Shown here piece by piece: positions 1 to 64,000 of a stretch of DNA of 64,000 bases. Origin of the DNA: an uncultured Gammaproteobacteria bacterium (lineage in GTDB: Bacteria; Patescibacteriota; Patescibacteriia; Patescibacteriales; GWC2-42-12); contig CAZGKM010000005.1 in NCBI GenBank assembly GCA_964526325.1, positions 113 to 64,112 on the forward strand, read 5' to 3'. The stretch's first letter is position 1. Each line of letters begins with the position of its first letter. A program made the translations under genes and the position numbers. A model generated the notes under the pieces. It was given only the letters and a program-made list of their open reading frames with translations, was not told where the DNA came from and did no database searches.

Positions 1-2154
1 GGCGTTAGGTAATGGACTGTCCACTCCTAGGCAAGCAGACTGGTTAGAAAAAATATTAATCATACTTGCCAAATCACGCGTAGCCCCATGCTGCGGACCT
101 TGATCGGTAGCAGGAGCAAGGGTAGTATGATTCATCGGGGTAAACTCATATACAGAAAAAGCCGCGTCATCACTAGGGGTGGAATATTTAATGCCTCCGG
201 CAAGAGATGAATAAAAATAATAATTAGTTGTTTGCCCGAATCTATTAAGGCCATCATAACCCATTAAGGTTTTATGTGCCTTAAGCGCATTATCCAAACC
301 ATTCCAAAATAAAATATAATTTGATTGGTTCCCAAATATATTTTTCTGAATATGATTATTAGCTCCGCCGTTAAGCACCATCCCATTGTATGTGTTATAA
401 AATTTATTTTCAAAAACTGCTATATTGCTACTCCCCTCATCCATATGAAGTCCTTGAAGACAATAAGAGCAGCCTCTGCCTTTATGAAAGGGTGTTCGAA
501 TTATATTATAGACAAAATTGTGGCTTATAGATGAACTTATTTGTTGCCCAAGAGTATATATTCCTCCTCCGTCATTCAGTTCTTGCATAACATCGTGTAC
601 AATATTATATCTAGTAGAATTACCCCTAGTATATGTAGATCCTGCCCCTCCTATTCCCCATGTCCAGCCAACAGAAATTCCGCTATAAGCCCCATTATAA
701 ATTAAATTATTTATGATAGTATTATAACCGCTAACAGCTGACCAAATTCCTACTCCTTCCTTATAAATCTGGCCGATATCATGAATTTTGTTATTGCTGA
801 CTGTATTTCTAATGGCTACTCCCAGTTTATACCACTCTGATGAAGGCCAACTAACAGGCTGCGAAAGAGATATTCCGTCATAATTTTTTGGCTCTTTTCC
901 TATCCTAATTCCACCAGCCCCTAAATTAAAAAATTCATTTCCATCAATAACTAAATCGCTAGAGTTACTCTCAAAAGCATATGCTCCGGTAAGGGCAACA
1001 GTGTTATTATAAAATTTAGAATTACTTGTATAGTTATAAATAATTGCCGAAGGGCTCTTGATATATATGCCGGCCTGCGAGCCTTTGTAACCATATGTAG
1101 AATTGAAACTCCAATCAGTATGAGCAAAAATTAAATTTTCAAAGGAAATATTTTTAACATAATTATTTTCTTTTCCGTTGATGTCCACTAACTGATTGAT
1201 AACCGGCGCAATAAATATACCCGCAGAAAGTTCCTGAGCTGTTCTCGGCCAATAATAAAGCGTACCGCTAGATTTGTCCAAATACCATTCCCCCGGAGAA
1301 TCCAAGCCTTCAAAAACATTATCTGCAAAATACCTGAAACTGCCGGGATAAACGTCGCTAGCGAAACTATTACCCCAGTTAGTTCCCCCCATTTGCCCGG
1401 AAACATAAACCTTGTTGCCGGAAACAGAGCTTATTTTAAATCTGTTCTGTTCCCATAAAATATTAGAAACTAGTTCAACTTCATTTAGATTCTTCCAGCT
1501 AGATAAAATATTGTCTGAAGTAAAATTAAAAGCTCTTTTATTGTCAATACTTGAAGTATTAGCTGTTCCAATATAAAAGTCGCCGGTATTAGGAGTCCTT
1601 GCTCTGGTCAATCTTTCAAAACCTAAAAACAAAGAATTAAAACTAGAATCAACCTTCATGGAATAAATATTGCCAGAATATAATTTCCAATTATTACTCA
1701 ATATTTTCCCACCGCTGATCAGGGCATTTTCATTAGGAAAAGAAGAATAAGTTATTTTAATAGTGTCTGTCCCGGAATCTCTTTCATCAAGCGAAAACGT
1801 TTCAGTTAAAAAATATGTCCCGCCCCTGAGATAAACAAACACATTTTTAGTCAGCTGATTGCTTAATTTCAGTTGCCTGATTTTATCTCGTGCCGCTGAA
1901 ATAGTTTTCACAGGACCATCGGAATTATCAGGAAGAGGACATGAATAATTACCGCTCCAAGCGTTATTTCCAAAAGGAGATACATAAATATATGTGCTTT
2001 CACCGGAAGTGCCTTCATTAAATTCTCCAACAGAGGCGCTATTGGCAGGCGATGAATATATAAATAAAAATAAACCGGCCGGTAAAATTACTACGATAAA
2101 ACCTAAAATAATAAAAAATTTTTTATTAATTATTAAATTTAACAATTTAATCAT
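1..2154 (-). CDS. Membrane-anchored/secreted right-handed parallel beta-helix repeat protein (C-terminus lies beyond window start)
   Basis: It is absent from the ORF track because no stop codon falls in the window. My reverse-complement read from the ATG at 2154..2152 stays open to base 1 (718 codons). It starts MIKLLNLIINKKFFIILGFIVVILPAGLFLFIY (signal anchor), followed by beta-helix-type turns (NNKIHDIG, GVGIWSAVSGYNTIINNLIYNGAYSGISVGW, GGGIYTLGQQ, ISHNFVYN). I spot-checked several 60-nt blocks for stops, not every codon. Confidence 0.7.
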   Translation of the reverse strand, partial: MIKLLNLIINKKFFIILGFIVVILPAGLFLFIYSSPANSASVGEFNEGTSGESTYIYVSPFGNNAWSGNYSCPLPDNSDGPVKTISAARDKIRQLKLSNQLTKNVFVYLRGGTYFLTETFSLDERDSGTDTIKITYSSFPNENALISGGKILSNNWKLYSGNIYSMKVDSSFNSLFLGFERLTRARTPNTGDFYIGTANTSSIDNKRAFNFTSDNILSSWKNLNEVELVSNILWEQNRFKISSVSGNKVYVSGQMGGTNWGNSFASDVYPGSFRYFADNVFEGLDSPGEWYLDKSSGTLYYWPRTAQELSAGIFIAPVINQLVDINGKENNYVKNISFENLIFAHTDWSFNSTYGYKGSQAGIYIKSPSAIIYNYTSNSKFYNNTVALTGAYAFESNSSDLVIDGNEFFNLGAGGIRIGKEPKNYDGISLSQPVSWPSSEWYKLGVAIRNTVSNNKIHDIGQIYKEGVGIWSAVSGYNTIINNLIYNGAYSGISVGWTWGIGGAGSTYTRGNSTRYNIVHDVMQELNDGGGIYTLGQQISSSISHNFVYNIIRTPFHKGRGCSYCLQGLHMDEGSSNIAVFENKFYNTYNGMVLNGGANNHIQKNIFGNQSNYILFWNGLDNALKAHKTLMGYDGLNRFGQTTNYYFYSSLAGGIKYSTPSDDAAFSVYEFTPMNHTTLAPATDQGPQHGATRDLASMINIFSNQSACLGVDSPLPNA

Positions 2155-2391
2155 AAAATTTATTTGTAAATATTTAAATTATATATTTCTCATAATTCTT
2201 GTATATTATTTTAGGACATAATGAATTTTTATCAGTTGAATAATGATAAGAGAGGCGCTATTGGCAGGTAAAAACTATCAAATAAAAACAATTTATTAAA
2301 TAAAGAATTACTAATTTTTTCTATATTTAACAATATTGTTATGTTAATAATTATATTATTATTATAGCAAAAAAAATGATTTATTAACAAC

Positions 2392-2432
2392 AAAATCTGC
2401 CCCACTCTTCGCGAAGAGTGGGGCAGATTTTT
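2392..2432 (-). terminator. Rho-independent terminator after the 1318 aa gene
   Basis: The palindrome atctgccccactct/agagtggggcagat forms a 14 bp stem (2395..2428). It is flanked by an A-run and a T-run, and on the minus strand it is followed by UUUUGUUGUU. It lies 26 nt after the stop at 2458. Confidence 0.75.
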
Positions 2433-2457
2433 ATTGGAATTTGAATTTTGCTTAACC

Positions 2458-5400
2458 TTATGTCCCCGATTTACGTCCGCAACTGACATTGGAGCCTTGC
2501 GGAGCATCAGCACCGCAACTGCCGCCGGAAACGGACAGACAATCCCAAGTACCGCCGAGATTACCGCCGAAATGATTGGTGCACCACCAAATTCCGGTGC
2601 GTCCCGGAGCGGCTTCATAGACGTTGACAGTTTGTTGATCAGAATATGCGCCACCGCTGTTGACCGGAGGAGTAGTAGAAGTGCAGGCATTAGCCGCAAA
2701 ACAATTTTCTCTGCCTTCATTCTTGCCGTGTTGGCAGAAATGAATCTGGCCGCCGTTAGCCACCGTGCCGAAATAAGAGTCAGCTTTAACGTCAGTATTA
2801 TTATTTAGATACCAGCCATTCGGATCAGCTGAACAATTGTTGTCCGTAGGAGTAGTAGGATTAGTAGTAGGATTAGTAGTGGGATTAGTAGTGGGAGTAG
2901 TAGGATTAGTAGTAGGAGCAGTAGGAGTAGTAGGAGTAGGGCAGATATTAGCCGCAAAACAATTTTCTCTGCCTTCATTCTTGCCGTGTTGGCAGAAATG
3001 AATCTGGCCGCCGTTAGCCACCGTGCCGAAATAAGAGTCAGCTTTGACGTCAACCCAACGGTTGAGGTACCAATCGTTAGGATTAATTAAACAACTGCTT
3101 GGAGGAAGAGGAGTCGAAATTGGTGCGCCTTCAGGGCCCCTGTAACCATTGGCCGTGTCGCACCAAACACTGCCGGGATTCATATAAACATGAACGGCAA
3201 TTTCGCCTGAACCGGATAATTTAGCTAAATCAATATCAGCCTTCCATGTGCCACCGCCGAGGTTTGTGCCTTGATACCAGATTAAATCATCCTGGCCATT
3301 AACTTTTGTCCAGGCGGCAAAAGCAACGGTAGCGGCATTCCCTACTCCGTAGGCATAGATTGATTTAGCGCCTGATGTTCCGGTAATCTGCCAATTATCC
3401 GGACCGGCATTAGTGCATATTGGAGTCTGTATTGTCTGTGTTGTCTGTGTTGTCAGCATTGAAGTTAGAGTCGTGCATTGGCTGATGGAAAAACAATGTT
3501 TCCCTTGCCTGCTAACTTCATTTTTACCATACGTACACCAATGAATTAGCCCGCCGTTAGCGATTGTGCTGAAATAGCTGTTGGCTTTGACATCCGTATT
3601 ATGGTCAAGATACCAACCGTTAGGGTCAGCTAAGCAAGTATCAGTCGGGGTTGGAGTAGTAGATCCGCAAGCATAAGAAGCAAAACAATTTTCCCTGCCT
3701 TCATTTTTTCCATTTTCACAATAATGCTTCAAACCTCCGCTAGGAGCTTGCCCGTAATCGCTAGCCATAACATCCGGCCAACGATGCAAATACCAGGCAT
3801 TGGGATCAGCCTGACAAGAGGTTGGAATAGGAATTACGGTCGTGCCGCAACGGCCACAAGCAACATTAGAATTCAGAGGAGCATTGGCTCCGCAACTGCC
3901 GCCGGATACGCTTATGCAATCCCAAGTATTGCCTAAGTTCTTTGCGAAATGATTGGTGCACCACCATTGGCCAGTCTGGCCAGAGGCATATGAATAAACA
4001 TTGACAGTCCTGGTGTCTAAATATGGATCGCAAGATTTAACGCCAGGAACGCCAGGATTTGGATTTGACTCGCAAATATCTGCGGCAAAACAATTTTCCC
4101 TGCCTTCATTTTTGCCGTAAGGGCAATAATGGGTTATAGCGTCCACCACGCCTGCGTTCTTAATGTCAGGGTAACGGTTCAGGTACCAGGCCGATGGGTC
4201 GTTTTGGCAGGTAGAATTGCAGGTAGTGCATACGCTGTTTCCATAACACCCACCACTGCCGCCAGTAGTCGGGCCGTTCCACCAGATATCACCATAGCCC
4301 TGAGTTGCCCATTTACCGCCGGCAATATACATATAGCCGTTAGCGTCAACATCGCTGTCTATCATAAAACCGCCTGGCATTCTCTGAACTTCAGACCAAT
4401 TGGTGCCGTCTGAACTTCTAAGTAAAGCGGCATCAGTTCCATCAGCTCCGATACCGGCATAAGCATAGTTGCCGTCACTTCCCATCCAATGGGTAATATC
4501 ACGACCATTATATCTATAGACCTCAGTCAAAGTATTGTTTGACGGGTTATAGCGGTAAATAAATGCATGATTCGAGCTTGATACCGTGGACACATAAACA
4601 TTTCCTTTTAAAGTGGTGATGCCGTGGAACGACCAATCTGATAAATCATTGCTTGGAGGATTCACGGCTGTAAAATTACCATTATTGTATATATATAGTA
4701 CGCCCTTTCCGTTTTGACCGCATCCCCAATCGCAACCGTTAGTACTGGCACCGATATATACTTTGCCGTTTAGTTCGGCTAAGCGGAAAGCAGTACTTCC
4801 ATTGGGCATAGTATAGTTAGTGAAATTATTGCCGTCGCTGGAAACCACAAACGTATTTCCGCAGGCGGCGTAGAGGTTGCTATCAGTAGCCAATAAGTCT
4901 AAACAATATGGATGACTAATAGCGTGCTTAAATTGCCAGGAGCCATTACTGAATTTCCAAATACCGCCTTTATCCACTGGTCCGCTGTCACGACCATCGT
5001 GGTTGCCATGTTCAACCGTGGCATAAATGCCGCCTTTAAAATCTCTAATTCTAAAAATTGATTCGGCATTTAAAGTGGCGCAATCAGAAGATTGATTATG
5101 GCTAGAGTTAAAGGTGGTTAAGTGAGAAATATATTGATCGGCTGAACCACCTCCTTGCCAAGCCATTTTATCAGCATAGGTGCCGGTATATATTTGCCCA
5201 TTAATAAATTGGACTGACATATACCACGTTTTATCATGATGAGTAAAAATCCTAAAACTATTGGTGGGTGGCGGCAAAGCTCCTCCAACAGTAACCGTCG
5301 TATTAGCCGTGGCCGAACCGCTGGCGTTAGTGGCGGTAAGGGTATAAGTCATGGTTACCACCGGATTGACTGTTTTGGAAGTGCCGGTAACTGTGCCTAA

Positions 5401-6414
5401 GCCGCCAATGGATAATTGAGTCGCGTTAGAAACTGACCAGGAAAGCGTAGCGGTCTGGCCGGAATTAATAGTTGTGGGGCTAGCGGTAAAAGAAGTAATG
5501 ATAGGGATAGCGGTTGATGGACCATAATAATTTTTTAAAAAATTAACAGCCGCTTCTATGCTATTCCTATCAGTTGGACTTGTGCTTACGAAATGCGTGT
5601 TATTAGGCAGAACATAGACAGCCGGAATAATATATACATTGGGATTATTAAGAGTTCCGTCAGCGAATAAATAATCTGCGGCGCTCTTTATATCAGAAAC
5701 ATAATCAGTAACTCCGGTCTTCGGTGGCAATAAAAGATAACATTTTTTATTTAAACTCAATACATACTTACAAGCTTCATATAATTGCAAGCTGAACCAA
5801 ATAGAGGTACCGGGGTTCGCTTCAAACACCGCGCCCGAAACATTTGGATTCGCCAATGCCGCAATTACCTGATTGCGGCGTTGATCGTATGAGTTGAAAC
5901 TTCGCGTCAAGACGATAACCCTTGATCCTATCGATCCAAATCCGGGAACTACGTGCGAAGCATACCCGTTAATCTGCGTATCGTTCAAAGGCGTCGCCAA
6001 GCCGTCTTCAATGTAAAATATAGCGCCGTCAACCATTCTATTTATACTCCTAGATACGAAATCGACTTCATTCGTAAGGCCGGGATTATCCTCTGAAATG
6101 GCGTATCTATCGGCATTAAGATTTTTCAATGTAGTCGGCCAATCTACCCCTGCGCTATTTATAGTTATCGCCGAAACGCCATCGGCTGCAAATTTTGACG
6201 CTTGAGCGGCTTCACTGGCGTTAATTTGGTTAATATCAACTAATATTTGAAATCTGCGCGTAACCGAAGTCTCGCTGTTTATATTTATATCCGTAGCGCT
6301 TTTAGCCGGCGAGGAAGGACTTAATAAAATAATAAAAGCAACAAACATAGTTGTTAACAATAAAAAGAGAGAAATTAATTTGTTGCTGAAAACAAGTTTG
6401 GATAATTTTACCAT
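2458..6414 (-). CDS. 1318 aa secreted multidomain surface protein in the PilY1 position of the minor-pilin operon
   Basis: It has an ATG start and an N-terminal signal anchor (LISLFLLLTTMFVAFIILL). Next come an unassigned domain of about 300 aa and an Ig-like segment (TINSGQTATLSWSV). A propeller region carries Asp-box motifs (SSDGNNFT, SSDGTNWSEV). A GBS-Bsp-like repeat follows (WTKVNGQDDLIWYQG...IAVHVYM). The rest holds five Cys-bracketed modules (C.ADPN.WYL....DV......HFCQHGKNEGRENCF), two WWCTNHF...CGR modules and a PT-rich linker. Confidence 0.9.
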   Translation of the reverse strand: MVKLSKLVFSNKLISLFLLLTTMFVAFIILLSPSSPAKSATDININSETSVTRRFQILVDINQINASEAAQASKFAADGVSAITINSAGVDWPTTLKNLNADRYAISEDNPGLTNEVDFVSRSINRMVDGAIFYIEDGLATPLNDTQINGYASHVVPGFGSIGSRVIVLTRSFNSYDQRRNQVIAALANPNVSGAVFEANPGTSIWFSLQLYEACKYVLSLNKKCYLLLPPKTGVTDYVSDIKSAADYLFADGTLNNPNVYIIPAVYVLPNNTHFVSTSPTDRNSIEAAVNFLKNYYGPSTAIPIITSFTASPTTINSGQTATLSWSVSNATQLSIGGLGTVTGTSKTVNPVVTMTYTLTATNASGSATANTTVTVGGALPPPTNSFRIFTHHDKTWYMSVQFINGQIYTGTYADKMAWQGGGSADQYISHLTTFNSSHNQSSDCATLNAESIFRIRDFKGGIYATVEHGNHDGRDSGPVDKGGIWKFSNGSWQFKHAISHPYCLDLLATDSNLYAACGNTFVVSSDGNNFTNYTMPNGSTAFRLAELNGKVYIGASTNGCDWGCGQNGKGVLYIYNNGNFTAVNPPSNDLSDWSFHGITTLKGNVYVSTVSSSNHAFIYRYNPSNNTLTEVYRYNGRDITHWMGSDGNYAYAGIGADGTDAALLRSSDGTNWSEVQRMPGGFMIDSDVDANGYMYIAGGKWATQGYGDIWWNGPTTGGSGGCYGNSVCTTCNSTCQNDPSAWYLNRYPDIKNAGVVDAITHYCPYGKNEGRENCFAADICESNPNPGVPGVKSCDPYLDTRTVNVYSYASGQTGQWWCTNHFAKNLGNTWDCISVSGGSCGANAPLNSNVACGRCGTTVIPIPTSCQADPNAWYLHRWPDVMASDYGQAPSGGLKHYCENGKNEGRENCFASYACGSTTPTPTDTCLADPNGWYLDHNTDVKANSYFSTIANGGLIHWCTYGKNEVSRQGKHCFSISQCTTLTSMLTTQTTQTIQTPICTNAGPDNWQITGTSGAKSIYAYGVGNAATVAFAAWTKVNGQDDLIWYQGTNLGGGTWKADIDLAKLSGSGEIAVHVYMNPGSVWCDTANGYRGPEGAPISTPLPPSSCLINPNDWYLNRWVDVKADSYFGTVANGGQIHFCQHGKNEGRENCFAANICPTPTTPTAPTTNPTTPTTNPTTNPTTNPTTPTDNNCSADPNGWYLNNNTDVKADSYFGTVANGGQIHFCQHGKNEGRENCFAANACTSTTPPVNSGGAYSDQQTVNVYEAAPGRTGIWWCTNHFGGNLGGTWDCLSVSGGSCGADAPQGSNVSCGRKSGT
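2689..3045. repeat. Pair of 99-bp perfect direct repeats (2689..2787 and 2947..3045) inside the 1318 aa gene
   Basis: The sequence attagccgcaaaacaattttctctgccttcattcttgccgtgttggcagaaatgaatctggccgccgttagccaccgtgccgaaataagagtcagcttt occurs twice. The copies are offset by 258 nt (86 codons) and flank the PT linker. The other three copies of the same protein module are much more diverged at DNA level. Confidence 0.9.
2846..2940. repeat. In-frame 12-nt-periodic tandem repeat encoding the PT-rich linker
   Basis: The sequence gtaggagtagtaggattagtagtaggattagtagtgggattagtagtgggagtagtagg... encodes TTNPTTPTTNPTTNPTTNPTTPT on the minus strand. Confidence 0.85.
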
Positions 6415-6640
6415 AAAATTTTACTGTTAATTTAATTAAATAGATAATCTAATTATAACATAAATATTAAAAAATATAAAAAAGTAATATAAATATTGGC
6501 ATCTAAATTACTGCTGGAAATATTTGCCGCATTATTGTTTAAAATAATTTAATAAAAACTGCCAAAACACTACAACAAACGGCGGTTTTGACTGACAATT
6601 TTTCTAACTGCTTATTTGATATAAAAAATCACTTACGTTC

Positions 6641-9064
6641 TTAAGGCACGTCCACCGTGTTGGTTGAGGGAAATTGGCGAATACTCCCCGGCCAAATTAT
6701 ACGAACCGCGCCGCCGGCGCCATTGGCATCGCCGGATACAAACGATCCGTCAACACCGCCGCCGGCACCGCCATAAGCGCCGCCTATATTTCCTGAAACG
6801 CCCGCTACTCCGCCGTTAGCCCCGCCGGAACCGCCGCCAGCCGCTCCGCTATTATACACCCCTCCGGATCCTGATGACCCGCCGCCCAATAAGCCAACGC
6901 CTCCGCCGTCGCCAGCATAAACAGTGCCTCCTCCGCCACCGCCTGCGCCACCGCCTGCGCCCGCCGATCCATTGCCGTTGTTTACGCCATTACCGCCAAC
7001 TCCGCCGTTACCTGAATAACCTGATGCGCCTCCGCCTCCGGCGCCATAATTTGAACTGCCGGTTCCACCGGCGCCGCCGGTATAGCCTCCGATTGTGCCG
7101 CCAAAAGGACCGGATCCAATAGCTGTGCCGGTTCCACCGGCGCCGCCGGTAACTGCCGCAGCTGCGGCTGCGCCGCCACCGCCTGCCTGGACTAAAACAT
7201 TCGCCCCTCTTGATAACCGGCTATAACCGCCTGGTGTTTGCACATTATTCGCGGTTGAAACTCCTCCGGCGCCGACTACTACGGTAATTGTTTCGCCGGG
7301 AGTTACCGTCAAATCGTTAATATACCTAAGACCGCCGCCGCCGCCGCCGCCATTATACGTTCCGCCTTGACTTCCGCCGCCGCCGCCGCCGACCAAGACC
7401 GCGCTTATTCTTGTCACACCGGCAGGGACAACCCAAGAATACGTGCCGGATGTAGGATAAGCAACTTGGGACGCCGTCACAAAACTTACGGAAATAGTAT
7501 GAGGACCCTGAATATTATTAAAAGAATAAGAGCTTATAGATCCCTGGTTAGCGCCATCAACTAAAACCTGATTAACAATATAACCGCTGTTAGCCGGAAA
7601 AGTGAACAATTGATTACTGCCATGATCAACCAAAACAGCGCCAGAAGGAGATATGGAACCACCGGAACCGGCTGAAGCCGTGATAATATAAGTATTGATA
7701 GCAAAATTAACCGCAATAGTATGAGTATCCTGAACATCGTAAAAAGTATAAGAAGCCGGCGTGCCTACAGGCGCGCCGTCAATCAAAACCGAGGAAATAT
7801 GATAGCCGGTAGTTGTCGCTATGTTAAACGCTTGATCGTTTCCATAATTAACCGTAACAACGCCCGAGGGAGAAATAGAGCCGCCTGAACCGGCCGAAGC
7901 AGTAATATTATAAGTACTGCTGACAAAATTCGCCGTGACGCTTATATTCGCCGTGACGCTGGTATCGGTTCTTGGATTTATCGTTGAACCGTCGCTCCAA
8001 TTTAAAAAAATGAATCCAACCGACGGATCGGCGGTAACGGCTGTTCCGGAACCGAGATAGTTTACTATTTGCGGCGAGGTGCCGATGATGCTGCCGTTCG
8101 GCCCCGCGGTATAAATTAAATTATAAATATTACTGACAAAATTCGCCGTGACGCTTATATCATCGGTAACGTTGGTATCGGTTCTCGGATTTGCGGTTGA
8201 ACCGTCGCTCCAATTCAAAAAAATATAATCAACGATTGGATTGGCGGTAACGGCCGTTCCGTCTTGAAGGTAATATACTGTTTGCGGCGAAGTGCCGCTA
8301 ATACTGCCATTCGGCCCCGCGGTATAGGTTAAAGTGCGAGTATCAGGCATAAAAGAGGCAAAAATAGTATGATCGGCCTGAACATTATCAAATGGATATA
8401 AGAATATAGGGCCTTGATCTATATCGTCAACTATTACCGATGAAATAATGTAGCCGAAATCAGCGCTTATATTAAATGACTGGTTATCCCCCTGATTAAC
8501 CGCGACGGTGCCTGAGGGAGAAATAGAACCGCCTGAGCCGGCCGAGGCGAAAATAGCATAAATTATTGACGGATTTTCCACGCAAGCGCCGAACACGCAT
8601 GACAGGCCTGAACTACAGATACCGCAGCTGCCGCCGCAGCCGTCGCTGCCGCAGACTTTACCGGAACAATTAGGCGTACAGCTTGAAGCTCCAATAAGAT
8701 AAGTAGCCTCTACCGACCTTCTCGCGCCGCCGTAAGAGCCGATTGATTGAAAAGTAACTTTAGGCGAAGATGTAGCGTAATTTACCGAATAAGCGCTGTT
8801 ATTGCCAAGATTTGGCAGGTTAAAAACTCCGGTCGTGTCTGCGGCAGGTAAAAGATAACTATTTTTTCTAACTTCAAATAACGCCTTCTCCAAACCGGCT
8901 TCGGAAGCAAAATAAGCCAAACTTGAATAACCGGTTAAACGATTCATTTTTATGCCAGCTAAAACCAACTCAGCCGCGGCTAAAGTAATAATTAAAATAC
9001 CCGATAAAATAAACAGTGTTAAAAGTAAAATTACGCCTCTATTGTTTTTTATATATTTATTCAT
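6641..9064 (-). CDS. 807 aa PilX/GspK-like anchored giant minor pilin-like protein with 5 InlB-B-repeat-type (Flg_new-like) domains and a glycine-rich C-terminal domain
   Basis: The N-terminus NNRGVILLLTLFILSGILIITLAAAELVL matches the PilX_N type. A Cys-rich knot follows (CTPNCSGKVCGSDGCGGSCGICSSGLSCVFGAC). There are five repeats of about 71-75 aa (Y.LTYTAGPNGSISG...FLNWSDGST.NPRTDT.V....SVTANF). The C-terminus reads YSWVVPAGVTRISAVLVGGGGGG and continues into about 230 aa of Gly-rich sequence. Its start overlaps the upstream gene's stop by 8 nt. Confidence 0.85.
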   Translation of the reverse strand: MNKYIKNNRGVILLLTLFILSGILIITLAAAELVLAGIKMNRLTGYSSLAYFASEAGLEKALFEVRKNSYLLPAADTTGVFNLPNLGNNSAYSVNYATSSPKVTFQSIGSYGGARRSVEATYLIGASSCTPNCSGKVCGSDGCGGSCGICSSGLSCVFGACVENPSIIYAIFASAGSGGSISPSGTVAVNQGDNQSFNISADFGYIISSVIVDDIDQGPIFLYPFDNVQADHTIFASFMPDTRTLTYTAGPNGSISGTSPQTVYYLQDGTAVTANPIVDYIFLNWSDGSTANPRTDTNVTDDISVTANFVSNIYNLIYTAGPNGSIIGTSPQIVNYLGSGTAVTADPSVGFIFLNWSDGSTINPRTDTSVTANISVTANFVSSTYNITASAGSGGSISPSGVVTVNYGNDQAFNIATTTGYHISSVLIDGAPVGTPASYTFYDVQDTHTIAVNFAINTYIITASAGSGGSISPSGAVLVDHGSNQLFTFPANSGYIVNQVLVDGANQGSISSYSFNNIQGPHTISVSFVTASQVAYPTSGTYSWVVPAGVTRISAVLVGGGGGGSQGGTYNGGGGGGGLRYINDLTVTPGETITVVVGAGGVSTANNVQTPGGYSRLSRGANVLVQAGGGGAAAAAAVTGGAGGTGTAIGSGPFGGTIGGYTGGAGGTGSSNYGAGGGGASGYSGNGGVGGNGVNNGNGSAGAGGGAGGGGGGTVYAGDGGGVGLLGGGSSGSGGVYNSGAAGGGSGGANGGVAGVSGNIGGAYGGAGGGVDGSFVSGDANGAGGAVRIIWPGSIRQFPSTNTVDVP
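7920..8345. repeat. Two tandem 213-bp units (71 codons) encoding adjacent InlB-B-type repeats
   Basis: The sequence ctgacaaaattcgccgtgacgcttatat recurs at 7920 and 8133, and the flanking sequence is highly similar. This corresponds to protein repeats 2 and 3. Confidence 0.75.
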
Positions 9065-9650
9065 AACTTCTTGACGAAATCGTCATTTGAATTTTCATTT
9101 TCTGTTCATTTATCGCTTGCCCAATCGCTTTAGCGTCCATCATCATGGTAACGTACGGCTGTTTGCTATGAAAAGCGGAAATCAAATCATCATCAATATA
9201 AAATTTCAAATTGCTAACTTCGATTTTCGCCGGAGTAACGAAATCAACAATAGCGTCGGCGCCGACGCTAACCATCAATTTAAGGCGGTTATCTTCCAAA
9301 TAATAAGTAACGCACTCGCCGTCTTTATTTTTAAAATACAGCTCTTCGCCGCCGTAGGCTGTATTAAAAATTTTATAGATAGCTGCCGGATCGCACTCTT
9401 TATCGCTAACTTGTGCCATCCTTATTTCTTTGCTCATTTTTTCCATGGCATATCTTAAATTTTCTTGCATGTTTTGCGCGTTAATAGCGTTTCTTTGCCC
9501 GTCAACCACCATTTTAAATATTTGAGTTGCGGACAGCATTAAAACGGAAAAAATAGTTACTGAAACTATTAATTCCATTAAACTTACGCCTCTGGTTTGT
9601 TTTAATTTTTTTAAAAATAAATTCACCCCGTTAGAGATTTTATTAGCCAT
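9057..9650 (-). CDS. Type IV minor pilin (PilW/GspJ-like position), prepilin-type N-terminal domain
   Basis: The leader MANKISNGVNLFLKKLKQTRG is followed by VSLMELIVSVTIFSVLMLSA, giving G|xxxxE spacing typical of prepilin cleavage. The gene is coupled to the downstream gene through an ATGAATAA overlap. Confidence 0.8.
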   Translation of the reverse strand: MANKISNGVNLFLKKLKQTRGVSLMELIVSVTIFSVLMLSATQIFKMVVDGQRNAINAQNMQENLRYAMEKMSKEIRMAQVSDKECDPAAIYKIFNTAYGGEELYFKNKDGECVTYYLEDNRLKLMVSVGADAIVDFVTPAKIEVSNLKFYIDDDLISAFHSKQPYVTMMMDAKAIGQAINEQKMKIQMTISSRSYE

Positions 9651-9701
9651 ACATTATTTATTACAATTCCCCGCTTTCAATCTGACATATTTCTAACGGG
9701 G
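9626..9701 (-). promoter_or_regulatory. Leader inverted repeat spanning the start codon of the 9057..9650 gene (CCCCGTTAGA / TCTAACGGGG)
   Basis: Bases 9626..9635 (codons 5-8) are perfectly complementary to 9692..9701 in the 5' UTR. An alternative partner, ccccg, lies at 9669..9673. The start codon at 9650..9648 sits inside the loop. Confidence 0.5.
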
Positions 9702-9719
9702 TTCACATCAATAATTATT

Positions 9720-9785
9720 ATCAAATAAAATTTTATGGCCGTAGCCCCGCATTTGCGGGGCGCTAAGCATTAAATTTTATTTGAT
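9720..9785 (-). repeat. Structured intergenic element, copy 1 (long AU stem plus GC apical hairpin)
   Basis: The outer arms atcaaataaaatttta.../...taaattttatttgat pair perfectly for 14 bp. They enclose gccccgc-attt-gcggggc, a 7 bp stem. The element is homologous to 19512..19572. Confidence 0.7.
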
Positions 9786-9836
9786 ACAATATAATTTTGG
9801 AAATATTAAAACCTTTTTTAAAAAGGTTTTAAAGTC

Positions 9837-10370
9837 TTACCTCCAGTTATATAAATAAGTTTCACCGGTATAATTATGATTTTGCGTTCCGTCTTTCCAG
9901 CGGATAGCGCATTTTACATCTAAATAATCAACATTATCAACCACAGTAATCAAGCGATAAAAATTTGTCGGCGTATTACCGCTTGATTCGTGAGTATAAA
10001 AACCATTGCTATCAATATACAATCTGGCGCTGGCGTCATCTATGGAATTCGCGGACATATTAATGCTCACTAAACCTCTATAATCTACGGTATAAGTGCC
10101 ATCGCCTACAATATTTTGATTCCAAACATTTCCCGGGGTTAACCAATTCAAATCCCTGATATTTCTTACAAGTTCCAGGCCCTCGCCGGCTAAACCCGAA
10201 GCGATTAAAACATTTTTATTTATATACTGAGCTTCTACGTTTTGAATAACTAAAGACATAACGCCAACCATACCCATGGCGATTATCATCATCGCAACCA
10301 CAACCTCCAAAATGCTTATGCCCGAATTGTCGGAAATTTTTTTTATTTTCACCCCGTTAGATATTTTCAT
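9837..10370 (-). CDS. Type IV minor pilin (PilV/GspI-like)
   Basis: The leader MKISNGVKIKKISDNSG is followed by ISILEVVVAMMIIAMGMVGVMSLV, a prepilin-type hydrophobic N-terminus with Glu at +5. Confidence 0.8.
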   Translation of the reverse strand: MKISNGVKIKKISDNSGISILEVVVAMMIIAMGMVGVMSLVIQNVEAQYINKNVLIASGLAGEGLELVRNIRDLNWLTPGNVWNQNIVGDGTYTVDYRGLVSINMSANSIDDASARLYIDSNGFYTHESSGNTPTNFYRLITVVDNVDYLDVKCAIRWKDGTQNHNYTGETYLYNWR

Positions 10371-10413
10371 GATTTTATCAATTCGCCCCGTTAAAAATCA
10401 ATATCTAACGGGG
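10352..10413 (-). promoter_or_regulatory. Leader inverted repeat spanning the start codon of the 9837..10370 gene, with an alternative hairpin
   Basis: The sequence ccccgttagatat (10352..10364, codons 3-7) is perfectly complementary over 13 bp to atatctaacgggg (10401..10413). The same right arm can instead pair with ccccgtta at 10386..10393 (8 bp). The element is paralogous to the 9626..9701 leader. Confidence 0.55.
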
Positions 10414-10419
10414 TTAATT

Positions 10420-10968
10420 TTAATCCGTATCAATTAAGCCAAAAAAATTAACGAAAACAGTAGCCGTTGAATTATTGACGTTTTCTTTTAATATAATTCT
10501 GGCGGTCGTATTATTAAAGCCGTTAATGTAAGTGGCCGGATCGGGCGGAAAAAATACAATATCTACCGGACTGGCCGGACTTAAAAAATTTATAGTTATT
10601 CCGGCTGGTAAATTTTTAACCTCTACTGCCTCGCCAGCGTCATAAGCCTGATTGCCGTCAGGAAAATTTTTATCGGCAAAAATTATATAATGAGTCGGGT
10701 CGGACAAGCTGAAATGAACGCCCCAGCCGCCGCCAGGAATATTAACGCCGTCGTAAGTTTTTGAGCCAAGACTATAATTTTGCGCTATTCTAATGTCGGA
10801 TACCAGTTTCTGTTTTACCATGCCAAGTTCCGAGCGTTTATTTGTACCGTGATAATTAACCATAAAAAGACCGCTCATCAATGTAATTATAAAAATACTA
10901 ACCGTCAACTCGATTAGGGTAAAGCCGGAAAAATCCGTTATTTTATTATTTTTAATTTTATTCGGCAT
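10420..10968 (-). CDS. Type IV minor pilin (FimT/FimU/GspH-like)
   Basis: The leader MPNKIKNNKITDFSG is followed by FTLIELTVSIFIITLMSGLF, the canonical GFTLIE prepilin motif. It is the first gene of the minor-pilin block. Confidence 0.85.
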   Translation of the reverse strand: MPNKIKNNKITDFSGFTLIELTVSIFIITLMSGLFMVNYHGTNKRSELGMVKQKLVSDIRIAQNYSLGSKTYDGVNIPGGGWGVHFSLSDPTHYIIFADKNFPDGNQAYDAGEAVEVKNLPAGITINFLSPASPVDIVFFPPDPATYINGFNNTTARIILKENVNNSTATVFVNFFGLIDTD

Positions 10969-11015
10969 ATTTATTTAAATTTAGCGCGGCGCCAGCCACG
11001 CTAAAAATATTTTTT

Positions 11016-11183
11016 ATGTCATTACGAGGAACCACTTTAGTCCCAGACTTGACCCGGTGGGGCGCAGCAATCTCATTTCTTATCTGTCATGCTGGAACGA
11101 AACGAAGTGGAACGATAGCATTTCGCGGCTAGCGCACTTTTCACGAGATTCTATCGGTCGCTGGCACTCCCTCCAGAATGACA
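11016..11183. repeat. Cluster of three TGTCATT...GATTCTC/AATGACA-type intergenic repeat units
   Basis: The units are tgtcattacgagg...gcagcaatctca (forward), tgtcatgctggaacga...gatagcat, and gagattctatcgg...ccagaatgacaa (reverse). They belong to the same family as 45302..45405. Confidence 0.7.
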
Positions 11184-11220
11184 AAGCTACGAGTCGCTCG
11201 CAATAAAATTTTAATAAATT

Positions 11221-12627
11221 CTAGTCCGGCTTAACTTCTTTCCAGATCGGCAATTGAGCGTTGATATTAATTATTTTTGAAGTTGAAACATAATAACCGT
11301 CAGCGTCAGTCACTTTTAAAGTTATCGTGAAATTACCGGCCGAAGTAAAAATTATAATAGGCGTCGTGGTGGCGGGATCGTTAATATTAGCGCCCGGAGC
11401 GGTCCATTCATACGTACATTGGTCATTTGTACAATCAATTACGGTGCTCGGCGCCGAACTTAGATAAACTTTACTTTCATTGGTAAATTTAACTTCTTCG
11501 TCCTGGCTTGGATTGCTCGGGAAAAAAGAAAAGTCGGCTATGGGCATTTCATGTTTATAGGTTGTAAAAGTTAAAGGCAATCCATCGTCGGCTTCTATGG
11601 GAGTATCTTGAGGGTTATTATACTGCGTGAAAGACGAATACTTATGAGAAATATTATCATCACTAACCTTAACCCACCAATAATATGATGTATCATAATT
11701 TAATGACATGTCTGATGAATTGATAAAAAATTCATTAGTATTGTTGTTGTCAATTTTACATTTAACCGGCAAACTAACCGGATTATTAAAATCAAAGCAC
11801 TCGCCGGAATCAAAAAGAGGATCGGCCGGATCGCTGTCATCATCAACGATTATTTGATAAGAGTACTGGCTCTGCCCGGCGTCCGAATCGCTAAAAGTCC
11901 AACCAAGCTTAGCTCTTAAAGCGTCATTATTGTCTCTGGCATCTTTAAAGCTCCAATTAGGCGCGGTCATGTCGGTAACGCTGGGCGGACGATTAATATC
12001 GGCGGCAACTTTATAATTTGAAACTCCGCAAGAACTATCGTTAGAGCAATTAAAACTTAGCCAGCCGATACCTGATTCATTGTCGTTGGCATTCCATGCC
12101 CAGCCCAAAAAACTATTGGTCGCCTGATCTATGGTTACGCCGTTTGCCCAAGCATCATTAAATTTTATCCAGCCGTTATCTCCCATAGCAATAATTTTTC
12201 CCCAGCCATAAACCTTGCTATCCGTCCAATTATAACAAGCCGTACAGCTGTTAGAAGCCGAGCAGCTGCCGGCCGTTGCGCAATTGGCGTTAAAAACATA
12301 ATCCGGTGCGCCGATCTCATTAAAACTAATCCAGCCGACATTCGAACTCCAAGCATAACCGCTAAAATGGCCGGTAATTAAATCTACATTTACGCCATAA
12401 TTACTGTTTACGCAAGGCGGACTATCGTTAGTACAGTTAAAACTTACCCAGCCGATATTTGAGCTCCAAGCCCAGCCGTTAATATTATGACTGGCGCTGG
12501 CGCTGCTGATTTTAATGTTTTGCCTAAATCCAAACTCGTAATAAACAATGGCCAAGCTTAAGCCAAAAGCTATAATAAACATTAAAATTGTGATAAGCCA
12601 AGTTTTTGCCTTAAAATAATCTTTCAT
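11221..12627 (-). CDS. Membrane-anchored GW-repeat / PKD-domain protein
   Basis: It has an N-terminal TM segment (WLITILMFIIAFGLSLAIVYY). The motif G[WY]AWS.N.GW[IVL]SFN occurs four times. The C-terminal segment is PKD-like (PIADFSFFPSNPSQDEEVKFTN...FTITLKVTDADGY). Confidence 0.8.
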   Translation of the reverse strand: MKDYFKAKTWLITILMFIIAFGLSLAIVYYEFGFRQNIKISSASASHNINGWAWSSNIGWVSFNCTNDSPPCVNSNYGVNVDLITGHFSGYAWSSNVGWISFNEIGAPDYVFNANCATAGSCSASNSCTACYNWTDSKVYGWGKIIAMGDNGWIKFNDAWANGVTIDQATNSFLGWAWNANDNESGIGWLSFNCSNDSSCGVSNYKVAADINRPPSVTDMTAPNWSFKDARDNNDALRAKLGWTFSDSDAGQSQYSYQIIVDDDSDPADPLFDSGECFDFNNPVSLPVKCKIDNNNTNEFFINSSDMSLNYDTSYYWWVKVSDDNISHKYSSFTQYNNPQDTPIEADDGLPLTFTTYKHEMPIADFSFFPSNPSQDEEVKFTNESKVYLSSAPSTVIDCTNDQCTYEWTAPGANINDPATTTPIIIFTSAGNFTITLKVTDADGYYVSTSKIININAQLPIWKEVKPD

Positions 12628-12636
12628 AAAATTATA

Positions 12637-13428
12637 TTAAAATATATTTAAATACCAGTTTAAAATCTGTTCTTGCCAAAATAAGCTAATTACGGTGCCA
12701 ACGGACAAAAAAACTCCAAGTGGCACTTCGGAACCCCATTGCTTTTTACGCCCAAAAATTAAACCAACGCCGATAATAGAACCAATAAAATATGAAATAA
12801 TTATAGCGACTAATACGCCCGGCCAGCCTAAAGACAAACCGATTAAAAGGCCCAGCCTAATATCGCCGCCGCCGATCCATTTACCTTTAGAGATTACGAA
12901 CTGAAAGAGGAAAAAGCTACCTCCTATTATACCAGAAATTAGTAAATTCCACAAATTAAAACCTAAGATTAAATTAATAATCAGCATAACTAAACAGGCG
13001 GGAAAAGTAACTATGTCTAAAATTAAATACCAGCGCAAATCATAAATAAAAACCACAATCATAACACAAATTAAAAACCAATCGCGCAAAACTTTTATTG
13101 AGAATTGAAAATTGAGAATTGCTTGAAAATTGTTTAAAAATTGAAAATTAATGACAAAGGCAACAACAAATAAAATGCCGGTTATTAACTCAATCGCCGG
13201 ATACTGCCACGATATTGGCTTTTTACATTGCCGGCACTTTCCCTTAAGCATTATAAAACTTAAAATCGGAATATTATCGTACCAAAAAATTTGTTTTTTG
13301 CATTTCGGGCAATAAGAACGGTTAAATAAGCCTTCTTTTTTATGCAAACGCCAAATCAGACAATTTAAAAATGAACCGATGATCAGACCGAAGATGAAAA
13401 CAAAAGTTAAAATTATTTGTGTAGACAT
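12637..13428 (-). CDS. pilD: Prepilin peptidase / N-methyltransferase PilD (A24 family)
   Basis: Motifs include IIGSFLNCLIWRL, the zinc-type pairs CPKC...CRQC and YPAIELITGILF. I place the start at ATG 13428 (MSTQIILTF). The track's longer start at 13470 runs into an intergenic repeat. Confidence 0.9.
   Translation of the reverse strand: MSTQIILTFVFIFGLIIGSFLNCLIWRLHKKEGLFNRSYCPKCKKQIFWYDNIPILSFIMLKGKCRQCKKPISWQYPAIELITGILFVVAFVINFQFLNNFQAILNFQFSIKVLRDWFLICVMIVVFIYDLRWYLILDIVTFPACLVMLIINLILGFNLWNLLISGIIGGSFFLFQFVISKGKWIGGGDIRLGLLIGLSLGWPGVLVAIIISYFIGSIIGVGLIFGRKKQWGSEVPLGVFLSVGTVISLFWQEQILNWYLNIF
13097..13155. repeat. GAAAATTGAAAATT-family repeat embedded in frame in pilD
   Basis: The sequence attgagaattgaaaattgagaattgcttgaaaattgtttaaaaattgaaaatt encodes INFQFLNNFQAILNFQFSI. 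The same repeat type is otherwise intergenic, at about 43905..43925, 43985..44008 and 48085..48200. Confidence 0.65.
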
Positions 13429-13440
13429 AAAGAAATAATT

Positions 13441-13566
13441 ACAAATGACTAATGTCAAATGACAAATCAAGCAAAAAATCCTAATGTCAAAAAATTAATT
13501 AATCTGCCGGCAGGCAGGCAGGTTTTTTATTTAGTCATTTGGCATTGATTTGACATTCGTCATTGG
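13441..13566. repeat. Composite palindromic TGACAAATG/CATTTGTCA-family element with a central CTGCCGGCAGGCAGG palindrome
   Basis: The left half (acaaatgactaatgtcaaatgacaaat) and right half (tagtcatttggcattgatttgacattcgtcatt) are mutually inverted. The family recurs at 61802..61908 and inside recG. Confidence 0.7.
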
Positions 13567-13586
13567 AAATTTATTATTAAATTTTA

Positions 13587-15890
13587 TTATTTATTTAATT
13601 CACTATAATACTTTTTCAGTTCTTCATTATCCGGCGCTAATTTTAAAGCTTGGTTTAAATAATCCTTGGCCGCGGTTATATCTTTTTTATCGCGGTATAA
13701 AAGCGATAATTGCATAGGCCAATGGTAATCAGCCGGATTCAGCATTAAACCTCGCATATTAAGCTCAATGGCCTCGTCTAATTTATTTTGGACATAATAA
13801 ATATCGGCGATACTTTTATACAAAGTCGCTCTGTAAGGATCAAAACTCAATCCTTTTTTATAATTATCAAGCGCTAAACCGTAATTTTTTATCTTAAAAT
13901 ATGCCTTGCCCAGATTTTCATATAACCTAACCGCTATATTTGCAATTTTCCGGCGATGCTGGTCGTTTAAATACGGGTTATCAACGGTCGGTAAAATTTT
14001 AATCGCCTGATTAAAAATTTCTATCGCACCTTCGTAGTCTTCCTGCAGTATTTTTTGCTTGCCTAAATCTTCATAAACTTCCGTAAAATAAGGAAAATTC
14101 ATTATTAAATCATTAAATATTTTTTCCGCTTCCGCGTAATAAGCTTTATCATAATAGCCGAACGAAGAATAAACGCGGGCTGTATTATGCAAAAGGCCGT
14201 AAGTCTTGTTATCACCAATAGATCTAATTCGCTCGATTAAATTTTCGCTTAGCTTTTTTTGGGCTGATTCATCTTTAACCGAAGAAAAGCAATTTACCAT
14301 TAAAAAAAGATAATTTTCCTGATAATAATTACTATTCGGGCTTAAGCTAATTACCTTTTCCATATTATTTATTACGCCCCGGCAATCCGAAGATTTAATT
14401 GAATTTAAAGCCTTCATATAAAAAATTTCCGCTCTGGCCTGATTTATATTATTAAAATATATAAATACCGCCGATACCAAAAATAATAACGTAAAAATCA
14501 ATAATTTTGAAAATGCGGTTAAGCGTATATTTAAAATTTTAACCTCTGCCTTACAGTTTATTATAATCCAACAAATAGCTAAAATTAAATATAAATATAC
14601 CGAAACAGTAAATAAGGAAAAACTAAAAAGATTATTAATGCAATACGCGGTTAAAGAAGAAAATAAAAATATTAAAAGCCAATCCTCTGGCTCATATTTT
14701 TGTTTAACCGATAAAAATACAATCGTTCGATAAATAAAATATATATAAAATAATAAATTGGCTAAAAGCCCTAAAAAACCTAAAGATAAAATTTTATCAA
14801 ACAGCCAATTATGCGCTCTGTCCGGCAAACTGTTGATAGTTTCGTGCACGCCCCAGTCAATCCGGTAATATTTCATAAAAATATCCGCTAAAACTTCCGG
14901 GCCGTAACCGACAAGCAGCCTTAAATAACTTGCCTGTTTTATTTCTTTAACCGCCGATTCAAGATAATAAAATCTCATTATATTGGAACCGCCCTTAAAA
15001 TCGCTAACGCTTTTTAGCCGATTAACCAAATTAACCGAATTGTAGTCGCCTAATTTAACCGGGCTGATTATGTTTAAGCTTAAAATAAATAAGACGCCGA
15101 TTAAAATTAAGCCCATAAGCCCAAAAGCTGCTTTTTTAAAACCCTTATAAAAAAACCAAATAATCATTAAAAAAAACATTGAACCTAAAAATCCTAGCCA
15201 AGCCGCCCGAGAATATGTAAAAACCAGGCAAACCAACTGCATAACAAAAACTAAACCGACTAAAAATTTAACCATTATTTTTTTGGCTATAAAAATTAAA
15301 GCGTAAAAGCTAAAAGGCAAAACCATAATCAGCCAATGCCCGAAAAAATTAGGCTGGCCCAAGGTAGAAAAAATACGTTCGCTGTTTACGCTTTCGTTCC
15401 AGGATAGCGGGTCAAGATTAAAATATTGGACTAAACCGTAAGCCGAAACTAAAAACGCCGAAGCAATAACGGCGATACTTATACGCTTTAATTGCTTATA
15501 ATTTTCAATATTTAATATAAATAATCCAAAAAACAGCAAATAATTAAAAAAATTGTAAAAACCTTGCTGCCTAAAAAAGTCGCCCCAAAAACTTTGAGCC
15601 GGATGAAGGGAAAAAAAAGAACTTACAAAAAACGAAATTAATATCAAGCCGGCCAATATAAAAATTTTAGCGTTACCGCGATAATTCAATCCGTTATTAA
15701 TAAATACTTTAACCGTAAAACTTAAAAGCATTAAAACTAAAATTATTCTGAAAAAAACCGCCTTATAAAGATCAAAAAAATTATAGCTTGACATGCTAAA
15801 ATCAAAAATTACGGGAATAAAAAAAATTATAGCCAGAATGCCGAATTCTATAAAATAACCGCAAATTTTTACAACTTTCTCCTTCGCCAT
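13587..15890 (-). CDS. Polytopic O-antigen-ligase (Wzy_C) family protein fused to C-terminal TPR repeats; candidate pilin glycosylation enzyme
   Basis: It has about 12 TM helices and the ligase-family motif YSRAAWLGFLGS. The C-terminal 280 aa or so are TPR-like (YYEAEKIF, GKAYFKIKNYGLALDNYKKGL, LDEAIELNMRGLMLNP). I place the start at ATG 15890 (MAKEKVV), because the track start at 15995 overlaps the pilin terminator. Confidence 0.8.
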   Translation of the reverse strand: MAKEKVVKICGYFIEFGILAIIFFIPVIFDFSMSSYNFFDLYKAVFFRIILVLMLLSFTVKVFINNGLNYRGNAKIFILAGLILISFFVSSFFSLHPAQSFWGDFFRQQGFYNFFNYLLFFGLFILNIENYKQLKRISIAVIASAFLVSAYGLVQYFNLDPLSWNESVNSERIFSTLGQPNFFGHWLIMVLPFSFYALIFIAKKIMVKFLVGLVFVMQLVCLVFTYSRAAWLGFLGSMFFLMIIWFFYKGFKKAAFGLMGLILIGVLFILSLNIISPVKLGDYNSVNLVNRLKSVSDFKGGSNIMRFYYLESAVKEIKQASYLRLLVGYGPEVLADIFMKYYRIDWGVHETINSLPDRAHNWLFDKILSLGFLGLLANLLFYIYFIYRTIVFLSVKQKYEPEDWLLIFLFSSLTAYCINNLFSFSLFTVSVYLYLILAICWIIINCKAEVKILNIRLTAFSKLLIFTLLFLVSAVFIYFNNINQARAEIFYMKALNSIKSSDCRGVINNMEKVISLSPNSNYYQENYLFLMVNCFSSVKDESAQKKLSENLIERIRSIGDNKTYGLLHNTARVYSSFGYYDKAYYAEAEKIFNDLIMNFPYFTEVYEDLGKQKILQEDYEGAIEIFNQAIKILPTVDNPYLNDQHRRKIANIAVRLYENLGKAYFKIKNYGLALDNYKKGLSFDPYRATLYKSIADIYYVQNKLDEAIELNMRGLMLNPADYHWPMQLSLLYRDKKDITAAKDYLNQALKLAPDNEELKKYYSELNK

Positions 15891-15980
15891 ATAACGCTTA
15901 ATTATGTCTATATTATAACTCAAATAAACCGCCGAGAACAGTATAAATAAATTTCTTCTCCTATTTTTGGCGCTACATAT

Positions 15981-16010
15981 AAAAGAGCCCCGCAAATGCG
16001 GGGCTCTTTT
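15981..16010 (-). terminator. Rho-independent terminator of the major pilin gene
   Basis: The sequence aaaagagccccgcaaatgcggggctctttt has a 9-10 bp GC-rich stem flanked by an A-run and a U-run. It lies 39 nt after the pilin stop. Confidence 0.85.
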
Positions 16011-16048
16011 ATATAAACCCTTAATAGGACCCTTTTAAAGATTTTTAT

Positions 16049-16462
16049 TTATTGAATACCGCCTGGATAGGCCGTATGAATACCCGCTGATACCCCTCCG
16101 GTTACACCTCCTAAACAATATTGCAAAGTATAAGTAGAGTAAGGATCTGCGGAAACGTAAGTATAAATGTTACCGGCCGCGCAAGTGCCGTCATTTACCG
16201 GAGCCGGATTGGTTGGGACAGTGCTCATGTAAGTAACGCCACCGCTGGCGATTGAAGTGCCTAATGAGGACGGATAAGCGTTGACATCGTTATAATACAA
16301 TTCCAAGGCTGTTTGAATCTGTTTTATGTCGGAAACGCGCTTAGCGTCTCTTGATTTCATTCTGGCGTTATTTAAGGCCACTACGGCTAAAGTTGACAAT
16401 AAGCCGATAATAGCGATAACCACCAATAACTCAATTAAAGTAAAACCTTGTTGTTTTTTCAT
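16049..16462 (-). CDS. pilA: Major type IV pilin
   Basis: The N-terminus MKKQQGFTLIELLVVIAIIGLLSTLAVVALNNARMKSRDAKR is a canonical short-leader class III signal. A strong SD (GGGGAGGUGA) lies upstream, and the gene has its own terminator. Confidence 0.9.
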   Translation of the reverse strand: MKKQQGFTLIELLVVIAIIGLLSTLAVVALNNARMKSRDAKRVSDIKQIQTALELYYNDVNAYPSSLGTSIASGGVTYMSTVPTNPAPVNDGTCAAGNIYTYVSADPYSTYTLQYCLGGVTGGVSAGIHTAYPGGIQ

Positions 16463-16497
16463 AGTTCACCTCCCCTCTGGTTCACACGAATTATTAG

Positions 16498-16552
16498 CCC
16501 CGTTAAATATTTTCGATTTCACCGAAATTACCGCTTAGCGGTATTTAACGGG
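16498..16552 (-). promoter_or_regulatory. Structured element in the pilin 5' UTR (11-bp closing stem around two small hairpins)
   Basis: The sequence cccgttaaata (16499..16509) pairs with tatttaacggg (16542..16552). Inside the stem are tttcg-atttcac-cgaaa and taccgc-tta-gcggta. The core matches the CCCCGTTA family. Confidence 0.5.
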
Positions 16553-16654
16553 ACAAACCCAAAATTAAAACAAGCATGGGAATTTAATCGTGAAATTAAT
16601 TTATTATATTTATCCCAACACCCATTTACGAATGCTGGATTGTACTTATCCACA

Positions 16655-16683
16655 ATTATACCATAAAAATTAAATATTTGCAT
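16655..16683 (-). promoter_or_regulatory. Putative sigma-70 promoter of the pilin gene (extended -10)
   Basis: The minus strand reads ATGCAA, a 17 nt spacer, then TGGTATAAT. The -10 is at 16660..16655 and the -35 at 16683..16678. This implies a 5' UTR of about 185 nt. Confidence 0.45.
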
Positions 16684-16751
16684 TGCAACCCTTCCAATAT
16701 CTGCTTGTAATCAACTTAAATAGATGATTGCCGAAACAAAAATTAAAAATT

Positions 16752-17957
16752 CTAAAAATTGCTGGCTAAATTATACATTGGCAAAATTACCGCCGCCACC
16801 ATTATGCCGACCGCCACGCCCATAATAACCATAATTAGCGGCTCCATTAAAGTCATTAAATTAGCTACCATATTGGAAATTTCCCGGCCATAAAAATTAG
16901 TTATTTTTTCTAAAATAATATCCATTTTCCCGGTTTTTTCTCCGATATTTAACATTTGCGAAACCATTTTAGGTATGGTATTGCTATTGATAAATACGCT
17001 GGAAATTGAATTACCGTCTTCAACTTCTTTTATGGTATCTTCTATAAGCTCCTGATAAATTTTATTATCAACCACTTCAGCGACAACTTTTAAGCTATTG
17101 TCTATGGTTACGCCGCCGACGATTAAAGTATTCATGGAACGGGTAAAGCGGACTAAATAAATCAGCTGGAATAAATGGCCAAAAATCGGCAGTTTTAATT
17201 TTATATAATCAAATTGCTTCCTGCCCTGGGGTCTTTTTACATACTGCCTAAAAGCGACGTATAAAGCCACCGCCATAACGATAAGCAGCCACCAATACTT
17301 TTGCATAAAACCCGAGGTGCCGATTAAAATTCTGGTTGTTATCGGCAATTCAGTGCCGCTTTCGGTTAAAATGCCGGTAAGCTTAGGTACGACAAAAATC
17401 ATCATAACGATGCCGACGATAATTAATGAGCTTAAAACAAAGGCTGGATAAATCATGGCGCCTTTTATTTTATTCATCATGTCATAATCTTTTTCCATCT
17501 CGTCGGCCAAATAGCTTAGCACCTCGTCTAATTTGCCTGATGTTTCGCCCGACCTGACAACGCTGATATAAAAATTGCTGAAAATATTAGGCCGCTTGCT
17601 TAAAGATTCTGATAAAGTTGAACCGGCGTCAACTTCGTCAGCCACTTCCGAAACTACCATCTTTAAAATCACATTATTCGTTTGGTCAACCATAATTTTA
17701 AGCGCTTGCACCATGGAAACATTAGCCGAAATTAAAACTGAAAATTGCCGGGAAAATATAACTATATCTCTTGTCTTTACTCTGTTTAAAAATTCTAAGC
17801 TTATCTTTTTTTTACCTGATGATATTTCTGAAATTATAACGACAGACAGGCCTTTTTCCGCCAATATTTCTCCCACTGAATCTTTACTATTCGCTTCAAT
17901 CATGCCTTCCTGCACTTCTTTGTTTTGGTTTAGAGCTTTATATTTATAAATTGGCAT
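16752..17957 (-). CDS. pilC: Type IV pilus platform protein PilC (GspF family)
   Basis: It is 401 aa with two GspF-type repeats and three TM regions (GAMIYPAFVLSSLIIVGIVMMIFVVP, LMEPLIMVIMGVAVGIMVAAVILPM). Confidence 0.9.
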   Translation of the reverse strand: MPIYKYKALNQNKEVQEGMIEANSKDSVGEILAEKGLSVVIISEISSGKKKISLEFLNRVKTRDIVIFSRQFSVLISANVSMVQALKIMVDQTNNVILKMVVSEVADEVDAGSTLSESLSKRPNIFSNFYISVVRSGETSGKLDEVLSYLADEMEKDYDMMNKIKGAMIYPAFVLSSLIIVGIVMMIFVVPKLTGILTESGTELPITTRILIGTSGFMQKYWWLLIVMAVALYVAFRQYVKRPQGRKQFDYIKLKLPIFGHLFQLIYLVRFTRSMNTLIVGGVTIDNSLKVVAEVVDNKIYQELIEDTIKEVEDGNSISSVFINSNTIPKMVSQMLNIGEKTGKMDIILEKITNFYGREISNMVANLMTLMEPLIMVIMGVAVGIMVAAVILPMYNLASNF

Positions 17958-17991
17958 ATTCTATAATAAAAATTGATAATTGATAATTATT

Positions 17992-19026
17992 TTATATATC
18001 TTCTCTTCTGACTTCGCCGGATCCGACTAAATTACTAAGTGATTTATGCATACTAATCATACCTTCTTTCCGCGACGTCTGCATTACGCTCTCCAATTGA
18101 TATATCTTACCTTCCCTGATTAATGATTTGGTAGCCGAATTATTCAACAGTATTTCATTGGCTAAAATTAATCCGCCGCCCCGGCGCTTTACTAATTTCT
18201 GCACCAAAACTCCGATTAAAATATCCGCTAAATTATAGCGCGCGGCTTCAACCGGTAAATTTACGGCCATACCGGCTAAAACTTTTTCCAAAACCCTTTC
18301 CGCGCTATCGGCATTGATTTCCAAAATAACCAAACAATTTCCCGAAGACAGTTCAAAAATCTTTGGCATAACTAAACTAAGAATCTGGTCATCTTTTATT
18401 TCATTAATATAAACGACGTCTACATCTTCGCTTAAACAATAGTCCAAAGCGCTGGCCACCGTATTAACATCAGTTCCTACCTGCCTCTGCATAACCAGAC
18501 TGGTTTTGCTGATAAATAAATATTCAATCGGATCTTCAATGGTAATAATATTTAAAGCCCTGGTTTTATTAAGTTCTTCAATCAATGAAGCGGCGGTTGT
18601 AGTTTTGCCTGAATTATAAGCGCCGGCAATAAATAAAAGCCCGGAAGTAGCCTGTAAAAAATTACGGCAAGCCTCGTCAAGGCCTAAATCGCCGAAACTT
18701 TTTATCACGCCGGGAATATAATGAAAAGATAAGGCTAAAAGCCCTTTTTGGTAAAAAACATTTACCCGGAAACGAAAATTGGAAATATTTTTTACAAAAA
18801 TTGCGCTCTTAGTTTCTTTTAACTTATTAATTTCGTCCGGACCTAAAAAAATTTCTGTTATTTTATTGATAATTTCGCTTGTAACCATCTCCTGGCCGGT
18901 TAAAGGAATAAATTGTCCGGTTATTCTTATCATAGGCGGACTGCCTACGGCTAAATGCAAATCAGAGCCATTCTTTTGGACCATTTCCGATAATATTCTA
19001 TTTAAAAAAATCGATGGCACTTCCAT
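17992..19026 (-). CDS. pilT: PilT-like retraction ATPase with a divergent His box
   Basis: Motifs are GSDLHLAVGSPPMIRI, Walker A GAYNSGKT, Asp box IEDPIEY, Walker B DVVYINEIKD and a C-terminal ATKSLIRE. The position of the His box (TGHLVFxTLHT) reads SGNCLVILEINADSA. Confidence 0.8.
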   Translation of the reverse strand: MEVPSIFLNRILSEMVQKNGSDLHLAVGSPPMIRITGQFIPLTGQEMVTSEIINKITEIFLGPDEINKLKETKSAIFVKNISNFRFRVNVFYQKGLLALSFHYIPGVIKSFGDLGLDEACRNFLQATSGLLFIAGAYNSGKTTTAASLIEELNKTRALNIITIEDPIEYLFISKTSLVMQRQVGTDVNTVASALDYCLSEDVDVVYINEIKDDQILSLVMPKIFELSSGNCLVILEINADSAERVLEKVLAGMAVNLPVEAARYNLADILIGVLVQKLVKRRGGGLILANEILLNNSATKSLIREGKIYQLESVMQTSRKEGMISMHKSLSNLVGSGEVRREDI

Positions 19027-19046
19027 ATATTATAAATCTACGCGTA

Positions 19047-19068
19047 ATCAAATTAAAATTTTATGGCC
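19047..19068 (-). repeat. Partial copy (one arm) of the structured intergenic element
   Basis: The sequence atcaaattaaaattttatggcc matches 9720..9740 (atcaaataaaattttatggcc) except for one inserted base. Confidence 0.55.
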
Positions 19069-19121
19069 AAAAGCCATGTTGGCCGGCAAACAAACTTTTA
19101 AATAAATTTTTTAAAGTTTGT

Positions 19122-19502
19122 TTATTTATTTAACATTTTTTTTATCTTATCAACCACTTCCGACGGCATAAAATGCGCCTTAATTAAATAATCCGCCGCG
19201 CCCATTTTTAAGCCTTGCTCTATTTCATCTTTCTGGCTCAAATTTGTTAAAAGTATTACCGGAATATCGGCTGTCGCGCGGTCGGCTTTAAGCTGGCGTA
19301 AAACCTCGAAACCGTTTACCTTCGGTAAAATAATATCTAAAAGAATTATGTCCGGCGCCTCTTTAAGGGCAACGCGAATGGCCTTTTCTCCGTCTTCAGC
19401 CATAATTACCTTAAAATCTTCCATTTCAAATTTAGTGGCGTACATGCCCAATAAAAATGAATCATCTTCAACTAAAAGGATTTTTATTTTATCTTTTGGC
19501 AT
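19122..19502 (-). CDS. Single-domain CheY-like response regulator (PilG/PilH-like) inside the pilus operon
   Basis: The receiver motifs KILLVEDD...ILLDIILPKVNGFEVL...PVILLT...ADYLIKA are present. I place the start at ATG 19502 (MPKDKIK). The track's GTG start at 19535 lies inside the structured repeat. Confidence 0.85.
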   Translation of the reverse strand: MPKDKIKILLVEDDSFLLGMYATKFEMEDFKVIMAEDGEKAIRVALKEAPDIILLDIILPKVNGFEVLRQLKADRATADIPVILLTNLSQKDEIEQGLKMGAADYLIKAHFMPSEVVDKIKKMLNK

Positions 19503-19511
19503 AAAGTTATA

Positions 19512-19572
19512 ATCAAATAAAAATTTATACTTCACCCCGTCAAGGCGCGGGGCGCTTAAATTTCTATTTGAT
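19512..19572 (-). repeat. Structured intergenic element, copy 2
   Basis: The sequence is atcaaataaaaatttata...caccccgtcaaggcgcggggcgct...taaatttctatttgat. It has the same architecture as 9720..9785 and shares the AGCGCCCCGC core (minus sense). Confidence 0.7.
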
Positions 19573-19624
19573 GCGTTATATTTTTTGTCCCGCTTAATAC
19601 GAGTTAAAAAAATTTAAATATTTA

Positions 19625-21364
19625 TTAAATATGAATCGTTCTCAAAACTTCTTCCATAGTGGTTAAGCCAAGCAAAACTTTTATTATGCCGTCTTGCTTC
19701 ATGGTAATAAAATTCTGATTTTTTATCAAATCGTCAATCGTTAAATTAATTTTATTTTCCATGATAATTTCTTTTATTTTATCGTTAACGTCAAGCACTT
19801 CGGCTAAAGCAACTCTGCCGGCATAACCGGTCGCTCCGCAGCGAGCGCAGCCTTTGCCTTTATAAAATTTCATTTTTTTTATATCAAAATCCGGTATCAT
19901 TTCCTTAATCGCCGCTGGCGGCGTAACGGCTAATTCTTTTTTTATGTCATCCACAATATCGTCCGGCAGCTTATATTCCGTCTTGCAATGTTCACAAATT
20001 TTTCTCCCCAGTCTTTGCGCTAAAACGATATTTAAAGTTGAGCCTAAGAGAAAAGGCTCTACCTCCATATCTAAAAGCCTGGGAATAGCGCCTAGGGCAT
20101 TACTGGTATGTAAAGTTGACAGCACAAAATGACCGGTTAAGCTGGCGTGAATGCCCAGTTCAGCGGTTTCGTTGTCCCTTATTTCTCCAACCATGACAAC
20201 GTCGGGATCTTGGCGCACTAACGAACGCAGACCAGCGGCGAAAGTAAGGCCGATTTCCGGCCTGATCTGCGATTGGTTAACTCCTTTAACAAAATATTCA
20301 ACCGGATCTTCAAGCGTGGAAATATTTATTCCTTCCTTATTAAGGTCCGTTAAAATAGAAAATATGGTAGTTGATTTTCCTGAGCCGGTCGGGCCGGTTA
20401 CCAAAAACATACCGTCGGTCTTGGTTAAACTTTTTTTAATTACTTTCAACCCGGAGCCCATAAAACCCAATTCTTCCAAAGTCGGCGCGCGGTCGGTTAT
20501 ATCCAAAATTCTCATCACCACTTTCTCGTCATCTAAAAGGGGCATAACGGAAACTCTTAAATCAATCTCTTTATTATTGATATTTACCCTTATTCTGCCG
20601 TCTTGCGGCAGCCTGGTTTCATCAAGTTTTAAATTGCCCAAAACTTTAATTCTGCCGACGATGGACCCGTGCACGCTTTTTGGCAAAATCAGCGAATTGT
20701 GTAAAATGCCGTCTATCCTGTACCTGACTCGGCTTTCGTTTTGTATAGGCTCAATATGAATATCCGATGCCCTGCCTTCAACTGCGTGCCTAATAATTAC
20801 GGAGACTATTTTTGATACCGGCGCCGACTTGGTTATCTCTTCGACCTCTTGCCGGGTGATTTTTTTACTCGCGCTCTCCAAAATATCTTCCTCTTCTTTA
20901 GTTTTTAAGGCTTTGGAAACTTCTTTGCCTAAAGTTTTATAATGTTTTAAAGCGTTATTAAGGCTTAAGGCGGAAATTAAAAAATATTCCGGCTGCAGAC
21001 TTTCTTCTTTAGCTAAAAAATCTATAGCCTCAATCGCTTTAAAATTTTCCGGATCAACTATGCCTACTTTCATCTTGCCTTTAGCAACTTCAAAGCAAAC
21101 TATTTTATAATTCTCAGCCACTTCCGCCGGAATTAAATTTAATACTTGGTCGGAAATTTTTACTCCGATTAAACTATGGTAATTTAAATTATAAATCTTA
21201 GACTTAATCTTTATTAAATCCTCAACATCAATAAAACCGCTTTTAATAAGCGCTTCTTCCGGGCTGCTTTTATATTCCGGCAACTTCTTAATTTCAATTA
21301 ATTGTTCATCGGTAATTAATTTATTTTGAACCAATAAATTTATTAGCTCCTCCGGCTTGTTCAT
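19625..21364 (-). CDS. pilB: Type IV pilus assembly ATPase PilB (GspE family)
   Basis: It has an N-terminal T2SSE_N-like domain, Walker A GPTGSGKST, Walker B VVMVGEIRD, His box TGHFVLSTLHT and the zinc motif CEHCK...CARCGATGYAGR. Confidence 0.95.
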   Translation of the reverse strand: MNKPEELINLLVQNKLITDEQLIEIKKLPEYKSSPEEALIKSGFIDVEDLIKIKSKIYNLNYHSLIGVKISDQVLNLIPAEVAENYKIVCFEVAKGKMKVGIVDPENFKAIEAIDFLAKEESLQPEYFLISALSLNNALKHYKTLGKEVSKALKTKEEEDILESASKKITRQEVEEITKSAPVSKIVSVIIRHAVEGRASDIHIEPIQNESRVRYRIDGILHNSLILPKSVHGSIVGRIKVLGNLKLDETRLPQDGRIRVNINNKEIDLRVSVMPLLDDEKVVMRILDITDRAPTLEELGFMGSGLKVIKKSLTKTDGMFLVTGPTGSGKSTTIFSILTDLNKEGINISTLEDPVEYFVKGVNQSQIRPEIGLTFAAGLRSLVRQDPDVVMVGEIRDNETAELGIHASLTGHFVLSTLHTSNALGAIPRLLDMEVEPFLLGSTLNIVLAQRLGRKICEHCKTEYKLPDDIVDDIKKELAVTPPAAIKEMIPDFDIKKMKFYKGKGCARCGATGYAGRVALAEVLDVNDKIKEIIMENKINLTIDDLIKNQNFITMKQDGIIKVLLGLTTMEEVLRTIHI

Positions 21365-21374
21365 GTTTATGTAA

Positions 21375-21767
21375 TTAATCTAACTTAAAAGGATTTCTTT
21401 TACCCACCTCAAGCTGCTCCTTAGATGTAAATACATTTTCCCGTAAATTTTTAAATTTATCGCTGGAAAAAATATTTAAATTAAAGCCGCTGTTTTGATT
21501 AATTTTATTTTTATCTAAAATTTGACTGGGCTCAATCGTTGTCTGATTATCAACTTCGCCTGTTTCAAGGGCATTATTTTTAGTATCAGTAACTTCAATA
21601 GCGGGCATGGAATTATCATTCACAATGGGAATATTAACATTCACTATCTTATAGGTAGTAAGTTTTTTATTTTCATACAACATAAAAGCTGTTCCACTTG
21701 CCATAAAAACAATAATGGAAATATAAATTAATAATTTTTTCGTTGATATTTTTTTCAGTACTAACAT
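21375..21767 (-). CDS. Small membrane-anchored pilus-operon protein (PilP position)
   Basis: It is 130 aa with an N-terminal TM segment (LLIYISIIVFMASGTAFMLY). The C-terminal RNPF resembles the PilP RDPF motif. The call rests on position and topology only. Confidence 0.45.
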   Translation of the reverse strand: MLVLKKISTKKLLIYISIIVFMASGTAFMLYENKKLTTYKIVNVNIPIVNDNSMPAIEVTDTKNNALETGEVDNQTTIEPSQILDKNKINQNSGFNLNIFSSDKFKNLRENVFTSKEQLEVGKRNPFKLD

Positions 21768-21778
21768 AAATTTATGCT

Positions 21779-21822
21779 TACCCCGTTAAATAATTCTGCG
21801 CTTGGCGGGATTTAACGGGGTG
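21779..21822 (-). promoter_or_regulatory. CCCCGTTAAAT hairpin immediately upstream of the 21375..21767 start codon
   Basis: The sequence ccccgttaaat (21781..21791) pairs with atttaacgggg (21810..21820), extended by 2 bp, with an 18 nt loop. An SD-like AAGGAG sits 5' of the hairpin, and the AUG lies 11 nt 3' of it. Confidence 0.5.
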
Positions 21823-21859
21823 AACTCCTTTAAATTCGGCGATATGGCGATAAAACTAT

Positions 21860-22537
21860 TTAAGGCAGTAAATAATAGCTATAAATATTTAGAATCGCCT
21901 CGTCTTCGTTAGCGTTAAATTTAATTTTTGTAATATCAAAAAGTCTTAAATTATTTTCAAAAGCCTTAACTATATTTTTTAAAATCGGATAATTAATTGA
22001 ACTCAATTTAACCTCTATTTTAATCAGGCCGACCCCGGACGGCAATTCGTTAAAAATTCCGAATGTCGTTTCTTTATTTTCTTTCGGCCTGACTTTAAGA
22101 TTATTTTTTTCATCGCCGCCTTGTGGTTCAATTTTTATTGATGTTAAAATAGCGCTATTTCTTACAGCTATTGATTCAATCTCTGTTATAATAACGCTGG
22201 CATCGCTCGTCCGAGGCACCATGCCGGCAATTTTCGTTTTTTCTTCATCGCTAATCGATTGATATGATTTTTTAAAATTACGAACAGAGCTTAAATAATT
22301 AAATTTAGTTTCATATTCAATTTCAAAATTATTTTTAGCTTCTTGATTCTCCTTGGAAATTTGCTGATATTTTGGATAAACCAACAAAAATAAGCCGCCG
22401 GCTAAAATAATAATGCTTAAAGAAAAAATCAAATAATTAAAATAATTTATTAAAAATTCGTTTATTTTAATTTTTAACAATTCTGCCTTTTTTTTATTTT
22501 CTTCTTCGCCGGCCGGCGATTTTTTTTGCATATCCAT
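21860..22537 (-). CDS. pilO: PilO-like inner-membrane pilus alignment protein
   Basis: It is 225 aa with a single TM segment (YLIFSLSIIILAGGLFLLVY), a coiled-coil and an alpha/beta region. It lies directly after the pilN-like gene. Confidence 0.55.
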   Translation of the reverse strand: MDMQKKSPAGEEENKKKAELLKIKINEFLINYFNYLIFSLSIIILAGGLFLLVYPKYQQISKENQEAKNNFEIEYETKFNYLSSVRNFKKSYQSISDEEKTKIAGMVPRTSDASVIITEIESIAVRNSAILTSIKIEPQGGDEKNNLKVRPKENKETTFGIFNELPSGVGLIKIEVKLSSINYPILKNIVKAFENNLRLFDITKIKFNANEDEAILNIYSYYLLP

Positions 22538-22603
22538 AAATATTAGGCTTGTTAACTTCTAATCTTTTTCCCTGACTGCGGCTCTGAAATTCCAACCGCA
22601 AGT

Positions 22604-23872
22604 CTATTCGGTAAAAATACTCTTTAAAATAGAAAAATCCATAATAAACTTTACCAGAGATTTATTTTTATTATCACCCGCCACCATTTCTCCGCCATTA
22701 ATCTTAACGGCGGTTACTTTCCTATTATTTCTAAAAACATTAACTTGCTCAGGAATGTTATTATAATTGACGGCCAAAGCTTCCATGGTATAATTGCCGC
22801 TGGTGTCGCCGTCAAAATTTGTAAAATAAACGTCTTTTATCGTATTATCTTCCAAAAAATTAAAAAAATTAGTCCAATAAAGATGTTGTTCGAATATTTG
22901 AGAAACTAATTTCAATTGGTTCTGGAAATCTAAAATTTTCTTAACGCCGGATTCTTCTTCCGCTATGGCTTGCTCAAGCTCTTTAAATTTTTCGGCTTGC
23001 GCTAAATTTTTAACTTGGTTGCTTTTTTGATAAAACGCCAAACCATAATAAACCGCTCCTATAACGAAAATCGGTATTAAAATTGCGTTTACTAAAATAA
23101 TAATTTTGGAGTGCCAATCGAAAAAATTTACCAGCTCTCCTTGGATTAAATTGGTTTCTAAAACACGCATCCTGGATTCATTTTTAAGAATCTTCTCTTT
23201 CTCTTTAACATTTATTTCTTTAGATTCGGCTTGCTTATTTTCTGTTTGGATAATCGGTTGGATGGTCGCTGGCCGTTTTACTGCTGCCGGCTTGGCTTCT
23301 TGCGCCTTTGATAATTTAACCATTTTAGCCGTCTCGTCTTTACGGGCGCTTGAAGCGATTATTTTTTTTCTTAACGACTCTATCCATTTATCAAGCCAGC
23401 TATCTTCGGGTTTTTCAGCCAATAGCGGCATCGGCTTATCTTCCGACGCCTGCTTGATATTAAAAATTTTTCCGATTTGATCTTTACGCTCTTTTTCTCT
23501 TTTAAAAGCTTGCTGGTAATCAATTAAAACCTCTTTTGGCGCAGATTGTTTTTTTAATTTTTCTGCCAAAACTGAAAAAAAATTTTTTTTCTTTTCTTCC
23601 GGCTGCGGTTTTGAATTTTCGTGATGCTTTATTAAATTTAAAATTTCCTCACGAGATTGCTTAATCTTATTTTTATCAATTATTGAGACGGGAGGGGTGC
23701 CGGCCGGTTCTTTTTTATTTGCGAACGGTAAAAAAGAAAAAAAAGCGCTCTTAGAGCTATCATCATCTTTTTTTGGGCTAGACCAAGCCAGCTTCTCTTT
23801 TTTTGAGTCTTTATCTTTAGGTTTTTGATTATCGCCGGGTTTTTTATTGTCTAAAAAATTAATATCGGACAT
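22604..23872 (-). CDS. pilN: PilN-like protein with a long Lys-rich N-terminal extension
   Basis: It is 422 aa. About 250 aa are low-complexity and K/E/P-rich. A TM segment (IIILVNAILIPIFVIGAVYYGLAFY) and a periplasmic domain follow. It lies directly after pilM. Confidence 0.55.
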   Translation of the reverse strand: MSDINFLDNKKPGDNQKPKDKDSKKEKLAWSSPKKDDDSSKSAFFSFLPFANKKEPAGTPPVSIIDKNKIKQSREEILNLIKHHENSKPQPEEKKKNFFSVLAEKLKKQSAPKEVLIDYQQAFKREKERKDQIGKIFNIKQASEDKPMPLLAEKPEDSWLDKWIESLRKKIIASSARKDETAKMVKLSKAQEAKPAAVKRPATIQPIIQTENKQAESKEINVKEKEKILKNESRMRVLETNLIQGELVNFFDWHSKIIILVNAILIPIFVIGAVYYGLAFYQKSNQVKNLAQAEKFKELEQAIAEEESGVKKILDFQNQLKLVSQIFEQHLYWTNFFNFLEDNTIKDVYFTNFDGDTSGNYTMEALAVNYNNIPEQVNVFRNNRKVTAVKINGGEMVAGDNKNKSLVKFIMDFSILKSIFTE

Positions 23873-23955
23873 AAATAAATACTAATTTAAAAATTTTTAA
23901 TTTTATAAATAATTTTAAAATATTAATAAATTCAAAAATTCAAAAATTAACTGCA

Positions 23956-24987
23956 TTATTCCATTTCCCTAAGCGCCAAGCCGATAGCTATAGCCATGCG
24001 CGGAGCTATTTCATCTAAAAGCGGCTTTAAGTCTAAGGGATAAGAAATTGTTGACCAAGGATTGCCGGCTACCACATTTATATTTAATATCTTTGATAAA
24101 TAATCAGTAAAATTCATAAGCAAAGCTGAGCCGCCGCTTAAAATAATTTTATCAACTTTTTTATTATCCTTGTTTTGGAATAAATTCAAAGCATATTTTA
24201 TTTCATTTACAATCGGGGAAATGCTTTCAATAATAGTTCTGGGAATTGCGTTATCGGCTGAAGCCAGCGAGCCTACGCCCAAATCATATTTAAATTGTTC
24301 CGCTCTCTCCAGACCGATATTAAGGCTATGGCTGATAGCTTTAGTTATTGTCCAGCCGCCGATATCTATGCTTCTATTTAAGGTCGGGATACTCTGATCA
24401 ATAATCGTAAAACTCGTAGTCTTTGCCCCGATTTCTACCACCATAGCCGTTGATTTATCATTGCCCATAAGCGATCTTATAAGCGCGAAAGTTTCGGTCT
24501 CCAGGCTTAATAAATTTATTTGAGCATTTTTAAAAATTTCAATGTAGCGCTTAACTAAAGTCCGCGGAGCGCCGGTCAATAAAACTTTTATACTATTTTT
24601 ATTGGCGGTCTGATCGGTATTTTCAATTTTTTTCCAGTCTAAAATCATTTCTTCCGGCGGCAAAGGGATAACTTTTTTTGCTTCCCAATTAATGGCTGAA
24701 GGTAAGTCTTTTTTACTGACGCCGGTCAAATTTATAATTGAAGAAAAAACGGAAAAAGTCGGCAAAGCCGAAACGGCTTTTCGGCTAGTCATGCCGGCTT
24801 TAGTGCAAATTTCATTAATAATACCAGCGATTTTTTTAGGGTTAGTCTGATCTAAATCATCAAGATTTTCACTAAAACCGTAAGTTAAAAGCATGGCTTT
24901 ACCGCCTTGGTTTTTTAATTCAACTATTTTAATGCTTGAGCTGCCGATATCAATGCCTAAATAGCTTTCACTGGAGAATAAACTCAT
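23956..24987 (-). CDS. pilM: PilM, actin-like pilus assembly ATPase
   Basis: The motif LGIDIGSSSIKIVELK, the interval VVEIGAKTTSFTII and the motif ILSGGSA match the ASKHA fold pattern. It is the first gene of the operon. Confidence 0.9.
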   Translation of the reverse strand: MSLFSSESYLGIDIGSSSIKIVELKNQGGKAMLLTYGFSENLDDLDQTNPKKIAGIINEICTKAGMTSRKAVSALPTFSVFSSIINLTGVSKKDLPSAINWEAKKVIPLPPEEMILDWKKIENTDQTANKNSIKVLLTGAPRTLVKRYIEIFKNAQINLLSLETETFALIRSLMGNDKSTAMVVEIGAKTTSFTIIDQSIPTLNRSIDIGGWTITKAISHSLNIGLERAEQFKYDLGVGSLASADNAIPRTIIESISPIVNEIKYALNLFQNKDNKKVDKIILSGGSALLMNFTDYLSKILNINVVAGNPWSTISYPLDLKPLLDEIAPRMAIAIGLALREME

Positions 24988-25020
24988 AATAATAAATAAA
25001 AATTTTTAATTCCCTTTCTT

Positions 25021-25049
25021 TTGACACTAGGTCTATTATATTATACAAT
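25021..25049 (+). promoter_or_regulatory. Putative sigma-70 promoter for the plus-strand TolB-like/radA unit
   Basis: TTGACA (25021..25026), a 17 nt spacer and TACAAT (25044..25049). Confidence 0.5.
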
Positions 25050-25104
25050 TATATAATAATAGCTCAAAATAATCAAAAACAAGGTTGGATAAATTTCTTT
25101 TATT

Positions 25105-25132
25105 ATTATACCATAAAATTCTGATTTAACAA
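25105..25132 (-). promoter_or_regulatory. Putative promoter of the pilM operon (extended -10)
   Basis: The minus strand reads TTGTTA, a 16 nt spacer, then TGGTATAAT. The 14-mer TTTTATGGTATAAT is identical to the one in the pilin promoter. Confidence 0.45.
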
Positions 25133-25179
25133 AAATAAAAATAACCATAAAATAATTTTGTAACTACAATATAAATTTC

Positions 25180-26421
25180 ATGGATTTTTTAAATAAATAC
25201 AAAAAAATTTTTATAGTCTTTGGTTTTATTTTAATTGTTTTAATTTTAGGCTATCTGCTATACGCCATTTTTTTTAAGCCGGAACCGGCGCCGGTTATCA
25301 CGGAAAAGCCGACCGCAACCAGCACTCAGGGAGTTTTGCCTGTAGCCAAGCCAGGAACCGGGCAAATAACACCTTCGGGCCAGCCAATCGGCGGTTTACA
25401 GGGAGAAACGGTGCTGCCAATAAGTAAAAGCAGCGCCGTAGCTTCAGGTGGCTTAACGGAAACCCTTGAATTGAGCCAAGCGCCAAGTTTAGCGGCAACT
25501 TTATCCGCCAATGGCAATGATTTGCAGTATTATAATAAATTAGACGGCAAATTTTACCGTTTAACAAAAGACGGTCAGGCCAGCTTGCTTTCGGACGAGG
25601 TCTTTCATGAAGTGGAAAAAATTACTTGGTCGCCCGATAAAAATAAAGCTATTTTAGAATACCCGGATCAAGCGAAAATTATTTATGATTTTAAAAACAA
25701 AGAGCAAATTAGCCTGCCTAAACATTGGAAAGATTTTAATTTTTCTCCGGATGGTTCAAAAATTGTTTTAAAAAGCATGGCTACTGATCCGGCTAACCGC
25801 TGGTTGGCTGTCGTTAATAATGAAGGCACTTCAGCGCAAAGAATAGCCTCCTTGGGAGATAAAGATGACACGGTCTATCCTTCCTGGTCTCCCAACAACC
25901 AAACCGTAGCTATGTATACCGAGGGTAAAAGTTTTGATCAGCAAGCGGTTTATTTCGTCGGCTTAAACGATGAAAACTTTAAATCTTTAACTATAGAGGG
26001 CCGGGGCTTTGAACCCAAATGGGCGCCTGAAGGCGACCGCCTGCTTTATAGCGTCTATTCAAGCTCAAGCGACCTAAAGCCGGAACTTTGGGCAACCAAT
26101 GCCCAAGGAAATAATATCGGCGCCGGACGAATAAAATTAGATGTCCAAACCTGGGCGAATAAATGCGTTTTTTCTTCTAAAACCGAAATTTATTGCGCTG
26201 TACCCGAAAGCCTTGAGGAAGGCGCCGGCCTATTTCCAGATTTAGCCAAAAACGCAAAAGATAATTTATATAAAATTGACATCCAAACCGGCTTAAAAAA
26301 ATTAATAGCCATACCGGACGGCGACTTTACCATGTCTGATTTAATCGTCTCGGATAACGGCTATTATCTCTATTTTACCGATGTTAATACCGGAAAGATC
26401 AATAAGATAAAACTAAAATAA
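25180..26421 (+). CDS. Membrane-anchored TolB-like WD40/PD40 beta-propeller protein
   Basis: It has an N-terminal TM segment followed by PD40-type repeats (WSPDKNKAIL, FSPDGSKIVL, SWSPNNQTVAMY, KWAPEGDRLLYS). Confidence 0.8.
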   Translation: MDFLNKYKKIFIVFGFILIVLILGYLLYAIFFKPEPAPVITEKPTATSTQGVLPVAKPGTGQITPSGQPIGGLQGETVLPISKSSAVASGGLTETLELSQAPSLAATLSANGNDLQYYNKLDGKFYRLTKDGQASLLSDEVFHEVEKITWSPDKNKAILEYPDQAKIIYDFKNKEQISLPKHWKDFNFSPDGSKIVLKSMATDPANRWLAVVNNEGTSAQRIASLGDKDDTVYPSWSPNNQTVAMYTEGKSFDQQAVYFVGLNDENFKSLTIEGRGFEPKWAPEGDRLLYSVYSSSSDLKPELWATNAQGNNIGAGRIKLDVQTWANKCVFSSKTEIYCAVPESLEEGAGLFPDLAKNAKDNLYKIDIQTGLKKLIAIPDGDFTMSDLIVSDNGYYLYFTDVNTGKINKIKLK

Positions 26422-26427
26422 TTTCAA

Positions 26428-27777
26428 ATGTCAAATAAAGTCCAAACCGTCTATGCCTGTTCCGCCTGCGACGCCCAATTCCCTAAGTGGAGTGGGCGTT
26501 GTTTAGAATGCGGCGGCTGGGGCACTTTACAGATGCAAACGGTCGATAAAAAAACCGCGGATAAAATGATAGCAACCGTTACAGCGGAAGTAATTGATTT
26601 GGAAAAATTAAGCGGTCAGTTAGAAAGCCGGCGCTTAACCGCCAATATTAAAGAATTGGATCGAGTTTTGGGAGGCGGTATTATGTGCGGCTCTCTCGTA
26701 TTGCTGGGCGGTGAACCGGGAATCGGCAAATCAACTTTAGTCGCCCAAACCGCCGATGCTATCGGCCGAAACGGCCAAGTAATATACGTTAGCGGCGAAG
26801 AGTCGGCCGGGCAGATAAAAGTCAGATTTGATCGGCTCGGAATTAAGGCGGAAAATATTAAATTTTTAAATGAAACTAACGCGGAAAAAATTATCGCCAC
26901 TATTAAAAAACTTAAACCCGATTTAGTTATTATTGATTCAATCCAAACTATTTACTCTTCTGGCATTCTTGGCGAAGCCGGCAATATAAATCAAATCCGC
27001 GGCTCGGCGGTTAGCTTTTTGGAAGCTGCCAAAACCGACAATATCGCAATTATCCTAATCGGCCATATCACTAAAGACGGCTCTTTGGCCGGACCAAAAT
27101 CGCTTGAGCATATTGTTGATACCGTTCTTTATCTTGAAACCGAGACCAGCCACGGCTACCGCATTCTGCGCGCTACCAAAAATCGCTTCGGTTCAATTAA
27201 TGAAATCGGGATTTTCGAAATGACGGCTAAAGGCTTTAAAGAAATAACTAACCCTTCTTCAATCTTTATAGAGCCAAATCAAAATTTTACCGGCTCGGTA
27301 ATCAGTTGCATCATGGAAGGTACGCGGCCATTTTTAATTGAAGTCCAAGCTTTAGTCTCTAAAACCGTCTTTGGCTACCCGCAAAGAAAAGCCTCGGGCT
27401 TTGACTTAAACCGCTTGCAGGTTTTAATCGCTGTTTTAACTAAACGCGCCAATTTGAATTTAACTAACCAGGATGTTATTTTAAACGTAGTCGGCGGCTT
27501 AAAAATCAGCGATCCGGGGCTGGATTTAGCGGTTTGCTCGGCTATCGCCTCCTCGCTTTTAAATCAAACTGTCGGTAATAAAACTATTGTCTTGGGCGAA
27601 GTCGGATTAGGCGGAGAAATAAGGCAAATCGCCAGAATTGAACAAAGGCTGAATGAAGCCGGCAAACTTGGCTTTACCAAAGCTATTGTCCCGGCCAACG
27701 ATTATGTTTCAAAAAAAATTAAAGCGGTAAAAATAACAAATGTCCAGGAAATAATAAAATTGATAACCAAAAATTGA
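26428..27777 (+). CDS. radA: DNA repair protein RadA/Sms
   Basis: It has a zinc ribbon (CSACDAQFPKWSGRCLECGGWG), Walker A GGEPGIGKST, the KNRFG motif and a Lon-like C-terminal domain. Confidence 0.95.
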   Translation: MSNKVQTVYACSACDAQFPKWSGRCLECGGWGTLQMQTVDKKTADKMIATVTAEVIDLEKLSGQLESRRLTANIKELDRVLGGGIMCGSLVLLGGEPGIGKSTLVAQTADAIGRNGQVIYVSGEESAGQIKVRFDRLGIKAENIKFLNETNAEKIIATIKKLKPDLVIIDSIQTIYSSGILGEAGNINQIRGSAVSFLEAAKTDNIAIILIGHITKDGSLAGPKSLEHIVDTVLYLETETSHGYRILRATKNRFGSINEIGIFEMTAKGFKEITNPSSIFIEPNQNFTGSVISCIMEGTRPFLIEVQALVSKTVFGYPQRKASGFDLNRLQVLIAVLTKRANLNLTNQDVILNVVGGLKISDPGLDLAVCSAIASSLLNQTVGNKTIVLGEVGLGGEIRQIARIEQRLNEAGKLGFTKAIVPANDYVSKKIKAVKITNVQEIIKLITKN

Positions 27778-27800
27778 TAACTTGTAAAATAAAAAGAAAA

Positions 27801-27831
27801 AGAGGCAAGCTTATTTTATAAGATTGCCTCT
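27801..27831. terminator. Bidirectional terminator between convergent radA and the 27847..28251 gene
   Basis: The stem agaggcaa/ttgcctct (8 bp) has an A-run on the 5' side and ttgttttt on the 3' side. Confidence 0.7.
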
Positions 27832-27846
27832 TTGTTTTTAGGAAAT

Positions 27847-28251
27847 TTATTTCCTGATTGCCTGAAAAAAGTTTGTCTTTAGCCCGATTGTGGCCGCGAG
27901 GTCTACTAAAGAAAACCATTTATCGCCGAGGTCATCCACCGGCAGATCCTCGATAGTATTTTTAGCTCTTTCAACCAGCCAGCCCTCAATGTTAAATGGA
28001 ACATTTTTAGTAATATTTGGCATTTCCCAGCCGAATTGATAGCAATACTTCTTTAATTCTGTCAAATTAAACGGTACTTTTTTGCCATGAACCAAAAAAA
28101 ATCGCAGTTCCGGATCGGCAGGCGCCATCATTATATGGCATAAGGGACATTCTTGTTTTTTAATCTTAGCCGTTGTTGATGAACCGGTTTTGTTATAAGG
28201 GCCTTTTTGAATATTTGTTTTGCTCCGATAAAAAATCCTTGTTCCGATCAT
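27847..28251 (-). CDS. Hypothetical protein (134 aa)
   Basis: The start is the ATG at 28251, preceded by the strong SD GGAGGGG at 28263..28257. I recognise no motif other than CPLCH. Confidence 0.6.
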   Translation of the reverse strand: MIGTRIFYRSKTNIQKGPYNKTGSSTTAKIKKQECPLCHIMMAPADPELRFFLVHGKKVPFNLTELKKYCYQFGWEMPNITKNVPFNIEGWLVERAKNTIEDLPVDDLGDKWFSLVDLAATIGLKTNFFQAIRK

Positions 28252-28414
28252 AATTTCCCCTCCTTTAAAAATTAACATTAACATCAGCTACGCCCGGGCC
28301 GCTTTTTAAAGATCACTTCTGAAAATTATTAATTAATTTTTTATTCTACACTATTTATATTATTTTTTCAAGTACCTCTTCCAAACGTCTATCTTATTAA
28401 AATTACCATATATT

Positions 28415-30538
28415 TTATTCCAGATGCGTCTTATTTTCCAATTTACTTAATTTCTCTTTAAGCAAAGGCCATTTGGCAAGTCCGGCGCCTTGATTAACAA
28501 TTTTTACGGCCTGTTCACGGGCTTGCTTTATTAGAACATAATCAAATAATGAAGCGATTTTCAGCCCTAAAAAACCTTTTTGCTCCAGACCGTAGACTTC
28601 ACCCGGCCCCCTGAATTTTAAATCAATTTTAGCCAAAGTAAAACCGTCATGATTTTCAGACAAAGCCTGTAAGCGTTTCGCTGATGTTTCCGACTGATTA
28701 TCCGTAAAAAGAAAGCAATAAGACTGATGACTGCTTCTGCCTACCCTGCCCCTGAATTGATGGATTTGCGCCAAGCCGAAACGATCGGCGCCTTCAATCA
28801 TTATCACGCTGGCGTTAGGCGCGTCAACTCCGACCTCCACGACCGACGTGGAAACCAAAATTTTTATTTTATTATCCAAAAATTCTTGCATGATTTTTTC
28901 TTTTTCCGCTTGTTTCAGCCGGCCATGCAATCTGCCGATAGTTAAATCGGGAAAAATTATTTTGTCTAATTTTTTAAATTCTTCTTCGACCGACTTGACG
29001 CCCAGCTTATCGGAAATATCAACCAAAGGGCAAATAACAAAAACCTGCCGGCCGGTTTTAATCTGCTCGCCAATGAATTTGTAAGCCGCGGCACGCTTAT
29101 CTTCAGGCACAATTTTAGTTATAATCTTTTTTCTTTCTTTGGGCATTTCGTCTATGACCGATAAATTCAAATCGCCGTATAAAGCCAAGGCCAAACTTCT
29201 GGGAATCGGCGTGGCGGTCATGGATAATAAATGGGGCGTTAAGCTTATCCCGTTTTTTTGCAATAAAAGCCTCCTTTGCCCCACTCCAAACCGATGCTGT
29301 TCGTCAATTATGGCTAAGGCCAAATTATTAAATTCAACATCTTCCTGAATTAAAGCATGCGTACCGATAATAATATCGGCATTTTTTGCGATATCAGCGG
29401 CATTTAATTTTATTTTTTTGTCATCGGGATTTACACATTTTTTTGTCATTGGGTTTTTGACATTTGTCATTTTTTTCTGGCTTCTCGTTACCAGCCCAAC
29501 TTTAATATTAAAATTTTTTAACAAACGGCAGATAGTATCAAAGTGTTGTTTCGCAAGTATTTCCGTTGGCACCATTAATACCGCCTGCTGATTATTTAAA
29601 ATTACATTAAGCATGGCGATAACCGCGACTAACGTTTTACCGCTGCCGACATCGCCTTCTAAGAGCCTTGACATAGGCCTGTCTTTCGCCAAATCCCCTA
29701 AAATCTCCCAAGCCGCTTTTCTTTGCGCGTCAGTCAGCTTAAACGGCAGGCTGGCAACAAATTTTTTGGTTTCCGGCTCGCAGAATTTTATTTCCGGCGA
29801 CCGGCTCAAGCTTAAATTTTTTTTAGCCGATTGCGATTGCAATTGAATTAAAAAAAGCTCGTCAAACGCTAAGCGCCGTCGAACCTTTTTAATTTCCGAA
29901 TCATCTTTGGGAAAATGAATTTTCTTGATAGCCTCGGACAAATCCATTAGTTTAATTTCTTTCTTTACTTCAAGGGGCAGCCAATCGTTAAGCAGCGCGC
30001 TTAAACTTATAACCTGCTTAATTAAAAATCTGATTTGTTTTTGCGTTAAATTGGCGGTTAAATGATAGTTGGGCACTAATCCCTGGGTATGCACCAACCC
30101 ACCCCCCTTGTAAAGGGGGGTTAGGGGGGTAAATATTTTTTCATACGCCGGCGATTTCATAATAAAACTTCCGTAGTCTTCTTCAACTTTTCCGGCTAAA
30201 GAAATTTTATCGCCAACGCGCAAATTACGGGCTAAAAAAGGCTGGTTAAACCAAATCGCTTTCAAGGTTTCCGTGCCATCAGTTATTAAAGCTTCAATTA
30301 TACTCATTTTTCTCTTCCAGCTCCGCTTATTCTGGATTAATTCAATTTGTCCGACTATATTAGCGCTAGCGCCGGCAGTAAGCTTAGCAATCGGCGTTAA
30401 ACTTGTATAATCGTCGTATCTGAAAGGAAAATAAAACAACAAGTCATGAACAGATTCAATGCCCAATTTTTTCATCTTTTTAGCCGTAGCTTCGCCTACC
30501 CGGCTGATTTTCATTATGTCGGTTTCCAGTGTTATCAT
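28415..30538 (-). CDS. recG: ATP-dependent DNA helicase RecG (with two repeat-derived in-frame insertions)
   Basis: It has a wedge/OB N-terminal domain, helicase motifs GDVGSGKT, DEQHRFG and SATPIPR, and the motif QLHQFRGRVGR in the form IHQFRGRVGRS. Confidence 0.95.
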   Translation of the reverse strand: MITLETDIMKISRVGEATAKKMKKLGIESVHDLLFYFPFRYDDYTSLTPIAKLTAGASANIVGQIELIQNKRSWKRKMSIIEALITDGTETLKAIWFNQPFLARNLRVGDKISLAGKVEEDYGSFIMKSPAYEKIFTPLTPLYKGGGLVHTQGLVPNYHLTANLTQKQIRFLIKQVISLSALLNDWLPLEVKKEIKLMDLSEAIKKIHFPKDDSEIKKVRRRLAFDELFLIQLQSQSAKKNLSLSRSPEIKFCEPETKKFVASLPFKLTDAQRKAAWEILGDLAKDRPMSRLLEGDVGSGKTLVAVIAMLNVILNNQQAVLMVPTEILAKQHFDTICRLLKNFNIKVGLVTRSQKKMTNVKNPMTKKCVNPDDKKIKLNAADIAKNADIIIGTHALIQEDVEFNNLALAIIDEQHRFGVGQRRLLLQKNGISLTPHLLSMTATPIPRSLALALYGDLNLSVIDEMPKERKKIITKIVPEDKRAAAYKFIGEQIKTGRQVFVICPLVDISDKLGVKSVEEEFKKLDKIIFPDLTIGRLHGRLKQAEKEKIMQEFLDNKIKILVSTSVVEVGVDAPNASVIMIEGADRFGLAQIHQFRGRVGRSSHQSYCFLFTDNQSETSAKRLQALSENHDGFTLAKIDLKFRGPGEVYGLEQKGFLGLKIASLFDYVLIKQAREQAVKIVNQGAGLAKWPLLKEKLSKLENKTHLE
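29414..29476. repeat. TGTCATTTGTCA-family repeat embedded in frame in recG
   Basis: The sequence ttgtcatcggg...tttgtcattgggtttttgacatttgtcatttt encodes KKMTNVKNPMTKKCVNPDDKK. It is nearly identical to the intergenic copy gacattgggtatttgtcatttt at 61886..61907. Confidence 0.7.
30097..30130. repeat. GC-rich palindromic CCCCCC..GGGGGG-TTA-GGGGGG unit embedded in frame in recG
   Basis: The sequence ccccccttgtaaaggggggttaggggggt encodes PLTPLYKGGG. The same family occurs at 48734..48835 and 63923..63952. Confidence 0.75.
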
Positions 30539-30599
30539 AATCCTATTTTATCACAAAAACCCCAACAAAAAATAGCCCTGAAAATTCATAGCTATTATT

Positions 30600-30757
30600 T
30601 GTGCCCTCAAGAGGACTCGAAACGCCTCGGTGCTTTACAACCGAAGAAGAAAACGGTGGCGCGCTATTGTGCGCCTACGAGGAATTGAAACTCCTCGGTG
30701 CCAAAGCGGGGCGATTTTGAACTCCGGAAGCTCACACTCCCCGCCTGCCATTGCCTG
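30600..30757 (-). pseudogene. tRNA-Arg(CCG)-derived fragment / duplication scar
   Basis: An exact 22-nt copy of the tRNA 3' end (tgtgccctcaagaggactcgaa) lies at 30600..30621, matching 30756..30777. A 12-nt copy of the anticodon stem-loop (gagcttccggag) is also present. There is no matching 5' acceptor or D arm and no canonical T arm. Confidence 0.5.
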
Positions 30758-30829
30758 TGCCCTCAAGAGGACTCGAACCTCTGTTACAAGCTCCGGAAGC
30801 TCGCGTTCTATCCGCTGAACTATGAGGGC
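30758..30829 (-). tRNA. tRNA-Arg (anticodon CCG)
   Basis: I folded it by hand. The acceptor is GCCCTCA/TGAGGGC, the D stem GTTC/GAAC, the anticodon arm CGAGC-TTCCGGA-GCTTG and the T arm AGAGG-TTCGAGT-CCTCT. The discriminator is A and no CCA is encoded. Confidence 0.9.
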
Positions 30830-30858
30830 AAGGGCACTGGCGGGCAGGTATCCGTTGA

Positions 30859-30880
30859 GCCTGCCTGCCGGCAGGCAGGC
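30859..30880. repeat. 22-nt perfect palindrome GCCTGCCTGCCGGCAGGCAGGC
   Basis: It lies between the tRNA-Arg gene and the DEAD-box helicase stop. A related ctgccggcaggcaggcagg occurs at 13504..13522. Confidence 0.8.
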
Positions 30881-30918
30881 TATAGGCGCAGAAGTTTGAT
30901 ATATTATGCCAGATAAAC

Positions 30919-32157
30919 TTATCTGCCTCTTCGCCGGCCGAAACCCGGTCTTGAACGCGGAGCGACTCCCCGGCCGAAACTCATGGTCCGGCCATATCTT
31001 TTAAAAGTCGGCCGCGTATTAGCTTGTTCAAGCTCGGCAAATTTAGTTAAAGTTAATTTTTTATTTATCAATCTTTCAATGTCGCGAATATCTTTCCATT
31101 GATCGGGCGTAGCGAAGGAAATCGCTTTGCCTTGAGTTCCTGCCCGAGCGGTACGACCGATGCGATGGACATAATCTTCCGAATCGTCCGGTAAATCGTA
31201 ATTCACCACAAGCTCAATGTCGCTCACATCAATACCGCGAGCGGCAATATCTGTGGCTATAAGAATCCGATATTTTCTTGATTTAAATCCGGCCATGGAT
31301 TCTTTGCGCTGATTGAATGACAGATTGGAATGAATTTCCGCTACCTGATGCCTTGATTGTTTAAGATTATGGGCCAAATGCTTAGCGCCATATTTAGTTC
31401 TGGCAAAAACTAAAACCGAACCCTTATATTCTTTAAGAATTTTTTCCAACTGCATATATTTATCTTCTTTTCTCATGACATAAACTTCCTGATTAACGCA
31501 CTCAACCGTGGTTCCGGACGGAGCGACTTCAATATGGACGGGCATGGACATATGGGCCGAGGCTAATCTTAAAATCGCCCGAGGCATAGTAGCGGAAAAT
31601 AATAAAGTCTGCCGCTTTTCTGGAATCCGCTTAATAATTTCTTCTATTTGCGGAGCAAAACCCATGTCAAACATCCTATCAGCTTCGTCTAAAACCAAAA
31701 CTTTAACGTGATCCAATTTTACCCAGCCTCTTTTTAAATGGTCAATTAGCCGGCCCGGAGTGCAGATAAAAATATGCGGGTTTCTCTTTAAGCTCTGCAC
31801 CTGGCTGCCGATAGCTTGGCCGCCAATTAAAGCCGCGGTTCGCAGTCCCAGCCTAGAGCCTAATTTCCTTAAATTTTCATCAACTTGCATAGCAAGTTCG
31901 CGGGTAGGCAATAACACTAAGCCTTGCCCATGCTCAAGCAGTAAGCGCTCAATCATCGGGATGCCAAAAGCAAAAGTTTTGCCGGTTCCGGTTTGAGCTA
32001 CGCCAATCATGTCTTTACCGGATAGAGCCACCGGGATTGATTTGGCTTGAATCGGGGTCGGCGTATCTAATTTCAAATTTTTAAGCACGCTTAAAATATC
32101 AGCGCTAACGCCTAATGCTTTAAAATCCAGTTTAGTTTGTTTAATTTGTTCTATCAT
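30919..32157 (-). CDS. DEAD-box ATP-dependent RNA helicase with an Arg/Gly-rich tail
   Basis: Motifs are the Q motif (TPIQ), AQTGTGKT, PTRELA, DEAD, SAT and HRIGRTARAG. The C-terminus reads RSRPGFGRRRGR. Confidence 0.95.
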   Translation of the reverse strand: MIEQIKQTKLDFKALGVSADILSVLKNLKLDTPTPIQAKSIPVALSGKDMIGVAQTGTGKTFAFGIPMIERLLLEHGQGLVLLPTRELAMQVDENLRKLGSRLGLRTAALIGGQAIGSQVQSLKRNPHIFICTPGRLIDHLKRGWVKLDHVKVLVLDEADRMFDMGFAPQIEEIIKRIPEKRQTLLFSATMPRAILRLASAHMSMPVHIEVAPSGTTVECVNQEVYVMRKEDKYMQLEKILKEYKGSVLVFARTKYGAKHLAHNLKQSRHQVAEIHSNLSFNQRKESMAGFKSRKYRILIATDIAARGIDVSDIELVVNYDLPDDSEDYVHRIGRTARAGTQGKAISFATPDQWKDIRDIERLINKKLTLTKFAELEQANTRPTFKRYGRTMSFGRGVAPRSRPGFGRRRGR

Positions 32158-32239
32158 AAAAAATAAGCGACCCGTTTCTTAGGAGTCACTTATTAAAGCT
32201 ACTTAAATGACGTGAGATCCAAAGTCTTAATAATGCTTA

Positions 32240-32268
32240 AATATAGCATTAATAAGTTATGGTGTCAA
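32240..32268 (-). promoter_or_regulatory. Putative sigma-70 promoter of the DEAD-box helicase gene
   Basis: The minus strand reads TTGACA (32268..32263), a 17 nt spacer and TATATT (32245..32240). It lies about 75 nt upstream of the ATG. Confidence 0.55.
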
Positions 32269-32272
32269 TTTC

Positions 32273-32347
32273 TGGTGCACTCGACAGGAATCGAACCTGT
32301 ATTACAAGCTCCGCAAGCTTGCGTCCTATCCGTTGAACGACGAGTGC
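32273..32347 (-). tRNA. tRNA-Arg (anticodon GCG), CCA encoded
   Basis: I folded it by hand. The acceptor is GCACTCG/CGAGTGC, the anticodon arm CAAGC-TTGCGGA-GCTTG and the T arm ACAGG-TTCGATT-CCTGT. It ends in ACCA and is 75 nt long. Confidence 0.9.
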
Positions 32348-32460
32348 CCTACTTCGTTGAAACTTCGTAGGACGAGCATTTATGCATAAATGTTTAATTT
32401 ATACTGCTTGTCCGCCGAAGTTTTAACGTAGGCGGAAACGACGAGTGCTTATATTAATAC

Positions 32461-32483
32461 GGCACAGGATATTAGCCTGTGCC
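32461..32483 (-). terminator. Hairpin terminator after the 32510..33025 gene
   Basis: The stem ggcacagg/cctgtgcc (8 bp) has a 7 nt loop and is followed on the minus strand by GUAUUAAUAU. Confidence 0.45.
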
Positions 32484-32509
32484 CAAAATAATTATTATAC
32501 TATTTTAAT

Positions 32510-33025
32510 CTATAATTTAAACATTTTGGCTAAAGCCTCGGATAAAGGTTGGTCGGTTCTTTCCAAGTCCTCAGGTAAATACTTTAGCAGATTATCACGA
32601 ATTGGCAAGGGATTCATGCTTTTAAGAGGCACTGACAATCTCGGCCTAACCACATTCTTAAATTCAAAATACAAATTTTTTATATTCTCGCGAGGCTTAT
32701 AGACAATGGAAAAATCTTTTATTATATCGTAATCATAAAATTTTCTACCCACAATCAAACCTTCGTCGGTTATAACAAAATCTATGGCCATAGGCTCCTG
32801 GCCGTCATGGATTATAACAACGAATGCGCCGATTATAATTATGGCGGCAAACAAAAAATTTCCGCTGAAAAACGAATAAATTAAAAATATCAAACCGACA
32901 ACGGCGGAAACAATATACCAATTTCTTTGCCTTTCATGCTTGTCATATTCCGGTATGCTCCAGCTAATAATTTTTTCGCCGTAATTGATTGCCTTGGCTG
33001 ATTCTTCCATATTTTTAATTGACAA
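32510..33025 (-). CDS. Hypothetical two-TM membrane protein
   Basis: The TM pair is WYIVSAVVGLIFLIYSF / LFAAIIIIGAFVVII, followed by a soluble C-terminal domain. The track start is a TTG at 33025. An ATG start at 33010 (MEESAK) is equally possible. Confidence 0.65.
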   Translation of the reverse strand: MSIKNMEESAKAINYGEKIISWSIPEYDKHERQRNWYIVSAVVGLIFLIYSFFSGNFLFAAIIIIGAFVVIIHDGQEPMAIDFVITDEGLIVGRKFYDYDIIKDFSIVYKPRENIKNLYFEFKNVVRPRLSVPLKSMNPLPIRDNLLKYLPEDLERTDQPLSEALAKMFKL

Positions 33026-33176
33026 AACTAGATGAATTATATATATTTATTATAGCATAAATGAAATCAATTATCAATTATGAATTGCCAATTACGAATA
33101 AAATGCTTAATTCGTAATTTTTAATTTGCTTACCCTTAATCGCTAAGGCGAAGAAGGGCAATCGGTAATTTAATCC

Positions 33177-33263
33177 GGAGAGATGGCTGAGCGGCTGATA
33201 GCAACACCCTGCTAAGGTGTTAGGCTTTAACGAGCCTCCAGGGTTCGAATCCCTGTCTCTCCG
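33177..33263 (+). tRNA. tRNA-Ser (anticodon GCU)
   Basis: The acceptor is GGAGAGA/TCTCTCC, the anticodon arm ACACC-CTGCTAA-GGTGT, the long variable arm AGGCT..AGCCT and the T arm CAGGG-TTCGAAT-CCCTG. Confidence 0.9.
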
Positions 33264-33264
33264 C

Positions 33265-34269
33265 ATGAAATATCAAGACAAGGTCTACGGAAATTGTATT
33301 ATTACCGAACCGATAATTTTAGAATTGGTTAATTCTCCCGCGCTTAAAAGATTGCGTGATATAGATCAAGGCGGCTACGAACAGCTGATTGCCCGAGCAC
33401 GGAATAAAACCAATAAATTATCCGGTCATGACCGCCTGGCGCATTCGATCGGCGTTTATCTGCTATTAAAAAAATATAACGCGCGGCTCGAAGAGCAAAT
33501 CGCCGGCTTAATCCATGATGTTTCCCATTCGGCTTTTTCCCATTCAATTGATTATATAGTTGACGGTGGCAGCGGGAAAGAACAAAATCACCAGGATAAT
33601 TCGCATAACAGCTTTATTAAAAAAACGCTCATACCAAAAATTTTAAAAAAATACGGTTTTAACTTAGAATATATTTTAAGCGAAAAAAATTTTCCTTTAA
33701 AAGAAAGGGTCTTGCCTGATTTATGTGCTGATAGAATTGATTATATTTTAAGGGAAGGGATAATTTTCAAAAAAACTACCGCCGCCCAGGCTAGAAATAT
33801 TCTTGATAATTTGATTGTCAATAACGACCGCTGGATATTTAAAAATTTTAAAACTGCGAAAAAATTTGCACAATTATTCTATAAAATGAACCGTGATTAT
33901 TATGCTGACTTTTCCGCGGCGATTATGTTTAAAACTATAAGCGATTGCTTAAAATACGCTTTAGGTAAAAATTATATCGCCAACGGAGATTTATACGCAA
34001 CGGATAAACTTGTTATAGCAAAAATAAAAAAATATTTAAAAAAAGACAAATATTTAGACATGCTTTGGCGAAGAATGAACGGTAAAATCAAGGTTAAACA
34101 AAACCGTAAAAAATATGATGCCAGAGTTTTCTGCAAATCAAGAATCGTTGACCCGCTATTTATGGATAAAGATAAAATTAAGCGGTTATCAGAAGCCGAA
34201 CCGAGTTGGGGTAAAATAGTAAAGCAAGAATTAAAGCCCAAAAAATATTTTTTAAAGTTCGAAAAATGA
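33265..34269 (+). CDS. HD-domain metal-dependent phosphohydrolase
   Basis: The motifs HDRLAHSIGV and GLIHDVSHSAFSH are present. I place the start at ATG 33265 (MKYQDKV), because the track's GTG extension overlaps the tRNA-Ser gene. Confidence 0.85.
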   Translation: MKYQDKVYGNCIITEPIILELVNSPALKRLRDIDQGGYEQLIARARNKTNKLSGHDRLAHSIGVYLLLKKYNARLEEQIAGLIHDVSHSAFSHSIDYIVDGGSGKEQNHQDNSHNSFIKKTLIPKILKKYGFNLEYILSEKNFPLKERVLPDLCADRIDYILREGIIFKKTTAAQARNILDNLIVNNDRWIFKNFKTAKKFAQLFYKMNRDYYADFSAAIMFKTISDCLKYALGKNYIANGDLYATDKLVIAKIKKYLKKDKYLDMLWRRMNGKIKVKQNRKKYDARVFCKSRIVDPLFMDKDKIKRLSEAEPSWGKIVKQELKPKKYFLKFEK

Positions 34270-34601
34270 AATTTTTACTGTCAATAAATTACCTTATTTG
34301 GCTGGTGCTATCGGCAATGTTTTTCGCGGTTGGCGAATTTTGGTCTAAAAAATTTGCCATCAACCCCAAACCTTCCTATGTAGTATTAATTATAGTTATT
34401 TATTCATTTGGGGCGCTTGCCTGGCTGCCGGCAATCTTGCAGAAAAATTCACTGGCTATCGCCGGCGGAATTTGGTCGGTCTTAAGTTTATTGGCGACAG
34501 TTTTAATAGGAGTTTTAGTTTTCGGCGAAAAACTTAGCTTTATGGGCATGACAGGCATTATCGCAGCTTTCGTTGCCATAATATTGCTATATATAGGATA
34601 A
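34266..34601 (+). CDS. Small 4-TM SMR/DMT-superfamily transporter (EamA half-size, ArnE/F-like)
   Basis: It is 111 aa with four hydrophobic helices. Its start overlaps the HD gene's stop (ATGA). Confidence 0.7.
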   Translation: MKFLLSINYLIWLVLSAMFFAVGEFWSKKFAINPKPSYVVLIIVIYSFGALAWLPAILQKNSLAIAGGIWSVLSLLATVLIGVLVFGEKLSFMGMTGIIAAFVAIILLYIG

Positions 34602-34607
34602 ATTATT

Positions 34608-34694
34608 GGAGAGATGCCAGAGCGGTCGAATGGGACGGTCTTGAAAACCGTTAGGCCTTCGCGGGTCTCTAGGGTTCGAATCCCTATCTCTCCG
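34608..34694 (+). tRNA. tRNA-Ser (anticodon UGA)
   Basis: The acceptor is GGAGAGA/TCTCTCC, the anticodon arm ACGGT-CTTGAAA-ACCGT, and it has a long variable arm. The T arm is TAGGG-TTCGAAT-CCCTA. Confidence 0.9.
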
Positions 34695-34828
34695 CATTAT
34701 TTTTTCATAATTTTTCTTTTACTTTAATTGACGTTTAATAAAACAAAATCAAATGAAAGAAAAACCCTTTTTGTTTTGTATTAAGAGCGTAAAGGTCAAA
34801 TTAATTAAATCATAAAAAAAGAAAAAAT

Positions 34829-35209
34829 ATGAAAAAAATTACATTAAGTTTAGGAGCATTAGCGCTAATTTTAGTCTCAGCCGGATTATTCGCGGGAAAA
34901 ATTTCAGCTTATCAAGGCGATCCGAATATCAAAGGTCCTAATTGTTCGGCCGAGCGCCACGAAGCAATGATTAAAGCTTTCGAGAATAATGACTTTAACG
35001 CTTGGAAAAACCTTATGCAAGGGCGAGGCAGGGTGACGCAAGTTATCAATCAAGATAATTTCGCACAATTCGCGGAAGCTCACCGCCTAACACTCCAAGG
35101 CAAAATCGACGAAGCGCAAAAAATTCGCCAAGAGCTTGGCTTAGGACTACACAATGGTTCAGGTAAAACAGCCGGCGGAATGGGCATGGGCAGAGGTTTA
35201 AATCGTTAG
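34829..35209 (+). CDS. Small secreted protein upstream of the ECF sigma factor
   Basis: It has a signal peptide (MKKITLSLGALALILVSAGLFAGKISA), a helical body and a Gly/Met-rich tail. Confidence 0.65.
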   Translation: MKKITLSLGALALILVSAGLFAGKISAYQGDPNIKGPNCSAERHEAMIKAFENNDFNAWKNLMQGRGRVTQVINQDNFAQFAEAHRLTLQGKIDEAQKIRQELGLGLHNGSGKTAGGMGMGRGLNR

Positions 35210-35223
35210 AATCTACGCGTCTC

Positions 35224-35265
35224 AAATAAGCCAAAATCCGAGCATAGTCGGATTTTGGCTTATTT
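35224..35265 (+). terminator. 18-bp perfect hairpin (terminator/attenuator) 6 nt before the sigma-factor start
   Basis: The arms aaataagccaaaatccga and tcggattttggcttattt flank a 6 nt loop. Confidence 0.55.
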
Positions 35266-35271
35266 AAAAAT

Positions 35272-53283: not shown

Positions 53284-56200
53284 TTATTTTTCGTTTACCC
53301 AAACGTTCCCGCCAAAACTCTGCCAATAACCGCAGTCGTTTACGCCGTAGCCGTCATTGCACCAGCCCCAATTGTCTTTAATTTTAATTTTCGGTTGAAC
53401 CATGCATTTTCCGGCTCCGTCAATCGAACAGTCAACATCAGAACCATCTCTATTGGCTTTAGCTTTTAAATCCCAATAGCTATATAGATGATAAAGCGAA
53501 TGAGGATTGTCCGAATTTGGCCGGCCGCGCATTTCTACGCCGCTGACAATCGTCTGTTCGTCGTCACCCCAGTCAATAGCATACATAATCAGGGGCAATT
53601 GCTGCGAATCAACTTGGCTGGTAAATGTTAAATTGGCGAATTGGCTGGAATATAAATTTACATTGCCTGCCTCAACCGCGTTTACTTTAATATTGTCTAT
53701 AATGGGCGGATTAGCGCAAAAATCGCCGGGATAAGCAGGCCGAATACCGCCAGGGCATAGCGTGCTCGGCGGCCCCCAAATAGCGCCTTCTAATATTTCA
53801 TAATGACCGCTGTCCCATTGCCATGCGCCATAACTTTTAGCAAAAATACGTTTAACTGTTTCGTTAGTGTGCAGACTGCCGGCTCGAACATTATCCGTAG
53901 CCGAATCTTCAAAATAAAGCGGTTGATTGCCTTCGGTGTCCGGCTTACTATCCCATTCATAAGGATTACTACTCGGATAAGGATGATTAATCCTGCCAAA
54001 AGGTTCTAGATCAGTTAAATAACTATAACCTCCAACAGGTACGCCAACCCCGGTTATGCTCGGATCATTGGGAATAATATAATCGGTTCCTTTGTACATC
54101 CGAGCGCTCCAATATTTATTTTGCCCCACAGAAGTAACAGTCTGGACTATTTTAGACGCGAAATATGTTTTTGTATTAATAACTATATCAAAAAAAGTCC
54201 CATGGCCACTATCGTGACAACCACTATTTGATCTTGTTGATAACACCACCGCTTTTAATTTATTATTCACGTCAAAACATGCCGCCGCTTCAGCGACATG
54301 GCTACCATCAAGAGCTACTAATCTTCTCCATTCAATTGTAGAGCCGGATGGACACAAATCTACTGTATTATTATTGGCAGCGGTTAAACATCCGATACCG
54401 GTTCCACAAATTGAAACTGTCGAATCCATATCAAAACATATATATTTATCTTCATACATTTTGCATTTATCGGCTCCCAATTGCGCAGCTGTAAAAGTTA
54501 ATGTTTCATTATTGTAAGTATGGAGAAGGCCGCTAACACCGGTAGAATAAGCGACCGCCTGCTCTGTTCTTTCGGTCGCATAATATACCGGAAACCTATC
54601 GTTATACCCCGCGCCTTCTTCTATGCCGTCGCCCTTAACCTTATCAATCGGATACCATAAAAGGCAGGAGTTAGGGTTGCCGGGCGCGCGGTCATATTCA
54701 AGGCAATAGCCGTACCAGCCTTCTTGCCTGGCGCCCGAATCTTCGTAATAATCACAAGACAAAGAATCGCTCTCCGGATAAAGCCGGCAGGCTTGCGGAG
54801 TATACCAGTCATCCATGGAGTTTAAAGACGGCCTGACTTGAATATCGTCAAAATAAAAATTGCCTTGAGTATCAGAATCAGAATAAAGAGTGATTTTTAT
54901 TTGACTAATATCATTATTAACAATACTAAATCTGCCCAATTTAAACGTCCAGCCGTTGCCGCTTAATAAAGAAATTTCCGGGCTTAAAGCCATTTGCCCT
55001 TGGCTTTGGCCGGAACCGTTAAAAGCTTCGACTCTGATTTTAGCCGAACCTGACTTTAAATTTATAGTATTAATATTGGCGGTTATGACATAGCTAGTGG
55101 GATTATCGGCTGTACCGCCGACCACTTCAACAAATTCGCTGGTGGCGCTAAAAGTTGAGCCTAATTTCAAAAAATTCTGGCCCTCGGGCGCGCGGCCGAC
55201 GCCTTCGGATTGGGCTTCAATCGGATTATTAACGGCTTTAAAGATATTATCATTCCAAGAAATATTTTCAGCTACCCAGCCGATCGGATAACCGTTAGAG
55301 CCGGCGATTTCAAAATTGCCGTTAGCCAGATAAGCCATTTCTCCGGCCTGCCTCATAGCTCCGAAAGGATAATAATCGGCTTTTAAGCTGCCGTTTAATA
55401 GGCCGACTTTTGCATAACCCGATAAATTGCTGATTTTATCCGCGCCTAAAGTATCAACCGCCTGATTTGTTTTAGGCGACCTGATAAAGCTATTGCAATT
55501 GCCATTCTCGTCAACCCCGTCGCACAAACCGATGTCAAAACAGGTATTATTGCCTTTTTCGTCTTTAATATAGCTTCGGCAAGCCAGCCATTTATCACAA
55601 ATGCGATCCGGCGTAACTTTTATTATAATGTTTGAATCTTTATCAATATCAGCACCGGAAGCAGGCGCCTCGCCATCAACCGTAATATCCGCGTCCCAAT
55701 CAAGGTCGGCCAAGCCGGCGCCTGATTGTTTTCTTTCGTTAAATAAAACACAATTTTTATTGTAATTAACTATGCCGTTACAGCTCTGGCGGTCTAAATT
55801 CTGCCTTAGCTGATAATCTATGGCCACTTTCTTTAATTCCACCGTGCCGAGATTATTGCCGGCGGTAATCGTGCAATTATTTCCGTAGTTTGCGCCCGAA
55901 TAAAAAATTCTGCTGTTTTCATAACTTTCGACCGGCAGGCTAATAGAATTTACTAAATTAGATAAGATATTATTATTGCCTAAAATATAAATACCGGCGC
56001 CCGGGTCCGAGCAATCAATAGTTAATGAGCCGGCGTTGGCTTCCCGCGCCAAGCGATAAACCGTATATACGTCTAAAGATACATTTTGAGTTAAACCTGA
56101 CCAGCCGTCATTAGTGCTTGGATTATTGTCCAAATCCTGAAAACTGCCGTTAAAAATTATACTGACATTAAATTTAGACAAAGGGTCAAGATATTCGCTG

Positions 56201-59200
56201 CAGCCGGCTTCAGAGGCCGCGCATATTCCGGCCCAGTTTGCCGTAGGCTGGCTTACTTTATCGCCGAAGCCGCCAAAACCGAAAGTTTTATCATCGCTAG
56301 TCGGGCATAAATAATCCAAAGTTTCTAATTTACATGTAACTCCGGCCGAACAATCAGCGCCGGTTAAACAGACCGCGCCCCCGTCTCCGCCGCAACGCTT
56401 AATTTTTTTCTTAAACCAACCGGCATAATCACCTTGGTTAACGGCACGGCGCCACTCGCAAATCTGATCGCCCGGATCTTTAAAATAGCTTTCTCCTCCG
56501 TCATAAGCATAAATCTGGCAGCCGACCGCGTTTGCGGCGCATAAAATTTGATTGTATTTATTCGGATCATTTCTTAGATAAATATCGCTATAAAGTCTGG
56601 TTGTTTCGTAGCTATAAGGCTTGCCTAAATATTCACAGCCTTTTTCCTCAACTTCGCATAATTTATTCTCGTCATATACCACGTAGGCGTAACTATCCGC
56701 CGGCACGGTTACTATGCTGGCCGGATCGGAACCGTTAAATATTTCCTCAAACGGATTGGTTGAATTATACGTGTCAATCATTAACTCGCAGCCTACGGCT
56801 AATTCGGAACATAATTTACTGAACTGCTTTAAATAATGAGTTTTATCCGCCCGGTCGGTATACTCGGCACAGCCAAGCATATAGAGAGGATAAGGATTGC
56901 CGGCCTGATCCTGATCGCAAGATGCCGGGGTAAGCCAAGAATTTTTAATTAAATAATAACGGTCAATGATTTCGGTTAAAGTAATATTATCAATATAATA
57001 ATCTTGGCTCGCTTCTAAAAGTAAAAATTCTTCGGCCGCGACCGCATGATTTAAATCCGATAAATTGGTGCGTAAAATCTGCCAGTCCGAAGTTAAATGC
57101 ACCGTGGCGAAACCGGCTTTAGCGACACTATCATTAGTAAAGCTTAAACTTAAATCGGTAGGCGCCGCAGCTTTGGCGATAAAGCTTAAAACATAAGATT
57201 TGCCCTCGGTTACCGCGCTGCCGACCGGACGCTTGGCTTTAAACAGACCGGTAATTTTAATGGAATTGCCCGTGTTATTGGAATCCAGCATCAGCGCTTC
57301 ACTTGAAGGCGTGACAATTGAACCGTCAACTCCGGACCAGACGCCGGTAATGCCGCCGGAAAAATCATCAATAAAAATATTTCTGACATTATTGCCCGTA
57401 TTGCCTATATATTCGCGGCAGCCGTTTTGCGCGGCAGTACAAGTTACGCCCTGGCTTGGCACGGCCTGATAAAGGCAAGTGTTATTATCATCCGACCAAA
57501 CTCCGCCGCTTTTGCAGACTATGCATTGTTCACTGGCATCGTCCCAATGCCGGTCGGCGCCAACGCAAGACGCGGCCGACAATATATTCTCGTCAATATT
57601 TAAAGCCGTGCGGCGGTAAGGATGGCAATCGTCCGAACAGGCGATAGTATGGCTGTATAAACGGTAAAACAAACCGCCGTCGCGGTTATAAAACTGGCGG
57701 CAGTCGTCATTATGGCGTGGATCGCTTGCCGGTAAATTATAGATTGTTTCATCGCATTTAGCCGCGTCATACGGCGTAGTTAAAACCGGCTCCGTATCAA
57801 TACCCGAGCCGCTTTTATTAAGGCTTTCAACTTTTAACTGGTAGCCTGACTCATCCGAACCTTCCCAATTGTAAAACTCGGCGCAATCTCCCTCATTATC
57901 CGCCTTCTTAAGGCACTGCCTTAAATAAGTATAATATTCTATGCCTTCGCCGCCTTTAGCCACTTCATCCAAATTTGTAAATTGATCGCAACTAACGGCT
58001 TCGGCCGAACAAACTTTAGCTGTTTTAGGTATAAAATAAGCGTCCCGGCTCGTATCAAAAGTGGTCTCTCCCTGAACATAGGTATTGTAGCCAACGCATT
58101 CGGCCGGACAATAATCTTGGGCCGCGACTTTAGCCGGAATTTTAGCGCCGTCCGCCACGCCGGTATAAAGTTCGCAGCCGGCTTCTTCGGCCGAGCAGTA
58201 GCTAGCGAAATTATCGCACTCGCTCGGCGGATTGGCGCCGGCGCAGTTTAAATATGATGGCGCTATTTTTTCATAAATTAAAGAGGGTGATGAAGCAGCC
58301 GCATAATCGCTATAAGCCGTTGGCTGTTCGCCTCTTTCCAATTTTATATTATCAATCAGACAGGATGAAGAATTAATCGCGAAACTAATTTCGACGGCAT
58401 CTTCGTCCGAAGGATAAGCGTAAGCTAAACTATATCTTAGCCACTCGCCGCTATCATTAAAATTTGACTGCTTGTCTTCAATAGAAAATTTATCTCCGAC
58501 CGCGCAATCTTTAGCGTAAAGCGATAAAACATAACTTTCGCCGGCTAAACTGTAGTCGCCGGCGCCTATGGCGATCGTCCGGCTGGCTAAACCGTTCATT
58601 TTCATACTATAACTGCCTTGATAAAAATCCGTACCGATTCTTGAACCGAAATTCAGCCAATCGCCGGCCGTTAAATTATTTTCCATGCCGGAATTAACTA
58701 AAAGATTAGCGCCGTTGCCCGGAGTTAATCTGATTAACTCATGGCAGCCCTCGCTTTCCTTGTCGCAATCTTCGGCCTGATTATTTAAATGAATCTTATC
58801 GCCCGAATCATTGGTGCAGGTAAATTTATCGGCCGCTAAATCGTAATCTTGGCAATAATCCAAACAGCCGGCGTTTCCGATATTGCAATTGGAAGAATCC
58901 AAAGTATTTTCCAAATAAGAAACCGTTTGGCCGTTAGGACCGCTAAAAGTCTGGCAAGTATTATTTCTGGGTTCGCAAGATCTTGAATTAAAATCCCATT
59001 TCCGCCTTTCTTCCGTGCAATAGCCGTAAAGCTGGCATGAGCCATCTACTTTTTCTTTAATGCAGGACTGCTCATCCGCGCAATAAGTATCGTTGCGTAA
59101 AACGGATAAACTGCTTTCGCTGCCCTTACCCGTCACCGTTTCAGAAATTATTTCCGGACCGGCGCCTTCGCGCTTGCAGAAATTTTGCGGCGCTTTTAAA

Positions 59201-60681
59201 ACCCAGTTGGGGTCAACTAAGCCATCGCACCAAAGAGAGTAATAGCCAGAGTAATCATCTATATCATCCTTAAAACAAGCGACTAAATCTCTTAAATTTT
59301 TCGTGCCGCTGTCTGAATTTTTCAAATCTTTAATTTTCTCGGCTGCGACTTCCCAGCCTACGGGTATAATTCTGAATTTTCTTAAAATCAGCATGGATCG
59401 GTAAGGATAACCTTCGTTGAATTTAGGCTCAAGGCCATCGGCATTAAAACCGAAAATTCCGTTGCCGTTTAAATAGCCTTGTTCTATAGCCTGCCCGACC
59501 GTCAGCCTTTTTTCAATGGCTTCTCTGAATCTTTCATCTATAACGCAATTGGTCGGTCCGGCCTTATTCGGATCCGGACAAGAAGCCAATTCAGCTAAAA
59601 TATCATAATCGCCTCTTACCTTAAAACTAGGCTCAATTAAACTTTTCATCCTATCGGCCGCACCGGCCGCGCCTTCGGCCTGATTTTGAGCGTTAATATC
59701 GGCTAAATTGCCATAGGTTCCCGGGAAAGTGGTAACTAAGCCTTTTTTTAACCATTTATCCATCAATTTGCCTATTAAAGTATTAACAAAAATATCAATA
59801 GCATCAGCCGTAATATCGCCGGTATAAGTTAATTCTTTTTTAGTGGAATCATAAAATACACTGCCCATTTGTTGAGTTACGGCCAAACCTGGAGTCTTAA
59901 TAAATTTACTGATTGGATCAACCACGTCTTTAATGCCTTGATTTTTTTTCGCTTCCTCTAGGGCTAAATTAACTTTTTTATTAATTTCATTTTCCATGCC
60001 GGTTTGCATGGTTAAAGCTATGCCTAAATCATTAGACCAAGGATTAAACATATCCTGGAATTTAGTCAAAAAATTCTTGTCTTTTAGCGCCGCGTCCCAA
60101 TTTTCCGTCATTTTCGTAAAAGTGCAAGCCGGTTCTGTCGGTCTTTGCGTTTTTTCCAGACCCAGCCCTATTTTAATCTGAATATCTAAATTAGGCTTGC
60201 AAAGATTAAAAGCTATCGGACCTTTCTCTCCCCATTGTTGTATAAATGTCCCGGCAGCGTTATCAGCCGCGTCTTTAACGACTGTGCCGAAATCTCTGGT
60301 TTCAAACATCGGCCCTTGCCCCCAATCTCCTGTAGCTAAATAAGTCGCAGTGTCATAAGCTAAATTATTTAGAAAGTTTTTTACGGCTGCTTTAAAGGCA
60401 ATGGCCGCGCCGTGTTCTTCTGCCCACTTTCTTGCCTGTTTCGCCCAACTCTCGATTTGATCCATAGCTTCCTTATTTGTTCCCGTATCCACTGCCCCTT
60501 GCGTACCTTGATCGCTGGTTTGAATAGACGTTGCTCCTCCTCCTGCTGCAAATTCTCCCCACCCTGCATCTTCCGCATATAAACCTTTCGGCTCAACTAA
60601 CAACCCTACCAACAAAAAACAAAAAACAAAAAATAATATTTTTAATTTAAAATTATTATAGATTTTTTTAAATATTGTCAT
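53284..60681 (-). CDS. 2465 aa secreted Cys-rich giant surface protein with four CBM-like jelly-roll modules and a PKD-like C-terminus
   Basis: It has a signal peptide (ILFFVFCFLLVGLLVEPKGLYA). At least 12 copies of a C..x.GC.x[YF] motif are present (AEEAGCELY, AQNGCREY, AVGCELM, EKGCEYL, AVGCQIY, SEAGCSEY...). The jelly-roll-like modules begin LLVNSGMENN, FIDDFSGG, IIFNGSFQD and LANGNFEIAG. Confidence 0.85.
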   Translation of the reverse strand: MTIFKKIYNNFKLKILFFVFCFLLVGLLVEPKGLYAEDAGWGEFAAGGGATSIQTSDQGTQGAVDTGTNKEAMDQIESWAKQARKWAEEHGAAIAFKAAVKNFLNNLAYDTATYLATGDWGQGPMFETRDFGTVVKDAADNAAGTFIQQWGEKGPIAFNLCKPNLDIQIKIGLGLEKTQRPTEPACTFTKMTENWDAALKDKNFLTKFQDMFNPWSNDLGIALTMQTGMENEINKKVNLALEEAKKNQGIKDVVDPISKFIKTPGLAVTQQMGSVFYDSTKKELTYTGDITADAIDIFVNTLIGKLMDKWLKKGLVTTFPGTYGNLADINAQNQAEGAAGAADRMKSLIEPSFKVRGDYDILAELASCPDPNKAGPTNCVIDERFREAIEKRLTVGQAIEQGYLNGNGIFGFNADGLEPKFNEGYPYRSMLILRKFRIIPVGWEVAAEKIKDLKNSDSGTKNLRDLVACFKDDIDDYSGYYSLWCDGLVDPNWVLKAPQNFCKREGAGPEIISETVTGKGSESSLSVLRNDTYCADEQSCIKEKVDGSCQLYGYCTEERRKWDFNSRSCEPRNNTCQTFSGPNGQTVSYLENTLDSSNCNIGNAGCLDYCQDYDLAADKFTCTNDSGDKIHLNNQAEDCDKESEGCHELIRLTPGNGANLLVNSGMENNLTAGDWLNFGSRIGTDFYQGSYSMKMNGLASRTIAIGAGDYSLAGESYVLSLYAKDCAVGDKFSIEDKQSNFNDSGEWLRYSLAYAYPSDEDAVEISFAINSSSCLIDNIKLERGEQPTAYSDYAAASSPSLIYEKIAPSYLNCAGANPPSECDNFASYCSAEEAGCELYTGVADGAKIPAKVAAQDYCPAECVGYNTYVQGETTFDTSRDAYFIPKTAKVCSAEAVSCDQFTNLDEVAKGGEGIEYYTYLRQCLKKADNEGDCAEFYNWEGSDESGYQLKVESLNKSGSGIDTEPVLTTPYDAAKCDETIYNLPASDPRHNDDCRQFYNRDGGLFYRLYSHTIACSDDCHPYRRTALNIDENILSAASCVGADRHWDDASEQCIVCKSGGVWSDDNNTCLYQAVPSQGVTCTAAQNGCREYIGNTGNNVRNIFIDDFSGGITGVWSGVDGSIVTPSSEALMLDSNNTGNSIKITGLFKAKRPVGSAVTEGKSYVLSFIAKAAAPTDLSLSFTNDSVAKAGFATVHLTSDWQILRTNLSDLNHAVAAEEFLLLEASQDYYIDNITLTEIIDRYYLIKNSWLTPASCDQDQAGNPYPLYMLGCAEYTDRADKTHYLKQFSKLCSELAVGCELMIDTYNSTNPFEEIFNGSDPASIVTVPADSYAYVVYDENKLCEVEEKGCEYLGKPYSYETTRLYSDIYLRNDPNKYNQILCAANAVGCQIYAYDGGESYFKDPGDQICEWRRAVNQGDYAGWFKKKIKRCGGDGGAVCLTGADCSAGVTCKLETLDYLCPTSDDKTFGFGGFGDKVSQPTANWAGICAASEAGCSEYLDPLSKFNVSIIFNGSFQDLDNNPSTNDGWSGLTQNVSLDVYTVYRLAREANAGSLTIDCSDPGAGIYILGNNNILSNLVNSISLPVESYENSRIFYSGANYGNNCTITAGNNLGTVELKKVAIDYQLRQNLDRQSCNGIVNYNKNCVLFNERKQSGAGLADLDWDADITVDGEAPASGADIDKDSNIIIKVTPDRICDKWLACRSYIKDEKGNNTCFDIGLCDGVDENGNCNSFIRSPKTNQAVDTLGADKISNLSGYAKVGLLNGSLKADYYPFGAMRQAGEMAYLANGNFEIAGSNGYPIGWVAENISWNDNIFKAVNNPIEAQSEGVGRAPEGQNFLKLGSTFSATSEFVEVVGGTADNPTSYVITANINTINLKSGSAKIRVEAFNGSGQSQGQMALSPEISLLSGNGWTFKLGRFSIVNNDISQIKITLYSDSDTQGNFYFDDIQVRPSLNSMDDWYTPQACRLYPESDSLSCDYYEDSGARQEGWYGYCLEYDRAPGNPNSCLLWYPIDKVKGDGIEEGAGYNDRFPVYYATERTEQAVAYSTGVSGLLHTYNNETLTFTAAQLGADKCKMYEDKYICFDMDSTVSICGTGIGCLTAANNNTVDLCPSGSTIEWRRLVALDGSHVAEAAACFDVNNKLKAVVLSTRSNSGCHDSGHGTFFDIVINTKTYFASKIVQTVTSVGQNKYWSARMYKGTDYIIPNDPSITGVGVPVGGYSYLTDLEPFGRINHPYPSSNPYEWDSKPDTEGNQPLYFEDSATDNVRAGSLHTNETVKRIFAKSYGAWQWDSGHYEILEGAIWGPPSTLCPGGIRPAYPGDFCANPPIIDNIKVNAVEAGNVNLYSSQFANLTFTSQVDSQQLPLIMYAIDWGDDEQTIVSGVEMRGRPNSDNPHSLYHLYSYWDLKAKANRDGSDVDCSIDGAGKCMVQPKIKIKDNWGWCNDGYGVNDCGYWQSFGGNVWVNEK

Positions 60682-60776
60682 AAAAAATTGACTAATTTTT
60701 ATAAATATGACATTATAATATTCATAAATATCGCACCTAAAAATCTAAATTTATATTTTTAAAATAGGAGGATGAC

Positions 60777-61019
60777 ATGAAAAAAATATCTTCGGTAGTA
60801 TCGGTATTAATGATTGTTCTTTTTGTTTCTTTTTTTTGTATATCTTGCAGCCCTATAAGCATGGCGGCGATAGGAGTAGACGTCGGCTTGAAATTATTAA
60901 GTCCTGATGCGTCTAACCAGGGCAAAAAATTTAATGAAATTGAAGGTTCTCGGATTTGGGACCCAGGAAAAAAGAAATACTATAAATACGACGAAAACCA
61001 TAACCGAGTATATCAATAA
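60777..61019 (+). CDS. Small secreted/lipoprotein-like protein (80 aa), divergent from the giant gene
   Basis: A strong SD (AGGAGG) lies 7 nt upstream. The signal-like N-terminus reads MKKISSVVSVLMIVLFVSFFCISCS, and the gene has its own terminator. Confidence 0.55.
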   Translation: MKKISSVVSVLMIVLFVSFFCISCSPISMAAIGVDVGLKLLSPDASNQGKKFNEIEGSRIWDPGKKKYYKYDENHNRVYQ

Positions 61020-61038
61020 TTCGTCTCCCCCAGCTTCG

Positions 61039-61080
61039 GCCCCGCGTTCAACTAAAAAGTTGATAACGGGGCTTTTTCTT
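61039..61080 (+). terminator. Terminator after the small plus-strand gene
   Basis: The imperfect hairpin gccccgcgttcaact-aaaa-agttgataacggggc is followed by tttttctttt. Confidence 0.6.
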
Positions 61081-61109
61081 TTACTGTTTTTATTCTAATA
61101 AAACTTTTC

Positions 61110-61787
61110 TTACTGACCGCCTAAGGTCTCCTGAAAACTTTTTAAAAGGTCGGCATCGCTGATTTTATCCAGAATGGCCTTATCCATGCCTTGCTCTAAA
61201 AGCAGCTGGCGCAAGCTAACCGCGTCAATATTTTTTAAAATATCAATTTGTTCGCTGTTTAAATCGGCCGCGCCGGTAGGAGCCGGCGCGGTAGCGCCGA
61301 ACTGGTTTAAAAGATTATTTAAAGTGCTGTTGGACGAAGCTGGAACGCTAGAAGCTTGATCGCCTCCGCTTTCTTCAATCAAGCCGGCCCCCGAGCAAGT
61401 CCGCCCTTGCGGGCAATTCGGATCAAAATTTTTCTCTATTTCCTCGCCGTCTTTATAGCCGTCCGAATCCGTATCTTCTAAGTAAGGCGAAGTATTGTAA
61501 ATATTAAGCTCGTCATAATCGCTTAAGCCGTCACCGTCAGTATCTTTAGCTTTTAAAACGTCGCTACTTTGCTCATCGGTTGCAACCTGGCTTTGGCTAA
61601 CCGGCCCGTTGAACGGGCCGTAAATATTGTTTTTTAACTGGGCGAACCATAAAGCCAAAATAAAAACAGCAAAAACCGCCAGACTCGCGGCCGCGATTTT
61701 CTGGTTTTTGCTTAACGGCGGAGGTACTTGTTCTGGCTTGTTCTCTAAATCGCCGCCAATTTCGTCAAATTGTTCGTTTTCAAGCAT
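61110..61787 (-). CDS. Signal-anchored protein with thrombospondin-type-3-like Ca-binding Asp repeats
   Basis: It has a TM segment (IAAASLAVFAVFILALWFAQL) and the repeats DTDGDGLSDYDE and DTDSDGYKDGEE. Confidence 0.7.
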   Translation of the reverse strand: MLENEQFDEIGGDLENKPEQVPPPLSKNQKIAAASLAVFAVFILALWFAQLKNNIYGPFNGPVSQSQVATDEQSSDVLKAKDTDGDGLSDYDELNIYNTSPYLEDTDSDGYKDGEEIEKNFDPNCPQGRTCSGAGLIEESGGDQASSVPASSNSTLNNLLNQFGATAPAPTGAADLNSEQIDILKNIDAVSLRQLLLEQGMDKAILDKISDADLLKSFQETLGGQ

Positions 61788-61801
61788 GGGGACTATATTT
61801 T

Positions 61802-61908
61802 AATGACAAATTTCCAATGACAAATGACAAAAAAATTTCAAATGACTAAATTTCAAATTTTGACATTTGGATTTTGACATTGATTTGACATTGGGTATTT
61901 GTCATTTT
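61802..61908. repeat. Composite palindromic TGACAAATG/CATTTGTCA-family element
   Basis: The left half aatgacaaatttccaatgacaaatgacaaa and the right half ttgacatttggattttgacattgatttgacattgggtatttgtcatt are mutually inverted. Confidence 0.7.
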
Positions 61909-61914
61909 ATTTTT

Positions 61915-64000: not shown

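What the first reader, a model, noticed from the sequence alone, without database searches (positions are those of the whole stretch)
2458..10968. Minor-pilin operon keeps the fimU-pilV-pilW-pilX-pilY1 order, but the last two members have grown into giant adhesins
In transcription order, the first three genes are a GFTLIE FimT/U-like pilin, a PilV-like pilin and a PilW-like pilin. Next is an 807 aa protein with a PilX_N-type anchor followed by five InlB-B-type repeats and a Gly-rich domain. Last is a 1318 aa non-pilin protein containing an Asp-box beta-propeller, which sits in the position occupied by the beta-propeller adhesin PilY1 in classical T4aP operons. This points to a pilus-tip complex carrying a large, modular, probably glycan- or host-binding payload.
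Basis: partly seen in the sequence, partly recalled or inferred. Interest (0 to 1): 0.55.

Follow-up and report, generated by a model that had tools for sequence, protein, structure and literature searches.

The report
Pilus-tip pilin with swappable payload
In this ultra-small (Patescibacteria) bacterium the fourth minor pilin of the type IV pilus carries a 680-residue adhesin-like extension that its relatives lack or replace, while the neighbouring 1318-residue protein looks like an unrelated secreted protein inserted next to the operon, not a PilY1-type tip adhesin.

Summary
All five ORFs exist exactly as described. They end a complete Patescibacteria type IV pilus cluster on the minus strand. 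Three small pilins have G|xxxxE signals. The fourth, an 807-aa protein, has a GspK/PilX-style anchor without Glu5.

Its first 125 aa are 55-76% identical to about 70 stand-alone 104-143-aa proteins that hold the same fourth slot in relatives. The remaining 680 aa are a graft: an 8-Cys linker, five InlB-B repeats and a Gly-rich domain. At least eight related loci carry other payloads, seven behind the same linker, in lineages scattered across the tree. So the 807-aa protein is a modular tip pilin with a variable payload, which is a known kind.

The PilY1 reading of the 1318-aa protein is not supported. In 42 of 43 related loci ligA follows pilX directly, with no gene between. The protein has no full-length homologue. 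Its propeller is central and Kelch-like, not Asp-box or PilY1-type. Its TIM-barrel domain occurs elsewhere outside pilus contexts. It has its own extended -10 promoter-like site and terminator, and another secreted beta-helix protein lies downstream.

Most likely it is an independent secreted glycan- or wall-binding protein in a lineage-specific insertion.

The parts
10420..10968 (-). Minor pilin 1 (182 aa), GspH/FimT/FimU-like; leader ...DFSG|FTLIELTVS
   Evidence: ORF. N_methyl hit. Sub-threshold GspH hit (E 2.7e-7, aa 14-84). Orthologues at 57-77% identity occupy the same slot in all related loci.
9837..10370 (-). Minor pilin 2 (177 aa as listed; the true start is probably the GTG at codon 7), PilV/GspI-like; ...NSG|ISILEVVV
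   Evidence: Sub-threshold PilV (TIGR02523) and GspI hits. Orthologue alignments begin at aa 7.
9057..9650 (-). Minor pilin 3 (197 aa as listed; the true start is probably the GTG at codon 9), PilW/GspJ/PpdB-like; ...TRG|VSLMELIV
   Evidence: Sub-threshold PRK10557 and GspJ hits. The L001 orthologue carries a weak PpdB Pfam hit.
8690..9064 (-). Pilin module of the 807-aa protein (aa 1-125): a PilX/GspK-type minor pilin, NNRG|VILLLTLFIL, with no Glu at +5
   Evidence: About 70 homologues of 104-143 aa at 55-76% identity. Some are named PilX by JGI. They are always the fourth pilin gene. Conserved G10, L13, L14, T16 and L17. No PilX_N Pfam hit.
8555..8689 (-). Eight-cysteine linker (aa 126-170; Cys at 129, 133, 138, 143, 147, 150, 156, 161): C.P.C.GK.CG.DGCGG.CG.C
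   Evidence: The same motif follows the pilin module in L009, L011, L013, L015, L028, L032 and (slightly altered) L035, ahead of different payloads.
7460..8554 (-). Five InlB-B-type (Flg_new_2) Ig-like repeats, aa 171-535, of two subtypes
   Evidence: Pfam PF18998, E 5e-12. Repeat register. DNA repeat families D4 and D6.
6641..7459 (-). Gly-rich C-terminal domain (aa 536-807, 37.5% Gly), plus the stop codon
   Evidence: Pfam Gly_rich_2, E 3e-9. Residues 372-805 match phage family phrog_4474 end to end (E 5e-42) and phrog_863 'tail' (E 9e-10). Composition.
6415..6640 (-). AT-rich intergenic gap (226 nt, 21.7% GC) with a promoter-like site at 6480-6452: TTTATA, 17-nt spacer, TATAAT preceded by TG
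   Evidence: No significant hairpin or terminator in the gap (z = -0.1).
2458..6414 (-). 1318-aa secreted or anchored mosaic protein.
- aa 1-40: signal/anchor.
- aa ~52-298: TIM-barrel-like domain.
- aa ~305-378: Ig-like domain.
- aa ~388-712: Kelch-like 7-bladed propeller.
- aa 736-1318: Cys-rich region with five 'WYL...GKNEGR' modules, two 'TVNVY' modules, a GBS_Bsp-like repeat (aa 1028-1079) and a PT linker.
2392..2431 (-). Strong intrinsic-terminator-like hairpin (18-bp stem, 8 GC pairs) just after the 1318-aa gene
1..2154 (-). Next gene downstream; it runs off the window, with at least 718 aa. It encodes a signal/anchor and a beta-helix-like protein with a GH141 insertion-domain hit. Its leader-end motif PANSAS is shared at the DNA level with the 1318-aa gene.
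   Evidence: Repeat family D8.
11221..12627 (-). Conserved 468-aa non-pilin protein (TM anchor, GWxWSSNxGWxSFN repeats, Ig and PKD) between PilD and the minor pilins. It is the constant large partner of the operon.
   Evidence: Present in related loci at 40-69% identity. It has grown to 1903 aa in L004.
12637..13470 (-). Prepilin peptidase PilD
   Evidence: Pfam A24_N_bact (E 9e-33) and Peptidase_A24.

Best explanation
This region ends a Patescibacteria (monoderm-type) type IV pilus cluster: PilM-N-O, PilB, response regulator, PilT, PilC, major pilin, Wzy_C/TPR protein, PilD, a 468-aa protein, then four minor pilins.

THE FOUR MINOR PILINS
They are the GspH/I/J/K-type core set, which primes assembly and ends up at the filament tip. 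This role is inferred from established knowledge of T4P and T2SS minor pilins.

THE 807-aa PROTEIN
The fourth pilin, the Glu5-less K/PilX type, is in most relatives a bare 125-aa protein. Here it is a modular pilin. An eight-cysteine linker, a stalk of five InlB-B Ig-like repeats and a Gly-rich head with phage-protein relatives are grafted onto its C-terminus. Because the K-type subunit caps the filament, the payload would be displayed at the pilus tip, where it would set what the pilus binds (inferred). Relatives carry other payloads behind the same linker, for example a ConA-like lectin plus Lcl_C, or InlB-B repeats plus a DUF1566-like end. Binding specificity therefore turns over by gain, loss or exchange of the 3' part of pilX.

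THE 1318-aa GENE
It is not part of this machine. Together with the beta-helix/GH141-like gene downstream, it belongs to a lineage-specific insertion at the otherwise conserved pilX-ligA junction. It has its own promoter-like site and terminator. It encodes a Sec-exported mosaic: TIM barrel, Ig, Kelch-like propeller, then Cys-rich and Bsp-like wall-binding-type repeats. Most likely it is an independent secreted or surface glycan- or cell-wall-binding, possibly hydrolytic, protein (inferred).
For: CLUSTER AND PILIN SIGNALS
- Cluster composition.
- Pilin signals.

THE 807-aa PROTEIN IS A GRAFTED PILIN
- About 70 stand-alone homologues of aa 1-125 hold the fourth pilin slot.
- Payload domains.
- Extended PilX-like ORFs recur in eight loci: L009 189-198 aa, L011 675 aa, L013 339 aa, L015 767 aa, L024 333 aa, L028 361 aa, L032 at least 202 aa, L035 660 aa. 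Their domains differ, and seven of the eight share the Cys linker.
- They are scattered in at least six places of the pilin-module tree, next to short sisters.

PRECEDENT
- Modular pilins are widespread, including in CPR phyla (PMC8179133).
- Saccharibacteria PilX1 and PilX2 carry C-terminal jelly-roll and propeller domains, and PilX2 is needed for host binding (PMC11623550).

THE 1318-aa GENE IS SEPARATE
- ligA follows pilX with a gap of -25 to 466 nt in 15 of 16 genome loci and 27 of 27 metagenome loci with readable downstream sequence.
- The close relative L002 is collinear only up to PilX aa 122.
- There is no full-length homologue among 5.8 billion proteins.
- The propeller segment has only 21 relatives among 1.8 billion representatives, none with a PilY1 annotation.
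- There is no PF05567 or BNR hit. The nearest structures are Kelch-like.
- TIM-barrel homologues lie in glycosyltransferase, cohesin or other contexts, or are fused to PG_binding and Big_2 domains.
- A promoter-like site and a strong terminator flank the gene.
- A second secreted gene downstream shares its leader motif.
Against: - The pilin fold of the 125-aa module was not modelled. No curated pilin HMM reaches its threshold for any of the four genes.
- No terminator was found between the 807-aa and 1318-aa genes, so read-through co-transcription remains possible.
- Adjacency on the same strand is compatible with a lineage-specific accessory role.
- GC3 gives no sign of foreign origin for the 1318-aa gene.
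- What lies beyond the window start is unknown. In particular, it is not known whether ligA follows.
- Payload function (binding, and to what) is entirely inferred.
Confidence: 0.72

Rival explanations
1. One reading: the 1318-aa protein is a functional PilY1 analogue. On this view it is a non-pilin, Sec-exported propeller adhesin that docks on the minor-pilin tip complex, acquired or expanded in this lineage.
For: - It lies on the same strand, immediately after the fourth minor pilin, with no detectable terminator between them.
- It has an N-terminal signal/anchor and is not a pilin.
- It contains a confidently predicted 7-bladed propeller, the general fold class of the PilY1 C-terminal domain.
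- Its many putative binding modules would suit an adhesin.
Against: - No gene occupies this slot in 42 of 43 related loci; ligA follows pilX.
- There is no PF05567/IPR008707 signature, even at E<=5.
- The propeller is central rather than C-terminal, and is Kelch-like by Foldseek and by profile.
- No EF-hand-like D.D.DG..D motif is present.
- The protein's modules occur elsewhere without pilus genes.
- It has its own extended -10 promoter-like site.
- It has no full-length homologue anywhere.
Confidence: 0.1
2. The 807-aa ORF is not displayed on pili. On this view the extension is a recent, non-functional fusion or an assembly artefact joining pilX to an unrelated surface-protein gene.
For: - Most relatives have a 125-aa protein.
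- L009 has only a 189-aa form ending soon after the Cys linker, which could be a decayed version.
- The window's own contig could not be found in the public collection for an independent check.
Against: - The reading frame is open for 807 codons, with intact repeats.
- The same linker-plus-payload arrangement recurs independently in seven other contigs from different samples and assemblers, each time in frame and each time followed by ligA where sequence is available.
- The gene overlaps the preceding pilin gene by 8 nt, as in relatives.
Confidence: 0.05
3. The four small genes form a T2SS-like or Com-like pseudopilus tip rather than a tip for an adhesive, motile pilus. On this view the payload serves DNA uptake or secretion.
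For: - The best NCBIfam hits are to T2SS pseudopilins GspH, GspI and GspJ, and to ComGD and ComGE.
- CPR bacteria are thought to take up DNA through pili (own knowledge).
Against: - A PilT retraction ATPase homologue, PilM-N-O and a T4a-type major pilin are present in the same cluster.
- The payload domains are Ig-like repeats and lectin-type modules, typical of adhesion rather than DNA binding.
- The two functions do not exclude each other.
Confidence: 0.1

Closest known systems
Modular type IV pilins (Streptococcus sanguinis PilB with a vWA module and PilC with a lectin module; survey in Raynaud et al. 2021, PMC8179133; Shahin et al. 2023, PMC9934059)
   Same: A small N-terminal pilin module carries one or more C-terminal functional modules that are not specific to pili. 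The organism has a monoderm-type envelope without a secretin, so a bulky tip is possible. The survey already lists CPR examples, such as an 860-aa Falkowbacteria pilin.
   Different: - Here the carrier is the Glu5-less, fourth-position (GspK/PilX-type) pilin.
- The junction is a conserved eight-Cys linker.
- The module combination (InlB-B x5 plus Gly_rich_2) differs.
- The same pilin family exists mostly in a bare 125-aa form, with payloads varying between close relatives.
Saccharibacteria (Nanosynbacter lyticus TM7x) PilX1 and PilX2 (PMC11623550)
   Same: These are Patescibacteria minor pilins called PilX. They have non-canonical signal peptides and large C-terminal accessory domains: a beta-jelly roll and a 7-bladed RCC1 propeller. 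They are proposed tip adhesins, and PilX2 is required for host binding.
   Different: - The phylum-level lineage differs (Parcubacteria/Falkowbacteria-like relatives).
- The payload domains differ.
- Homology between the pilin modules was not tested here.
GspK (T2SS) and Pseudomonas aeruginosa PilX, the K-type core minor pilin
   Same: It occupies the fourth position after H-, I- and J-type genes. It lacks Glu5. It is expected to cap the filament.
   Different: - GspK's extra alpha-domain is inserted into the pilin fold rather than appended.
- Neither Pfam PilX_N nor an NCBIfam GspK model reaches significance here.
PilC/PilY1 tip adhesins (C-terminal IPR008707/PF05567 propeller)
   Same: The 1318-aa protein is a large, non-pilin, signal-peptide-bearing protein with a 7-bladed propeller, encoded next to minor pilin genes.
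   Different: - It has no PilY1 domain signature.
- Its propeller is central and Kelch-like.
- No Ca-site motif is present.
- It is not conserved with the operon in relatives.
CofB (ETEC) and TcpB (V. cholerae), T4b minor pilins
   Same: These are single large tip minor pilins, with beta-repeat and beta-sandwich/lectin domains linked to the pilin module. They initiate assembly and mediate binding (as discussed in PMC8179133).
   Different: They belong to T4b systems with one minor pilin rather than an H-I-J-K set. No sequence similarity was detected.

Membership tests
Core minor pilin set GspH/I/J/K (= FimU/PilV/PilW/PilX) | Class III signal peptide: a Gly at -1 and Glu at +5 in the H, I and J members, processed by a prepilin peptidase encoded nearby | tested here: met
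   G|FTLIE, G|ISILE and G|VSLME. N_methyl hits and PilD at 12637-13470.
Core minor pilin set GspH/I/J/K (= FimU/PilV/PilW/PilX) | The fourth (K/PilX) member lacks Glu5 | tested here: met
   RG|VILLLTL. Leu at +5 is nearly invariant in 25 family members.
Core minor pilin set GspH/I/J/K (= FimU/PilV/PilW/PilX) | A match to curated family models at or above their cut-offs | tested here: not met
   All NCBIfam hits are far below their cut-offs and cover only the N-terminal helix. PilX_N hits 1 of 25 members at E 0.22. There is no PDB sequence match.
Core minor pilin set GspH/I/J/K (= FimU/PilV/PilW/PilX) | Four genes in conserved order, linked to the T4P machinery | tested here: met
   The same four-gene block follows PilD and the 468-aa gene in related loci. 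PilB, PilC, PilT and PilM are in the window.
Core minor pilin set GspH/I/J/K (= FimU/PilV/PilW/PilX) | A pilin fold and a heteromeric tip complex | not tested
No multimer tool was available.
Modular pilin (sensu Raynaud et al. 2021) | An N-terminal pilin module plus at least one extra domain that is not specific to T4P biology | tested here: met
   The pilin module matches stand-alone 125-aa pilins in relatives. The extra domains are Flg_new_2 and Gly_rich_2.
Modular pilin (sensu Raynaud et al. 2021) | Incorporation into the filament and a direct role for the module in a pilus function | not testable with these tools
   This needs pilus purification and binding assays.
PilC/PilY1 | A C-terminal PilC/PilY1 beta-propeller domain (IPR008707/PF05567) | tested here: not met
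   No Pfam hit at E<=0.01 on the whole protein or at E<=5 on the propeller segment. The propeller spans aa ~388-712 of 1318. Foldseek's top 50 hits are Kelch, LGI1-EPTP and WD40. A profile search of PDB gives only Kelch.
PilC/PilY1 | A calcium-binding EF-hand-like site in the propeller | tested here: not met
   No D.[DN].[DN]G..[DE] motif occurs in the protein. This was a motif search only.
PilC/PilY1 | Conserved genetic linkage with the minor pilin operon | tested here: not met
   ligA follows pilX in 15 of 16 genome loci and 27 of 27 metagenome loci. No 1318-like sequence occurs in any locus.
PilC/PilY1 | A non-pilin protein with a Sec-type signal peptide | tested here: met
   The N-terminus is MVKLSKLVFSNKLISLFLLLTTMFVAFIILLSPSSPAKSA, with no G|xxxxE motif. 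No signal-peptide predictor was run.
BNR/Asp-box (sialidase-type) beta-propeller | Repeated S-x-D-x-G-x-T-W Asp-box motifs and a BNR family match | tested here: not met
   No strict motif and no BNR Pfam hit. Only two shortened SSDGxN[FW] motifs occur, at about aa 526 and 667 (sequence).

The most novel reading that the evidence does not exclude
The conserved eight-cysteine linker at the end of this PilX-like pilin acts as a standard socket. Behind it, whole tip payloads are exchanged among Parcubacteria-like lineages by recombination. These payloads include lectins, Ig-repeat stalks and a Gly-rich head shared with phage proteins. The result would be a cassette system for retargeting pilus-mediated attachment. 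The adjacent insertion of secreted proteins (the 1318-aa mosaic and the beta-helix protein, which share leader sequences and leave a leader relic) would then be part of the same variable, host-interaction island, or a reservoir for it.
Probability: 0.15. Interest if true: 0.6.

Novelty: new member of a known kind. Interest (0 to 1): 0.36.

Why it matters
Patescibacteria are thought to live attached to host cells, and type IV pili are their best candidate for finding and holding a host. A tip pilin whose payload differs between close relatives would be a direct genomic read-out of attachment specificity, and a handle for predicting host range.

The result also corrects an annotation trap. A large propeller protein sitting after the minor pilins is not necessarily a PilY1. 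In this clade the operon has no PilY1 slot downstream. The constant large non-pilin partner, the 468-aa family, lies upstream.

Tried and rejected
- Full-length homology search with the 1318-aa protein was swamped by its Ig-like domain, with hits covering only about 6%. I therefore searched its domains separately.
- Exact look-up of the window's own contig, to see what lies beyond position 1, found nothing on record.
- tblastn of the Gly-rich payload against phage genomes gave no match, probably because of low-complexity masking. PHROG profiles did match.
- GC and GC3 were checked as a test for foreign origin of the payload and of the 1318-aa gene. GC3 of 0.40 lies within the genome's range, so the higher GC reflects amino-acid composition. 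I dropped this argument.
- RNA folding of the 226-nt gap found no terminator (z = -0.1), so co-transcription can be neither shown nor excluded.
- Pfam at lax thresholds found nothing useful on the PilX-like module, the TIM-barrel domain or the propeller.
- Foldseek on the TIM-barrel model gave only generic barrels with TM below 0.5, so no enzyme family can be named.
- PDB sequence and profile searches returned nothing for the whole 807-aa, 1318-aa and 468-aa proteins or for the PilX-module and TIM-barrel family profiles.
- Pfam found no domains in the payloads of L013, L024, L028, L032 and L035.
- 'Asp-box propeller' was rejected in favour of 'Kelch-like propeller'.
Full report
OBSERVATION

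They close a complete type IV pilus cluster, all on the same strand:
- PilM, 23956-24987
- PilN- and PilO-like genes
- PilB, 19625-21364
- a response regulator
- PilT, 17992-19026
- PilC, 16752-17957
- a major pilin, 16049-16462
- a Wzy_C/TPR protein, 13587-15995
- the prepilin peptidase PilD, 12637-13470
- a 468-aa membrane-anchored protein, 11221-12627

Relatives found by protein search are labelled Patescibacteria, Parcubacteria or Falkowbacteria.

THE FOUR PILINS

The first three have canonical class III signals: SG|FTLIE, SG|ISILE and RG|VSLME. They hit the N_methyl motif. Their only other family hits are weak, far below the curated cut-offs and confined to the N-terminal helix. Those hits nevertheless fall in the order GspH, then PilV/GspI, then GspJ/PpdB.

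The 807-aa protein starts MNKYIKNNRG|VILLLTLFIL. It has a conserved Gly and Leu instead of Glu at +5, which is the hallmark of GspK/PilX-type subunits (established knowledge). Pfam PilX_N itself does not match.

The H-I-J-K (FimU-PilV-PilW-PilX) order is therefore supported by signal-peptide features and gene order, not by formal family membership.

THE 807-aa PROTEIN IS A GRAFTED PILIN

Searching aa 1-166 returned about 70 proteins of 104-143 aa that are 55-76% identical to aa 1-125 and end there. JGI calls a few of them PilX. In every contig examined they are the fourth gene after three small pilin genes.

The rest of the window's protein comprises:
- an eight-cysteine linker, aa 129-161
- five ~72-aa InlB-B-type repeats (Flg_new_2; register; DNA repeat families D4 and D6)
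- a domain that is 37.5% glycine (Gly_rich_2)

Residues 372-805 match phage protein family phrog_4474 almost end to end (E 5e-42) and the tail-category family phrog_863.

I collected 16 genome loci and 33 metagenome loci holding this pilin family; some are duplicates of one another. Eight contain extended versions: L009 (189 aa as called; 198 in the longest ORF), L011 (675 aa), L013 (339), L015 (767), L024 (333), L028 (361), L032 (at least 202, open-ended) and L035 (660). Their payloads differ:
- L011 has Cys-rich repeats, a ConA-like Laminin_G_3 lectin and an Lcl_C domain.
- L015 has four to five InlB-B repeats and a DUF1566-like end.
- The others have no Pfam domain.

All but L024 share the C.P.C.GK.CG.DGCGG.CG.C linker directly after the pilin module. 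In L035 the motif is slightly altered. On a tree of the pilin modules, the extended forms sit in at least six separate places next to short sisters.

THE 1318-aa PROTEIN IS NOT A PilY1 EQUIVALENT

Synteny:
- The close relative L002 is 70-87% identical across PilT, PilC, pilin, Wzy, PilD, the 468-aa protein and all four minor pilins. It is collinear up to PilX residue 122, after which ligA starts at once.
- ligA follows pilX with a gap of -25 to 466 nt in 15 of 16 genome loci. The exception is L011, a short contig with 541 nt left and no ligA.
- ligA also follows in all 27 metagenome loci with readable downstream sequence.
- No locus contains anything similar to the 1318-aa protein or to the gene downstream of it.

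Homology and architecture:
- The protein has no full-length homologue among 5.8 billion proteins.
- After a signal/anchor comes a (beta/alpha)8 barrel at aa ~52-298 (pLDDT 83, pTM 0.83), with only generic TIM-barrel neighbours.
- The barrel's homologues are stand-alone 243-460-aa proteins or modules fused to PG_binding_1 or Big_2. They are encoded next to glycosyltransferases, cohesin proteins or unrelated genes.
- Next is an Ig-like domain, then a roughly 7-bladed propeller at aa ~388-712 (pLDDT 79, pTM 0.83).
- The tail is Cys-rich (32 Cys). It has five 'C..DPN.WYL...GKNEGR' modules, two 'TVNVY' modules, a GBS_Bsp-like repeat and a PT linker.

The propeller:
- It has only 21 relatives at E<=1e-3 among 1.8 billion representatives. 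None has a pilus-related Pfam domain.
- It gives no PF05567 or BNR hit, even at E<=5.
- It lacks strict Asp-box motifs and an EF-hand-like Ca site.
- Its nearest structures, by Foldseek and by profile search, are Kelch, LGI1-EPTP and WD40 propellers.
- PilC/PilY1 proteins are defined by a C-terminal IPR008707 propeller (PMC8179133). Here the propeller is central and of another type.

Transcription signals:
- The 226-nt gap (21.7% GC) holds an extended -10 promoter-like site, TG-n-TATAAT, at 6480-6452.
- It has no significant hairpin.
- A strong terminator hairpin follows the gene at 2431-2392.

Downstream gene: another gene at 1-2154 runs off the window. It encodes a signal/anchor and a beta-helix protein with a GH141 insertion-domain hit. 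Its leader-end coding sequence is repeated in the 1318-aa gene and as a relic in the intergenic region (D8).

The simplest reading is a lineage-specific insertion of secreted-protein genes at the conserved pilX-ligA junction. Composition does not mark the insertion as foreign.

MECHANISM

Shown:
- the gene order
- the signal-peptide types
- that the pilin module exists as a stand-alone protein in relatives
- the payload domains and their turnover
- the absence of a fifth slot in relatives

Inferred from established T4P and T2SS knowledge:
- The four pilins prime assembly and form the tip, with the Glu5-less subunit on top.
- The C-terminal graft is therefore displayed at the tip.
- A monoderm-type envelope without a secretin allows a bulky tip, as argued for S. 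sanguinis in PMC8179133.

Also inferred:
- The Ig-repeat stalk and Gly-rich head bind a surface ligand, probably on a host cell.
- The 1318-aa protein acts independently as a secreted or surface glycan- or wall-binding, possibly hydrolytic, protein.

COMPARISON WITH WHAT IS KNOWN

Modular pilins are an established and widespread kind. The published survey already includes CPR examples (PMC8179133). In Saccharibacteria, PilX1 and PilX2 carry C-terminal jelly-roll and propeller domains, and PilX2 is needed for host binding (PMC11623550).

The 807-aa protein is a new member of that kind, with a new module combination. The modest additions are:
- It belongs to a family that is usually a bare 125-aa pilin.
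- Different payloads sit behind one conserved Cys-rich linker in scattered lineages.

VERDICT

The PilX half is correct and ordinary to interesting. The PilY1 half is not supported. Interest is 0.36.

Noticed in passing
window 9615-9712 and 10340-10425 (minus strand); also L004 12925-13018 and 13347-13444: A repeated ~75-95-nt palindromic element sits just upstream of the PilW-like and PilV-like genes.
- Its arms are ACCCCGTTAGA(a/t)(a/g)T(t/a) and the reverse complement, forming a 15-bp stem. Eleven pairs are invariant and two show compensatory changes.
- The 50-60-nt loop holds a second partner (A/G)CGGGG, a TATAAT-like box and an ATG.
- The 3' arm ends exactly at a GTG that is probably the true start codon.
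- This produces a spurious or shared N-terminal 'ISNGV' peptide in four unrelated genes.
- The core motif CCCCGTTAG occurs 4 times in the window against 0.3 expected by chance, and the element matches no Rfam family.
- It is absent from the same positions in the close relative L002.
It could be a regulatory hairpin, an operator or a small mobile palindrome.
   Followed up: partly
window 11221-12627 (minus strand): A 468-aa non-pilin protein has a TM anchor, four GWxWSSNxGWxSFN repeats, an Ig-like domain and a PKD domain. It is conserved between PilD and the minor pilins in most related loci that cover that position (40-69% identity). In L004 it has expanded to 1903 aa, with WD40_RLD, Cadherin, He_PIG and Flg_new_2 domains. 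It is the constant large partner of this operon and a better candidate than the 1318-aa protein for a PilY1-like role.
   Followed up: partly
window 1-2154 (minus strand; runs off the window start): This gene encodes a signal/anchor plus a beta-helix-like protein of at least 718 aa, with a GH141 insertion-domain hit (E 1e-5, just below the cut-off). The ORF listing misses it because it is open-ended. Its leader-end sequence (..SSPANSAS..) is shared at the DNA level with the 1318-aa gene (6289-6329) and with a relic in the intergenic region (2248-2288).
   Followed up: partly
window 13587-15995 (minus strand): An 802-aa Wzy_C (O-antigen ligase-like) plus TPR protein lies between the major pilin and PilD. 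It is conserved at 73% identity in L002. It is possibly a pilin O-glycosyltransferase of the TfpO/PilO type.
   Followed up: no
window 2666-3052 and 2822-2965: Inside the 1318-aa gene, two 129-nt segments encoding WYL modules 4 and 5 are 95% identical, which points to a recent internal duplication. They flank a 9-12-nt tandem array encoding a (T/N)PTT linker, a likely length-variable region (D2, D3, D5).
   Followed up: no
window 6644-7950 (807-aa protein, aa 372-805): The last two InlB-B repeats plus the Gly-rich domain match phage family phrog_4474 (unknown function) over nearly its full length (E 5e-42), and the tail-category family phrog_863. The pilus payload therefore shares an architecture with phage proteins. 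tblastn against GenBank phages found nothing.
   Followed up: partly
L012, L015, L020 (GTDB genome contigs CAZHZE010000002.1, CAYSKV010000008.1, CAZLKB010000004.1): These records are titled 'uncultured Gammaproteobacteria bacterium'. Yet they carry the same Patescibacteria-type pilus operon followed by ligA, with 55-79% identity to the window's proteins. The organism labels look wrong.
   Followed up: no
window 53284-60681 (minus strand): A 2465-aa ORF has only a marginal CBM_4_9 hit. An 820-aa ORF and a 216-aa ORF downstream of it have no Pfam match. This is another block of large uncharacterised, probably surface, proteins.
   Followed up: no
window 9745-9829 (minus strand, between the PilV-like and PilW-like genes): Two terminator-like hairpins lie inside the presumed minor-pilin operon: AAAACCTTTTTAAAAAAGGTTTT directly after the PilV-like stop codon, and GCGCCCCGCAAATGCGGGGC. 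The four pilin genes may therefore not form one simple transcript.
   Followed up: no
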